From Tortispora ganteri (lineage: Eukaryota), in NCBI GenBank assembly GCA_003707115.1, contig PPNB01000005.1:186001-250000 (forward strand): a stretch of DNA of 64,000 bases. The letters are read 5' to 3'. Below are positions 1 to 64,000 of the stretch, one piece after another. The position numbers and the translations under genes are program-made. A model generated the notes under the pieces. The model searched no databases. It was not told where the DNA came from and was given only the letters and a program-made list of their open reading frames with translations. How positions within the stretch are numbered: the stretch's first letter is position 1; each line of letters starts with the position of its first letter.

Positions 1-228
1 GAGAAGGATAAAGCAGGTGTTGTGGCACGTGAACGTGGGATTGTAAATAAAGTGCTTGAAGGGTTTGACAAAACTACAAAAGCAGATGCAGCATTGTCGT
101 ATGTGCATGTGCTAGATATTCTAAAACCTGGACTCGATGCCAAAGAACTTGCGATAATTAGAAATAAGATAGAACAGCATCAAGCGGCTGATTTGCTTAC
201 AATGGATGAAACTAGCGAGTGGAATTAA
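1..228 (+). CDS. 3' end of a gene entering from the left edge; product unknown
   Basis: Frame is open from base 1 (GAG AAG GAT...) to TAA at 226-228; the protein looks helical; no motif recognised. Confidence 0.55.
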   Translation, partial: EKDKAGVVARERGIVNKVLEGFDKTTKADAALSYVHVLDILKPGLDAKELAIIRNKIEQHQAADLLTMDETSEWN

Positions 229-481
229 TGCTAGATCAATTTAAAAACTGATACTTGAAATGAAACTAAAGCTGAATATTACTGAATCTTAGGTGAAGTT
301 AGAGTAGTGTCTTAAGAAATGCCTGTTGTCAATCTAACGGCAAACAACGGAATATCTGCGGCAGTGCAGTTCTGAATATAATGAAAAAAGTAAAAATTTG
401 TAGGATACTGCTCGACATCGCGCAGTATACAACGCAATGAATACGCATATGCATAATACCGGTTGTTGACTGTATGTTCGT

Positions 482-1054
482 TCACGAGCTATGGTCGTCT
501 TGGTCATCATCATCGTCATCGTTAGGCGCATTAATGGAGAATCTGACACGATCGGAGCTAGGAAGTTTGGGGATGACTGCAAATAGACATATAGCACAGT
601 TAATAACAAACTGTGTCAAGTCATAATCAGTGTAATGCGTCGATATCAGAAATAAACCTACAGGAACGCCAAGAAGAAATTTCTTAGTAGGAGTGTACTG
701 ATCGCCATCGTCTATTTGTTCCCACATATTGAGATTGTCGTAAGCACCTGAATTGAAATCAAATGGGATGCCGGTCACATGATGAAACATAATGTAAGAA
801 CCTACGACATAAGTGAGGTTGGTTAAAGTCCAGCTCATATTGCTGGAAACCCAGGGAAAGAGTCCATATATGACTTTTAGCAACGCAATTATAACTAAAT
901 GTATAAGCCATGCACCACGGCTATTTACCCAGTCAGCGTTCAGATTTGGTAGCGATTGTTGATCTGATTTCTCTTCGATTGTCTCCTCCTTGATGTGCTG
1001 AATGAGCGACGACGATCGCTTCTGTCTTGTTCTGGGCCTGTTCATAGTTGGCAT
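482..1054 (-). CDS. ORM1: ORMDL/Orm family sphingolipid synthesis regulator
   Basis: Motifs NLNADWVNSRGAW, WTLTNL, FHHVTGIPF, LNMWEQIDDGDQYTPTKKFL, PKLP; N-terminal RSSS phosphosite. Confidence 0.95.
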   Translation of the reverse strand: MPTMNRPRTRQKRSSSLIQHIKEETIEEKSDQQSLPNLNADWVNSRGAWLIHLVIIALLKVIYGLFPWVSSNMSWTLTNLTYVVGSYIMFHHVTGIPFDFNSGAYDNLNMWEQIDDGDQYTPTKKFLLGVPVGLFLISTHYTDYDLTQFVINCAICLFAVIPKLPSSDRVRFSINAPNDDDDDDQDDHSS

Positions 1055-1247
1055 GCCGGCAGAAAGTAGTCGGTATGGAGTTCGATCGATTATTTGCGCG
1101 CACTAGAATGTGCTGGAAAACAGTATCGATACGTGTATCGGTCCGACCTAGGCAGTTAAAAGGGCGAGGGGGCTTCGAAAATTAGGTAGGCAAAAGGTCA
1201 GGTGCAACTACAATTTATTCCCCAAGTGTTACACTGCACCCGGGGTT

Positions 1248-1255
1248 CCGGGTAA
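1248..1255. promoter_or_regulatory. Reb1-type site CCGGGTAA upstream of ORM1
   Basis: Exact CCGGGTAA about 200 bp upstream of the ORM1 ATG; a second TTACCCG lies at 47503-47509 in the PYK1 promoter. Confidence 0.35.
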
Positions 1256-1319
1256 CGCTGAATGTTCCGTGCCCGCGTCCGGGCAACCACGCTGTACTGG
1301 GGGAAATACATCAGCGTGG

Positions 1320-2012
1320 TTACGTTCGACGTTCGACAGTGAAAACAATTGGTATCGACGCTTCAATTTGTATAATGTTGCAGTTAAGCCAATTCGAAGT
1401 AGACACTTGCGTCCAGAAATCAGTTCGCCATTCAGTTACGTCCCACTCAAGCCCGCGCGTCGTCAATACCGTGCTCCCACCCAGAGGAATCATCCCGCAT
1501 GTTGGGCCATACAGTTCCTTAGCAACGGCTACCTGTGCGCTTTTCACGAGCGTCGTAACGGATTCTGAGCTGACTAGCCATATCCGTCGCCCCAGGTCTT
1601 TCCACGTTTTGTACATTGCATGATAAACATGAAACATTTGATCAACACGGCCACCATCGCCACCGATCAGTACAATATCCAGATCGCGCAATGACGCAAC
1701 CTCAAGTGCCTTTATCGATTTACCCAGATCTGTACTGTATTGATCTGGGTCTTTTTCGATCCGCACATCATGAGCTGCATAATATTCGCAAACATCCGTC
1801 CTTAACGAATCAAAATCGCCTACAATAAGATCTGGCAATTTACTGCTGTCGTAGTCATGCAGACGATTGGCTCCACCGTCTGCGCAGATCCGATACTGCG
1901 CTCGGTCCCACACTGCCGCTATAACGCCACCGTCTAATGGCTGGTTTAATACAATCACCGCAAATTTCAAATCGTCTCCACGCATTATATTATCAAAACT
2001 TAAAGTCTCCAT
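1320..2012 (-). CDS. THI80: Thiamine pyrophosphokinase
   Basis: IVLNQP, CADGGANRL, GDFDS, DQYSTDLGK, GGRVDQ, TRGLEWDV, QVSTSN motifs. Confidence 0.95.
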   Translation of the reverse strand: METLSFDNIMRGDDLKFAVIVLNQPLDGGVIAAVWDRAQYRICADGGANRLHDYDSSKLPDLIVGDFDSLRTDVCEYYAAHDVRIEKDPDQYSTDLGKSIKALEVASLRDLDIVLIGGDGGRVDQMFHVYHAMYKTWKDLGRRIWLVSSESVTTLVKSAQVAVAKELYGPTCGMIPLGGSTVLTTRGLEWDVTEWRTDFWTQVSTSNWLNCNIIQIEASIPIVFTVERRT

Positions 2013-2199
2013 TTACGCAATTCCTAACTAGATGGATACTATAAAGAGCACTATATTCTAGATCTGAACCACAAAAGGAGAAAAATAAAAATAAACTCTA
2101 TTTTGTCTCAAGGCAACGAAATTTTGTCATTACTAATCTGCCAGACCCACTCACTCCGAGGCTTTTCTACCCTCAATTTTTCCATCGCATATACATATT

Positions 2200-2790
2200 A
2201 TGTCGTTTATTCGCAGTACACTATTCCTAAGAAGATCGCTGTTGACTGTAAGACCGTTACGGATCGGTCCGATTACACGCAACATGCATACTTCTACAAT
2301 GACTACAACTTCGCGGTCATTGCTTCTCGGACTTTCTACAATCGCATTCACTGCCTCTATACTTACTCCAATATACTTGAATGATGATACAAATGTAAAT
2401 ACACCTATCTCATCACAGACTTCCGACTTGACTTCTACGCAAACTACACAACCAGAAGTAAATGAAGAACATGATCAGAAAGGAGCTTATGATCCAGAAA
2501 CGGGCGAAATTAACTGGGATTGCCCGTGTCTCGGTGGTATGGCTCATGGTCCTTGTGGCGAAGAATTCAAAGCTGCTTTTTCTTGTTTCGTCTATTCAGA
2601 ATCGGAGCCAAAGGGCGTCGATTGTATTGAAAAGTTCCAGGCTATGCAGTCTTGTTTCCGCAAGTACCCTGAAGTCTACGCCGAAGAACTTCGTGAACCG
2701 GAAGATGATGAAACGGTTGCCGCTCCTGTCACTACTGAGACTGTTGAAACCACGGAAACAATACCTGTTAAATCCGCTGAATCCGTTTAG
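2200..2790 (+). CDS. MIA40: Mitochondrial IMS import oxidoreductase Mia40
   Basis: Presequence and hydrophobic anchor, then [35 protein letters not shown] (CPC + twin CX9C). Confidence 0.97.
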
Positions 2791-2851
2791 ACTACCTGTA
2801 AATATCAATTTATTATTATAACTATCATACCTGCGTAATGTTATCAATCAC

Positions 2852-3199
2852 CTAAAAATCCGTCACTCGACCATTAAAACTGTAGTCACCGTGTCGCAGT
2901 GGGTCTTGTTTCGGACCTCCGATCTCACCTGTCACAGGGTTGACATCTCCTTCAAATTCAGCTTTCAGTTTCAATCCAAGAAACTCGGGCTGTACATTCT
3001 GTATATTCTCTATATCATCAGTTTCCGACATTGTAAATGACCCGGCTTCCCGTTGCAAACGTTCAAACTCTTCTTGCTCAGCTTTAGGTAGACGTACAGG
3101 ACCCGGTCCCGCACCAAACATGGGCTTATCTCCTCTAAGCGTACGGCTACTGCTCAAAAATCGCCGCGTAATACGCAACTGTAAGTACTTTGCCTGCAT
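2852..3199 (-). CDS. SDH8: Succinate dehydrogenase assembly factor 4 (SDHAF4)
   Basis: C-terminal FEGDVNPVTGEIGGPKQDPLRHGDYSFNGRVTDF; start placed at ATG 3199 (MQAKYLQLRITRRFLSSSR, presequence-like) rather than 3301. Confidence 0.92.
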   Translation of the reverse strand: MQAKYLQLRITRRFLSSSRTLRGDKPMFGAGPGPVRLPKAEQEEFERLQREAGSFTMSETDDIENIQNVQPEFLGLKLKAEFEGDVNPVTGEIGGPKQDPLRHGDYSFNGRVTDF

Positions 3200-3609
3200 G
3201 TCTTTGTCTGACTCTTCCCAGGCTCTCCCAATCGGTACTAGTTCCTTCTCGTAACAACGACAACTAATAAAGTTACCCCCTCTACCGCTGCTTGCGCCCA
3301 TTCCTTCTTCGGATTTCTTCTATCCGATCTTCTTGCCATGCTATTAGAGACTCTGAAATTAGAAAAACTCCTTTAGTTTCTCATATTTTGTATTCTGATA
3401 ACTTTACATGCAAACTAAAACCATGTATTCTGTCACCAGGCCATCATGTTCCTGGTATCATCCCTGGTCAACAACATCATGCTTATGCTAGATAGACATC
3501 TTTACTATAATGGAAACGATGGCCACTCAAACTCATCGGCACAAATAGAGCTTATACAGGAGCTTATTTAGTAACTAGCCCCTCGCGGAAACTCGCGGCT
3601 CTTGAATAT

Positions 3610-3725
3610 TCATAAGATAAGGTTCCAAATACAACAAGCTCCACAAACCATAGCCTAGTTTCTGAGTAACCTTATCAATCCTGTATGTCAACGGCGATAA
3701 GACATGCGAACCAATATAAATACCT
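3610..3725 (+). promoter_or_regulatory. GATA sites and TATA box upstream of amidase 1
   Basis: GATAAG near 3616 and 3696, CTTATC near 3670, TATAAATA near 3715; similar GATAA/TTATC clusters precede amidases 2 and 3. Confidence 0.5.
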
Positions 3726-3772
3726 CTTAACTTCTCTTAGAATGTACAAGCTTCTAAGTTTAGCACTGCAAA

Positions 3773-5401
3773 ATGGTTGGAGTCACAGGAGAAGATCTCG
3801 AAAAATATGAAAAGGAATGGATGCCAAAAGTGCTCAAAACCCGTCAAGAAGTTCTCGATTCAATGGCAAAAGAGTATATGCTGCCAGAAGATAAACTGCC
3901 CTCTTCAGACCGCTTGAACGTACTCAAACTACCATATGAGGCTGGAACTATGTCAGATAAGGAGCTGACTATTACTGAAACTCCCGCCTACCTACTTGTC
4001 GACAAAATGGCCAAGGGAGAGCTCACAGCTAAAGAAACTCTCATAGCCTACCTCAAACGCGCAACCATTGCTCACCAGATCCTCAATTGCTCTACTGGAT
4101 TCCTTATCGAGTCGGCAATGGCACGCGCAGAAGAACTAGACGAGTATTATGCCAAAACTGGCAAAGTTGTCGGACCTTTGCACGGTTTGCCCATGTCTGT
4201 AAAGGAACATCTTTACATTAAGGGCGAGAAATGCAACGCTGGATTTGTAGCATGGATAGATCGCGTCGCACCGTTTGATAATCTGCAAGTTTCGATTATG
4301 AAAAAAGCTGGAGCCGTTTTCTTCGTCCGCACTAACGAGCCGCAATCTCTAATGCATCCTGACACCGATAACAACATCTGGGGTATGTGCAAGAACGGCA
4401 ACAATCTGAACCTCAGTTCTGGCGGATCATCTGGCGGTGAAGGTGCCCTCATAGGATTCCGTGGATCACCTCTTGGTATTGGTACAGACATCGGTGGCTC
4501 AATTCGCTTTCCTGCAGCATTCAATGGCTGTTATGGATTCCGCCCTACTGCACTTCGAAGCAGTTTGCTGGGCTGCAATGCCGCAGGAGTTGGTCAAATC
4601 ACAGTTCTCCCTGCTGAAGGACCTCTTGCTCAGTCCGCCGAGGACCTTGAACTTTACATGAAAGTGTACTCGGCTGGTGAACCCTGGAAATATGACTCTT
4701 CCCTAGCGGCTATGCCTTGGCGAGAGGCCAAATTACCCTCGAAGCTCAAGTTTGGCATCATGTGGGAAGACGGCGTAGTCGCACCTACTCCGCCTGTTGT
4801 ACGCGGCTTGAAGGCCGTCGCCGAGAAACTTAAGGCTGCTGGTCATGAAGTAGTAGACTTTGAAGCGATTATGACCGCCGAACTGTGGGAAACAGCGTCT
4901 AAGAGTTATTTTGCGGATAATGGAAAGGCTGACATTGATATTCTTGCCGAATCTGGAGAGCCTTGGCTTGAATTGACAAAATATGCGCTAGGATACGCAG
5001 AACCATTATCAAGCGAAGAACAGTGGAAACTGAATGGTTATAGAGATATGGCTAGACAGTTGTGGCTCGAAAAGATGAATAACGAAGGAATAGATTTCAT
5101 TATCTGTCCTCCCTATTTGTCCGTAGCGCCCCCGCAAAAGAAGATATTCTATTGGTCATACACCGCAATGTTTAATGTCCTTGACATGCCCAGCTCGATC
5201 TTCCCCACTGGCCTTTTTGTGGATCCTAAGATTGATACTTGGGATGCTTCATACAAGCCCAGATCAGAGCAAGAAAAAGTGGAACACAGTTACTACAGTC
5301 CTGAAGTGACTGTTGAAGCACCTATTACCCTCCAATTAGTAGGCCGTCGTTTCATGGATGAAGATGTCATTGCCGCGACAAAAATTGTCAGCTCATTGTA
5401 A
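3773..5401 (+). CDS. Amidase signature family protein (acetamidase/FAAH-like), copy 1
   Basis: GPLHGLPMSVKE (catalytic Lys), GGSSGGEG, GTDIGGSIRFPA (Ser-cisSer-Lys triad intact). Confidence 0.95.
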   Translation: MVGVTGEDLEKYEKEWMPKVLKTRQEVLDSMAKEYMLPEDKLPSSDRLNVLKLPYEAGTMSDKELTITETPAYLLVDKMAKGELTAKETLIAYLKRATIAHQILNCSTGFLIESAMARAEELDEYYAKTGKVVGPLHGLPMSVKEHLYIKGEKCNAGFVAWIDRVAPFDNLQVSIMKKAGAVFFVRTNEPQSLMHPDTDNNIWGMCKNGNNLNLSSGGSSGGEGALIGFRGSPLGIGTDIGGSIRFPAAFNGCYGFRPTALRSSLLGCNAAGVGQITVLPAEGPLAQSAEDLELYMKVYSAGEPWKYDSSLAAMPWREAKLPSKLKFGIMWEDGVVAPTPPVVRGLKAVAEKLKAAGHEVVDFEAIMTAELWETASKSYFADNGKADIDILAESGEPWLELTKYALGYAEPLSSEEQWKLNGYRDMARQLWLEKMNNEGIDFIICPPYLSVAPPQKKIFYWSYTAMFNVLDMPSSIFPTGLFVDPKIDTWDASYKPRSEQEKVEHSYYSPEVTVEAPITLQLVGRRFMDEDVIAATKIVSSL

Positions 5402-5962
5402 TTGTGTGTCCAGTTTTAAATAGCATATAACATGCTAATAATTTGTCTAGTAGCATTGCCCAACCTTTGTAGTGTTGTTCTACCGAAGCAGCGTTTAAGA
5501 CTTTTATTCAGCAAATATCAACAGAAGCAGATACTCTGAACCTACTTTGTAGACTCCTAAACGACAGTCGATCAGATATGCAGTAAAGTGTCCTAATGTT
5601 ATCTTCTAATCTGTTGCATAGGAGGTTCCATCAAATCAGACTCAAGAGATCCGCGACAAGCGCTAGACATTGCTGTCCAAATAACCGTAATATTCTTTAA
5701 GCCGCATAAGAGTTTCCTACATTATCAAATAGATAAGAAAAACTCACGCGTGGCAAAGTACTATCGTTAATATCACCGCGATACAGAGATAAAGTTTCGA
5801 AAACATAGAATGGACCAATCGTGACCATTCACGACAAGTGTCGCCGGAAAGTGGGGCTAACAACCTGGCACAAGATTATCAACCGAGAGAAACTCAGAAT
5901 TATGAGTTCCATATTTAACCACACAAATACCTCTCAAGTTAGCATTTCCTTATCTTTTTACA

Positions 5963-7582
5963 ATGGAGGATCCAGTGAAATTTGAAAGAGACTGGCTGCC
6001 CTTGGTGGAGAAGGCTCGCAAGGTGCAGGCCGATTCTATGGTAAAAGAGTACATGATCCCCGAAGACAAGCTGCCTTCGCCAGATAGGCTCAATGTCATG
6101 AATGTACCATATGAAGCAGGCACCATGTCCGATAAAGAGCTGCAGATTACCGAGACCCCTGCATACAAGTTGGTAGCACAGATGGGTAAAGGGGAATTGA
6201 CGGCTAAGGAAGTGCTGATTGCCTTTGTAAAACGGGCAACGATCGCCCAGCAACTACTCAATTGTGCGACGGAGTTTATGTTCGACGATGCTTTAGCTCG
6301 GGCAGAAGAACTTGATAAGTACTATTCCGAAACTGGTAAGACCGTAGGAGCAATGCACGGTCTCCCTATCTCTGTGAAGGAGCATCTTGATATTGCGGGT
6401 AAAGTGTCTGCAGCCGGATATGTATCGTTCCTTGCACATGAGCCTGCTAAAGAAGACTATTTACAATTGTCTATTCTAAAAAAAGCAGGAGCTGTGCCGT
6501 TTGTACGAACCAATGAGCCACAATCGTTACTGCACATTGATTCCGACAATAACATTTGGGGTATGGTGAAAAATGGTAACAATTTGCGTTTAAGTGCCGG
6601 AGGATCGTCTGGTGGTGAAGGTGCCCTGGTAGGATTCCATGGTTCGCCTGTTGGTTTAGGCTCTGATATTGGTGGTTCTATCCGCGTGCCCGCTGCGTTC
6701 AATGGCGCTTATGGGTTTCGACCAACTGCTGCCAGAGTTTCTGGTAAGGGATGCGCAGTCGCCGGAGCAGGCCAGATAACCATCATGTGTTCGTATGGAC
6801 CTTTGACGCAAAGTATTGAAGATATAGACTTGTACATGGAAGTTATGACCGCAGGCAAGCCTTGGATAAATGACGTTACGCTGCCGATTATGCCCTGGAC
6901 AAAGCCGGAGGTACCTAGTAAAATGAAGATCGCAGTAATCTGGGACGACGGTCTGGTAGCACCTACCCCGCCTATACAAAGAGGTCTCAAGATGGTTGTC
7001 GAAAAACTTAAATCTGCGGGCAATGAGATCGTTGATATGAAGCCAATAATGGTTGACAAGCTCGCGGAAGCTTTCGGCGCTTCACTTATGGCAGACGGTG
7101 GAAAGTGCGTATTAGAAGCACTTGCGGAGTCTGGCGAGAAGATGCATGAGCTGACTAAGTTTGCTCTGAGCCTCGGAAAAGCGATATCAGCCGAAGAGCA
7201 GTGGAATATGAACCATATTCGAGATGAGGTAAGACAGGCATGGCATGATAAACTGAATGCTGATGGAATTGACTTCATTCTTTGTCCCATATTTATGTCT
7301 GTTTCACCTCCACAGAAACAAGCTGATTACGTTATGTATTCAGCCCTATTCAATGCATTAGACATGCCTAGCACCGTGTTTCCCACAGGACTTTTTGTCG
7401 ATCCTGCCGTCGACGCTTGGGACGAATCTCACGAAGCACGCAACGAGATTGAGAAGGTTCAACACGCTAAATACGACGCTGAGTATTCTGTAGGTGCGCC
7501 AATTGTTCTTCAACTTGTGGGTCGACACTTTTGCGATGAAGATGTCATCGCTGGTACCAAAGCTGTCGTCTCTTTGCTTTAA
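5963..7582 (+). CDS. Amidase signature family protein, copy 2
   Basis: HGLPISVKE, GGSSGGEG, GSDIGGSIRVPA; full-length paralog of the neighbours. Confidence 0.95.
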   Translation: MEDPVKFERDWLPLVEKARKVQADSMVKEYMIPEDKLPSPDRLNVMNVPYEAGTMSDKELQITETPAYKLVAQMGKGELTAKEVLIAFVKRATIAQQLLNCATEFMFDDALARAEELDKYYSETGKTVGAMHGLPISVKEHLDIAGKVSAAGYVSFLAHEPAKEDYLQLSILKKAGAVPFVRTNEPQSLLHIDSDNNIWGMVKNGNNLRLSAGGSSGGEGALVGFHGSPVGLGSDIGGSIRVPAAFNGAYGFRPTAARVSGKGCAVAGAGQITIMCSYGPLTQSIEDIDLYMEVMTAGKPWINDVTLPIMPWTKPEVPSKMKIAVIWDDGLVAPTPPIQRGLKMVVEKLKSAGNEIVDMKPIMVDKLAEAFGASLMADGGKCVLEALAESGEKMHELTKFALSLGKAISAEEQWNMNHIRDEVRQAWHDKLNADGIDFILCPIFMSVSPPQKQADYVMYSALFNALDMPSTVFPTGLFVDPAVDAWDESHEARNEIEKVQHAKYDAEYSVGAPIVLQLVGRHFCDEDVIAGTKAVVSLL

Positions 7583-8183
7583 ACGAGATTTAGTTATGTG
7601 AGCAATAAGTAAATACATTGTCACGTGTATTGTCAAGACCATATCTTTAAAAGAAATCTCCGCGTAAGCTATCAATAACCTTAATCTATCTATAAGGTTG
7701 AAATTGTAAACGAAGCAGGTTTACTCTTATCTGTAGACTAAACAGGAACAGAGATGTGAGTCCATCTCCAGAAGATAACGATCCGATGTGATTGAGTTAG
7801 TAGAAATAAACTTTCATCCAATTATGGACCACACCGATAACTGTATTTATTTGTGATAAATGGTATAATTCAAGCGTGTTAATTGCAGCAAATATTGTAA
7901 AACAAAAAAATCCATGATAAATCAGTATCAGGAGAATGGTTTGAATAAGTATGACAAAAGTTTTGCAGTAACACAATGGCAGTTCCAACAACAAACCAGC
8001 ATTCGGCAGGTGAATGATAACTTAAAGTTCACGTACTCGAGCGGTTTTTTGACGCTGATAGACATACCGATGTGGTTGCGCTTAACGCGTTTGACCTTCA
8101 GTTAATCATAAATTCCATTATAAATAGACATTGATTTTGTGATAAAGGGGTCAATTGCTTTCCATTGACCTGTTATCAACACA

Positions 8184-9818
8184 ATGGTAGAAGTAACGGG
8201 CGAGGATCCAGTGAAATACGCGAAAGAATGGCTGCCATTAGTTGAGAAGGCACGAAAATTGCAGGCTGATTCGATGGTAAAAGAATACATGATCCCTGAA
8301 GACAAGCTCCCTGGTCCCGAAAGACTCAATGTAATGAATGTTCCATATGAGGCCGGTACTATGACTGAAAAAGAATTGAAGATTACCGAAACACCTGGGT
8401 ACGCATTGGTCGCACAAATGGGTAAAGGCGAGTTAACGGCTAAAGAGGTACTGATTGCGTTTGTTAAAAGAGCAACAATCGCACAGCAATTGCTGAATTG
8501 TGCCACTGAGTTTATGTTCGAAGAAGCCTTGGCCCGTGCCGAAGAATTAGATTTGTCATTTGCAGAAACTGGTAAGATCGTCGGCCCGCTTCATGGACTA
8601 CCCCTATCTGTGAAAGAGCATCTGCATATTGCTGGGAAAGTATGTTGTGCAGCTTTTGTAGCTTGGTTGGATGTGGTTCCCGATTCTGACAACGTCCAGT
8701 TGACGTTACTGAAAGAGGCGGGTGCTATTCCATTTGTGCGTACAAACGAGCCTCAATCACTGATGCATGCCGACACAGACAATAATATTTGGGGTATGTG
8801 CAAAAACGGCAACAATTTAAACCTTAGCGCTGGTGGATCATCTGGCGGCGAAGGAGCTCTTATTGGATTTCGTGGTTCGCCTTTGGGTATTGGTACTGAT
8901 ATTGGTGGTTCGATCCGTTATCCCGCAGCGTTTAACGGATGTTACGGGTTCAGACCTACAGCGGCGCGTGTGACAATGAAGGGCGCTGAGCTGGCTGGTG
9001 CTGGACAGATTACTATCAGATGTTCAGAAGGCCCACTTGCACAGAGTGTTGAGGATCTGGCATTGTATATGGAGGCTATGACTGCAGGCGAGCCATGGAA
9101 GTACGACGCCGATCTGCCTGTGATGCCATGGAAAAGCGCGGCGATTCCTGAGAAGCTGAAGATCGGAGTGCTATGGGACGATGGATTTGTAGCACCAGTC
9201 GCACCAGTTGTGCGAGCGTTGAAGTATGCAATTGAAAAACTGAAGTCAGCTGGTCATGAGATTGTTGATTTTAACGATCCACCTATGCTACCAGAGGTAG
9301 CTGATACAGTCAACTTTAGTTTCTTTGCGGACAACGGCCAGGCGCAGATCGAGGCACTAGCCGCGTCCGGTGAGCCATGGCTTGAATTGACGAAGTTCGC
9401 ACTCGGACTAGCCAAGCCATTAACCGCAGCTGAGCAATGGGAACTGAACGATAAGCGCGACAGGGCGCGGTCAGCCTGGCTAGACAAGATGAATAATGAA
9501 GGAATTGATTTTATTCTCAGTCCAGCATATTTTTCGTGCTCGCCACCACAAGGAACAAACATCTACTGGTTTTATACGTCAATGTTCAATTGTCTTGATA
9601 TGCCGAGCACTGTGTTCCCCTCAGGACTGCGTGTTGATCCTAAGGTCGACGTTATGGAAGGGTTTAAGCCACGTACAGAGCTTGAAGCGGAAAACTGGAC
9701 ACGGTATGATCCTGAAACATGTGTAGACGCGCCAATACCACTCCAGCTGACTGGCCGTCGTTTCTTCGACGAAGATGTAGTCGAAGCAACAAAAATTGTT
9801 TGTGCTAGCTTGAAATAG
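8184..9818 (+). CDS. Amidase signature family protein, copy 3
   Basis: GPLHGLPLSVKE, GGSSGGEG, GTDIGGSIRYPA. Confidence 0.95.
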   Translation: MVEVTGEDPVKYAKEWLPLVEKARKLQADSMVKEYMIPEDKLPGPERLNVMNVPYEAGTMTEKELKITETPGYALVAQMGKGELTAKEVLIAFVKRATIAQQLLNCATEFMFEEALARAEELDLSFAETGKIVGPLHGLPLSVKEHLHIAGKVCCAAFVAWLDVVPDSDNVQLTLLKEAGAIPFVRTNEPQSLMHADTDNNIWGMCKNGNNLNLSAGGSSGGEGALIGFRGSPLGIGTDIGGSIRYPAAFNGCYGFRPTAARVTMKGAELAGAGQITIRCSEGPLAQSVEDLALYMEAMTAGEPWKYDADLPVMPWKSAAIPEKLKIGVLWDDGFVAPVAPVVRALKYAIEKLKSAGHEIVDFNDPPMLPEVADTVNFSFFADNGQAQIEALAASGEPWLELTKFALGLAKPLTAAEQWELNDKRDRARSAWLDKMNNEGIDFILSPAYFSCSPPQGTNIYWFYTSMFNCLDMPSTVFPSGLRVDPKVDVMEGFKPRTELEAENWTRYDPETCVDAPIPLQLTGRRFFDEDVVEATKIVCASLK

Positions 9819-9964
9819 CCTGCATTTAGTTGTTGTTTTTGATAGGTATAAGAAATTGACTTGTGTTTTGACCTGTAACTTTAAAGTTTGCATCACGTGA
9901 TTCATTGATATCTTACATATATATATGTGATTCACCAGCCCGACCCACCGATCTACGAACCATC

Positions 9965-12118
9965 ATGCGCACCGCTACAGCCTCCATACTTTTGGTGTGG
10001 ACGTATGCATGCCTTGTGGGCGCCTTTCAAGAACTGCTAAAATTAGATGTACAAGAAACATTAGACATTATCACTCCTGAAATTGTCATTGAGAGCGAGA
10101 AAGTGTCTATCCCGCTAGTTAACCCTAGTGGTACTTTAGCACTTTACACAAAATCCGGTTACTCGTTCGATCACCATTCTGCATACTCAAATCTGTACTG
10201 CTTCAATATTTCTGCGAATTCATCTACAAAAATTGCAGACGGTATTGACGACTTTGCATGGGCCTCCGACTCATCAATTTTGTTTCTCAATGGTACACCT
10301 TCTACATTATACACTCTTTCTGTTATTGACCCTGTAGATCCGGTTGAACTACGCCAATTTGACGGATCTTTGTCTCAAATGCAATCCTTTATATCTGAAG
10401 ATACTGTATATGTAATTGCCTACGGGAAAAGCGATTTAAGTGGCAATTTAATTAACCCAAATGACGCATCTCCATACTCATCCGGGCTCGTTTTCGACAA
10501 ATTGTACGCCCGCTACTGGGACGTTGTTGTCAATCAAACGCAGAAAAACCAGGTATACATGCTCGAACTAGACATCTCAAACGATTTCGTCTCTTTGAAG
10601 AGCGACCTTATCAACCCCCTTGCGCCTTACAATATAGAACTCTACGAGGAGAATTCTCTTGTGGCCGATATGGGACCTGACTTCTTCGCTGTTGTCTGTC
10701 GATCTTCTTACGATATGTCCAGGAATACTACCTCATATGTCTATATCGTGCCTTATAACCGAAGTGAACCACTTTCTTTTGGTATAGACCACCTTGGCTC
10801 CTCTGCTTCACCCGCAATAGGTCCAAACAACCTTGTCTCCTACATTCGACGAAGTAACCCGCTTTACGAGTCTGGTCAGACTGCTGTCATGCTTTGGGAC
10901 ATTGCCAAAAACGAAACTTGGCAGATATTGCGTGAATGGGATCGTCCAACAATTTCTTTGTCCTGGCTGAACGACACCCTCTTGCTAGTTGGCGAAGACC
11001 ACGGCACGCAGGCGCTCTATTCAGCAGATCCTCATGACACTAATGCTGACAAACCCAAACAAATCGTTGCTGGCAACTTCTCAGTTTCTTCTGTTACAGC
11101 GTACAGTCATGGCTTACTCTACCTCGCCACTTCTTTCTTTGACTCAGAGTATATTGGCCATGTAACTCCTGCAAAAAATCTGATATACAAAAACGAACTG
11201 TTGGTTCCCCCTTCAGTTTCTACAAAACCCCGCTTTGAATCTTTTTGGTTTCACGGCTCCAGAAGGATTTTGAACCATGCTTATCTCGTTTTCCCGTCTG
11301 GATTTGACGACACCAAAAAGTATCCATTAGTAATGCTTATCCACGGCGGTCCCGAATCAGCCTGGCATAACGAGTGGTCGAGAAGGTGGAACCCTGCTGT
11401 CTTTGCAGACTCTCTAGATGCTGTAGTTCTTATGATTAACCCTACAGGATCTACAGGGTATGGGCAGACCTTTACTCAGAATATCAAGAACAACTGGGGT
11501 TCGCTGCCTTATGTTGATTTAGTCCTGGGTCTCAAACATGCCGTCAGAGTATATGAGTATCTCGACGAGTCACGAATAGTGATTGCTGGTGCAAGTTTTG
11601 GCGGTTATATGGCCAATTGGATCCAAGGAAACGATCTGGGTCGCGTAGTAAACGCTATAGTGTGTCATGACGGCATCACATCACTGAATAACGTCATGGC
11701 CACAGATCAGCTTTACTTTCCATTATGGGAATTTGAAGGAACACCATGGGACCAGGAAATTGACAATTCTTATTATATTTATGATCCTTTACGGTTAGTA
11801 CACAACTGGGCCACACCACAGATGGTTATCCATAGCAGTCTTGATTACAGGATCCCGGTCTCTGAAGGGTTCATGGCCTTCAATGCTCTTCAAATGAGAC
11901 AAGTCCCGTCCAAACTGTTATACTTCCCTGACGAATGTCATTGGGTACTCAAACCGGAAAATTCTTTGAAATGGCACCGTGAAGTCTTAGGTTTCCTAAA
12001 ACCGTATGTGTCTCATTCTGATGCTACAAAGTTGCGCGTCTCCGACATTCATAATGACTACCAACTGGAAGACATGGAAGACTACAGCGTTCTTTTTAAA
12101 AGCGCGGGCATCGTTTAA
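9965..12118 (+). CDS. Secreted dipeptidyl peptidase V-like serine peptidase (S9 family)
   Basis: Signal peptide after ATG 9965; IHGGPES, NPTGSTGYGQ, nucleophile GASFGG, DYRIP, FPDECHWVLKPENS. Confidence 0.9.
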   Translation: MRTATASILLVWTYACLVGAFQELLKLDVQETLDIITPEIVIESEKVSIPLVNPSGTLALYTKSGYSFDHHSAYSNLYCFNISANSSTKIADGIDDFAWASDSSILFLNGTPSTLYTLSVIDPVDPVELRQFDGSLSQMQSFISEDTVYVIAYGKSDLSGNLINPNDASPYSSGLVFDKLYARYWDVVVNQTQKNQVYMLELDISNDFVSLKSDLINPLAPYNIELYEENSLVADMGPDFFAVVCRSSYDMSRNTTSYVYIVPYNRSEPLSFGIDHLGSSASPAIGPNNLVSYIRRSNPLYESGQTAVMLWDIAKNETWQILREWDRPTISLSWLNDTLLLVGEDHGTQALYSADPHDTNADKPKQIVAGNFSVSSVTAYSHGLLYLATSFFDSEYIGHVTPAKNLIYKNELLVPPSVSTKPRFESFWFHGSRRILNHAYLVFPSGFDDTKKYPLVMLIHGGPESAWHNEWSRRWNPAVFADSLDAVVLMINPTGSTGYGQTFTQNIKNNWGSLPYVDLVLGLKHAVRVYEYLDESRIVIAGASFGGYMANWIQGNDLGRVVNAIVCHDGITSLNNVMATDQLYFPLWEFEGTPWDQEIDNSYYIYDPLRLVHNWATPQMVIHSSLDYRIPVSEGFMAFNALQMRQVPSKLLYFPDECHWVLKPENSLKWHREVLGFLKPYVSHSDATKLRVSDIHNDYQLEDMEDYSVLFKSAGIV

Positions 12119-12155
12119 GGGAATAAAAGTTTCATTGTATGACTTGTAAGTGTGA

Positions 12156-15100
12156 TTACAGTGCTCGCGGGTCGAGCAAGCGATCACTGAGCTGTCCTAG
12201 GCCTTCTACATGGCCATGTAGAGCTGCTTGTCGCTTTAGCGGGGACTTCCAGTCTTCAACGCCTGGTATTAAGCTACTAACACTGTCGTAGCAATCCACA
12301 AATTCAGATTCTAGTGCAGGAATTCGGTGTTTAGGCCGGGAAGTGTGGTGTCTTTGGTCTGACCGGTGCCCAGCATAGGCATTTTGATGATGATGTTCCG
12401 TTTTGCGCGAGCTGTTTGCTGCATATGCGCCACGGCTTTGAATTGTGGGTTTTATATGGTACTTCGCTTGTCTAGGAATCGCAGAAAGCGCAGAGTCATC
12501 GAGCGACATGCTTCGACGCTTGTGGATCCTGTCACCGCGAGAGCGGGGACTTGGTTTCTTGTACTCGTTGCGGTAGGCTTCTGCTTTAATCCTAGGAGGA
12601 ACGTGCTTACCTGCAGCGTAACGCTTTTGGTAATAGCCGTAGTGCGTTTCGTGGTACCGCCCGAATATCATATCCTGTCTATTAGAATCAGAATGTGATC
12701 GATGCTCTCTGGTCTTAATGTTATGCATAACTGATTTCTTGGAGACAGGAACGTTCCATCTTTTCTTCACGTTGGCTTTAGTAGCCATTTCATCTAAATA
12801 GTACAGCGAGTCTGAAGAAGACACGCGTGAATGTGCTGAAAAGCTTGAAGGAGAAAAGTTTGACAGATTCTGCATAGAAGTTTCTCCAGTATACACGCTT
12901 TCCGGGAGATCAGAATCGGATTCCATAGCAATGTAGTTTCCAGAATTGGCGTTAACAGACCCAACATCAGAATTATCAAGTTTTGCTGCATCAAATCTTA
13001 GGTCGTACTTTTCCGCCCTTTTCCCATAATTATCACGTCTAGTTGTATCCTGTTCTACTGACCTGTAGCTGGTAACTTGCGCGCCTTTAGATCGTGACAA
13101 TGTCCGTTTGAGAGCGTCGCATCTAGACTCTTCAGTAGTCAAGTTAATGCTAGCATCATAATCAGGAGTTTTGAGGTTTCTGATCATCAAAGGCGGATTC
13201 GCTGAAGTGGCAGCAATCATAGTTTTAGCGCTCTCCAACGTAACAGTTTCTTGAGTTACCGGCTTCTGTTTTGAGTAGAAGTTCATTGGCGGAGGAGTAG
13301 CAGGGGTGGTAGGCAGCTGTTGCTCCAATGGAGTGTGTGGTTGCGAGTTAGACTGTGACAAAGTAGCGGGAAGTTTAGGCAACTCTTTCAGCGAAGGAGC
13401 TATATAAATAGGAGTCTCGGGGTTGTGTTTCCGGACATGTTCTGATTTTCGATGTTCGGACTTCTCACTTCTGTTTGTCTCCACCAACTTTAAAGAACCG
13501 CTGCTACTGCTTAATGAAAGACGTTCAAAGTACGCAATTTTGTCTCCGGCTTTCGCATTTCTGAGGGTTGTTGCAGTATTGTCGGCTTTCCGGGGAGATG
13601 TATCTCCACCATTATCTCTCTTAGTTTGAAGTTTTTGAGGTCTTTTCGGGGTAGCTTCTGGTGAAGGAGGATATGTTTTACTCTTTGTAGTTTCTGTAGC
13701 ATTCGATGCAGTAGGAACTTCAGAAGTCAATACATCATCTAGCCCTTCTTCAAAGGAATCATCAGGGGTGATGAGCAAGGACTGGGCTTGAGATGGTGGT
13801 TTTCCGGCAGAAAGAGGGCTGCGATGCCCAGAACCATGAATTGTACTTCCTGATGTGGGCGAATTACTGTTAGTGGTTTTCACAGGCTTGTAAATAGTAG
13901 ACTCGACTACCGGTTCGATCACGTGTTTTGCAGATCCAGAAATATTGGCTCTCTGCGATCTTGTGGCGACGGTATCTATCTCCTTGGTACTATCGTTAAC
14001 CGAAGCAGTTCGTTTAGGGATATCAGTGGTTCGAGTATCTGGTATATTCAAAAGAGGTTTTGATTTGTCTGCAGACTTCTTCTTTTCGTTGACCGGTGAG
14101 GCTCTATTTGCCTTTTTGGGGGCTATTCGATGTTCGATAGGGTCAGCAGAGACTACGGCTGAGTCTTTTTGCTTTGGAATCTCCAAATCCTTGGAAAGCA
14201 CCGTCTTAGTAGCCTCATTCAAGGCAGGTTCCTTTTCAGTAGCATTCTTTGTAGTAGCTTCCTTCTTAGTACTTATAAGAGCCGGTTTTTGCACAGTAGA
14301 AGGAATTTCCTTGCTAACTTCGGGAAGTGTCACGGAGAGCGACTCTTCCACTGGCGAATGTTCCTCTTCTGCTATAGAGTGAAGCGAATCGCTAGTCTTT
14401 GCTGATTGCAGCTTCAGTGGACGTTCTAGAGGATCTATGTTAATCTTGAGAGGCGTATTGTCGATGGCTTGGTTCAGAAAATCTGATATGCTCGTACTGG
14501 CGGGAGGTATTTCAGCATCAGTATTTGAATCAAGATCTTTAATCTTTTTCTCTTGAGCAATCAACCAGGCTACCGCTCCCACTGCTTCCCTGGCTAGGAG
14601 CGGATTGATAGAAACCACTTCTTTTCTCCGCCTTGGAACCACTACATCAGGTGATTCCTTGGAGATATTTGTATCTGTTTCGGGTTCCTTAACAATAGTA
14701 ACATCTGCAGCACTATTTAAAGTACCGCTATTGGTTAGATCATCCTGACTTTTGCTGACCGGGACATCTTTCTTAATAATTTTAAACGGCGGGGCGCTAG
14801 TACCAAACTGGTGATTAACCAGACGGATTAATGCCTCTTCCTGGTACTCTTCTATTGCATACCATACCCCGTTAAGATTCTCAAAGGCGGCCGCAGAGTG
14901 TGAGAATTCAGACCTGGAGAGGATCTGAGAAAGTGAAGATTGACTGACGTGGCAGAGTATTGTGTTTCCGATCATTCTTTGTCTATACATTGGTTGTTCA
15001 GGCCCATGAGAGGCAAGCCAGACCCAGTAGAAATCCAAATGCAGCTGCATAGGACCACAAAGGTTTGTTACAGTTGCCATCAAAGGTTTTTGAGATACAG

Positions 15101-16670
15101 GAACAGTTTCGGTATTTTGTCCAAACCCAGCTGTGGGCGACATTGCTTGGGATGACATTGAATTAGTGTATCCAGTTGTGTCTGTGTCAGTCTTAAGAAT
15201 TTCATGAACTGGAGGAAGCTTTATAGAAGGAGGAACAATACCAGCTGCAGCGTCTAAAGACTCACTATTCGTATCAGTACGGAATCCTAGCGCAGTAAAA
15301 TCATCCCAAGTCAGAGTTTTGGGCCGTGAATCGTCCGTCTTCGACTTCGATCTCAATGAAGTATTTGAGTGCTCGTTTACGTCCGCTTCTTCAATTTTTG
15401 CAAGGCTACCGGATGAAACAGAATGTTCAAAGCCAGTAGCTTGGAATATAGACCAGGTTTTATTCTCTGGACCTTTAGCCCGAGAATGTGATCTCTTTTT
15501 CACAGGGAAGGGATTACCGGATATCAGTGACATTCTGTCCATGGCTGATATATTTTCCTCGGTTAGCGAATTAAACGGGTTTAAATGAGCGGTGTGCAGT
15601 ATTTGAAGAAGAAGTTTGTCTTCTGAGGAAAGATCCGCCCTGGTTCCATAGTAGCGATCACGCTGGAGGATAGAAAGCGGGTCTTTCGAGAGGCTATCAA
15701 CAACCATTGCGAGGTATGAGAGATTCACGACCCTCTCCTCTGAATCTGCAGTGGAAACAAAGTTAGGAGGGTAGTTGCTGCTGATCAAGAATTGGTTCAG
15801 TGCACCGGGCAATGATGAACGCGAAGTTTCTTTTCCTGGGAGAAAGTTCCGAAGATAGCAAAGAAAGATGTGCCCTGTAGCCTTTGCAGCTTTTGTCCAG
15901 GCGAAATAAGAGAAGAGGAACTTTGTTGCGGCAGGCGTACAGGAGTTGCGTATGGCTGAGGACGACTTGACGGGCAATTCTGACTGGTCGAATAGCCACC
16001 ATGAAAAGAGGTTAAGCATAGATTTACAGATCTTAGGGTCATCATCGTAGTATCTAGCGATCAGTGAGGCTATAAATTCCAATGACGACTCTAGTAGTGA
16101 TGCGTGATCCGGGGCCATTAAGGAAAGAAGATTGTTAAAAGAGTGCGTATTAGATAGATCCTCTGTAGCAGCAAAAGATGAATACTGTTTCCATTTGAGG
16201 ATGCCTCTTGGTGCTCTTGACCAGCACCACTTGACATAACAAATGAGAGTAGAAGACTCGCAGACTTTGAGTTCACAGCGGAAAGATGTAGAATCAAATG
16301 CTTTAATGAGTGAAAGATCTACAAGTTGTCTTGTTTGGTAAAGGTCAGAGAGCGAAGAAGATTCGTTGAATGGCAAGAACGATTTCGGTGAGACTTCTGC
16401 GCGAGACTTAAGTTCACGAAAGACTAAAGCGAGTGGTGCATTGAATTGTTCAGGAGTGGCAAGTGACCACGAGGAAGGCAATTTCAAATTTCGTTCGGCG
16501 AGTTCAGAATCTACGCGAGCTTGGAGTAGATCTGAGATTGACGGATCAAGGGGAATATTGGCAGTAAAGTTGTCATGAGAGTTATCACTGATGACGATCG
16601 GTTTCGGAGCAGAGATGAACTCTTTATTCTTTGATTTTTGTTTACGCTTGAATTTTGTAAAGAACGACAT
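12156..16670 (-). CDS. Large Msb1/Mug8-domain morphogenesis-related protein with long low-complexity C-terminal region
   Basis: 1504-aa ORF; N-terminal ELKSR...FLPF, VKWCWSRAPRGILKW, WSIFQATGF, FYWVWLAS resemble the RhoGAP-like Msb1/Mug8 domain. Confidence 0.65.
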   Translation of the reverse strand: MSFFTKFKRKQKSKNKEFISAPKPIVISDNSHDNFTANIPLDPSISDLLQARVDSELAERNLKLPSSWSLATPEQFNAPLALVFRELKSRAEVSPKSFLPFNESSSLSDLYQTRQLVDLSLIKAFDSTSFRCELKVCESSTLICYVKWCWSRAPRGILKWKQYSSFAATEDLSNTHSFNNLLSLMAPDHASLLESSLEFIASLIARYYDDDPKICKSMLNLFSWWLFDQSELPVKSSSAIRNSCTPAATKFLFSYFAWTKAAKATGHIFLCYLRNFLPGKETSRSSLPGALNQFLISSNYPPNFVSTADSEERVVNLSYLAMVVDSLSKDPLSILQRDRYYGTRADLSSEDKLLLQILHTAHLNPFNSLTEENISAMDRMSLISGNPFPVKKRSHSRAKGPENKTWSIFQATGFEHSVSSGSLAKIEEADVNEHSNTSLRSKSKTDDSRPKTLTWDDFTALGFRTDTNSESLDAAAGIVPPSIKLPPVHEILKTDTDTTGYTNSMSSQAMSPTAGFGQNTETVPVSQKPLMATVTNLCGPMQLHLDFYWVWLASHGPEQPMYRQRMIGNTILCHVSQSSLSQILSRSEFSHSAAAFENLNGVWYAIEEYQEEALIRLVNHQFGTSAPPFKIIKKDVPVSKSQDDLTNSGTLNSAADVTIVKEPETDTNISKESPDVVVPRRRKEVVSINPLLAREAVGAVAWLIAQEKKIKDLDSNTDAEIPPASTSISDFLNQAIDNTPLKINIDPLERPLKLQSAKTSDSLHSIAEEEHSPVEESLSVTLPEVSKEIPSTVQKPALISTKKEATTKNATEKEPALNEATKTVLSKDLEIPKQKDSAVVSADPIEHRIAPKKANRASPVNEKKKSADKSKPLLNIPDTRTTDIPKRTASVNDSTKEIDTVATRSQRANISGSAKHVIEPVVESTIYKPVKTTNSNSPTSGSTIHGSGHRSPLSAGKPPSQAQSLLITPDDSFEEGLDDVLTSEVPTASNATETTKSKTYPPSPEATPKRPQKLQTKRDNGGDTSPRKADNTATTLRNAKAGDKIAYFERLSLSSSSGSLKLVETNRSEKSEHRKSEHVRKHNPETPIYIAPSLKELPKLPATLSQSNSQPHTPLEQQLPTTPATPPPMNFYSKQKPVTQETVTLESAKTMIAATSANPPLMIRNLKTPDYDASINLTTEESRCDALKRTLSRSKGAQVTSYRSVEQDTTRRDNYGKRAEKYDLRFDAAKLDNSDVGSVNANSGNYIAMESDSDLPESVYTGETSMQNLSNFSPSSFSAHSRVSSSDSLYYLDEMATKANVKKRWNVPVSKKSVMHNIKTREHRSHSDSNRQDMIFGRYHETHYGYYQKRYAAGKHVPPRIKAEAYRNEYKKPSPRSRGDRIHKRRSMSLDDSALSAIPRQAKYHIKPTIQSRGAYAANSSRKTEHHHQNAYAGHRSDQRHHTSRPKHRIPALESEFVDCYDSVSSLIPGVEDWKSPLKRQAALHGHVEGLGQLSDRLLDPRAL

Positions 16671-17141
16671 AAGTGAGAATGTTAAAGGAACGATGATAGT
16701 TGTAAAATGATGTAATTATTCAAAATCGCGCAGATTTAGGGGACCTTTTTATTGTACAAGAATAGCACAAAGTAGAAGAAAAGAGAGGTAATATATAGGA
16801 ACGCGAGAAGAGGAAATTTAGGGTCAATTAAGATCCAAATAAACAAGATTAGAGCGATATAATAGAAGGTGATAAATTGAAGAAAAAGAGGATGAAAAGG
16901 AGTCAAAGAAATAGAAGGAATGGAAAGAGTAAAATGAATAAATTCATCCCTGTGTAGAAGCGTAACAAAGCGTGACAAGTTTAGGTTTTGTCCAATCATA
17001 AGCCGTAACATTATGCTCGGATTACCTAATTGGTATAAATGGGATTGTTTTCGAAATGGATACGAGGCTATTAAAGTTAAAGGTGCATAATGTTTCTTCA
17101 ATTAGTATACTGCAGGTTGATTATTAAATATGTGCTCGTAA

Positions 17142-18611
17142 TTAGACAAGTTTAGAATCAGAATTGACTCGTTGTATTTGAGTAGAATCCATAAGTTGTG
17201 ATATATTATCATTCGTTGTGGTAAAGGCGACGTTGGACCTCGTAGCCTCATCCATAGCGATACGGCGATTATATCTGTATTTCTTTGAGGCGAAGAATGG
17301 AAGTAGAAGAATACAAGTACTGGCGATGACCGCCTGAAATATGAGTGCACGTTTCATATTTTGTGGAGGATCCCCCTTGTCTTGATCGTACCTTAAAGCG
17401 TTCATGATAATGGTAAAGATAGCACCTAAAAGTTGACCACCACACCAAAGAATTCCGGCGCTTAGTTCGTCACTGGCTGGATGGACTTGTTCCTGTGTCC
17501 ATTCGAGTACTAGTGGCAATAAAGCAAATGAACAAACACCAATAACAATACTAACAATGAAAGGGCCGATGTACTGTTTATCTGTTGAGCACATGAATAT
17601 TGCACCGATATAGGCTCCGCCGATCAGTGGAACAAGGATAAAAATGTACCATAAGAAACAATGAAACTTATCTGCTATTGGGCTGAGAACTAGGGCACCG
17701 AGTAGGCCTGCTACAATAAGCACGGCACCTGTGTAGCCAGCATCGTCGTTGGTATAGCCATAGGGAGACATGATCTGCTGGAGCAGCGATGAGAAGGCGT
17801 TAAAGAATCCGACATATACTGAGAAAATGATGGTAATGAATATGAACGCTTTATTTGTGACAAAAATTCTGAGAGAAGGCCAAAGTCCAAGTTTAGGTAC
17901 CGCTGATGAAGGCGAGCTAGGGTATTTTGGACTAGCGGGAACAAATATGGCAGTAACTGAGCAAGCACAGATAATTATAGTGGTATAAAGAGTCATTCTA
18001 GGTACATCTTGAGGATTAGTACAGAAGAGAGGGCTGATAAGATTAGCAAGAGCTCCGCCGACCGGATTGGATAATGACATGAGAGCATTTGCGGAGACGC
18101 GCGATTTGGTGGTGAACCAAAGTCCTGAGTAATGTGTAGGAACAATCAACATAAAAGGTTGAGCAAACCCAAGAAAGATTTGACCTAGCATTACAAGTGC
18201 GAAAATTCCACCATTATCTTTACGCGCATAAGTTCCAGCAACACGGAGTACTGATCCGATAATATTAAGCCCTGCACCAGTACATACCGTAATTCTGATT
18301 CCTAGATGGTGAAGCACATAGGAGCAAAGTGGAGTTATTACAATAAATGCAAAAAAGAAAGATATCGATAACCAATTTATTGGTGTATATGAACTCATAT
18401 GGAAGAATTTATAGCTATTATCGGCGACTGGAGCGTATGTGAGCCAACCCCAAGAAACAGAGATATTTAGGAGCATGATAACTACTACACCAATCCAGCG
18501 TTTTCGGTATATTTTGTAAACAGGATACGTCGATTGTTCAGATAGCACTGTTTGTACAAGTTCTATATTTGGACTGTCGTCATTTTTGCGGAACAAATTC
18601 AAGAAAAACAT
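17142..18611 (-). CDS. MFS transporter, FLVCR/SLC49-like
   Basis: About 12 hydrophobic segments; YKIYRKRW, WLTYAPVA, GQIFLGFAQPF, WFTTKSRVSANALMSLSNPVG, PKYPSSPSS. Confidence 0.85.
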   Translation of the reverse strand: MFFLNLFRKNDDSPNIELVQTVLSEQSTYPVYKIYRKRWIGVVVIMLLNISVSWGWLTYAPVADNSYKFFHMSSYTPINWLSISFFFAFIVITPLCSYVLHHLGIRITVCTGAGLNIIGSVLRVAGTYARKDNGGIFALVMLGQIFLGFAQPFMLIVPTHYSGLWFTTKSRVSANALMSLSNPVGGALANLISPLFCTNPQDVPRMTLYTTIIICACSVTAIFVPASPKYPSSPSSAVPKLGLWPSLRIFVTNKAFIFITIIFSVYVGFFNAFSSLLQQIMSPYGYTNDDAGYTGAVLIVAGLLGALVLSPIADKFHCFLWYIFILVPLIGGAYIGAIFMCSTDKQYIGPFIVSIVIGVCSFALLPLVLEWTQEQVHPASDELSAGILWCGGQLLGAIFTIIMNALRYDQDKGDPPQNMKRALIFQAVIASTCILLLPFFASKKYRYNRRIAMDEATRSNVAFTTTNDNISQLMDSTQIQRVNSDSKLV

Positions 18612-21600
18612 GTTTTCACGATAAGAATAAGCTGAATGGCCTAAAGATAAGAAGACTTGGGGTTGAACACGTTTTGAACTTTAATTTCAATTATTGTACT
18701 AATTGGTTCATTTGCGTATGTGCGAACTGCAGTGGTAAGCAATCAAAATGTGTTTATGATAGTTTTGGTTGATTATAGTGATAGTATATTAAATAAAATA
18801 AAAAAAAATTACATTACATAGTAGTATAGAGTGGAGGTATGTTGTATGTAGGTGGAGAGTTATAAATGTGATCTGGTAATGTCGTAGTTATTACGCAATC
18901 AGCAATTTCGGATGAGTTTTAAGTATATTCAAATCAATCAATTTAAAAAACTAATCATGTAACATTTAAAGAAATGTATTAAATTCAACAAAATTTACTA
19001 CGGTATGAAATTAAGAATGGCACCTTGGCAAGTCGATCATTCACGAGCGGGTTAGTTAGATAGTTACGGAGGAGAGAGCAGTAGTAAATAGTTAACAAGA
19101 AGGTTATTTTGGTATCAAAGTGATTACAATTACTAAAAATAAATAATCGAACTGATCCTAAGAAACGATAAATCAAGTATACAGAAGTATACAGAAGTCT
19201 GAATGTCATATTGGTGGAGGAAACAAAGTTTATATGACAGGGCTCCAAGACGTCTAGAGATGTAAAACTTACACTCTAAACCAGTTGGTGGTAGATTTCG
19301 AGAGTCAAATTTGATAGTTTTTATTAAACCGATAAGTAATGGTCACTATAAATTAAGTATATTTAAAATTTCAAGTAGTAATATTGCCCACCCACAACAA
19401 CGAATAGGGTATTGTTAGTTCACCAAAATAGCACTAGTCTTAAATTGTCAATAGTGTTAAGTAAAAAGTTAAATGAATCTTTAAATAGATTAACGTTCGA
19501 AATACAACTTGAAGTTTATTAACGATTAAGTTACATGTTGGCAGTGCGCTAGTCAACCGGTTATGTCTTGGCTTTCTTTATCTCTTACTTAGCTATCGAT
19601 AATATCGATTTTTCTTATTGCGGCTGATAGCGTATGCTAATCGATATAATGCAAATACAATCTTTTGATAGAAAAAATTATTAAATTACTCTGTATTTTT
19701 AAGCTAATTTTGTGGGTAATGATATATTGAGGACTACATTGTAATGCCCCTCTTTCGTATGTTATGAACATTGAACTGTTAAAAGGATTTTCGAAATGGT
19801 AGAGAATATGGATACGACTGAATTACTTAATTATAGTTTAGTTTGTAAATAATTGAATAGAGTTTTAATTTAAATTATTGGATAAAAAGTTATGCGCTAT
19901 TACTGGCAGGTTGTAATGAAAGAACAGCTTGGTATGTGTATAGCAGAATTACTCGAGTTTCGCCAAAAGCAAAAAACACCAAAATAAAATTATACCTTGC
20001 ATTATATCTATTAATTAAAAATAAATTAATTGATCGATATAAGAGATATAAAGATTTTATATGAGAATTGAACATGGAATAACCATGAAGTGATGTAAGT
20101 AGAAGAATTTGAAGTTACGACCTATAAGCTCTAAGAATACGGGATTTGAATGAAGTATAATTGATATTCTGAAATTATTGAAATTATCAAATAGTTAATC
20201 GCTCACACGTGTATAAGTGAGGAAGTTTTAACTATTTATGAAAAGTGAAAACTGTCAGACGTATATACGTAAGAAAGTACGATGTAAAGGATTAGTGACG
20301 TAGAACTTCATATGACAATTTACTCAAAATAGAATTATTTATTGATTTTTAATCTAAATATCAAACCAAGCAAAAGTGTAATTTCAATTGCCGGTTGATC
20401 ATTATTGGTACAAACAGAAATGTAAAATCTTATTATCGGAAATACATTCCCTATAGTGAAATAAGAGACTAGATAATTATATGGATTGATTAATATGCGA
20501 TCAAGATAAAAATATGAATATATCAATTATTATTCTAGTTATTATTACTGGTATGAAAAAATCACTGTAAATATTTAACATTCCATAAACGGTCGACTTT
20601 GTGTATAATAAAGGTTAAGAGAGAAATGAGATTTGAAAGACAAAAATAAGCTGACCATTTTAAAAAGACTAACTTTAATTATGAGAAGATAGAGTAGTAT
20701 TACTCCAGCCAAAACGACCAAAATAGAAAAAGCAAGTAAAAAGACTACCATAAAATGAAGTCATTCTAAAAATTCATTATAATGAAGATCTCGACCGAAA
20801 TTATTATTGTAACGCTAAATATTAATTGTTGTAACATAAACAACTAATCAAACAATATCTCATAATTAAATAAAGAATTGATCTAAATATATAAATAAAT
20901 CCTAGATTTAGTAAATATCCCTTTCACTCATATCAGTTTTGTGAATCTAATTATATAACTTCAATTCATATTATCTATCGTGATTCATATTATCGATCGT
21001 TACAATTCATATTATCGATCATTACAATTCATATCTCATTGATTTTTTTTGTCTGATAGATATTCAAATTACATTATATTCTTAGATTACATTCTCTTCT
21101 TAGCATTCTTGCTAAATTTACGTAACTTTTACTTTTTTTCTACTTTATTTCCCTTTCATTTCCGTTTCTTATCTTTTCGCCTCGTTTATTGCTTACCATT
21201 TCCATTTTTTTGCCTTAATCCTAATTTGGCTTACACTTTAAGTTGTCATATTCCTGCTGACACTACGTGAACTTTATCTAAATAATTTGCTTCATTCAAT
21301 CATTAGACTTATTCGAACTGCTTTTCGCTTTTATTTCAAAACATTATCGACACTTTTACCTAACTGGTTACTACCAGTTTACCCTTATTCAAGGTAAAAC
21401 ACCCTACTTCAACTTCAAATCTACCACTTATTCAAATTGAACTTTATATCTTTTAAAGTTATTTCATACAGATTTATAGTTCCTTGTTCATACGGCCACT
21501 TTAGCTAATCTTAAAAAGGATATTTCTAATCCACCTATTAGCGAGTCAAACTGACACCATCATATCCGAGTTGGCTCTAATATCCTTTGTCCTTTTTACT

Positions 21601-21851
21601 ATCATCATTTCATTCATTACTCACCTTTCAATACTGATATTGGTTACTTTCTTTTCATAAATTACTTCACTGCTTCGCCACTTTCGCTCGGTCGCTATTT
21701 GATCGCGCCCTACAATTCATCTAACTTTCTACCGCGCCTATTCAGCCTCTCACGTTCTCACATTGCACGTGCGTTCTGCTGACTGTTCCAACTTCGCCTC
21801 CTAGGTTTCTCTCTGTCTCTTGCAGGACCCTCCTGCTGAGACTTTGTCATC
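18612..21851. other. 3.2 kb AT-rich, ORF-free intergenic block between divergent genes (candidate centromere or long divergent leaders)
   Basis: Longest non-coding stretch in the window; for example 20821-20880 has 11 G+C in 60 nt; no credible ORF. Confidence 0.4.
20962..21034. repeat. Imperfect tandem repeat, about 3.5 copies of a 20-22 bp unit (CAATTCATATTATCGATCRTTA)
   Basis: ATTCATAT recurs at about 20964, 20983, 21005 and 21027. Confidence 0.85.
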
Positions 21852-23267
21852 ATGGGAAGACGTAAAATCGAAATACGTCCTCTCGCAGATGAAAGGAGCC
21901 GTCAGGTTACTTTCCTCAAGAGAAAAAAAGGTCTCTTTCGGAAAGCTCATCAACTATCAGTGCTTTGTTCTGTTGATATCGCTATCATGATCATTGGCCC
22001 TAAAAAACGCCTTTTCGAGTTTTCATCTAATGGTAATATCGAACAAATAATCCATGATCGCTCTATTCTTGATCTCTACGAATCGAAATGTTCAAAAGAC
22101 TATGAAGACAGCGCCGGCGATGACGACGAAGATGATACAAATATTAAATCATATGACACTCATTCTGGTTCAGCTTCTATGTCCGCATCAAGAAATATGT
22201 CAAATGATTCTTCTGCTGCAGCATCAGATTTGCGCTCTGATCCGCATATATACTCCTACTCATCCGGCCTGCAACATTCTCAAGGATACTATACCTACGC
22301 TTCGCAACCTCTCGAATACGTTCAGCCTAGTCATCAACAATCTGAATCTCGCTACCAATACCATTACAACTCGTCAACCTATCCTGTTTCTGCAACACAA
22401 CCTGGAATGGCTTTTCAAGGTATATCTTCAATGACACAAAATCAGCAACACCAAGATCAGAATCAGGTCGACAACCGCCACATTTCACCCTCGAATTCAG
22501 CTCACGTTAATTACAATTCTGATAATTACCCGTCTTCTGCATCTACCCATTATATCATTAAAAACGAATCATCTGCTTGCTCGTATCCTTCCTCGAATGA
22601 TGCTATCCAGGGCTACTCTACTAAACCGCATTACATCCCGGTAAAGCGTCAAAACAGTACTGCTTCGAAGAGCGCATGTTTTTCCAGCTCTCCTGGCGAA
22701 ACTTCTGAGACATGCAAGCACAGCGCACTTGACCTTACTGCACCCGCTGTTAAGAAACCGAAACTGCATGTAGATATTCCCGGAAAAGATCAGGATGCTT
22801 CTACTGATTCAATGTCTGCTCAACAAAAAAATTCGCCAAAACCTCAGCCAGACTTTGCGAAGACTGCCGAGTCTGGCTTATCTCCTAGGGACAAGGCTGA
22901 AACCATCAGGTATCCAGCTGATTACAAGGACTACAATTTTGTTAACCAGTACAACCCATCAACAGGTGATTCTTCTACTGGTCCACTCCGTCCGAACCTT
23001 GATGCTGGCTCGATATCTGCTACGCTGCCTAGCCGATACATGAACGACCTATTCTCGTCTCCTTCGCTTCTATCGTCGTTCTATACGGGCCAGGACCCAA
23101 GTTCTGCGACACAGATGCCACGTGCTGCTCGAGCACCACAGGCAGCTAAAGACACAAACTCGAATTGGCGATCTCTGCATAATGCTGCCGACTCAGAAAG
23201 TAGTCATTCCAGCACCTCTGAGACTAATCGTGCTGTTGGTGTCACTGCAAGCGGAGATTCAACTTAG
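21852..23267 (+). CDS. RLM1: MEF2-type MADS-box transcription factor
   Basis: [58 protein letters not shown]-docking motif; LPSRYMNDL. Confidence 0.9.
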
Positions 23268-23530
23268 AAACGAACACTACAGTCGATCTATCTAGTATTG
23301 GTCAATTGCCTGCACACTTACTTAATTTGCAGAAACTCTACATTTTCATGACTGTATATGGCTATAACTTATTACTCTTTATTTTTACTGATCTTTTGTC
23401 TCTGGTGTAACATATACGATCTATATTCCTAGACATTCCAGTTTGTAGGCGTAACTTTAGTTCTCTTCGGGACTACAATTACTCCCACCACTTCGACTAT
23501 TTTTTCGAAGGATTTTTAGTGTCTGCAGGC

Positions 23531-24046
23531 ATGTCCAAGACCAGAACGAAAACGAAAGCGAAATCGAAAAAAAACGCTTCAAATTCACAACGCGTGAATA
23601 AGATTGAAGCTGTGTCAGACACTGAAGCGCGGAACTTGCTAGCGCCGGGGATCTTGGATGATGAAGAGATCAAGGATACTAGCAAACGAGCTAAGAAAGT
23701 TGATCCGAGCATCAAAGTACCGGCATTAAATACATCAACGAGTCCGGCTGTACCAGTGAAACGAGGCAAAAAAGGCAAGCGATTTATTACAGACAATTCA
23801 CTTTCTCGGATCATAAGTGAGGTGAGCGCGAAGGTCGAGGACGCCGAGCAAAGCAGGCTCGAAAAGGCGAAAGCGCAAGAAGCAGTTCGTGAGTCTCGTA
23901 GAAGAGAGATAGAAGAAAAAGACAGTTTTAAGAAAAAACAAATCAGTGACAAGAAGCGGGATATTCGCGGACGCCACAAGAAACGTGAATCGGAACCGGA
24001 AAACGATACAAAGGTTACGAAAAAGAGAGTCAAATTTAATGTCTAG
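23531..24046 (+). CDS. LOC1: 60S assembly/export factor Loc1
   Basis: EARNLLA, KVPALNT, VKRGKKGKRF, SRLEKA, C-terminal KKRVKF. Confidence 0.8.
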   Translation: MSKTRTKTKAKSKKNASNSQRVNKIEAVSDTEARNLLAPGILDDEEIKDTSKRAKKVDPSIKVPALNTSTSPAVPVKRGKKGKRFITDNSLSRIISEVSAKVEDAEQSRLEKAKAQEAVRESRRREIEEKDSFKKKQISDKKRDIRGRHKKRESEPENDTKVTKKRVKFNV

Positions 24047-24066
24047 TAGTCTATGAATCTATGAAT

Positions 24067-25233
24067 CTATGCAATAGCATTAAGACACTTTGCAACCACA
24101 CGTGGGAACCAACGGCCATTGAATGGTTCAAACCAACCGATATGACCGCCTAGATCGGTAGTCACAAGGATTAAGTACGGATTGTACTTGACCTCGCTAA
24201 AAGGAATTGAATGCTTGGTTGCAATCGGGTCATCGGTAGAATGAATAATAACTGTAGGGACCTTAATACCGAAGATTCTGCGGATACTACTCGCTTCGCG
24301 ATAATATTCGGTTGCACAATGGTAGCCACTACGGGGTGCCGTAAAAGCATCATCGAAATCAGTCAAATACTTTGCTTGCATAGCGCGTTCTATATCTGAC
24401 CCATCACCAGGACCACCTTGTGAAAGAATACCTTTATGACGTTTAATAATACGAGCCAATCCTTTAGTCATATACTCCGAAAACCAAACGCCGAATTTAG
24501 TAGATGTCAATTCTATATTTGACACATTTAGATCCCATGGGTTTGCAATAATAGCTGCACCTTCAAATCCACAATCTTCTCCTGTTTCACCGAGATAGTT
24601 CGCCATAATGCTACCACCGAGACTGAATCCCATACCGAACATCTTGCGGTTCGGGTACCGTTGTTTTAGCAGTTTCATCACTTCAGTTATATCTTTTATC
24701 CACTCTGCATTAAACATTTCAGGAACCACAACATCTGATCGGCCACAACCACGAGAATTCAATACAACACATTCAAATCCTTTTTCTAGCAATGCAGTTA
24801 TCGTTGCACGAACATAAGACTCGTGACTACCACCTGATAGTCCGTGTAGAATAACCGCGAACTTTTTAGTGTCATCGCTAGGTTTAAGCAAAGGGCTGTT
24901 ATTATCAAGAACCATCGTACGCGCTTGTAATTTTGGATCACCTTTAAATGATTCATCAGGTTCGGCAATAACATGATCGAGCGCTACTATTGCACCATCA
25001 GATATCTTAATTAGTTCACGACCATAATGAATAAGATCTAACTTCGTTGAATCGCTAGCCCCAGCATAAATAGTCTGCATGGTTCCTGAAGGTAGCGAAA
25101 ATGCTGAAATGTATGAAGCTCCAGGCGCTATTTCTTCACAATTCTCGACAAGTAATTCATTTAGTTTCTTGCCTTTTACTTCGACTATATTGTCGCTAAA
25201 ATCAAGATGTACATTCGATCTCCATCCAACCAT
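24067..25233 (-). CDS. AB hydrolase-4 family acyl-CoA:ethanol acyltransferase/esterase (Eht1/Eeb1-like)
   Basis: LHGLSGGSHESYVR, NSRGC, GFSLGG nucleophile, DDPI, GGHIGWF. Confidence 0.9.
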   Translation of the reverse strand: MVGWRSNVHLDFSDNIVEVKGKKLNELLVENCEEIAPGASYISAFSLPSGTMQTIYAGASDSTKLDLIHYGRELIKISDGAIVALDHVIAEPDESFKGDPKLQARTMVLDNNSPLLKPSDDTKKFAVILHGLSGGSHESYVRATITALLEKGFECVVLNSRGCGRSDVVVPEMFNAEWIKDITEVMKLLKQRYPNRKMFGMGFSLGGSIMANYLGETGEDCGFEGAAIIANPWDLNVSNIELTSTKFGVWFSEYMTKGLARIIKRHKGILSQGGPGDGSDIERAMQAKYLTDFDDAFTAPRSGYHCATEYYREASSIRRIFGIKVPTVIIHSTDDPIATKHSIPFSEVKYNPYLILVTTDLGGHIGWFEPFNGRWFPRVVAKCLNAIA

Positions 25234-25607
25234 TATATTGTAGTGTCAATTTACAAAAAGATCCTAAAAGAAGGAAAAGTATAGAATAAGTCAAAGTATA
25301 TACAAAGGAAATTCTACACTATAATTTAGAACGTTTAATGCCGAGATCCCGGATTAATTCTTAACAATATGCTTGGCTGCTAGTTCACAAGATTGTTCCT
25401 CGGCAACTTCAAGGCTCGGAGTTCACGTGTAGCAAAACCTTATTTCCGATAAAAACTTTATTTTCAATTTGGCAACTTGAAAATCCACCCGATATAGCAT
25501 CTACCACTAATTTATGCCTGCAATTAAAAGAAATAAACCTGAATGCGAAATTAAATAATCTCAAGATTATATTGTAGGATTTTTTTTGTCTCTGTAACTC
25601 CATCATA

Positions 25608-25723
25608 ACGCGTTCTTTAGTACAGTAAATCTTTAACTTTGGGATAATAATTAACGAAAAACTCATACACCTTTACTCGAACGCGTTCATACACGCTTTA
25701 AACGCGCTTTAAACACGTTTAAC
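25608..25723 (+). promoter_or_regulatory. Cluster of MCB-like ACGCGT/ACGCG elements upstream of the Scc4-like gene
   Basis: ACGCGT at 25608 and 25681, ACGCG at 25702, within degenerate ACGC..TTTAA repeats. Confidence 0.5.
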
Positions 25724-25745
25724 CATCTATTTCTCATAAAACACT

Positions 25746-27317
25746 ATGCTAAATACGCTTCTTAGTCTTGCTAAACAATACGCAGAACATTGTGGCAGTC
25801 AGCCTGCAGTTTTCGCAGCATCTATAGCGTGCATAGACGCAATTCTCGATTCTCCTGACGCCGATCCATTTTATACCGCAGCAGCATTAGCATTGAAATC
25901 ACAAACACTCTTCAAAAATACAACAGAATTAGAAGAAGCTAAAGAATGTTATCTTCAAGCAAAATCTATTATAAAATCATATAATCTGAAATCTTTAGAC
26001 GCAATAATGTCTGAACTTGACGCGATTTTCACAGTTCCTATCCCTTCAACTGTCGTATCAAACCCCTTCACACAACTTATACCTACAGTCGAACACGCTA
26101 TACGAACTAAACAATGGCTTGCATTAGCACATTCAGTACTTTCATGCTCGGAACAATCCGATGATCTCACAAAAATACATATACTTTGCTCCCTCGATGC
26201 CGCTCTCCGTGCTAACGACTACCCTCGCGTAAACGAACTCCTTCCTTTGCTTCAAAATTATCCAAATCTCCGCGTATATGGAGATATATATAATGCACTT
26301 GCTATTCTTTCTTCTGGCAGGCTCCCAGATGAATCAGCACTGGCTGAGCTACTCATCCGATTACGCGCCATGCTCAACGAACTGCCACACTCTATCGAGA
26401 TCAATTACGGCTTGCTTTCTCTCCGTCTAATCATACCACTCGTTCCATTGCGCCAGGTACTCACTACATTCTTCTACGAAATGACTGCTACCAATCCTTT
26501 GTATCCAGTACCAGCAACAAGCGTTCCAAAATACATTGTGGCCGATGACACTTTATCCAGTCTCCCGTATTCTTCCTCTTCTCTGATGTCTGAATTCGTC
26601 CTCAGCTGCATGCAGCTCAACGTCTTGCGAGTTTACTGTGATATTCTCACAGAAATGCGTAAGAATGGCGTATGGACAACTGTCACAAAGGCTAAGGAAC
26701 TAGCAAATGATGCAGAAACACTCGCAGGGTCAAACCCGGCCTTGCTCTCCCTGCCACTCGTGACCGGCGCCTTCATCAAACAGTGCCGCGGGAATACAGA
26801 CCAGGCAGTAGCTCTATATAATGACGCAAAATCAGTCTGCCCACAGAATTGGACCGACTTGCTTGCTGCTATCGATATCAATCTCTACCGCACAGATAAC
26901 CTGCCAGCCATAACTCTCACCGAACAAACGCCTTTGCTCGTCAAACAACTATATCAGCTGGCTAATAATGAACCAGTAACCGATCTCAATACTGGCTCAC
27001 ACCCAATGGTCCTTATTGAATCATATTTCGTTGGATCAAAATCAGAAACACAATATGGCATCGCTATGCTAGAAAAAAGCTATAACCTAGCTCACGATAG
27101 CTGTCTCATTGCATGGTGTTATATGGTCTTGCACCATATACACTCATTAGATTTAGCTCGCGCGCAAAGGGAGATAAATGTTTTCGATTCTGTGAAACAG
27201 GCTATATCTATACTCCTAAAGACCTCAAATCCGTCTAAAAGACGTCGTCTTCATAGAGATATACCGCCAAATAATTCATCATTATGTAATACAAGGGATC
27301 AGGCAGTCGTTTCCTGA
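25746..27317 (+). CDS. Putative cohesin loader subunit Scc4/MAU2 (helical repeat protein)
   Basis: N-terminal LLSLAKQY...ASIACIDAIL...LFKNTTELEEAKECY resembles the fungal Scc4 N-terminus; MCB-like sites upstream. Confidence 0.5.
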   Translation: MLNTLLSLAKQYAEHCGSQPAVFAASIACIDAILDSPDADPFYTAAALALKSQTLFKNTTELEEAKECYLQAKSIIKSYNLKSLDAIMSELDAIFTVPIPSTVVSNPFTQLIPTVEHAIRTKQWLALAHSVLSCSEQSDDLTKIHILCSLDAALRANDYPRVNELLPLLQNYPNLRVYGDIYNALAILSSGRLPDESALAELLIRLRAMLNELPHSIEINYGLLSLRLIIPLVPLRQVLTTFFYEMTATNPLYPVPATSVPKYIVADDTLSSLPYSSSSLMSEFVLSCMQLNVLRVYCDILTEMRKNGVWTTVTKAKELANDAETLAGSNPALLSLPLVTGAFIKQCRGNTDQAVALYNDAKSVCPQNWTDLLAAIDINLYRTDNLPAITLTEQTPLLVKQLYQLANNEPVTDLNTGSHPMVLIESYFVGSKSETQYGIAMLEKSYNLAHDSCLIAWCYMVLHHIHSLDLARAQREINVFDSVKQAISILLKTSNPSKRRRLHRDIPPNNSSLCNTRDQAVVS

Positions 27318-27389
27318 CCGTTATGGTTAACAGCACACATAATAACATTGCTTTTCAATATAAACCAATTTTATCGACATCCATACGCT

Positions 27390-28180
27390 TTAAATATCCG
27401 GAGCTCCACCACCTCGAATCCGTCGCGCTAATTGGATGTCTTTCTGCATGATCGTAACGCGCTTAGCATGCAGCGCACAAAGATTAGCGTCTTCAAAAAG
27501 ATGAATCAGGTATGCTTCAGTAGCCTCTTGCAGAGCTAATAATGCCATACTTTGGAACCGCAGTTCTGCGCCATTAGGTTTCAATGAACTCCATCGTTGT
27601 GCTATTTCACGGACTACGCGGGCAAAGGGAAGCTTGCGTAATAATAGGTCTGTGCTCTTCTGATAGGCTCTAATTTCTCGTAGAGCTTTGACACCAGGTT
27701 TGTAGCGGGGCCGTTTTCTCACGCCCTGATCAGATAGGCGCGTGGAAGAAGCAGTAGGCCTTATTTGTGAAGTAGGTACTGATTTAAGTGCTCGTGATCC
27801 CGTAGGCGTGCTCGATTTGGATCTAGACCCAGATCCAGATCTTGGCAAAGTTTTTGTTCCAGGTTTACTTGGTGAGCGTGACGGAGTGCGTGTTGGCGCC
27901 GGTAGTGTTTTTGAGGACGAAGCAGGCACTGATTTGCCAGAGGCATTACCAGGGACCAAAGATGCTGCAGACGATTTAACTCGTTTCAATGCAGCTTTAA
28001 GTGAGTCCGATCCAGACAAAAAAGTCTCCCTTACAGTTAGTGGATCTAATGGGAAGGTTAGTATGCAAACGTTAAACGATTCGTAGCGATGTAGGTATAC
28101 TACTTACCAGTGCTGGCAGAGGCTTGTAAAGGAGACCCTTCTGAGCCCGATGAGATGCTTTGCCTTTGTTTTGCAGACAT
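27390..28180 (-). CDS. CSE4: Centromeric histone H3 variant CENP-A; two exons (28108-28180, 27390-28045), intron 28046-28107
   Basis: Histone fold [30 protein letters not shown], loop-1 insertion [20 protein letters not shown]; non-H3 N-tail; 62-nt intron GTAAGT...TACTAAC...TAG joins ATG 28180 in frame. Confidence 0.92.
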
Positions 28181-28633
28181 TCAAACAAAATGAAATTAAT
28201 TTCTGCACAAAGTAAAAAGATATAGTCAATATAAAAGAGCCTTAGACGTATAAATCTTCGAAACAAAAATGACTAAATGAAAGATGCAATCCATAAACAA
28301 TGAATCGGCGGTAGTGATCTGTTGCTATGCCAACAAATCCGCGTCAAGACCAGGTACACTTATGACAACAACTGATTGCGGAAGTGACTACAATGGACTA
28401 TTGTGTTTAAAAAAGCGATGCTGCATTCTGTAAACAAACAAGAAATTAAATATTAATTAGAAATGAACAAGACGACAAAGATAAAACTGATAAGAATGAG
28501 ACAAAATAGCCATGAAAGTGGAAGAACGAGACACAGTATTGCAAGGCATCGCTGTTGATGCTCCACATATAGTGGACGTGGTTCTGGAGCTTTCGTTTTA
28601 AAACGATTTCATCGTTCTTTTTAGTGTGGAAGA

Positions 28634-30103
28634 TTAAACCTCAGCGGTGGGAGCGTCTGACTTCTCTTCAGGCATCGGGGTAACAACGCCCGAAGGGGCA
28701 GTAACACCAGCTTTGCCGTGAACAAAAGAAACGTCATACGTCTCAAAGACTTTGTCAAGAGAGATCTCTCCAATGGTTTCGCCACCCATTTGGCAGTAAT
28801 CGAGGCCGGCGAGTTCATCTTCCTCAGAGACACGGAACTTAAGTCCAGGAATGTAATTGATCATATTGAAGAGGATGGATGTGACGACAATAGACCATCC
28901 GAAAATGACGAGAATTTCTGCTATCTGCCATCCGAGCTGAACGTAATTGTGGTTCAACCAACCTTGTGCATCAGTACTGCCATCGAGTAACGAGACCCAA
29001 TTATTGGCGAAAAGACCAGTGAAGATAGCACCCCAGGCACCAGCAATACCGTGCAGACGGTAGACATCCAAACCCTCATCGATTCTGATCCAGAGCGTAA
29101 GGTTTTCGCAAGCAGCGCAAATACCGGCAACAAGGAAACCGATAATGGCAGCAAAGTATACAGGAACGAAACCAGCAGCCGGTGTAATACCGACTAATCC
29201 GGCAATTATACCTTCGCAGGCACCCGGGAGTGTGAAATGCCTACCCTTCATGAAGTACTCAACGAAGGAGTATCCAAGCATACCAGTGGAGGCAGCAAGA
29301 TTAGTATTGACAAGGGCGTAACCAGCGCGTACAGTGGCATTACCAGTGGAGCCACCGTTGAATCCAAACCAGCCGAACCAGATAAAGCAAGTACCAATGA
29401 ACATGAGAGTGGAATTGTGAGGCTTGTTACGTTGGACCTTCTTCTCTTTGGTTTCGGGATCGATGCGCTTGCCGAGCCAGAATGCGACAGCAAGAGCGGA
29501 AAATCCTGATGACATGTGCACAGGGCCACCACCGGCGAAATCAAGGGCTCCGTGGGAAGCTAGCCAGCCGTTGCCATTCCATGTCCAGTAGGCGACAGGG
29601 CAGTACACTACCGTGCACCAGCAAAAGGCGAACAACATGAGTGGTACAGTTCTAGCACGCTCGAAGAAACCGCCAATCATAATCATGACCGTGCAGACAG
29701 CGAACATGCCTTGATAGAAGCAGTATACGATCTCAGGAAGGTAGCCGACCGGAAGAGCTACGACATTCATTAAGGCGAAGGCATCAAGATTTCCAAGAAA
29801 AACTGAGGAAGAAGTGTGTGAATAGACGAGGGAATATCCCCAGAAGAACCATTGAAACGATATAAGCGATGAAACCATTAAACAGTTCCATAACATGGTA
29901 GCACCGGAAGTGCGCTTACCTTGGCCAGCATATAGCAGACCCAGACCAGGAACAATGTACCAGACAAGCGCGCCGGCAACCATAATCCAGACATACTGGA
30001 AACCGACACCAGCTTCGACGTATGGGAGGTTGATGTCATATACATGTGAGTTACCTCCAGCAGCGGTCCACTCATCAGCAGGAATAGTTGGTTCAGCACT
30101 CAT
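28634..30103 (-). CDS. MEP: Ammonium transporter, Amt/Mep family
   Basis: FQWFFWGYSL, DFAGGGPVH, WFGWFGFNGGS, AGLVGITPAAG, LHGIAG; GATA sites and TATA box in the upstream region. Confidence 0.96.
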   Translation of the reverse strand: MSAEPTIPADEWTAAGGNSHVYDINLPYVEAGVGFQYVWIMVAGALVWYIVPGLGLLYAGQGKRTSGATMLWNCLMVSSLISFQWFFWGYSLVYSHTSSSVFLGNLDAFALMNVVALPVGYLPEIVYCFYQGMFAVCTVMIMIGGFFERARTVPLMLFAFCWCTVVYCPVAYWTWNGNGWLASHGALDFAGGGPVHMSSGFSALAVAFWLGKRIDPETKEKKVQRNKPHNSTLMFIGTCFIWFGWFGFNGGSTGNATVRAGYALVNTNLAASTGMLGYSFVEYFMKGRHFTLPGACEGIIAGLVGITPAAGFVPVYFAAIIGFLVAGICAACENLTLWIRIDEGLDVYRLHGIAGAWGAIFTGLFANNWVSLLDGSTDAQGWLNHNYVQLGWQIAEILVIFGWSIVVTSILFNMINYIPGLKFRVSEEDELAGLDYCQMGGETIGEISLDKVFETYDVSFVHGKAGVTAPSGVVTPMPEEKSDAPTAEV

Positions 30104-32069
30104 GTTTGGGAATAAGTTTATGAATGACTTTACTCTGAGCGGCGAGCAGTGCTATTTATATAAGACAAGCTCTGCGATAATAAGCTAAGCTATTGTTGAT
30201 CTGCCATTAGGCAGTAAATAAGACCACCCCCACTCGGGATTCTTCGGGAAATGCATTTGTATGTACTATGTTAACCCATAGTACATACAAAATAGCACCC
30301 ATTGCGCCTGAAAAAGCCCAAAGAATGATCACCTTAAGGTTTTCATGAACATAACTATAACCTAAATGTGATGTGGAGATTTCGACTCGAGCAACGCACC
30401 AACCACAGCCCTTGTCTTTCACGGGGATGAATCATTAGTCACTCCGACTCTTCGATCATCCAATAACATTCGCACGATTCTTGTTAGACATCCGGAACGA
30501 TAACTGCTAGTCTCCAACAATTGGCTAAGATCATTGGTCAATTTTCCTAAATCCATAGTGTTTATCTTCCTCCTTATCGAACCAATCACCAATTTCAAAC
30601 TTCGAGCTTTTACAAACGAAACGGCGCTGTTTTCAAACTTTATTTTCTCTTAATTTGTCACCATTGGTTGATATATTTTCGTTCAGTCTTATACTTAATT
30701 CTATTTCTGCGAATCACGGTACTTCCTCTTATCAATGAACCAGCTCCGTCCTCTTTTATTTAGCCTTTGTTCCGTGTCAATGTTTTCCAAATTTGATCAG
30801 AAAGAAATGCTGCGATTGTCCTCGGTTATTTCCCCTATGCGCACTGTTATAGTCGAGGGAGTGAGTGCCCTCTCATAATGCACAGTCTGCCTCTTGAATA
30901 ATTGCAATTGATTTATTCTGGCCGTTGATGCAATATCATCGATACTGTTGCCCTTTGACCGATCATCCTTAATTAGGATCGATCTCTTGGCTTACCTCAT
31001 GCCATCCGGTTGTGGTACCTAGGGGTCATATACAGTTTGTTTTTATCACACAAAAAAAAGCTTACTTCAGCCTTTTCGATTACTTTTTTCTAATGCCTGC
31101 ACCGACTCCGAAACGTGATCCCCAGCTACGGCCAAACAGTTCATTCGTTCTTCGCCTACCAAAGAATCTTTCGACGGATTTAGTGCCTGTTCTCTCAAGG
31201 TATCGCGTAATGGCCTATCGACCCGAACTGCAGTGTACCTAGCCTACCAGATTTGATAAACAGCTTTACTTTTTCAGTATAAACATGCCGGCAGTATACT
31301 ATTCCAGTTATCATGCGCATTTTTTTTTTTTTTTGACTTTTCGGTCATCTGTTGCGCGCTGCTGTAAATGTGGCAGGTTAGTTTAAACTTTTACTTCGCT
31401 GAAATCATCCTTTTACCGGACATCTAACCGCCCAATAAATATACGCGCCAACGTTTATTATTCGCATACCTCGTGCTTTCTTTTAATTTTTTCTGGCTTG
31501 CTCCTGCTAAATATTTCTGAGCTGAAATAGTCATTAGAAATTACCTAAAGTATTTCATTAATCAGCAATGTCTTTCGTTGTTGCGAGAGCTGCATTTTTA
31601 CAAAACTACTAAGATTTTTATGATGTAAAAGTAAAAACCGTTAGTTAACTAATTATATCAAGGTAACTCCTTTGAAACCTTATTTATTTTTATATTTTTT
31701 CCTCTAAATCGGGCCCTCGCCTTATTGTAGTTATCTGAGTAAACATTACCAAAAAAGCAGCAATTAGTGTCATATTTGCATTATTAGCTCGTGGCCGCTA
31801 GCGCTAGTTTTCTGAAAGAACACTTTTCTAAACGCTACCATTGCTGCGCCAATTGGCCTACTCCACGGAATCACGGCTGACCGACAACGGCTAGCTCATC
31901 GCCTTAAAGTTTCATGCCTCATTAATAACATCCACAGAGGTAACGCTATTTGTAAAGATGAAACTCTATTACCTATTCATGTATAGTGTCAGGACTAAAT
32001 AACAGTTAGTCTTGAGCGAATCGCTGGATTCACATTGCAACCAAACATTCCCCTAATCCGCAAGCATGT

Positions 32070-34349
32070 TCAGAGCTTCGTTCTCCTCGTCCTTAGTTCA
32101 CGCAATTCACGTGCAAATCCTAGAGCCATTCCTCCAGAAAGGCTCAGGACCTGCGATGTTATGTCGGGAATCTCTCGTCGGCTCTTGCCTTCTCGTCTAC
32201 CTTTAGAAATTTGGCCTACATAGTCCCACAACTTGCCTTCACATTTGATTGCATTATGTGTGTTCCGGACAGGCAGCCAATCGGGCAACAAAGCAATAAG
32301 TTTTCTGGCCTTAGTTTCCTTAGTCGGTCCAGCAAGAGCTGCAGTGGTGTGGCTGGACCGCGGTATGCGTACATAGGACGTTCGTGTGAGTAGAATTCCT
32401 TCACTTATAAACTTCTCATAAGAAGATTTTAACAGTTCTTTATTGACGGACTCATAAGATTGAATCTCGCCCTGCTGGTAGATAGTTTTACCGAAAGACT
32501 GGCTCACTTTCTCAAACTCTTCACGGTCGATCCACAGAGTCTCGTTAGGTTTCCTCATCGCTTCTTCTTCAATTGTCGGTGTTAACGCAAACAACGACAC
32601 TGCTGCAAGCCAGATTCCATCAACAAATGGCCATATTAGGAAACAGTAAAAATCAAAGTTTTCACGACGTAATGAGATTTCTTCTTCTTCAGACAATTGA
32701 ATGACATTGTCATCGACCTTCAGAATATTCTGTGCCTGCATTTTCATAAGCGTTCCTTTCACATTGGCCTCAATGCCGTCGTTCGGGTAAATGAACTCGG
32801 ACGAAAACAGCTTAGAGAAGAAAGCCACCTCCTGCATAAGTTCGTCGTATGTGATCGAGCTGATCCGTTTAACAGAGGTGTATATACCGATACATACAAT
32901 TGCTTCGGATATAAACAGGTGTATAACCATATTTCGGTAAAAGCTCAGCTGGAATGGGTCTGCTGCGTAGAAAGTTGTTTCCAGCAGCCCTTTCCGTTCA
33001 GTGCCGACCATGCTTCCAAGCACTTCAACGCCAGACGAGAGGAGTTGTTGTGGAGATGTGTGGTCGGCTACTTTACCGGCACTATTATTAATCCGTTGTA
33101 CAAGCAAAGTGACTTGTCGGATAAGTTCACGATACCCAATACCGCGACCGCGCATAGTAAGCAACACTGTTGCCACAATCGACGAAGGCATAACCATAGA
33201 CGCTGCATTGATATCACCTAGCACTTTGTAGCCAGTAGATCGGATTAGCCAGTTGCGGGTTGCAGTGTCTAGAGTGGACAGCTCACTAAGGGAGTGCTCC
33301 GGCCGCGAGTGCAACTTTGTGGTGAGATAATCTCTAAGGGACCAGGCGTCGTGGAACCGTACATCGACACGTCCAAGTTTTAGCGACATGACATCAAAGT
33401 TTTTCAGTGTATCCACTAACGATTCTTTCTTTTTTTCTTTTCCGAGTAGTTCACTGATGTAAGATTCTGTTTCTATTACCTTGTCATACTGGCAAGAGAC
33501 AGGGATGATGTAGCAATCGTTGACTCTACCAGAGAAGATAGAGTCGAGAACAAAAGTGAGAATGCCATATTTGGGTGTCAATACTTTGCCTGTACGTGAG
33601 CGTCCGCCTTCAATAAAACAATCGAAGTTCATTCCACGGGTCAATATTGTGTCAATGTATGCCTGGACAGATGTGGCATAGAGTTCATCGTTATTGAAGC
33701 TACGGCGGATCCACATAGCACCGATATTGTTGAGTAGTTTTCCTACTACGGCGAAGTTTAGATTGTCGCCTGCAACAGTAACGGGCATTGATATGCCGAA
33801 ACGGTAGCAGATGATGTAGAGAGCGATGTAGTCGACATGAGACTTGTGGCTGGGGAGAAAAACGAGGGAGATGCCCTTCTGACGGGCGAGTTTAGCTGTT
33901 TCTAACAGCCTGGCTATTTGGAACTTGTCGACATGGACACCTTGGTGGTAAGCACGTGCAATGAATTCCAGCAGTGTAAACCCGAGCGTTCGTAGTGTGA
34001 CGGTCGATTCCATGCGGCAGACCATTGTATCGATCTGTTCTTCGGCTAGATCTTGTAGCCACAGTATGAGCTGGCGTTTGCGCGCTTCTCTCGCAGATCC
34101 ACGAAGCCAAGTCTCCCGTTTTAGCTGATTCTCAGCAAGAGCAGCAACTTTAGCAGCAATCAAGGGCGAAGTCGAGACCTGGTCTTTGATTTCTTCGGTC
34201 AATCCGCTATAGAAGATGCGGGCTCCAATATAGTCGTTGAACCCGCGCCACCCAGCACCCGAGACAAATTTCGACATATCATTGAAAAATGCCACAGGGC
34301 TATGCATATTCTGTTGCAATTCAGCAATTGCATTGATGGTAGACACCAT
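32070..34349 (-). CDS. GPAT/DHAPAT-family glycerolipid acyltransferase
   Basis: FLPSHKSHVDY (HX4D), AGDNL, GAMWIRRSF, FIEGGRSRTGK; first ATG at 34349; ends RRTKL. Confidence 0.9.
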   Translation of the reverse strand: MVSTINAIAELQQNMHSPVAFFNDMSKFVSGAGWRGFNDYIGARIFYSGLTEEIKDQVSTSPLIAAKVAALAENQLKRETWLRGSAREARKRQLILWLQDLAEEQIDTMVCRMESTVTLRTLGFTLLEFIARAYHQGVHVDKFQIARLLETAKLARQKGISLVFLPSHKSHVDYIALYIICYRFGISMPVTVAGDNLNFAVVGKLLNNIGAMWIRRSFNNDELYATSVQAYIDTILTRGMNFDCFIEGGRSRTGKVLTPKYGILTFVLDSIFSGRVNDCYIIPVSCQYDKVIETESYISELLGKEKKKESLVDTLKNFDVMSLKLGRVDVRFHDAWSLRDYLTTKLHSRPEHSLSELSTLDTATRNWLIRSTGYKVLGDINAASMVMPSSIVATVLLTMRGRGIGYRELIRQVTLLVQRINNSAGKVADHTSPQQLLSSGVEVLGSMVGTERKGLLETTFYAADPFQLSFYRNMVIHLFISEAIVCIGIYTSVKRISSITYDELMQEVAFFSKLFSSEFIYPNDGIEANVKGTLMKMQAQNILKVDDNVIQLSEEEEISLRRENFDFYCFLIWPFVDGIWLAAVSLFALTPTIEEEAMRKPNETLWIDREEFEKVSQSFGKTIYQQGEIQSYESVNKELLKSSYEKFISEGILLTRTSYVRIPRSSHTTAALAGPTKETKARKLIALLPDWLPVRNTHNAIKCEGKLWDYVGQISKGRREGKSRREIPDITSQVLSLSGGMALGFARELRELRTRRTKL

Positions 34350-35453
34350 TATTGGTGGGGTAAGAGAGGGCAAATGCAAGAAATATTCTTTAAGGATCTG
34401 ATAATTAGCGGTATGTGGGGAGCAACGGTGTTGTGTTGTCCGTTGCCAGGTAAGCCGGTCAGGCTCCGACTTATTAGCCGTTCTTTGTGATTTATCAACC
34501 AATAGCGGGTGATATCACTTAAAAGATATAAAGAATTATGTGCGACAATAAAAAAAAAATGTAAGAGTCTTGCAATAGAGAAAGATTTGTTTATTTTTCC
34601 ATGTTAAACGGGGTTAAGCGGGTTATACAGTGTTTTTAGTACCATTAGTGGTGTTGATCAGCCTCGGTCCCAATTGGGAAGGACACGCGATCCATCGAAA
34701 GTTAGATAATAATCAGGAAACCTCTCCGTTGATGATCCGTTAAACCTGGCTATGTGAATATCAATATGCATGGTTGTTATATCAACCTTACTCCCATTTT
34801 TTAATAAACTGCTTTTTATTTTAAAAAAGGTGACAGCTGGTTAAAGCAAGCTGTTGCTATTGTTGGATGCACTATCTAAAGCATCGACAATAGAACCTTA
34901 ATAGGAATAGAATTTTTGGAAGTGACTCCAAGCACCTCACATCGAACATCACAGGTTCTGACATACATATGCGCACAAAACGCCTCTACACTTTTTAGGC
35001 TATCTTATATTGAATTCAAACATGAACTTTTTTTTCACACGCATACTGTTCATCTAGGGCACACTCTTAGGTTTAATATATTAGTGCTACTTAGCATAAG
35101 AGGATACCTATAATAAAATAATGTTAACTCTATTCTACCGGTTTGAAATTCCCTTAACAGGTAACCGGAGTCTCTTATTGGCCAGTACCTTCAAAACTAA
35201 AGTTTTTTCCTAAAATACAGGAATCCTAGATAGAGAGCTTCTAACTTCTTGCATTCTCCTTCATCGGAACGCTTTTAGTGCTGCAAGTGCGCATTATCTA
35301 CTTTCAAAGGCCTTGACCTTTCTATTCATCGAATCTCAGCACTACTACGCTTATTCTACTGGTTACATCTACGATTCTACCCTGGTACTACGTTCCATAC
35401 GCGCATATTTTCCTCTTATCTCTGACAAAACCGCCTCGCTCGCCGCTTTCACC

Positions 35454-37127
35454 ATGGACCTAGAAAACAAAGCAGATGCTGATGGCTTTATCCCAATCCT
35501 CTCGCACTCTGACGAATCTAAGTTCGAAAAACGTCTTTATGATAATGAGGAACAAACTAGAATCATTACTGGCGAGGAAATCGTCACCTCTGAAGGTGTA
35601 AAGCGCGGCCTCAAAGTTCGTCATGTATCTATGATCGCCCTAGGTGGCACTATAGGCACAGGTCTATTTATCGGTACAGGAGAAGCACTCGCAAATGCTG
35701 GACCTGCTGGTATCTTTATTTCTTATATCTTTATGGCTACTATCGTCTTCTCTATCGCCCACTCGCTCGGCGAAATGGCTGCTTTTATACCGGTCTCAGG
35801 CTCTTTCGCTCAGTTCACTTCTCGCTTCTTGCACCCGTCTTTGGGTTTCGCAATGGGCTGGCTTTACTGGTTTTCTTGGGCAATGACTTTCGCAATAGAG
35901 GTCAATGTCGCAGGTCTCGTTATCCAGTATTGGACAGATGCTGTCCCGATGGCCGCATGGATCACTATCTTTCTCGTTTGTCTGTCTGCAATCAACTACT
36001 TCCCCGTCAAGTTTTACGGTGAGATCGAGTTCTGGATTGCATCTATCAAGGTCATCGCAATTGTTGGATGGCTCATCTACGCCCTTTGCATGGCCTGCGG
36101 TGCAGGCGACGACGGCGCAGTCGGCTTTAGGTACTGGAGAAATCCAGGCGCATTTGGCCCTGGTTATTATGCAAGCGACCCGGACCTCGCTAAATTCCTC
36201 GGATGGGTCACCTCCCTCATCAACGCAGCTTTCACCTACCAGGGTACAGAGCTTGTTGGTGTCACCGCAGGTGAGAGCGCAAACCCGCGTAAGGCCGTTC
36301 CTCGTGCTATCAACAAAGTCTTTTACCGTATTGCCATCTTCTATATCCTTTCGATCCTTTTCATGGGTATGCTTGTACCATATAACAGTCCTTATCTCAT
36401 GGGCAACGAAGAAGAAGACAGCAGTTACGTATCAACTTCGCCATTTATTATCGCAATGCAGTACGCCGGTACGCCTGTCCTTCCCGATATCTTCAATGCT
36501 GTTATTTTAACCACCATCATCTCGGCAGGCAACTCCAACGTGTATATTGGTGCTCGTATTCTGATGGCTTTAACGATAAGTGGAAATGCCCCTAAGTTCT
36601 TCGGATACACTAACAAATTTGGTGTCCCCTATGTCGGTGTTACCTTCACTGCTCTTTTTGGTGCACTCTCCTACATGAATTTATCTGCAGGAGCCACATC
36701 TGTTTTCAACTGGTTTGTGAATATCACTACTGTTGCTGGACTAATCACTTGGGCTCTAATATCTTTTAGTCACATCCGTTTTATACAGGCTCTGGATGCG
36801 CAAGGTTTTAGACGGGATGACCTTCCTTTTAAGGCTCTCTTTATGCCATGGTACGCTTGGTACGCTGGAATATGCATCACTATCATAGTATTTGTTCAAG
36901 GATTCACAGCGTTCCTTCCTTGGAAACCTGTCGACTTTGTCATCAACTACTTGTCTCTTTTTATCTTTATCGCCTTGGTCGCTATTCATCTGCTCATCTT
37001 CCGCCAGCCTTTCCTGCATCCGGTAGAAATGGATCTCGACACTGGTCGTCGCGAAGTTGACGCATTGGTATGGGATGATCCTCCACCTAAGAATCTCTGG
37101 GAGAAGTTCTGGTACTATGCCGCTTAG
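35454..37127 (+). CDS. Yeast amino acid permease (YAT family, Can1/Lyp1-like)
   Basis: KRGLKVRHVSMIALGGTIGTGLFIG, FYGEIEFW, GFRYWRNPG, QGTELVG, GESANPRK, WEKFW. Confidence 0.93.
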   Translation: MDLENKADADGFIPILSHSDESKFEKRLYDNEEQTRIITGEEIVTSEGVKRGLKVRHVSMIALGGTIGTGLFIGTGEALANAGPAGIFISYIFMATIVFSIAHSLGEMAAFIPVSGSFAQFTSRFLHPSLGFAMGWLYWFSWAMTFAIEVNVAGLVIQYWTDAVPMAAWITIFLVCLSAINYFPVKFYGEIEFWIASIKVIAIVGWLIYALCMACGAGDDGAVGFRYWRNPGAFGPGYYASDPDLAKFLGWVTSLINAAFTYQGTELVGVTAGESANPRKAVPRAINKVFYRIAIFYILSILFMGMLVPYNSPYLMGNEEEDSSYVSTSPFIIAMQYAGTPVLPDIFNAVILTTIISAGNSNVYIGARILMALTISGNAPKFFGYTNKFGVPYVGVTFTALFGALSYMNLSAGATSVFNWFVNITTVAGLITWALISFSHIRFIQALDAQGFRRDDLPFKALFMPWYAWYAGICITIIVFVQGFTAFLPWKPVDFVINYLSLFIFIALVAIHLLIFRQPFLHPVEMDLDTGRREVDALVWDDPPPKNLWEKFWYYAA

Positions 37128-37273
37128 CTGATGGTTTACGGAAATTTTATAACATTACTTTGAAGCCGATATTGTAGTGATTGTCACACAATTTCTTTAT
37201 AATTAGATAATTTAACCTTAATAAACTGTAAGCATCTTAGATACTTCTTTTCGCGCTCCTACGCAGTTACTAA

Positions 37274-37345
37274 GGTTGTATAGTGTAGTGGTTATCACTC
37301 CGGATTTTGATTCCGGCAACCCCGGTTCGAACCCGGGTACGACCT
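37274..37345 (+). tRNA. tRNA-Gln (anticodon UUG), no intron
   Basis: GGTTGTA/TACGACC acceptor stem, CCGGA-TTTTGAT-TCCGG anticodon arm, GGTTCGAACC T-loop, T-run terminator at about 37352. Confidence 0.97.
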
Positions 37346-37568
37346 CACTAATTTTTTTATTTTTATAATTATTTTATTGCTTCAAAGTATGTATTTGAAG
37401 TATATTAAGACTTTCTCTGTTTTACTTTTTCGTCTGTGCCTCTAATTGTTATTAAATGTTGCGTGCGGCATCTTCTTACCCTGATCTCCAGTCGCCAACC
37501 ACACCGTCATCGGCAACCTATACTTCGTCTTATACACTGCTTTATTAAGTTCAACCTCAACGACTATA

Positions 37569-38648
37569 ATGCGTTTGACTGGTCTTATGCTGATAGGAGT
37601 TGCGGGAAAGTCGCTGTTAAAGGAGGATGAGCTGCTCAGGACAATGGAGTTGCCTGTGCTAGACATGGATGGAGACCTGCTTGATCCTGTGCTTGTTCCG
37701 CGAACACCTGGCAGCGCTGGATCCAAAGCGGTTAGAGATCACATAAAAGGAGTATTTAGTAGCTTGGATTCTTGGAACATTGAAGAAGATGTATTCACGA
37801 CTTCTACCCCTGTTGGGGTTGTGGAGTTTCATAACCTGATATTCAGCAAGGACCCACCATGGGTAGTAAACCCGTCAAGGATCACTTTAGTAGCTCATTA
37901 CGACTCTAAAAGGAGTCCTGAAGGATTTATTGGTGCTATTGATAGCGCAGTTCCAGTGGCAATACTACTAAATGTTGTGCGCAACTTGGACGCTGCAATG
38001 AATCGCAAATGGGAAGACTTAATTTCTAATGTGCAGAAAAATGACGATAGAGAGAAGGCTCTAGAGCTAATAAGACATGGTGCATACAGAGTAGTACGCA
38101 ATTCTGACGATTTAGGTATTCAAATCATCTTCCTAGATGGTGAAGAGGCTATGCTTGACTGGACCAATACAGATTCCATATATGGCGCAAAACATCTAGC
38201 CAACAAGTGGTATTCTGAGCAGGTACGTCCACATTCTGTTATTTCAGGGAACAAATTAAGCACTATTGACTTGTTTGTGTTACTTGATCTTATTGGCGCT
38301 GCGGACACAACTATAGGTAACTATTACCAACGATCAAACTGGGCTTACAATCGTCTAGCGGTGATTGAACAGCGACTAAGAAATAAGAATAAATTGATGA
38401 CCAACAATGTTATATTCGGTGACACTGTTGGATCAAAGACCTATTTGGCTGGACTGATAGGCGATGATCACCTCCCGTTCGTGGCAAAGGGAGTTGACGT
38501 ACTGCATCTGATCCCTCACCGATTCCCCAAACAATGGCATACTTTGAAGGACGACAAGAAACATTTGGATCCTGATTCAGTACACGATTGGTCAATGATT
38601 TTTAATGTTTTCACGGCCGAATACATGGGTCTAGGTCCTTACATATGA
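37569..38648 (+). CDS. Glutaminyl-peptide cyclotransferase (M28 family)
   Basis: PRTPGS, AHYDSK, GAIDSAVP, FLDGEEA, DSIYGAKHLA, LLDLIG, DDHLPF, WHT. Confidence 0.92.
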   Translation: MRLTGLMLIGVAGKSLLKEDELLRTMELPVLDMDGDLLDPVLVPRTPGSAGSKAVRDHIKGVFSSLDSWNIEEDVFTTSTPVGVVEFHNLIFSKDPPWVVNPSRITLVAHYDSKRSPEGFIGAIDSAVPVAILLNVVRNLDAAMNRKWEDLISNVQKNDDREKALELIRHGAYRVVRNSDDLGIQIIFLDGEEAMLDWTNTDSIYGAKHLANKWYSEQVRPHSVISGNKLSTIDLFVLLDLIGAADTTIGNYYQRSNWAYNRLAVIEQRLRNKNKLMTNNVIFGDTVGSKTYLAGLIGDDHLPFVAKGVDVLHLIPHRFPKQWHTLKDDKKHLDPDSVHDWSMIFNVFTAEYMGLGPYI

Positions 38649-39142
38649 TGATCGGTCTATTTCTACAAATTTGAACCACCGCACACCACACACTTTGCAT
38701 ATTCAATTTACTCAACATCATATATTGCTCAATGCAGCTACTTACATATAGTAGTGCTTGCTAAATAATTCGAACAGACACATATCACTTGGCCGATCTG
38801 TTTCTGGCGTAGAATAGCCTTATTTTAAGGTTTCTTCTCTACCAATAACACGGCTTTATTCTGGAGATTCCTTAACAACGGATACTTCCACTATTTTTAC
38901 GCTTTATGAAAAGTAAACAAACCTTCCCTTTTACATAGGATCAGCGTATTTTCTTCTGCATTTGTCTCGCAAATATCCAGCTAGTAATCCCGATTGATCT
39001 CTGATATTTCTATTTAGAAAAATTCACCGGTGAAGAATTTGTACGAACAAGTGACCTTGTGTTCTTTGTATTACTAGATCTGGTTCACCCAACTGAACGA
39101 GATAATCCCCAAAACCAAATTATTCATATATCTCATTTATCC

Positions 39143-40132
39143 ATGGAAACAGTTAGAGATGTTATTCAAACCGTTGAGGCATACTTTCCTGAAGTGGTGC
39201 GTGAAACTGGTCAAACACTGTTAGGCTCCTGCTACGAAGATATCTTCGTCAGGGCCAACATGAGCTCATTGTGCCTGAAGCTCGCTCTATCTAAGTTCTT
39301 AGGAATTGGCATCGTGGCCATTTCGAGCATCGTGAAAGTCCCTCAATTGCTTAAAATCGTCAAAGCGAAGTCTGCTGAAGGTGTTAGCTTAGAGTCTTTC
39401 GTTCTTGAAGCAATTGCCTACTCCATTGCTCTTGCGTATAACATACGCATGCTGAATCCGTTTTCGACGTACGGTGAAACCGCTTTGATGCTGATCCAAG
39501 ACATTGCTATCATTGGCGCTATTGTATTCTATAGTGGCGAACTTAAGAGAGGCGGCATACTTGCTGGCGTGTTCGTTGGTCTTCTTGGCGTTCTGTACTC
39601 AGTATCAAACTCTCAACTTCGCGTTATGCAGATGGCGACCATTCCTTTAAGCCTGACTAGCAAGGTTCCTCAGATGTATACTAACTATGTCAACAAATCT
39701 ACCGGTCAGTTAGCTGCCTTCGGAGTTTTTAATGCGGTAATTGGAGCCCTAGTGAGAGTGTTCACTACCTATCAGGAAGTGAATGATCCTATAATACTGA
39801 GTGGATACATTCTTTCCGCTGTGTTCAACGGTGTGCTAGCACTCCAAATGGTAACATACTGGAATAATACCAGCAGCGCTACTACTCCTAAGGAAAAGGT
39901 CAGCAAATCGACCAGAGCCACACGCTCGTCGACTACTGCTTCTAGTCCGAAAAAAGCGACCTCCAGTAAGAAAACTCCTACTAAGAAAACGCCCACAAAG
40001 GCTGCTTCTGAGTCGCCTTCTAAGAAGAGTAGTAGATCCAAATCGCCTTCTAAGAAGAAAACAGAAGCAGTGCCAGCCGAAGCACCGGTAAGAACTTCGC
40101 CGCGCAAACCACGGAAAAGAGTGTTGGACTAA
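39143..40132 (+). CDS. Mannose-P-dolichol utilization defect 1 (MPDU1, PQ-loop) with long basic C-terminal tail
   Basis: LSKFLGIGIV, VKVPQLLKI, PFSTYGE, SKVPQ, STGQL, RVFTT; start at ATG 39143. Confidence 0.9.
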   Translation: METVRDVIQTVEAYFPEVVRETGQTLLGSCYEDIFVRANMSSLCLKLALSKFLGIGIVAISSIVKVPQLLKIVKAKSAEGVSLESFVLEAIAYSIALAYNIRMLNPFSTYGETALMLIQDIAIIGAIVFYSGELKRGGILAGVFVGLLGVLYSVSNSQLRVMQMATIPLSLTSKVPQMYTNYVNKSTGQLAAFGVFNAVIGALVRVFTTYQEVNDPIILSGYILSAVFNGVLALQMVTYWNNTSSATTPKEKVSKSTRATRSSTTASSPKKATSSKKTPTKKTPTKAASESPSKKSSRSKSPSKKKTEAVPAEAPVRTSPRKPRKRVLD

Positions 40133-40332
40133 TTGCAAACGAGTTTCGGCAAAACTTTTCGTCTTTTTTTTTTGCCTTAGTTAGTTTATCTGCATTTCCT
40201 CAATTGCAGACTTGATATGTCTCCTGGCCACATGCACACACTGAGTCTACCACCTCGTTCACTGTATTTGTTGTTATGTTGTATTTTTATCTCTAGACCA
40301 TATATATTTATAGGTATGTTTGCATTGGTTTT

Positions 40333-40941
40333 TTATGGTCTTTGTTCATTAAACGAGTTTCTTCGGCGGACACTCGATCTCCGCCGCGGGGCTTCAGGGA
40401 CAGACGGTATAGTGCCCTGGCTCATGAACTTGATCGCTTGTTCAGCAACCATTGAGATAGCCATAGATGAATCATCAATATCGATAATTGCTGATTCATT
40501 ATCTAAATCACCGTTATCGATAAGGTTGTCTGTGCTATTTGATATTTCTGTGAGTTTATTTGCTGCCCAAGACCAAATCTGGTCGTGGTCGGCGGGCGAG
40601 CGTTTCTTACAAGCCTCGACTGCTTTCTCTTGCCAGTTCTCAACTTCTGGCAGAACCTTTTTCCGCAAAATAGTAGTCAAAAGTTTAGATTCTGTTGCCA
40701 ACGGGAAACTCGGCAGTGGGAAGGCGACAGCTTGTGCGAGAGATTCGCTATGAAGTGCCAATGTTGACGCCAACGATGTTACTTGAGTAAGAATGAGCTG
40801 GAACTGTGAATGCATAGCCTGAGTGGCACCACGCTGAGTGATCGCCATTTCTAGTAAAGTCAAAGAATGTACAAGTTGTGATAACCGCAATCGTAACGCC
40901 TCAACAGACTCAACAGGCAGTGACGCATGGTCAAATTCCAT
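40333..40941 (-). CDS. MED8: Mediator subunit 8
   Basis: VEALRLRLSQLVHSL, SQFQLILTQ, AFPLPSFP, LLTTILRKKVLPEVENW. Confidence 0.85.
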   Translation of the reverse strand: MEFDHASLPVESVEALRLRLSQLVHSLTLLEMAITQRGATQAMHSQFQLILTQVTSLASTLALHSESLAQAVAFPLPSFPLATESKLLTTILRKKVLPEVENWQEKAVEACKKRSPADHDQIWSWAANKLTEISNSTDNLIDNGDLDNESAIIDIDDSSMAISMVAEQAIKFMSQGTIPSVPEAPRRRSSVRRRNSFNEQRP

Positions 40942-41204
40942 GGTGGTGTATTGTTGTCTAAGTCTGAGTTGACAGCCGGTGAAGCAGAGACAATCGATCA
41001 AAATCTATGAGGATCTAAGACCAACTTATGATGGTCTAAGACAATCTATGACAATTCTTAAAATAATTTAGAGAAATAACTATCATACTTGTAGATTATG
41101 GCGACCATTGTGGAACAAGTTGAGTATATATATGTTGTCATTAATCACGTGACATATTACTAGTGAACCTTCTGGATGGGTATTCGATTCTAGAACAATA
41201 CATA

Positions 41205-41717
41205 ATGGTATTAATGGACGACGCCACACAGGCCGAGCTGCCATACAGCTGGAGCCAGACGTTGGATGAAGTTTCTATTACTATTGAAATTCCAAAAGGA
41301 CTACGTGCACGTGATCTTGATGTGCAGCTTAACAGGAAGAGCATCAAGGCCGGTGTAAAGGGCCAAAATCCGCTGATCGAGGGAACTCTGTTTGCAGATA
41401 CTATTATGGACGACAACACATGGACGCTTGATGGTAGCGAACTACAGATTACGTTAGACAAAGTGAATAAACAGGAGTGGTGGCCGCATGTAGTTACTAG
41501 TGCGCCGAAAGTTGACGTTACGAAGATTGAACCGGAGAACAGCAAACTGAGTGATTTGGACGGTGAAACTCGTGCAATGGTGGAGAAAATGATGTATGAC
41601 CAACGACAAAAGGAGATGGGATTGCCTACGAGTGAAGAAAAAGAGAGACAAAAGATGTTTGCACAGTTCAAAAGTCAGCACCCTGAAATGGATTTCAGTA
41701 ATGTCGAATTCAAATAG
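41205..41717 (+). CDS. nudC: Nuclear movement protein NudC (CS domain)
   Basis: YSWSQTL, LDKVNKQEWWPHV, PENSKLSDLDGETRAMVEKMMYDQRQK, HPEMDFS; start at 41205 or 41214. Confidence 0.95.
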   Translation: MVLMDDATQAELPYSWSQTLDEVSITIEIPKGLRARDLDVQLNRKSIKAGVKGQNPLIEGTLFADTIMDDNTWTLDGSELQITLDKVNKQEWWPHVVTSAPKVDVTKIEPENSKLSDLDGETRAMVEKMMYDQRQKEMGLPTSEEKERQKMFAQFKSQHPEMDFSNVEFK

Positions 41718-41748
41718 TTATCCTTGTCGCTTTTAAACTGTAGTGTAA

Positions 41749-43341
41749 TTATTGACGGGGGAATATCGGTACAGTACCCAGGTTCTCTAGTCCGCCAAAA
41801 GTTGGCTGTTGACTTTGTACCATTGACTGTCTGAATGGATTGGCACCAGTAGGTTGTTGCTGCAGTTCAGGCTGTGACTGCGGCATCGTCGTAGCTCGCG
41901 TAAAGGGGTTTGTGCCCGTAGGCTGAGACTGTATTGCCATTGTTGAATTTTGTGTTAGCGGAGAAACAACGCCTGTTGAGTTGGGCACAAACATGCTTTG
42001 CGTTCGCTGGAGGGTGAATGGGTTGTGTTCGGCCTGCGTCGGTTGGCCAAAGACCACGGCGCCTGTGCTCTGTTGTCTAAAAGGATTCGCTCCTGTAGGC
42101 TGAGGGACAAATTGTGAAACAGGTTGTTGCTGCTGCTGTAGTTGCTGCTGCTGACCGTATGCAAAAGGGTTAGAGAACTGCGTGTTTATGCCAGTGACAG
42201 TGTTGTTTAATTGAGAGTTCATTCCTGTCGCTTCAGGAACCATTATTGGTTGCTGATTGGCGTATTGGCTAACATACTGCTGTTGGAACGCAAAATCTGG
42301 GGCACCAGTAGCCTGAACCGGAATACCCGTTTGGTAAGCATAGAGAGGTTGGGCCGGGGTGTCGATCGAGTCAAAAAAATCAATAAGATCAGCCTGTGCC
42401 TGTGTCTGCGTATTTGATGCCGACTTTTTCTCATACGCCTGCTTGATTGCTTGTGGAACATGGTTAGACTTCTTAATAGCCGAGCCACGTTGGCGGGCTT
42501 CCTTTTCTGCAAGGTACTGTCTGTGATTTGTATCGAAGTTAGGATCATTTAAGAAATCTTCAAGAGCATCGACGAGCGATGTAGGTGCATGCGTGAGTTT
42601 TGGCACGGAAACGTGTGTTATGTTCTGGAACCGGCGGCCCATCTGGAGGTACTGTACAACTGCGTCTGTGACTTTTACAAATGACTTGTAGATGGATAGT
42701 GCTCTTTCTGCATCATATCGAGACATTTCAAAGTAATGTTCGAGAACACCGATAACACCCTCGTTGAGGGTTTCATAGAGCGAGAGGAGATCACTTATAA
42801 GTAATCGGAATGCCATAATAGCGATATCGTTTGTTAGTTCTTCTGGGAGACACTTTACTCTTGTTAGAGACTTCACCTGTGCGAGGACGCACTCTGTTTC
42901 GCGCATAAGGCCAGATTCAACTTTTAGTGTTTTCAGTCTGTGTTTTGTGCTAGTCTGTGACCGTCCACGGATATAATCAAGATGCACCTGACCGTATTGT
43001 TTTGCGCGGTCCTGGAGGTACTGTCCATAGCGAGAGAGCAGGTCGCCATACTGGCAGGTGATTGGGATGTTTCTAAAATTGACAACTTTTGGATTCTTGC
43101 TAATAAAAGCAAGAAGAGCTTCAGGGGCGCCGTTGCGGTAAAGATAGTGGATCACGACGAGTGCCTTGAAAGAGACAGTCCATGCGGAATCGGCTATGCG
43201 GAGGTTCAGGGTCCGACACATGGCGGCCATTGTTGTTGATTGGGATTCATAGGTAGCTTCGATAAGTACTGCGAGGTATTTCTCCTTTGGAGCAGCGAGT
43301 TTAATCTTTGTAGCGCCTTTGACGGCTTTGTCTATATTCAT
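41749..43341 (-). CDS. ANTH-domain clathrin adaptor (AP180/Yap1801-like)
   Basis: VKGATKIKLAAPKEKY, NEGVIGVLEHYFEMS, LTHAPTSL; multiple NPF and QPTG motifs. Confidence 0.93.
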   Translation of the reverse strand: MNIDKAVKGATKIKLAAPKEKYLAVLIEATYESQSTTMAAMCRTLNLRIADSAWTVSFKALVVIHYLYRNGAPEALLAFISKNPKVVNFRNIPITCQYGDLLSRYGQYLQDRAKQYGQVHLDYIRGRSQTSTKHRLKTLKVESGLMRETECVLAQVKSLTRVKCLPEELTNDIAIMAFRLLISDLLSLYETLNEGVIGVLEHYFEMSRYDAERALSIYKSFVKVTDAVVQYLQMGRRFQNITHVSVPKLTHAPTSLVDALEDFLNDPNFDTNHRQYLAEKEARQRGSAIKKSNHVPQAIKQAYEKKSASNTQTQAQADLIDFFDSIDTPAQPLYAYQTGIPVQATGAPDFAFQQQYVSQYANQQPIMVPEATGMNSQLNNTVTGINTQFSNPFAYGQQQQLQQQQQPVSQFVPQPTGANPFRQQSTGAVVFGQPTQAEHNPFTLQRTQSMFVPNSTGVVSPLTQNSTMAIQSQPTGTNPFTRATTMPQSQPELQQQPTGANPFRQSMVQSQQPTFGGLENLGTVPIFPRQ

Positions 43342-43671
43342 CTGTGAATGTTGTAGGTAAAAGCGAGGTGCATCTGTTAGGGTGATGGGAGTTCACACGA
43401 GAGACAAGGCGGGTCACTTATACCAGATGGGGAACAATGATAAAACGACTACTAATGCTGGAGAAAGGTGGGGTTATTTTCTCATACTGGTTTATATATA
43501 TAATATTTAGGATAGATAATAGAACGGTCGCGATAAAATATGACAGTTTTTAAAACAGGACCGATTGAAATCAGTTAGGCTCGCAAAAAGTCCATATACA
43601 GTCCATGGCCTGTGATTGGTTGTATACTGGGATCTTTTTTTATCACGCGGGATACACCGACGCACATTTAC

Positions 43672-45555
43672 ATGGAACTGAAGAAACTATTAACGAGGTT
43701 CAAGTTCCCATGCGCTACGCATTCAGTAAAAGAAGCTGCATTGCTTTTGAAACATCATAATGATATAAACAATATAGTACTACATGGGTTTATTCACAGA
43801 AAACCACATTCACTTTCAAAACAGCTCTGTTTTGGCACCGTCCGTCAAGGCACTGACACCGTTCAGATCATTGATACAAGGTCAAAAAAAGATACAAACG
43901 ATTCATGTCTTTTAAGCACTGTTTGGGCTGAGACACCAGTTGCTGTAAAATGCAAAATTTTCAATAACGAACTTCATGTGCTTCATATTCAGCCACTGAA
44001 CTCTTCTAGTCGACTAGCTACCCAGCTAACAACATCCGGAAAGACTGCTAACTGGCCAAAAAACCTTCGATTTATGGAATTGCGCTGTGATCAAACTTTA
44101 CATGACAATATTATACGACGTGCACATATATCTTCGGCTATACGTAGAAACCTCGAAGCACAGGGATTCACAGATATAGAGACGCCGCTCTTATTCAGAC
44201 CAAGTCCTGAAGGAGCCGCTGAATTCATCGTGCCTACTAGAGAAAAAGGTCTTTTCTATGCGCTTCCACAGTCTCCGCAACAGTATAAACAGCTACTAAT
44301 GGCTAGTGGTATCTCAAAATACTATCAGATCGCTAAATGTTTCCGCGATGAAGATCTCCGCAGAGACCGACAACCAGAATTCACGCAAATCGATCTCGAA
44401 ATGTCGTTTGCATCAGCTGAAAATGTTCAAACCGTTATAGAAACTCTCATTATTGATATATTCGATAAATACGCTTTACAACCGTTGCTTCCTGCTGAAG
44501 GTCCAGGTATCCTACCACATTCACAGTTTACAACACTAACGTACCTTGACGCCATGAAACTATACGGTTCCGACAAGCCGAACCTCACACGGCCCGACCT
44601 ATTTTTTAGCTGTCTCACTGATTCTAGCCCACAGTTGCTGAACCAATTGCAATATAATCCCATATGCAGCGAATACCCTGAACTTGACATCTTAGTACTG
44701 TCGCAAGGCGCTAGTCGATCTGATGACTTCTCTAAGCTACGCAAATTTGTTCACTCCATAAAGCGGGTGTCTATACGGGCTGTCCAAAGTGAAGGAACAT
44801 GGCTGAATGGTCTGCCGTTCTTTGCAAATACAGAACCAGATACAGAGTTGCAGATTGCTCTTGCATCTTCTCTCGGCGTCCGTACAAACGACCTCGTTAT
44901 CTTCAGCGACAGACAGACCATCCCATTCGAGGTACCGACACCACTAGGACGTTGCAGAGACTTTATATGTGAACATAACTTGTTCAGTGACACTGCTACA
45001 AAAGAATCGCGCGCTCTGTGGGTCACTGGCTTCCCACTGTTCTCGCCCACGCAACTCGACACTGAAAAGAACATCAATGGAAGAAAGTATCCAATTTTCA
45101 ACTATAATGTTCCAGAATCTACACACCATCCTTTCACTATGATGCAGCTAGATGATGCAGGGATCGCAGACTACAGCGCTACTTTCACTAAACCCGAGGA
45201 CTATCTGGTAAAAGGTATGCACTACGATTTGGTGATCGATGGCATGGAAGTTGGTGGTGGATCTGTACGCATTCACGACGCAGAGCTTCAACGACATGTA
45301 TTTGAAGACATTCTTAAACTGCCCGAGTCTACTATGGAGTTTAAGCACTTGCTTAAAGCGCTAGAAATGGGCTGCCCTCCGCATGCAGGAATTGCTCTTG
45401 GGTTTGACCGGCTGTTGACAATATTGCTAAAACAACAGTCGATTACCAGCATGATTGCTTTCCCAAAAAACACATCAGGCAAGGACGAGACAGTAAAGTC
45501 CCCTACAAGCGTCCCACAGTCCGTGTTGGACCGATACCATATACAGACCAGTTAG
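43672..45555 (+). CDS. MSD1: Mitochondrial aspartyl-tRNA synthetase
   Basis: IETPLLF, PEGAAEF, YALPQSPQQYKQLLM, CFRDEDLRRDRQPEFTQIDLEM, HHPFT, GGGSVRIH, GCPPHAGIALGFDR. Confidence 0.95.
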   Translation: MELKKLLTRFKFPCATHSVKEAALLLKHHNDINNIVLHGFIHRKPHSLSKQLCFGTVRQGTDTVQIIDTRSKKDTNDSCLLSTVWAETPVAVKCKIFNNELHVLHIQPLNSSSRLATQLTTSGKTANWPKNLRFMELRCDQTLHDNIIRRAHISSAIRRNLEAQGFTDIETPLLFRPSPEGAAEFIVPTREKGLFYALPQSPQQYKQLLMASGISKYYQIAKCFRDEDLRRDRQPEFTQIDLEMSFASAENVQTVIETLIIDIFDKYALQPLLPAEGPGILPHSQFTTLTYLDAMKLYGSDKPNLTRPDLFFSCLTDSSPQLLNQLQYNPICSEYPELDILVLSQGASRSDDFSKLRKFVHSIKRVSIRAVQSEGTWLNGLPFFANTEPDTELQIALASSLGVRTNDLVIFSDRQTIPFEVPTPLGRCRDFICEHNLFSDTATKESRALWVTGFPLFSPTQLDTEKNINGRKYPIFNYNVPESTHHPFTMMQLDDAGIADYSATFTKPEDYLVKGMHYDLVIDGMEVGGGSVRIHDAELQRHVFEDILKLPESTMEFKHLLKALEMGCPPHAGIALGFDRLLTILLKQQSITSMIAFPKNTSGKDETVKSPTSVPQSVLDRYHIQTS

Positions 45556-45633
45556 TGATTGATTGATTGTATGTATTATTAATATTATCAACGAAGACAA
45601 TGGTCTAGAAAAAAAAAATCAAAATCGAATCTA

Positions 45634-47397
45634 TCAATAGCACTCTAAGACACGCAAAGTGTTGGTGTGTCCACCACCACGAGTCCATCCCTGTATAGTG
45701 ACAACAGCGTCGCCTTTGCAGAGCAAACCGAGCTCCATCGCAGACTCCATGCCCCATTTAATTCGCTCTTCAACGTCCTGGCTCCATTTGTTAGGGTCAT
45801 CCTCTCGTGGTTTCGGATAAATGAACGGGTACACGCCACGGTACAGGTGTGAGTACCGTCCAGTAAGAGGGTTCCTGGTCACCATAAGAATCGGGCAATT
45901 CGGTCTATATTTGGAGCATAGACGCGCAGACGTACCGGAAGTAGACAAAACCAAAATTGCACGTGCATTCTGCTCAAATGAAGCAGACACTGCTGCAATT
46001 GCAATGGTCTCAGAGGTATCAGTAGGGCGCATAGTAAGCGTACGTAGCTCGTTGAACAAAGGAGGATAGCAAATAGCCTTCTCAGCCAAAAGACAGGTCT
46101 CATGCATCATACGTACAGCCTCTTCGGGATATGAGCCCTTAGCTGTTTCACCAGAAAGCATAACACAGTCGGCTCCATCAAGGACAGCGTTTCCGACATC
46201 AGAGACTTCGGCACGGGTAGGACGTGGGTTGTAAGTCATAGATTCAAGCATCTGGGTTGCACAAATAACAGGTTTACCTGCACGTTGACACTTAGCAATC
46301 AGCATCTTCTGAACAATGAATACCTGAGATGCAGGAATTTCAATGCCGAGATCACCGCGAGCAACCATTACACCATCAGTGACAGCGAGAATCTCGTCAA
46401 AGTTGTTGACACCTTGTTGGTTTTCGATCTTCGCAATGATCTGAATGTCCTTGCCATCTTCACCCAGAACGCTACGAATATGAGTGATATCGCTAGCATT
46501 ACGGATAAACGAGGCAAATATCATGTGGACTTTGTTCTTCACACCGAATCGCAGATCAGCTTTATCTTTCTCAGAGAGAGGAGGAAGATCGACATCGGTT
46601 TTAGGCAAATTGACGCCTTTCCTAGAAGAGTAAACACCGGAATTTACAGCAATCACTTTTATAGTCTTATCGTCGACAATTTCCTCTACTCTGAGGGAAA
46701 TGTTGCCGTCATCGACGTAGATGAAGCGGCCAGGTTCAATGACTTTAGTGATGTTCTTGTAGTCGACGTACATTGTAGTGCCGTCGCAGATTTTGGCGTA
46801 CTTGTCGTCAGTACTAATAATGAGAGACTGTCCAGCGTCGATTTTGACGTCCTGATTGTCGACAGTTTCGCCTGTTCTGATTTCGGGTCCTTTTGTATCA
46901 AGAGCGATCGCCAGCGGACGGCCCGGATAGAGGCGCTCAGCCTCACGGGCATTGTCGATCACCGACTGATGGTACTCATACGATCCATGAGAGAAGTTCA
47001 TGCGTACAATATTGAGGCCGCATTTGCGGAGTTTGTTTATCATTTCGGCAGAATTGGTCTTGGGGCCTAATGAGGGGTGTTGTTAGTACTGAACGAGGCA
47101 AGGTAGAGAGATGACCATGGAGGCAAATTACAAGGGCAATCGGAGAAAAATAAAGCAAATTGAGGCAACACAGTCATATCTGAGCTCGTAAGTTCAATTA
47201 AACAGCCAACATACGCAGATCAGAAATGCAACAGGTGATCAGCGTGTTTCGCAGGAGAAGGAAAATAGTTAGGAAAATTACTTACCAATTGTTCCGATAA
47301 TAGATGAACGGCGATAAGAGCCTTGTGGAATAGCTTCAACATCGAGTGAAGAGAGCCATTCGAGCGAAGTAGTTGGAGTATTATTAACAAAAGCCAT
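45634..47397 (-). CDS. CDC19: Pyruvate kinase; exons 47286-47397 and 45634-47066, intron 47067-47285
   Basis: Splicing the GTAAGT...TACTAAC...TAG intron restores [52 protein letters not shown]. Confidence 0.97.
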
Positions 47398-47993
47398 CTT
47401 GAAGAGGTTTTCACAAATAGAATGATTGAAAGAGAAAAGGCAAGGTTTTGCCTGTTATATATGAAAGTGTAACGCTGATAAGGTTTTAAGGTTGTATGCA
47501 AATTACCCGTCTGATGAAAACTTCAAAATGATCGAGAACAAGTTATTGACCTTAACAAGTACCTGTAAAAAAAGTGGATTAGGTAAGTAGCAATAGTATA
47601 CAGTTGTGTGACTTTATGGTGTCCTTGGTAGACGTAAATTGGGGCAGATGCAGTAGTCTAAGCGTTGCAATCAGTGCAAACTGTTGGGGTAACGCTGGGC
47701 CTTAGGGCATCATCCACTATGTGACGCTTGCAAACAGTAAAGGAATACGTTTCGCAAGAAAAGACTCAATACAGCCAGCAATTGAGTACATAAGTATGAT
47801 CGATTAGTATAAAAGTTACCGGAGTCAGAGCAATGCCATAATCGAAAGATTAATGGAAAAAAAAAATGCGGCTCGTAAACGGTTAATGGTCATGGGGTAA
47901 GGGCTGATTTTAAGTTCTGTTTCAACAGTGTGTTATAGCTGCGAAATATCTGCGAAATAGAAAAATCAGCTTATTGAAGATCAGACAAGATAT

Positions 47994-48716
47994 TTAAAGA
48001 AGTTTGTTAAGTCGGGCAACAATTCCGTCATCGGGATCTGTTAGTTTTGACAGCATCACGATGCGCGACTCAAGTAGGTCTATCCGTAGACGGTCTTTTG
48101 ATAGACCCTTATGATAAGCCCGTATTTTCGTTTCTATATCTGACTGGCGTGCGTACTGTTGTCTGTAATGTTCTATTTCAGCAATTATACTATGCCGTTG
48201 CTCAACTAGTTCGTTAAGCTCATTGGTCAACTGTGTTATGGTGAATGAAGTTGTATGACCGTTAGAACTGTCATAATTCTGCGATAATGAATTTTCATTT
48301 ATCAAATTTTCATGTTGCAAAACATCATCCTTCAGTAGCGATTTGTCCTCGTGGTCTGAATCGTGGTCTGAATCGTGGTCTGAATCCGTATCGAGCAGTT
48401 GTACGGGGAGGTCAATCTCAGATCGGCGCTGAGTTCTGAGTTGCGGAAGTTTTTGTGCATCTATTTGATGTTGCAGTACAGTATCTATTTCCAAAACACC
48501 TGATACTTTCCTGTTTGCAGCACCTCTTAATTTCGCGTTACGTTTCTCTAGCCGTGTATTGCGTGCTTGACTAGTGAATATCGATCCGCGAGTCTTGACG
48601 GCAGCAAGTGTACCACCGTCCACAGCAGTCTCACCGGCAATATCGGGTGTATCAGATATCTTGTCATTGGCAAATTCTCTGAGTTTTTTGTGTACCTTGT
48701 CGTTTCGGCGATTCAT
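47994..48716 (-). CDS. Hypothetical protein with C-terminal coiled coil
   Basis: About 240-aa ORF from ATG 48716 filling the gap between genes; heptad-like C-terminus; no confident family. Confidence 0.65.
   Translation of the reverse strand: MNRRNDKVHKKLREFANDKISDTPDIAGETAVDGGTLAAVKTRGSIFTSQARNTRLEKRNAKLRGAANRKVSGVLEIDTVLQHQIDAQKLPQLRTQRRSEIDLPVQLLDTDSDHDSDHDSDHEDKSLLKDDVLQHENLINENSLSQNYDSSNGHTTSFTITQLTNELNELVEQRHSIIAEIEHYRQQYARQSDIETKIRAYHKGLSKDRLRIDLLESRIVMLSKLTDPDDGIVARLNKLL
48349..48386. repeat. 12-bp coding tandem repeat TCGTGGTCTGAA x3 (encodes DSDH)
   Basis: Exact units start at 48349, 48361 and 48373. Confidence 0.9.
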
Positions 48717-48831
48717 GACGGTACATAAGCGCAACCTGAACGCGGTTGAAGTGCTGAAGAATAAGAGAAAGGGAAACGAGGTTCAGGGTATTCACCGACC
48801 GTCTACCACTATTTTTTCTGTTGGCTGCGAT

Positions 48832-49275
48832 ATGTGGTTCTGGCAGCAGAACGAAATAGATCAACGTACAAGAGATGAAAATAAGGAAGAGTTAAATACA
48901 TTAGGTCAACAGATCGGTGTTGAATTTTACTCGATAGACGGGCCAAAAACGCAAAAACTGCTGCAGTTGATGAAATCAAGCAAGTCGCTTGATCTGCCGG
49001 CAGACCAGCGTTCGAAAATCAGTACCGCGGCGCGATTTAATTGCTCGGATATCGAATTGGAGTATTTTGAATGCAAACAGAATAATAAATATTTCATGAA
49101 TATACATGCAAAGAAATGTTTTGATTTGCAGAAACAGCTTGATGACTGCCGTCTCCTGCAAAGCAAGGTACTTCAGATGATCGGTTACGGCAAGAGCACA
49201 GACGACCGTGCACTGCAAGAGCTCGCAGACGATCTCGTACTGAAAGGTCAAGTCCGTTTGTCCACCTCTAAATAG
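48832..49275 (+). CDS. Small twin-CX9C protein (probable mitochondrial IMS protein)
   Basis: Starts MWFW; CSDIELEYFEC and CFDLQKQLDDC are both CX9C. Confidence 0.7.
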   Translation: MWFWQQNEIDQRTRDENKEELNTLGQQIGVEFYSIDGPKTQKLLQLMKSSKSLDLPADQRSKISTAARFNCSDIELEYFECKQNNKYFMNIHAKKCFDLQKQLDDCRLLQSKVLQMIGYGKSTDDRALQELADDLVLKGQVRLSTSK

Positions 49276-49300
49276 TAACGTAAACAAATTAATATCACAT

Positions 49301-49975
49301 TTATGCCTTCTCCATGGGGCGCATCTTTTCTGTGTCTATGAAGCAGCATATGCCCATGAACGCATCAAAGAGTGCCCTTCTGTAGTACACTTGCGGAACG
49401 TATCCGGACGCACTGAACTCTTTCTGGTCTATGATTTTCTCGTTGAGCGGGTCGTGCAGGTTATCGCTTAGAGTGATCAACGCATTAATACCTCTATCAC
49501 CGTTGAACGGTGTGAACGGCGTCGCGGGTACGCCACCTATATCTTTCTTTGGCTTATGAAGTTCCGTTTTGACGGCTCGTTGAGCCTCTAGTTTTGCTTC
49601 CATCTCGCTGACATTAATACCATTCACTAAATTGAACACTATATCCTCGATCTCTTCCAAGTATGCATTATACTCCTCCAGACTGTCGAAATCCTGTTCA
49701 GTCTTTTTGTACACTTTCATTACCCGCGCCCGGCAGTCGACCTCCTTCTCTACGCCAATATCATCAAACATCTGTTCCTTGAACTTATTCTTACGCAGGA
49801 TCTTGTCGCATCCAGGATACGGACATGGGCCAGGCCCGTAGGAGAAGATCCGGTCGACACAGTTGGAACACATCTTGTGGTAGCACTCCGTGTTGATCAA
49901 GAATCTCATCTCCGGATTTAAATATCGGCTTGATTTGCAAACATAGCATACGTCTTCGTCCTCTTTGCCCGCCAT
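49301..49975 (-). CDS. TFB3: TFIIH/CAK RING subunit MAT1
   Basis: CYVCKSSRYLNP, CYHKMCSNCVDRIF, CPYPGC, LRKNKF, EYNAYLEEIEDI. Confidence 0.95.
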   Translation of the reverse strand: MAGKEDEDVCYVCKSSRYLNPEMRFLINTECYHKMCSNCVDRIFSYGPGPCPYPGCDKILRKNKFKEQMFDDIGVEKEVDCRARVMKVYKKTEQDFDSLEEYNAYLEEIEDIVFNLVNGINVSEMEAKLEAQRAVKTELHKPKKDIGGVPATPFTPFNGDRGINALITLSDNLHDPLNEKIIDQKEFSASGYVPQVYYRRALFDAFMGICCFIDTEKMRPMEKA

Positions 49976-50210
49976 TTCATTCTATTCTTTTTGATTTAAC
50001 GACAGAGCCTATGTGTAGCGTTCCGTTAACCACTGTTTTGTCGGTCCTAACGAACTGGCTGCCAGTCATTTACAAACCTTATTTTCTGTACCCCCGCTGT
50101 TATTGGTCTATTATATGATTCACTTCCCTCCACAACTTCTCCAACGCACTTGTCTTTTAACAGAAACTTGTACTGCTACTGCTCTCTACTCTCTGCTTTC
50201 CGGATACATT

Positions 50211-51923
50211 ATGCTAGAGCCTATACAGGACCCTAAGCTTATTATACGCCGTAAAGCGAACCGTGTCTCGAGGGCATGCGACTTCTGCCACAAGAGAGGT
50301 GTACGCTGCAAGCCTATGCCTGGGGTAGATCCTTCAGTGTTGTCTAACTGTTTGACCTGCTACGAGCACAATGTTTCTTGTACATACACGAGACCTGGCC
50401 GTAAGCGTGGATCGAGAGCACGAAGCTCATCACCCTCTTCCTGTTCCTCTTCTTCTGTCACACGCGCTGAATCAGGCGGCCTTCCGCTACCTAATTACGT
50501 TCGTGCTAATTCTGATTCTTCTTATTCCTCGCGCTTCCAGAAGATTCACCCGGATACAGTACGTGCCCTCGTCAACATATATTTTGACACAATATATCCG
50601 ATATTTCCCTTCTTTGACGAAGGTGTGTTTATGCAAGACTATAAACAAAGAAAAATACCCAGCGACAGCGCCAGTTACGCTGCACTCATGGCCATGTGTG
50701 CACTCAGCTCTGCCCATGTAGCTGACGGAACAGTTTTTAACCAAGATCTCGTTATTCCTGCTGCAAAAGCAATTAATCATCAGTTTTTCATAGACGAAGC
50801 ACAGACTTTTTTGCCTAAGAACATTACCGACTTTAACAGAACAGAATACATACAATGTCTAGGCCTGCTTTCGCTAACTGGCACCCACACTTCTAACCCG
50901 CACCTGATTCACTACTATTTAGGTCTTTATAACGCTGTCGTTTGCCACTTTGGTTTGTTTGATGAGTCCCGGTGGGACCGATCTTTTTCTCTAGCTGAAA
51001 GAGAAATCCGCAGAAGACTCTATTGGTCATTATACCGTCTCGAAGTGCACTCGGCGGTCATCTACACACATATGCCTCGCATCTCGGACACTTACTCGGC
51101 AGTGGAGTATCCAGTACCGAGTGGGCTCTTCACACGTGACTATACCGATAACTGTTCTGGCGATAACTGGCTTACAGGTTGGAACGTCATTACGGATTTA
51201 TATCGTATTCTCGAGCACGCACTGGAACGATTCAAGACATCACGGCCTCCTGATCTGTCACTCGGTATTGCCAACCCATATGCGTTGCCCTATGAGGAAG
51301 TATGTTATGCCGACGAGATTCAGAATAGAGTTCCCTACGAGTTCCGAACGCCAATGCCGAAATCGGCAAATGTAGAACAGAACCGCAAAGGGTTCCAGGT
51401 GTCGAATATTGTGTGCACGTTACGGCTGCTAAAGATGGTTTGTTTTGTCGCCGATGGGCAGTCGCTTGCGAAGGCATGCAAAGTTGCAATTGATCTCATT
51501 GACGATTGTGAAATTATACCTATCGAATACTTTCGCGCAATTGGTAGTCCTATGTTCCAAGAATTGTCAGGAATTGGCTACATTTTAAGTAGCATTGCTG
51601 GCGCCTCGCTGTCAATAGAGCAGTATAATGAAATACGCATTGTACTCATAAGGATGGCTGATTTTCTGGACAAATGCGACATACGATTAATATCTACGTC
51701 TCAACGCGCTGGACCTCAATTCAGGGAATACGTTGCGCAAGTGGATGATCTCGTCCGCAAAACTCATGAATCGGCCACGAAAGACTTGTCTATGCCGCAT
51801 GACTTTGAACATTCGAACCCGTCTATGGCTAATGATACAGTCAAGCCCTTGGAGGCAATAGAAGGAGCTAACTACGAGATCCAATTTCCGTATAACTTAT
51901 TTGGAGATATGACATTTTATTAA
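50211..51923 (+). CDS. Zn(II)2Cys6 transcription factor with fungal-specific middle domain
   Basis: RACDFCHKRGVRC...CLTCYEHNVSCTY; YFDTIYPIFP; EREIRRRLYWSLY; start at ATG 50211 (alternative 50115). Confidence 0.93.
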   Translation: MLEPIQDPKLIIRRKANRVSRACDFCHKRGVRCKPMPGVDPSVLSNCLTCYEHNVSCTYTRPGRKRGSRARSSSPSSCSSSSVTRAESGGLPLPNYVRANSDSSYSSRFQKIHPDTVRALVNIYFDTIYPIFPFFDEGVFMQDYKQRKIPSDSASYAALMAMCALSSAHVADGTVFNQDLVIPAAKAINHQFFIDEAQTFLPKNITDFNRTEYIQCLGLLSLTGTHTSNPHLIHYYLGLYNAVVCHFGLFDESRWDRSFSLAEREIRRRLYWSLYRLEVHSAVIYTHMPRISDTYSAVEYPVPSGLFTRDYTDNCSGDNWLTGWNVITDLYRILEHALERFKTSRPPDLSLGIANPYALPYEEVCYADEIQNRVPYEFRTPMPKSANVEQNRKGFQVSNIVCTLRLLKMVCFVADGQSLAKACKVAIDLIDDCEIIPIEYFRAIGSPMFQELSGIGYILSSIAGASLSIEQYNEIRIVLIRMADFLDKCDIRLISTSQRAGPQFREYVAQVDDLVRKTHESATKDLSMPHDFEHSNPSMANDTVKPLEAIEGANYEIQFPYNLFGDMTFY

Positions 51924-51936
51924 ATTAAGTGGACAG

Positions 51937-52941
51937 CTAAGACATGTTATAAGTGCTTTGAATTCGTTGTCTCAAATGCTCGCCAGACGTGATTTTGTCT
52001 TTAGAAGTGTAACCTTTGGTTTTGACAACCTCGTCGAACCTCTTCTGTGACTCTTCGTCATCCTTGAGGAGCGGTTCGAGTACAAAGTCGTCATTAGGTT
52101 GGACGAAATAAGGGATTGAAAATCTGCTGCCTGATTCTTTCTCATTGCGTGGAAACGCGACTCGGTGAAGTGTGGAGCTCAGTTGTCCTGCAGTCCAGAA
52201 CTCGAGGGCGTCCCCGATATTGACAACGACTGCTCCAGGGATTGCAGGCACGTCAATCCATTGACCATCTGTGGATTTTACTTGCAGCCCGCCCTTATCG
52301 GACTCCTGCTGGTATAGCAGGGTGATTGATCCGTAGTCGCTGTGGATTCCAGCTCGAACCTCCATATCATCTTCTACCTCGCTGCCCTCTGGCGGTGGTG
52401 TGGGGATATCATGGATGTCAATTTGCGGGTAGTGGATCAAACGCATTCTGTTATGGCTTCCGGAGTGTGCGTCGACCAAATAGGTTTCTTCCAGACCGAG
52501 ACCCTTAGCGAACCCTTTGAGCAACTGGTCGGCGAGATTTTGCGTCTGTGTGAAGAACTCCTGGAGATCGGTTCTGTTTGTTTCGAGAAGGTTTGGGAGC
52601 TTGTCCATATCAGTAACGTTCTTCATATAATAGGACTCCTTAAGGTCGCCCTTACCTTTACTGGAAAGCTTTTCGTCGCGCAAAGCGGTGTATCCGAGGT
52701 CGCCAGACCCGTTATGGAATTGCATTTTCTCGTCAATGGTGGATGTCAAGAAGAAGTGACTGCAGATCGCGAACATGTTCTCGATCATGGCGCGGGTGAT
52801 GTTGTGGTTGACGACATAGAAGAAGCCAGGATTGCGGCCGACCTTCATGAGGGCTTTACCGAGTTCATCGGGCGACTGGTATAAACTGAGATCGATTATT
52901 GGTAGGGATTGCATTGCGGTAGAGAGATAAGAAGGATCCAT
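51937..52941 (-). CDS. 2-oxoglutarate/Fe(II) dioxygenase (DIOX_N/IPNS-like fold)
   Basis: LPIIDL, GFFYVVNH, GDLKE, MRLIHYP, HSDYGSITLL (HxD), VNIGDALEFW, LHRV (distal His), RFS (2OG-binding RxS). Confidence 0.93.
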   Translation of the reverse strand: MDPSYLSTAMQSLPIIDLSLYQSPDELGKALMKVGRNPGFFYVVNHNITRAMIENMFAICSHFFLTSTIDEKMQFHNGSGDLGYTALRDEKLSSKGKGDLKESYYMKNVTDMDKLPNLLETNRTDLQEFFTQTQNLADQLLKGFAKGLGLEETYLVDAHSGSHNRMRLIHYPQIDIHDIPTPPPEGSEVEDDMEVRAGIHSDYGSITLLYQQESDKGGLQVKSTDGQWIDVPAIPGAVVVNIGDALEFWTAGQLSSTLHRVAFPRNEKESGSRFSIPYFVQPNDDFVLEPLLKDDEESQKRFDEVVKTKGYTSKDKITSGEHLRQRIQSTYNMS

Positions 52942-54049
52942 TGCTGTATATAAAATGAGAACAATGGATGCAGTTTACCAGTTTAGCCGCCTCTTCCGTT
53001 CGAAGTTCTGAATAATGCCAAGCAGTAGCTGAGTGTTTATTCGTGCTCGGCAGGGATCGAATTAACAGCAGGCCAAATAGCATTCCGGCGGTTTGTTACA
53101 GATAAGATAGCAGGCAAAGCTTAAACGGCTGTCGGTTAAACTGCTAAATATATTTTGCCGGTAGTTACTGTCAACAGCCGCATGTATGCAGTGCGAAAAC
53201 GAAGCAAGTGCGAGGCAATAACAATTAGCTTTTTATCTTTTGTTATCTGTTATCTATGCTTTTTTACTTGCAATACATTTAGCAGGAATATGCACCATTT
53301 TACAGGCGTGGGGTGGAGAATTGTGCGAAGTTCCTTAAACTCTAATACTGCCGAGAAAGTATCTTAAGAGCAATATGAGGAACGCGTTCATGCAACGCAA
53401 TACGCATGCTAGGCTTTGTTAAAAAAAGGGGAAAATATGGGCAATGAATGTATATTAATAAATTATGGAAATGATATAACCTATAGTAATGTAATGGTTT
53501 ATTATGATCGTATGGACACTTCATTGCAACAAATGGAAAATCCTGGTGTCATTAGCTTTGGCGTGCTGTAACCTTATCTCGAGGATCCTATTGGCTCCAC
53601 CAGGAACGGAGTTCCAACAACAATGATTTGTTCACGGCATCCCTTACATTGAGCAGATATCTACTTATGGATATTCGGCTTGCTTCTCTTAATAACTGTA
53701 TTTTTTTTTGCTTATCTTTTTTATTTAACCGAGATTAGAAACAGTTTTGATTAGATCAAAAAGTTTTGCCTAAGACAATAAATAAAACCTTATAATATTA
53801 ATCACACACCCTAACGCTATCTACCTTTTTCTCACTTCAATTTTTTGCATTTTAAGCACCAGGCCGTGCGAATATAAAAACCCCACTCTGTCCTCCAAAT
53901 AAGATATCATAGATCCTTGTTACATTCGATATCTATTATCGACAAAAATAGCGGGCACTTAGTTGCTCTTTATCTCCTTTTATTTGCAGCATCTCTTGCA
54001 CCTTGTCAAACCATAGATCGTGCCTGCACTTCTCTTTAACTGATAAATA
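52942..54049. promoter_or_regulatory. Divergent promoter shared by the dioxygenase and the NCS1 permease
   Basis: GATAAG 53101; TTATCT at 53233, 53243 and 53250; CTTATC near 53572 and 53711; clustered CGG/CCG triplets 52987-53180; TATAAAAA 53873. Confidence 0.55.
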
Positions 54050-55747
54050 ATGGGCCAGAAGAACGTTATTAAACGGTTCGCCAAATGGATCGAGATCCCT
54101 GTTGATCCAAATTCTGTCACTACTACGGCATCTTACAACCGCGACACTATGCCTCTCCCGCCATCTAGGCGTACCTACGGTCCCTGGCAGTTCGTCGGTC
54201 TTTGGATCGTCACCGGCTCCTTCAATATCGGTGGCTGGACCACCGGCTCCTCTGTTATGGCCTTGGGACTCAACGTCTGGCAGGCTATGATTACTGTCAT
54301 TGTTGGTCACTGTATGGTCGCAGGTATCTGTCTTCTCTCCGGATTCCCGGGTGCTAAGTGGCATATCGGTTTTCCTATTCTTCAAAAATCCTCTTGGGGC
54401 ATGTACGGTGGATATTTCCCGCTCATCAACCGTATCTTCCTTAGTTTTATTTGGTACAGTACACAAGTCTGGTGGGGTGGTCAATGTATTAAGACATTCT
54501 TGACCGCAATCGCCCCAAGCTATAGAAGCCTCAACAAACCTTTAGCCAACGGTACAATGACAACAGGAGACTTCACTGCCTTTATTATATTCTCGATTCT
54601 TTGTTTGCCTATTATCTGGATCCCGCCAGAGCGCTACCACAAATTTTTCGCCGCTTCTGCCCTTATGGTCATTCCCTGTGTCTTCGCACTGCTCGGATGG
54701 TGCGTCGCCACAGCCGGCGGACCTGGCCCGCTAGTTACCGACCCTACGGCCGTAGGTATTGAGGAACCTACAGGTTCTAATCTTGGCTGGATGTTTGTTC
54801 TCGGTATCGTCTCGAATATAGGTGGTATCTCTACACATATCTTCTCGCAGTCCGACTTCACCAGATTCGCTAGAAAACCCGCTGACCAGGTTCTCTCGCA
54901 AGCCGTCATGGTTCCCCTTGGTACTATTGTGGTTTCCTTAATCGGAATCATTTGTACTTCATGTGCAGCTCAGATCTTCCCCGATGCAGGATACCTCATG
55001 TGGGAACCATTTGATCTGCTAGCCCACATTCAACTTAATTTCAACGACTCCTCTAGATCGCGTTGTGCTGTCGCTTTTGCCAGTATTTGTTTCATTATGT
55101 CTCAGTTCGGTATTGCTGTTGCTGAGAATGCTTTGTCGAATGGTATCGATCTCTCTGGTTTGTTGCCGAGGTACTTTAACCTGCGCAGAGGTGGTTATTT
55201 GACAGCCGCTATTGCTTTTATCATGCAGCCCTGGCAACTGCTTAACGGTGCGTCAAAATTTTTATCTGTGGTTGGCGGCTATGCTGTTTTCCTCGGCCCA
55301 TTTTCCGGTGTGATGTTTGCCGACTACTACTATGTACGCCGTCGGAATCTTAAGTTGTCGCACTTGTACGAAGCTACAGAGGCAAGTATTTACTGGTACA
55401 CAAAAGGTGTGAACTGGAGAGCGCCAGTCTGTTGGATCATGGGAGTTTGGCCGTTATTGCCTGGGTTTGCGTGGTACGTACAGCATGGTGCGGGTCCGGA
55501 TAACATGGGTGGCTGGTCACACTTGTATTATCTTTCGTGGATTCTTGGATGTCTTATTTCGTTTGTACTCTATGCGGCGTCGTCGCATATATGGAAGTTC
55601 AAGGATCCAAAGGCTGTGGATGACGAAGACTACTTCGGCACATTCACTGAGAAGGGTATCACACAGCCTCCTGAGATGGAAGTGATCGCGGCCTCTGACG
55701 ACTCTTCTCTGGCAACAGAGGAGCAGGAGACGTTCATCAAGGACTAA
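54050..55747 (+). CDS. NCS1 nucleobase-cation symporter (Fur4/Dal4/Thi7-like)
   Basis: NRDTMPLPPSRRT, GLNVWQA, GAKWHIGFP, SDFTRFA, GIDLSGLLPRYFNLRRG, QPWQL, GVMFADYY, YWYTKGVNWRA. Confidence 0.93.
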   Translation: MGQKNVIKRFAKWIEIPVDPNSVTTTASYNRDTMPLPPSRRTYGPWQFVGLWIVTGSFNIGGWTTGSSVMALGLNVWQAMITVIVGHCMVAGICLLSGFPGAKWHIGFPILQKSSWGMYGGYFPLINRIFLSFIWYSTQVWWGGQCIKTFLTAIAPSYRSLNKPLANGTMTTGDFTAFIIFSILCLPIIWIPPERYHKFFAASALMVIPCVFALLGWCVATAGGPGPLVTDPTAVGIEEPTGSNLGWMFVLGIVSNIGGISTHIFSQSDFTRFARKPADQVLSQAVMVPLGTIVVSLIGIICTSCAAQIFPDAGYLMWEPFDLLAHIQLNFNDSSRSRCAVAFASICFIMSQFGIAVAENALSNGIDLSGLLPRYFNLRRGGYLTAAIAFIMQPWQLLNGASKFLSVVGGYAVFLGPFSGVMFADYYYVRRRNLKLSHLYEATEASIYWYTKGVNWRAPVCWIMGVWPLLPGFAWYVQHGAGPDNMGGWSHLYYLSWILGCLISFVLYAASSHIWKFKDPKAVDDEDYFGTFTEKGITQPPEMEVIAASDDSSLATEEQETFIKD

Positions 55748-55912
55748 TTGTTTATACAGATACTATTTCTGCTACGTAGTATTATATTTTATTACTGTTT
55801 TTGTGATTTTATAGCCAATAGAAGCTAGAACAGATAATCAAAACTCTATTTTGTATTAAGTGTTTTTTCTTTACTTATCCTCCGACTGAGCGGGACGCGC
55901 AGGACGCAAACA

Positions 55913-57301
55913 ATGAATATTGACGATCGAAATTCGTATATTTTGGACATTCTGTCGCATTCTTTGCAGGCTCTAGACGGTATCGATTCCGAAACGACTA
56001 TGGTGAGTCTCGGGTGTGGGTATTTTGCGGAAATGAGTATACCTGATGCGCGGCAATTCCTGACACGCAAGATCAACTCTTTAACGCCGCAGAACGAGCA
56101 ACTAATGACTTCTGATGGTCTTCCTACTGTCGATATTGTTGAGAAGATTGATGAGGATGGAAATGTGATAGAATCGAGTGTTAGGCCGCACGATATAAGT
56201 GATCTGCAGAGCTTTGCTGAATCGAGTCTCAGACAGCTTCGCAATAAGTCGAGTAACCACGAGAATAAAAGCGATCATGAGACTGAAAGCGATCATGAGA
56301 ATAAAAGCGATCATGAGAACGAAAGCGATCATGAGAATGAAAATACAAATATTCTTGAAAGTGAAAAGACCGCCGCTGTTACACCAGCAAGTCTTAACGA
56401 TTCAACTCCTATTGAGAAGATCGAAACCACAGAATCAAGAGATGTTTCACAATCGCCCATTTCTACTGAAAACGAGTTCCCTAACGATATAACTAAATCG
56501 ATGATGGAAATAGAGGAACTGGCAGCGCAAGCATTGACTTTTGAAGTCGATATAGATGAAGACGAAGACGACGATTACTACGATATAGACACCGAAGATG
56601 AAGACGAATTTGGCCGAACAAGGGGCACTTTGTTTCCTTTTGACGCGGCTAAGCTGTTAAATTTGAAAGATACTGAAATTGAAGGAAGTGGTTCTAATTC
56701 AGGTGAAAGCTCAGATACGAGCTCGAAGAAGAACGTACGGTTTTCTGAAAGTATTGATGTTGTGCGATTCAAGAAGAACCAAGCAGTAAAAATGCCAGCT
56801 AAATCACATGCAAACCGCTCTAATTCTTCTAAACTACCATTGAAATCGTCAATCAAGAATACAGAGCCCTTTAGGTCTGAGATCATTATTCCGGAATCAA
56901 CCAGTACCGACGGCTCGGCGGCAGAATTCCAGAACCGAGCTATGGAACTGCTAAATTCTCTTGAAAAACAAAAATCAAGTACTGCAGTGGTTTCCGATAT
57001 ATCTGAAGTACAGCACGAGTCTTCTTCGTCTTCTGAAGAAGAATATGACGATGTCTCGTTTTCGAAACCTGTACTTTCAGATATCATTGAACATACCGAT
57101 TCCGACACGTTCAGTAGCGATTCCGATGATGAGTACGACTCAGATTTAGAACGCGAGAAAATATCTGCGGCGTATCATCAACAAAGACAGAAAATGCTGC
57201 TGCAGCAGATGTCCTATGCCGAAAGGGCTAAGGTCGACGAAACACAGAACGATCCTGATGTTCCTAGAGCTAGCCTGTTCCGCAGATCACGACTAGGCTA
57301 A
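55913..57301 (+). CDS. BUD27: Bud27/URI prefoldin-like protein
   Basis: Alpha-prefoldin motif MVSLGCGYFAEMS...FLTRKI; acidic tract with EDEFGRT; KKNVRF (PP1-type RVxF); C-terminal SLFRRSR. Confidence 0.8.
   Translation: MNIDDRNSYILDILSHSLQALDGIDSETTMVSLGCGYFAEMSIPDARQFLTRKINSLTPQNEQLMTSDGLPTVDIVEKIDEDGNVIESSVRPHDISDLQSFAESSLRQLRNKSSNHENKSDHETESDHENKSDHENESDHENENTNILESEKTAAVTPASLNDSTPIEKIETTESRDVSQSPISTENEFPNDITKSMMEIEELAAQALTFEVDIDEDEDDDYYDIDTEDEDEFGRTRGTLFPFDAAKLLNLKDTEIEGSGSNSGESSDTSSKKNVRFSESIDVVRFKKNQAVKMPAKSHANRSNSSKLPLKSSIKNTEPFRSEIIIPESTSTDGSAAEFQNRAMELLNSLEKQKSSTAVVSDISEVQHESSSSSEEEYDDVSFSKPVLSDIIEHTDSDTFSSDSDDEYDSDLEREKISAAYHQQRQKMLLQQMSYAERAKVDETQNDPDVPRASLFRRSRLG
56261..56340 (+). 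repeat. 18-bp coding tandem repeat, about 4.4 copies (SDHE[NT][KE])
   Basis: AAAGCGATCATGAGA recurs four times with an 18-nt period. Confidence 0.9.
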
Positions 57302-57509
57302 TTTTTTCTGTTAACCTAATGATGATATGCGGATTTTAATGTGTTTAATACACTGGTTGTTTGTACAAACGAATAAAAACGTATTCCTTGTAGCATGCGT
57401 ATACGTTGTTACCGTTGCTATGCAATTTAAATTAAAGTTCAGCTGTCAAATAAACAACGATGAGAAGGTAAACAACCGACACAACTCAGACTTACCCTAG
57501 CCAGACAGA

Positions 57510-58547
57510 ATGTTGGATATTATTGACGATAACAGTAGCGGTGGATTATATGGCAAGTCTGGCAAGATTCATTTGTGGGAGGACGACAAGCTGAGAGAGG
57601 ATGTGCAATCTGATTTCGGATCTGAAAAGACAGGACACACCGCTAGGTTAGAGCGATTACTTGATAACGAAAAACCAGGCAGCATTCTGAGTAAATCAAA
57701 GCATGCTGGCAGTGAAAAGGCTAGAAAGGTCCCTGATTTCACTGGTATTAGTGCTATTTTCAATTCTACAACACAGGGCAAGCATCTGTTTGGAGTCAAA
57801 GACATTCCGGACATGCACAAGTCAAACCTGCTGAAGGAGGCATTCGAAGAGATAGAGGAAGAGAAAGCCAGAATACTGCGTGAAAAGATACAAATTGATC
57901 AGGAAAAAGAAGAGCTAAAGAAAATCAATGACGAGCTAAGATCATCTCTAGAAAGCGAACTACAAGAAAGAAAGAAACTACAAGAAAGAGTGAACGCGCT
58001 CGAACTATTTATTAACCAATCAAATTCTAATCTGAAACACAAACGTAAATCATCAGGTACAGTTCACACGAAAGATTCCGGTTCAAATTCGTCTATGGGT
58101 CAATATTCACCTATTGAGGAAATCCAGAGACTTCTGGCTACAACTGCTACAGAAGACAATACCGAAGAAAGTACTGATTGCGAATGCTCTAAAGGTAATA
58201 AATTTGACAATAATGAATGCAAAATTTGTGCAAGACGGTTGAGAAATTTTAGCGGTGATAGCACTGAAGAGATTGAAAATATACCACCTTCTGAAGCACT
58301 GGATATGGTGTTTAAGAATATTAAAAGCACTTACGTTTCTAAACTGAAACAATTGCAGGATTCTGTTCAAGAATTGATTCAATTAAACCCAGAGGATTCA
58401 CCCAAATTACACAAAAAGATTCAGCAAGAAATCCAATCACTAGCAGGATCAATATCGACAATGCAAGACCATTTGTTCTTGATTAGTGAGGCCTCGAAAC
58501 AGACACCAAGTTTTCAAAATGGAAATGGCCCGGTATGGTATGAATAA
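57510..58547 (+). CDS. Coiled-coil protein, putative Cep57/Ppc89-like spindle pole body component
   Basis: VPDFTGIS motif, central coiled coil, CKIC, and C-terminal PPSEALDMVF...LNPEDS...IQQEIQSL...QDHLFLI resembling the fungal Cep57 microtubule-binding domain. Confidence 0.5.
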   Translation: MLDIIDDNSSGGLYGKSGKIHLWEDDKLREDVQSDFGSEKTGHTARLERLLDNEKPGSILSKSKHAGSEKARKVPDFTGISAIFNSTTQGKHLFGVKDIPDMHKSNLLKEAFEEIEEEKARILREKIQIDQEKEELKKINDELRSSLESELQERKKLQERVNALELFINQSNSNLKHKRKSSGTVHTKDSGSNSSMGQYSPIEEIQRLLATTATEDNTEESTDCECSKGNKFDNNECKICARRLRNFSGDSTEEIENIPPSEALDMVFKNIKSTYVSKLKQLQDSVQELIQLNPEDSPKLHKKIQQEIQSLAGSISTMQDHLFLISEASKQTPSFQNGNGPVWYE

Positions 58548-58645
58548 GCGCAGATAATGAATGACTATGTTTTATTAAGACATGAATTGATATATTGCTG
58601 ATTATCTTTCACTTTGGTCGCGACACCGTAACTTATCGTTCACCT

Positions 58646-59003
58646 ATGTCCCAAGACGAGCGTGCATTAGAGGGTACTTTAGAAGAGGTACTAGCGCCAG
58701 GAGAGGATGCATTAAGTCAGGCTATTGTTAGAGTAGAATTTACTCAGGAGCATCTTATTGAAGAATTGGATTTATTAAAGAAGAGTAAGTAGCGTTGCAT
58801 TATTACAATGTGTGTGCGTCACTCAGGGTGTTAACGATTTAGAATTGGAATTTTATAGCAAACAAAGCGAACCAGTCGACTTAAAGTCTACCATCAGTAA
58901 AATCGAAAATGTGAAATCTAAGCTGCAAGATATCAGGTATCGGTTGAATTCCGCTGAACGTTCATTAGAGAAACTGGAAAGAGTATCGCGGTACAGGTAC
59001 TAG
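58646..59003 (+). CDS. BLOC-1/BORC Snapin-like subunit; exons 58646-58784 and 58843-59003, intron 58785-58842
   Basis: 58-nt intron GTAAGT...TGTTAAC..TTTAG joins two ORFs in frame into a 99-aa two-helix protein (TQEHLIEELDLL...KIENVKSKL...RLNSAERSL). Confidence 0.7.
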
Positions 59004-59148
59004 CGAAGTAGCAATTGTTATAATAAGAGGTGAAAGCCTTCACATATTTACCGTGAGCACATATTAATTTGAGATTTAGATTACGAATATTTACAAGTAT
59101 GACGTTATTTCTTTTTTTTTATGTGAGAAATGATAGATAGGTCATAGT

Positions 59149-59619
59149 TCATCGTACGCGTAGCAAAGCCTGGCCACCTGTATTGTAGCTGATAGCGGTA
59201 CGTGCTTCAATTAGGCCGAAATCGGCAGTATGCAAAAAAAGTGACTCTCCAGGGTCTAGCGGTGCGAGATAACCGCACTTTCTACCGTTTATGAGACTTT
59301 TGAGATCTGATACCGAGACAAAGCACTTTCTTGAGGGTTTTGTAAGCATTTGGAGTTTTGACATGACTGGACGGCCGTTGTGGTACTTCAAACCAATCCA
59401 GAGTTTGCGGTCAGCGACATTTGAAGGAGTAGTCGGTGTATATTCTGCATCGGGGCCTACGGAGCTACCGCGTTGGACGGATGATATGAACCCTTCGCGT
59501 AAAAGATTTACTGCGACATTCAAGTGGAGTTTAGTGAGTGGTACAGCTGTAAGAGTATGTTTGGCCATCACTGAGTTCTGCAAGTGAGAGCACATATGAC
59601 TTAGAAGAACAAGCGACAT
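59149..59619 (-). CDS. MRPS8: Mitochondrial ribosomal protein S8
   Basis: MSLVLLSHMCSHLQN, LLREGFISSVQRGS, RKLWIGLKY, KPSR. Confidence 0.93.
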   Translation of the reverse strand: MSLVLLSHMCSHLQNSVMAKHTLTAVPLTKLHLNVAVNLLREGFISSVQRGSSVGPDAEYTPTTPSNVADRKLWIGLKYHNGRPVMSKLQMLTKPSRKCFVSVSDLKSLINGRKCGYLAPLDPGESLFLHTADFGLIEARTAISYNTGGQALLRVR

Positions 59620-59867
59620 CGTGAATAGTTCCTTGTTCTTCTATGGTGGTTTATTATGCAGATTTGCTGGTATAACAAACAGCAGGTGGATCGAGATTGG
59701 TTGGAGGTCAAGTTTTTCGAAGGGACGGAGGTTGTGGCCCAATTGGGACCGTGCGGCTGTCTACCACCTACGATTTCAATTACCTGCTAGTACTGTATAA
59801 ACATTACTTCTGCAACTACAGCGTTTATTAACCAACATAGATATTAACGAATCCAGCGTATATATAC

Positions 59868-60227
59868 ATGGATAATCCAATAAATGGTAGACGACGCCGT
59901 GAAAAGGTAGTACTCGGCCAAGGGTACTCGCCGCTTGACTGGGCGCGGCTGAAGTCATCTGGAGCAGACTTACGAGGCGGTATAAGGGGAGTCGTACGCG
60001 TATCGAAGGAGGAGCTGAGTAAGCATGACAGCGAAACAGATGCGTGGACGGTATTAGGGAACAAGGTGTACAATATCACGCCTTACTTGAAGTTTCATCC
60101 TGGTGGTGTGCCTGAGATCATGCGATGTGCTGGCAAAGATGGCACAAAGTTGTTTAATTATACGCATAGTTGGGTCAATTATGACTCGATGCTGCAGAAC
60201 TGTTTTATTGGTCCATACATTCGGTAG
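59868..60227 (+). CDS. Soluble cytochrome b5-like heme-binding protein (Irc21-like)
   Basis: KVVLGQGYSPLDWARL, KVYNITPYLKFHPGG, GKDGTKLF, HSWVN. Confidence 0.9.
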   Translation: MDNPINGRRRREKVVLGQGYSPLDWARLKSSGADLRGGIRGVVRVSKEELSKHDSETDAWTVLGNKVYNITPYLKFHPGGVPEIMRCAGKDGTKLFNYTHSWVNYDSMLQNCFIGPYIR

Positions 60228-60375
60228 GTGCTTCTGGCGTGGCGGCTGGCGTTGCTGTTGGCGGTGGCGGCCTTGGCTAGTCAACCCCCACAAGTCTTTA
60301 GTGGGAACAGGTCTTTTGTTCTGTTACTTAAACACTCACTTAACCGGCAAAAACGGACCCAGGCGGCAGCACTAA

Positions 60376-60570
60376 ATGGGCCTGACACCTAAACAGATAA
60401 AGGGTATAGCTTATATTACTGCGTCTATTCCATTATTAGGCGTTACTACATACCAACTACAAAAGCGATTAGTCAAAGGCGAGACGCGCCGTCGCAGAAT
60501 AGGCGAATTGAACCCTGATGGAACAACACGATTATATACAGAAGAAGAGCTCAAAAAACGATACAGCTGA
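60376..60570 (+). CDS. 64-aa single-pass membrane microprotein, function unknown
   Basis: Hydrophobic stretch IAYITASIPLLGVTTYQL followed by basic KRL...GE; overlaps the next ORF. Confidence 0.55.
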   Translation: MGLTPKQIKGIAYITASIPLLGVTTYQLQKRLVKGETRRRRIGELNPDGTTRLYTEEELKKRYS

Positions 60571-60883
60571 ACTATCACTGTCAAGTAAGCGCAAATTCGA
60601 ATCGTCCACCTCTAAAACAAAACGAGCTAAGATACAGATAAACCTCAAATCTGGCGTTGCGAAAAAAATCACACCACGATCCTCAAAAGATGACAATATA
60701 CAAGTGACTGTCGAAAAAGATGACACAATAAAATCAGTAATGGGATTCTCTAAATTCAAGTCTACAAAAGGCAAGCATGTTCCCGGAAATTCACAAGGTG
60801 GCGTGTACAGAGCCATGAAGCTGCAGTACCGACAGTACATGAACCGGCCCGAAGGTTTCAATAGAGAACTGTCATCGAAATAG
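60518..60883 (+). CDS. U4/U6.U5 tri-snRNP 27K protein homolog (SNRNP27)
   Basis: C-terminal MGFSKFKSTKGKHVPGN...QYRQYMNRPEGFNRELS; start codon uncertain. Confidence 0.85.
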   Translation: MEQHDYIQKKSSKNDTAELSLSSKRKFESSTSKTKRAKIQINLKSGVAKKITPRSSKDDNIQVTVEKDDTIKSVMGFSKFKSTKGKHVPGNSQGGVYRAMKLQYRQYMNRPEGFNRELSSK

Positions 60884-60996
60884 ACGTCTTGTTAGTAGTT
60901 TACTTGTTTCTGTCTAATTTATGTACACTCTTTCTCTTGTGAACTTTTATTCTTTTTCTTACACTCTGATCTGTCTTATTCTATCCCTATTGGTCA

Positions 60997-61812
60997 TTAG
61001 AACTTGTACACCTGATCCTCAGAGTATCCGAGTTCTTTGAGCAGTCCAGCTAACTCACCCTGGTCCAGCGCTGATTCTTTTTCGCCGGACATGGCCTTGT
61101 AAAATCCTGGAGGTCCGCATACGAATATTTTCACATTTGGCTCGGATGGGTTGGTCACCTGTTCTAACAACTCTCTGTCGATAAATCCCACACGACCTTT
61201 CCATTCGGGGCTAGGATGGTCCAGTGTGTACACTATTTTGAACTGCAACGGATGCTCTGCCTGTAACTTGTTCAGCTCCTCCTTGAGGAGTATATCTGAC
61301 TCATGCACATTGCCATACAGGAGTGTTAATCTAGTTTTATCTAGTGGGTTCGAGAGAACACCTCTGATTAACTGGTAGAGCGGCGTTATGCCTGTTCCGC
61401 CGCCCAACAACACGAGATGGTCGTGTTGGTTAGGCATAAGCGGGTACTTTGAAATAGGCCCGAGCATCTGGATCTTGTCGCCGACATTCATATTGTGCAC
61501 ATAGACAGAGGCAGTGCCCTGTGGGTACTTTTTGATCAGCAGCTCGACCGTATCAGGATTTTCGAGTTCACTGATCGGAGTGTATGGACGAATCACTTCG
61601 TCATCTTCGGTATCGCCAAACCTGATAAAGATTGCAGAAGTGACTTTCAAGCCAGACCTTGTATATCCTTTTGGCAATTGGAATAGAAATCGCGCAGTGT
61701 TAGAATTGTATCGATCGATCTTGATGAGAGTAGCGCTTATCCAGTCGTGATGGAACACGTCAGTCTCCACGGCGCCTAGATGAGCGAGAATTTTGCGCAG
61801 CCTTGCAGACAT
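60997..61812 (-). CDS. NADH-cytochrome b5 reductase, Mcr1-type, with N-terminal PTS2-like motif
   Basis: IRPYTPIS, LIKKYPQG, GGGTGITPLYQ, CGPPG, DQGEL..LLKELGY..DQVYKF; N-terminus RLRKILAHL. Confidence 0.92.
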   Translation of the reverse strand: MSARLRKILAHLGAVETDVFHHDWISATLIKIDRYNSNTARFLFQLPKGYTRSGLKVTSAIFIRFGDTEDDEVIRPYTPISELENPDTVELLIKKYPQGTASVYVHNMNVGDKIQMLGPISKYPLMPNQHDHLVLLGGGTGITPLYQLIRGVLSNPLDKTRLTLLYGNVHESDILLKEELNKLQAEHPLQFKIVYTLDHPSPEWKGRVGFIDRELLEQVTNPSEPNVKIFVCGPPGFYKAMSGEKESALDQGELAGLLKELGYSEDQVYKF

Positions 61813-62123
61813 GTTATTAATGCAAGTGTAGAGTTGGTTATTATTGCGCAGATGAATGAAATTGGTTTTCGGAGCAATGGGTGGAGAATTAGGTGGAGAA
61901 AAAAAGGTAAATGGAGTGCGTATAGAGGTTCGCGCGGTAGTCTTTTTTTTTTACCCATTGACTCCATTTTACCTCCACCAAAATCGAACGTCCTGGTTGG
62001 ACAATTATCTTCGGTTAATTCTTTGGGTCAAAGAAATTTCGGAGTACTGAAGAAGGTAAAACTAGCGGCATATAGAGATCAGAGTTAGAGCGAAAATCGT
62101 CTGTATTTATTGATTATCTATCG

Positions 62124-62543
62124 ATGGAGCTCGACGAAGTGTCATGGAGGTCGCCCGAATGGGTACGTATGAATGGACTGACTACGGAAAATGTACTGGA
62201 TTATTTTGCACTTTCGCCATTTTATGATCGTACGGCGAACAATCAAGTATTGAAAATGCAGCAAGTGACAGGATCACTGATTGAACAGCTGCGACGAATG
62301 CGTGGCATTGAGTTCGTAGTAGCTGTAGCCAAAGAACCAGAATTGTGGATAATACGGAAACAGAATCGGATTGGTCCTGACGAGACGATTCCATTAAGCA
62401 CATATTTTGTGGCCAACGAGATCATTTATATGGCACCGAGCGTTTATTCGGTGGTGTCTTCGCATGTACTAAATTTGACGAGATCTCTAAAAGACTCTCT
62501 TGCTGCAGCTTCTGCTATATTGAACGACGAATATACGAATTAA
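62124..62543 (+). CDS. MED6: Mediator subunit 6
   Basis: LDEVSWRSPEW, NVLDYFALSPFYDRTANNQVLKMQ, GIEF, WIIRKQ, YMAPS. Confidence 0.93.
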   Translation: MELDEVSWRSPEWVRMNGLTTENVLDYFALSPFYDRTANNQVLKMQQVTGSLIEQLRRMRGIEFVVAVAKEPELWIIRKQNRIGPDETIPLSTYFVANEIIYMAPSVYSVVSSHVLNLTRSLKDSLAAASAILNDEYTN

Positions 62544-62659
62544 GACTTGCATGTTAGTATAATTTTGCATTTATACAGTTATGTAATTAATTTTAATGAA
62601 ATATAATGACATTTTACTTCAATTTTTAAACAAACTACTATAGCTTAACTTTCGACTGA

Positions 62660-63922
62660 ATGAGGATGAAAGATGTGATTGCTATCATCGGCAACACAGG
62701 TGTAGGTAAATCTAAGCTCGCTGTTCAGATAGCACAACGTATTGGTGGTGAGATAATTAATGCAGATGCTATGCAGATGTACAAAGGGATTCCAATTATT
62801 ACAAACAAACATCCAGAACGCGAACGACTAGGTATTCCACACCATATGCTTGGATTTATTGATTGGCGCCACCAATATACAGCACATGATTTCAGCAAAG
62901 ATGCCATGTCAGTTATTGATAGTATCTATAGTCGCGGTAAAGTACCGATCTTAGTTGGCGGGACACATTATTATTTGAATTCTATACTGTTGAATATGAC
63001 ACTGGACGCCGAAGACATTGAAGTGCCTACACATCTAAACGAGAAATCAAACGACGAACTTCACGAGATATTAAAACATGTAGACGAACCATTGAGTCAG
63101 AAGTTTCATCCGAACGACCGACGGAAACTACTCAAGGCAATCTCTTACCAGCTTTCAACAGGCACCAAACTATCAGATGCCTACCTAGCACAGAAGACAC
63201 AGTTGCCGCCGCCACCAGCCTACAGGACGTTGTTTCTGTGGATCTATTGCGAACCTGAGACGCTGTCTATGCGGCTCAATACCCGTGTCGACGAAATGGT
63301 AGCAAATGGCCTGCTAGATGAGGTCAAGCAACTACATGAGTTCTATACTACCACAAACTCATCTGCTGATGTCGGCCCATTGCAAGCTATTGGGTTCAAA
63401 GAGTGTCTTGCGTGGGCGGAAAACGGGACTGAAGAGGACAAAATCGAAGGTATAGAAGCCACAAAACGTGCCACTAGGAAGTACGCGAAATACCAGACGC
63501 GATTCATTAGAAAGAAAACCATTCTGCATACGCGACAACTGCGCGACATGTACCCGGACTACGGAATGGACGTGTACCTGCTTGACTCTACGATGCTTTC
63601 CTTATGGGATACTAATGTGGGGGAGCGTGGCGAAAGTATTGCCGCATCATTCCTGAAAGGCACTGCGTGTGAAGAACCGTTCGCTCCAGACCAGCTGAAA
63701 CATCTACTGGAACCGCCGAAAGATTACGATCTCAGCGATCGACCAGACCTATGGCAACATAAGACTTGTGATACATGCACTGTCGCTGGCAAGCCAATGA
63801 TTTTAGTCGGAGAAGAAGCATGGCAGGAACATCTGCGATCACAACGGCACCGTCGCGGCGTTCGCGGAGCCAAAAAGCTGGCAGCTTTTGAGGCATGGAA
63901 GAAGGCTAATGCTATAAACTGA
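62660..63922 (+). CDS. MOD5: tRNA dimethylallyltransferase with C-terminal zinc finger
   Basis: GNTGVGKS P-loop, INADAMQMYKG, ITNK, VGGTHYY, QAIGFKE, TRKYAKYQ, CDTC...HLRSQRH. Confidence 0.96.
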   Translation: MRMKDVIAIIGNTGVGKSKLAVQIAQRIGGEIINADAMQMYKGIPIITNKHPERERLGIPHHMLGFIDWRHQYTAHDFSKDAMSVIDSIYSRGKVPILVGGTHYYLNSILLNMTLDAEDIEVPTHLNEKSNDELHEILKHVDEPLSQKFHPNDRRKLLKAISYQLSTGTKLSDAYLAQKTQLPPPPAYRTLFLWIYCEPETLSMRLNTRVDEMVANGLLDEVKQLHEFYTTTNSSADVGPLQAIGFKECLAWAENGTEEDKIEGIEATKRATRKYAKYQTRFIRKKTILHTRQLRDMYPDYGMDVYLLDSTMLSLWDTNVGERGESIAASFLKGTACEEPFAPDQLKHLLEPPKDYDLSDRPDLWQHKTCDTCTVAGKPMILVGEEAWQEHLRSQRHRRGVRGAKKLAAFEAWKKANAIN

Positions 63923-64000
63923 CTACGAACTGAATGAAAACATTAATAATATAACCAGAAGAAAAGCCGGGATGTCTAGGCGAAGGTCGTAAAGTCGTGT

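Follow-up and report, generated by a model that had tools for sequence, protein, structure and literature searches.

A conserved regulator, oxygenase and Fur-type NCS1 permease gene cluster in the yeast Tortispora ganteri: a possible module for the uptake and oxidation of a small ring compound

The allantoin (DAL) cluster of Saccharomyces includes a Fur-type permease of the NCS1 (nucleobase:cation symporter-1) family, Dal4, within a nitrogen-catabolic gene cluster. Different from the locus of Tortispora ganteri described here, it encodes amidohydrolases, contains neither an oxygenase nor an in-cluster regulator, and is young and confined to a single yeast lineage. In the hxn nicotinate cluster of Aspergillus nidulans, a regulator, a transporter and an oxygenase with DIOX_N and 2OG-FeII_Oxy domains are grouped, according to the available text of two reports (PMC5746545, PMC8478523). 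As described there, the divergent hxnP and hxnY genes place transporter and oxygenase on a bidirectional promoter, as in Tortispora, and the cluster is likewise widespread in Pezizomycotina but scattered in Saccharomycotina; hxn is also under nitrogen control by a GATA factor, a likeness that GATAA sites in the promoter may suggest for Tortispora. In contrast, the hxn regulator is of the Cys2His2 type and its transporters belong to the MFS, whereas the cluster presented here combines a Zn2Cys6 regulator with an NCS1 permease and has no molybdenum hydroxylase or further hxn gene nearby. Since no Aspergillus protein is among the listed matches of the oxygenase orthogroup, the Tortispora oxygenase is not hxnY.

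For the single proteins, thymine 7-hydroxylase (T7H) of Neurospora crassa (PDB 5C3P-5C3S; PMC4787775) is the solved structure closest to the oxygenase. The two share the DIOX_N plus 2OG-FeII_Oxy architecture, the metal triad, the 2-oxoglutarate arginines, the aromatic sandwich and a C-terminal helical lid. In the accessible part of that report, N87, E122 and N294 provide the three polar contacts to thymine. T7H also needs its C-terminal helices for substrate binding. The permease belongs to the same family as the hydantoin permease Mhp1 (PDB 2JLN/4D1A) and the uracil/allantoin/urate permease FurE (bioRxiv 10.1101/2022.03.28.486045), and Fur-type NCS1 proteins carry pyrimidines, as stated in the available text of PMC5307856. 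Finally, the specifically retained ancestral genes (SRAGs) of basal yeasts are kept by few yeasts, have their nearest relatives in Pezizomycotina and branch outside that clade, according to the portion available of PMC4479816.

The window, i.e. the whole 64,000-nucleotide stretch of T. ganteri DNA that was analysed, contains three intact genes without introns (ORF calls with the standard code and ATG starts) between two housekeeping genes:

49301..49975, minus strand: left boundary, TFB3/MAT1-like housekeeping gene (Pfam MAT1 and zf-C3HC4_5, a RING finger)
50211..51923, plus strand: Zn2Cys6/Fungal_trans transcription factor, 570 aa (ORF and Pfam)
51924..51936, no strand: spacer separating the stop codons of the convergent regulator and oxygenase genes, 13 bp (from ORF coordinates)
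51937..52941, minus strand: Fe(II)/2-oxoglutarate oxygenase of the IPNS/DIOX_N subfamily, 334 aa (ORF and Pfam)
52942..54049, no strand: GATAA-rich divergent promoter common to oxygenase and permease, 1108 bp between both ATGs
54050..55747, plus strand: Fur-type NCS1 permease, 565 aa (ORF and Pfam)
55913..57301, plus strand: right boundary, BUD27/URI-like prefoldin gene (Pfam Prefoldin and DUF3835)

The original prediction had read the same layout from the sequence: ORFs and Pfam domains confirm the three-gene set between TFB3 and BUD27, and the claimed 13 bp between the two stops (51924-51936) and the 1.1 kb divergent promoter (1108 bp) agree with the coordinates. The regulator ORF extends from 50115 to 51923 on the plus strand (602 aa) when the first ATG is used, and the in-frame ATG at 50211 yields the 570 aa form. 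It matches Zn_clus with 23.6 bits (cut-off 21) and Fungal_trans with 61.7 bits, and its translation carries the six-cysteine pattern CX2CX6CX13CX2CX6C. The oxygenase matches DIOX_N (63.8 bits) and 2OG-FeII_Oxy (82.8 bits), and the HxD..H and RxS motifs, which had been predicted to be intact, are invariant as H200-x-D202...H259 and R273-x-S275 in a 34-sequence alignment. The permease covers profile positions 1-440 of 440 of Transp_cyt_pur (322 bits). Genes as well as catalytic and binding motifs are thus intact. Counterparts in T. caseinolytica share 89-93% identity (92% for the regulator, 93% for the permease); beyond Tortispora, the nearest relatives are found in Pezizomycotina and Kuraishia, which together with Tortispora is the only named yeast with relatives of the cluster, the two genera being far apart.

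Linkage recurs in other fungi. Regulator and permease lie on one contig in ten cases, with four contigs below 100 kb (7.6, 26.9, 27.5 and 98.5 kb), oxygenase and permease in five (Tortispora, Kuraishia, Colletotrichum truncatum, Verticillium albo-atrum and C. chlorophyti), and regulator and oxygenase in three (contigs of 34.5 kb in C. musicola, 210 kb and 2.6 Mb); these cases were read from source names and exact agreement in contig size, and sharing a megabase contig does not show adjacency. In V. albo-atrum, oxygenase (ACHAQH_007904) and permease (ACHAQH_007905) have adjacent tags on a 58,448-bp contig, and Exophiala bonariae carries permease LTR84_003468 and regulator LTR84_003470. Separate contigs were found in Neocucurbitaria (regulator, permease), Cyphobasidiales (oxygenase, permease) and C. 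karsti (oxygenase, regulator-like match). The original prediction had named unlinked orthologues as evidence against it; the survey instead revealed linked orthologues in distant ascomycetes, except at two of two metagenomic loci whose permease orthologues are 64% identical, where neither regulator nor oxygenase was found within the flanks covered (8.6/1.6 kb and 10/10 kb).

In the permease tree, the matches split into clade A (44 rows), with the window permease at its base, and clade B (14 rows). The window regulator falls into a 12-row clade (support 91) that also holds all five regulators linked to clade-A permeases and both oxygenase-linked ones, while all four regulators linked to clade-B permeases form part of a separate 16-row clade (support 100). 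The two trees mirror each other as two paralogous pairs, with every linked pair in matching clades; the regulator–permease pair is ancient and has co-diversified. That three unrelated genes became adjacent by chance, for which the two unlinked close permease orthologues could be cited, is therefore extremely improbable, because the same families are linked across several fungal classes and the trees of regulator and permease agree.

The oxygenase recurs as a third member alongside this pair, and its role within the cluster can be questioned. Only regulator and permease might cooperate, and the oxygenase, an inherited neighbour, would serve an unrelated purpose, e.g. as a general nitrogen-starvation or stress oxygenase. 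The regulator–permease linkage is indeed the commoner one, and Talaromyces, Sphaceloma and Plectosphaerella have a linked pair with no oxygenase among the 120 oxygenase matches listed, so the pair can do without the oxygenase, which might have another target. Furthermore, clade-B pairs seem to have another neighbour gene; a Paramyrothecium gene model in such a context fuses the regulator to an alpha/beta-hydrolase. We nevertheless regard this explanation as unlikely, since the Verticillium oxygenase directly adjoins the permease by locus tag, both genes share a contig in two distant yeasts and two Colletotrichum species, they share a bidirectional promoter here, and the same arrangement of hxnP and hxnY is co-regulated in Aspergillus, according to the available text of PMC8478523.

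A recent arrival of the cluster in the Tortispora lineage from a filamentous ascomycete would account for the very patchy yeast distribution, for the mostly Sordariomycete identity of the closest proteins beyond Tortispora and for the position between two housekeeping genes. However, neither the yeast permease nor the yeast regulator falls inside the corresponding Pezizomycotina clade (support 94 with 40 rows for the permease, 91 for the regulator), and the yeast oxygenase lies outside a 31-row clade of Onygenales and Sordariomycetes (support 95). An AU test rejected a clade of Tortispora and Glomerellales (p 0.0006), a group chosen post hoc from the tree. Identity to the nearest moulds is low (48-50%, 63-65% and 35-37% for the three proteins), and GC3 is unremarkable (0.455, 0.582 and 0.525, compared with 0.31-0.60 for 25 other window ORFs). 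Horizontal transfer, which the original prediction had proposed to examine, is accordingly very improbable, and the branching outside the mould clades together with the AU test points to an ancestral relic retained in few yeast lineages. This is the pattern of SRAGs as defined in the accessible part of PMC4479816, although here it concerns a linked three-gene unit instead of a single gene.

The original prediction had favoured thymine or a methylated nucleobase as substrate. The permease would then import thymine or a methylated pyrimidine, the oxygenase, as a T7H, would oxidise the methyl group stepwise and a decarboxylase would yield uracil. Pyrimidine transport by Fur-type proteins (in the text available of PMC5307856) agrees with this, as does the oxygenase structure: the AlphaFold2 model (mean pLDDT 89.1) adopts the double-stranded beta-helix oxygenase fold with C-terminal helices of the T7H type, and Foldseek places N. 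crassa T7H chains at ranks 1-10 (E 4.6e-29, TM 0.76-0.79), followed by the next protein at 6e-25 and TM 0.71. The metal, 2-oxoglutarate and sandwich residues are all present (H200/D202/H259, R167, Y171, R273/S275, F279, Y203), F279 and Y203 corresponding to the aromatic pair that sandwiches the base in T7H, but these residues are family-wide. By sequence, T7H is not specifically the closest enzyme: it scores 109.9 bits, level with an ethylene-forming-enzyme ancestor (110.5) and a Pseudomonas IPNS-like protein (108), and ranks 8th among the matches of the C. truncatum orthologue. With an identity of just 29-30%, and with N87, E122 and N294 replaced by D81, Y105 and Q281, orthology to T7H is not supported. 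The oxygenase belongs to a distinct orthogroup (39 rows, SH-aLRT 98); no Neurospora or Aspergillus protein is among the first 54 oxygenase matches listed, which correspond to it, yet Neurospora possesses T7H. An amidohydrolase-type decarboxylase had no Pfam match among the window's 28 ORFs of at least 200 aa. Thymine salvage is therefore improbable.

On the permease side, Mhp1 is the sole solved relative, and the comparison was made against it rather than against characterised Fur proteins. W117, Q121 and N318 of Mhp1 align with W135, Q139 and N360, i.e. the ring-holding Trp and Gln of TMS3 and Asn of TMS8, while Q42 of TMS1 is replaced by N59; the profile match amounts to 94.8 bits in two stretches, with TMS6 outside the alignment. 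The hydantoin-contact residues and the F279/Y203 pair favour the proposed substrate class, but as they are kept family-wide, they provide little information on this particular substrate.

The shared promoter contains nine candidate GATAA sites, or 8.1 per kb versus 3.0 per kb across the window, a mostly coding background compared to which AT-rich intergenic DNA is expected to be richer in GATAA; only 2.9% of sliding 1108-bp windows reach nine. CGG/CCG triplets cluster at 52987-53180, close to the oxygenase start, as candidate sites. Several oxygenase orthogroup members are named in source records after S. pombe SPCC1494.01, listed as induced under nitrogen limitation in the available part of PMC4614384. 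GATAA density and this induction hint weakly at the predicted use as a nitrogen source.

Linkage of the cluster in distant moulds makes an old uptake-and-oxidise module probable, and its control by the regulator is the most economical reading. We give a conserved three-gene module for uptake and oxidation of a small ring compound a probability of roughly 0.55. The Fur-type permease would import the compound, which, like pyrimidines, hydantoins and allantoin, probably presents a face of the cyclic amide or ureide type. The compound or its product would activate the neighbouring Zn2Cys6 regulator, which may in turn drive the divergent permease/oxygenase promoter. Utilisation of the imported compound, most likely to scavenge nitrogen, would begin with its hydroxylation or other oxidation by the oxygenase. 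Co-regulation, direction of transport, order of steps and substrate class are all proposed on these grounds. Of the inducible module originally predicted, the genes and their linkage stand, while specificity for thymine or methylated nucleobases is not supported. A literature search found no published description of this cluster, and the original prediction had likewise not recognised it as a described yeast pathway. Thus, while the grouping of regulator, enzyme and transporter is itself already known, the cluster represents a conserved and previously undescribed example.

Adjacent genes in the window encode a Zn2Cys6 transcription factor (the regulator), a DIOX_N/2OG-Fe(II) oxygenase (the oxygenase) and a Fur-type NCS1 transporter (the permease). 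They form a real, conserved and ancient regulator-enzyme-transporter unit of a class known from fungi, which, judged from sequence, most likely allows a nitrogen-containing ring compound to be taken up and oxidised on induction. A literature search found no earlier description of this cluster among the papers listed. The genes and their neighbours are arranged as follows.

Genes of the cluster and its flanks, in window coordinates
49301-49975, minus strand, TFB3/MAT1-like gene, left flank of the cluster
50211-51923, plus strand, regulator, uninterrupted ORF, alternative in-frame ATG at 50115
51937-52941, minus strand, oxygenase, uninterrupted ORF
54050-55747, plus strand, permease, uninterrupted ORF
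55913-57301, plus strand, BUD27/URI-like gene, right flank of the cluster

The regulator and oxygenase genes end 13 bp apart, and 1108 bp separate the starts of the oxygenase and the permease on opposite strands. The regulator matches the Pfam domains Zn_clus (23.6 bits, cut-off 21) and Fungal_trans (61.7 bits), and the CX2CX6CX13CX2CX6C six-cysteine pattern that marks the Zn2Cys6 family is readable in its translation. Use of the upstream ATG (50115-50210, 96 bp) would add 32 residues and bring the regulator gene to within 139 bp of the divergent TFB3 gene; the Tortispora caseinolytica gene model (502 aa, no Zn_clus match on record) fails to decide between the two starts. The oxygenase contains DIOX_N (63.8 bits) and 2OG-FeII_Oxy (82.8 bits), both exceeding the Pfam cut-offs, and its H200/D202/H259 iron triad and R273/S275 2-oxoglutarate site are without variation in a 34-sequence alignment. 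The permease matches Transp_cyt_pur over its full length (322 bits, profile positions 1-440 of 440). The gene description in the original prediction is correct in every detail checked, gaps included, because ORF positions, Pfam domains and invariant catalytic residues agree with it. Short acidic repeats based on S-D-H are present in two unrelated ORFs flanking the cluster, as DSDHDSDHDSDHE in the ORF at 47994-48716 and as NKSDHE/TESDHE/NESDHE in the BUD27-like protein (55913-57301).

The top matches of all three proteins are found on one 2.61-Mb contig of T. caseinolytica, with identities of 89% (oxygenase), 93% (permease) and 92% (regulator). Beyond Tortispora, identity falls sharply for each of them. 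The oxygenase is 42-50% identical to proteins of Colletotrichum, Verticillium, Fusarium, Coleophoma, Onygenales and Exophiala dermatitidis, and 44% to one of Kuraishia capsulata. The permease reaches 61-68% with Kuraishia, Colletotrichum, Fusarium, Plectosphaerella, Verticillium and further assemblies, and the regulator 35-37% with Plectosphaerella, Colletotrichum, Talaromyces and others. Among the best 120 matches listed per protein, no named budding yeast other than Tortispora and Kuraishia is present.

Conservation of the linkage in other fungi was judged from locus tags and exactly equal contig sizes among the protein matches listed. In Verticillium albo-atrum, the oxygenase ACHAQH_007904 adjoins the permease ACHAQH_007905 on a 58,448-bp contig, and in Exophiala bonariae the permease LTR84_003468 and the regulator LTR84_003470 have near-adjacent tags. 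Oxygenase and permease share a contig in at least five cases (Tortispora, Kuraishia, C. truncatum, V. albo-atrum and C. chlorophyti), and regulator and oxygenase in at least three (Tortispora, C. musicola on 34.5 kb and a Colletotrichum sp. on 210 kb). For regulator and permease, the matches listed include at least ten such cases, namely Tortispora, Plectosphaerella plurivora, Talaromyces proteolyticus, Paramyrothecium foliicola, Aspergillus californicus, Sphaceloma murrayae and E. bonariae, together with three contigs of 7.6, 27.5 and 98.5 kb; in all three sets, a shared megabase contig demonstrates synteny but does not demonstrate adjacency. On the other side, the respective partner genes lie on different contigs in Neocucurbitaria, Cyphobasidiales and C. 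karsti. A scan of metagenomes yielded eight loci, among which only L001 and L002 contain close permease orthologues (64% identity) with usable flanks. Both are from filamentous fungi, as their ordinary filamentous-fungus neighbour genes indicate, and neither a regulator nor an oxygenase is present in the 8.6/1.6 kb flanks of L001 or in the 10/10 kb flanks of L002. Thus, the linkage is recurrent but not universal, because the genes share a contig in some species and are split in others: the conserved linkage that the original prediction proposed as a check is borne out by these same-contig pairs, but does not extend to these three named taxa or to either of the two metagenomic loci. L002 also carries, 6 kb upstream of its permease, an intradiol (catechol-type) dioxygenase (2955-3953; Dioxygenase_N and Dioxygenase_C), which is unrelated to the 2OG oxygenases.

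The strongest argument for a joint function of regulator and permease is their co-diversification in phylogenetic trees. The trees were built from subsets of the best 120 matches listed, chosen so as to be full-length and to cover a range of taxa (59 oxygenase, 64 permease and 56 regulator sequences). In the basidiomycete-rooted permease tree, the ascomycete matches form two paralogous groups, clade A (44 rows), with the window permease at its base, and clade B (14 rows). In the regulator tree, a 12-row clade (support 91) has the window regulator and its Tortispora orthologue at its base. This clade contains all five regulators that have a clade-A permease as linked partner, as well as the two that are linked to the oxygenase; a separate 16-row clade (support 100) holds all four regulators linked to clade-B permeases. 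Since the regulator and permease clades match, the two have diversified together as a pair. A clade-B regulator of P. foliicola is fused in its gene model (759 aa) to an alpha/beta-hydrolase annotated as 'L-amino acid amidase' (PF12697, PF00561, PF12146), and its contig also carries a clade-B permease. The enzyme partner of the clade-B pair may be a hydrolase, not an oxygenase.

The same trees bear on the origin of the yeast genes. Within a 39-row oxygenase orthogroup (SH-aLRT 98), Tortispora and Kuraishia are part of a basal polytomy and are excluded from a 31-row clade of Onygenales and Sordariomycetes (support 95). In permease clade A, 40 Pezizomycotina rows form a clade (support 94) from which both yeast lineages are likewise excluded. 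An AU test rejected the grouping of the Tortispora permeases with the Glomerellales clade, a group chosen post hoc from the tree (log-likelihood difference 73, p 0.0006). GC3 values of the three genes (0.455, 0.582 and 0.525) are inside the range of other window genes. Recent horizontal transfer into the yeast, one origin considered for the cluster, is discarded on these three grounds: the position of the yeast genes outside the Pezizomycotina clades, the AU test and the unremarkable GC3. The findings fit ancestral genes that were differentially retained, as is known from other basal yeasts (PMC4479816). A literature search on Tortispora and gene transfer likewise gave no earlier description among the papers listed.

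The original prediction proposed thymine or a methylated or otherwise modified nucleobase as the substrate, probably used as a nitrogen source. If the cluster were for thymine, the oxygenase should be a thymine 7-hydroxylase (T7H), and its predicted structure (pLDDT 89.1, double-stranded beta-helix fold) is indeed like that enzyme in fold. All 500 counted PDB matches to the model have E <= 0.001, those listed being without exception 2OG/IPNS-type enzymes, and Foldseek ranks 1-10 are chains of the Neurospora crassa enzyme NcT7H (E 4.6e-29, TM 0.76-0.79, 29-30% identity), followed by a Pseudomonas IPNS-like protein (E 6e-25). A search of the ESM Atlas gave nothing beyond generic 'Fe2OG dioxygenase' clusters. 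At the sequence level, however, T7H (109.9 bits) is not distinguished from unrelated enzymes scoring 110.5 and 108 bits, the sister clade, from Microbotryomycetes, is no more similar to T7H (101 bits), and T7H is only eighth in the ranking for the C. truncatum orthologue. Residues of NcT7H described in PMC4787775 were transferred by sequence alignment. The aromatic sandwich F292/Y217 and R190 are kept as F279, Y203 and R167, as are the metal and 2-oxoglutarate residues, but the polar thymine contacts are all changed (N87 to D81, E122 to Y105 and N294 to Q281). Furthermore, the kept residues show little or no variation throughout the 34-sequence alignment, its bacterial and plant rows included, and therefore do not discriminate for T7H. 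T7H oxidises thymine to 5-carboxyuracil and has an iso-orotate decarboxylase as its pathway partner; among the 28 window ORFs of at least 200 aa, no Pfam match to an amidohydrolase-type decarboxylase family was detected. The oxygenase is neither specifically closest nor highly identical to NcT7H and by these comparisons appears not to be its orthologue, although it probably binds a flat ring; thymine is a possible but not a favoured substrate.

Mhp1, a hydantoin permease, is the only relative of the permease with a solved structure. Its ring-holding residues W117/Q121/N318 correspond to W135/Q139/N360 of the permease and are invariant in a 21-sequence alignment; Mhp1 Q42 is replaced by N59, and TMS6 failed to align. 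A cyclic amide or ureide would fit the predicted ligand site, as in the NCS1 family generally. The database names of close relatives (uracil, uridine, thiamine, allantoin and 'nucleoside') are in conflict and therefore uninformative on the substrate.

In its workings, the closest analogue of the window cluster is the nicotinate (hxn) cluster of Aspergillus nidulans, which also combines a regulator, a transporter and a DIOX_N/2OG-FeII_Oxy oxygenase (PMC5746545 and PMC8478523). Its transporter and oxygenase genes hxnP and hxnY share a bidirectional promoter, which is controlled both by the regulator of the pathway and by AreA, a GATA factor. Among budding yeasts, hxn has a patchy distribution. 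In contrast to the Zn2Cys6 and NCS1 proteins of the window, hxn employs the Cys2His2 regulator HxnR and the MFS transporters HxnP/HxnZ (PMC5746545). Membership of the window cluster in hxn is ruled out because these families differ.

The promoter shared by oxygenase and permease contains nine GATAA sites (8.1 per kb versus 3.0 per kb in the window), and no more than 2.9% of sliding 1108-bp windows attain this number. The resulting hint of nitrogen control by a GATA factor is weak, because AT-rich intergenic DNA favours such sites anyway. No convincing candidate for a regulator binding site was found in the shared promoter: no CGG-Nx-CCG palindrome stands out, and the 8-10-mers in common with the regulator upstream region are AT-rich and in no excess over chance. 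The 9-mer TCGGTTAAA is present in two copies of opposite orientation, a few repeated 9-mers being expected by chance in 1.1 kb by rough estimate. Several members of the oxygenase orthogroup carry database names after Schizosaccharomyces pombe SPCC1494.01, a naming that does not establish true orthology to the window oxygenase; a table in PMC4614384 lists SPCC1494.01 as induced under nitrogen limitation.

Elsewhere in the window, GATAA is densest at 17201-19000 (10-12 sites per 1108 bp), overlapping an MFS transporter gene (17142-18611, minus strand) and its upstream region, and the 3.2 kb after this gene (18612-21851) lack any ORF of at least 200 aa. Three tandem paralogous amidase genes on the plus strand (3773-5401, 5963-7582 and 8184-9818; Pfam Amidase 299-307 bits) precede a gene of the prolyl-oligopeptidase family (9965-12118), and the trio (within 3773-12118) looks like a local amidase expansion. 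The window also encodes an ammonium transporter (28634-30103; Ammonium_transp, 360 bits) and, within 35454-37346, an amino-acid permease (478 bits), directly followed by the only tRNA gene of the window, tRNA-Gln(TTG) (37274-37346).

A more far-reaching reading, to which we give about one chance in five, is that few regulator-transporter-enzyme units surviving in Ascomycota are as old as this cluster, which would be older than the split of budding yeasts and moulds, and that it encodes a so far undescribed route by which a compound resembling a pyrimidine or a ureide is oxidised. The hydroxylation steps of fungal pyrimidine nucleosides or bases are a candidate for this route. The genes for these steps are not known to have all been identified, and a literature search on pyrimidine nucleoside hydroxylase genes gave no such identification among the papers listed. 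If this reading is true, an orphan clade of Fur-type permeases and an orphan orthogroup of oxygenases could obtain a function jointly.

The three genes provide a handle on the function of an orphan NCS1 permease clade and an orphan T7H-like oxygenase orthogroup, both of which have members in the plant pathogens Colletotrichum, Verticillium and Fusarium and in two basal yeasts. The intron-free yeast version in a compact genome should ease genetics, provided that the species is transformable. The cluster behaves as one whole unit of ancestral origin that was specifically retained, rather than acquired by transfer. By the congruent trees, a transcription factor has stayed linked to, and co-duplicated with, its presumed target for several hundred million years, which bears on the question of why metabolic genes cluster in eukaryotes.
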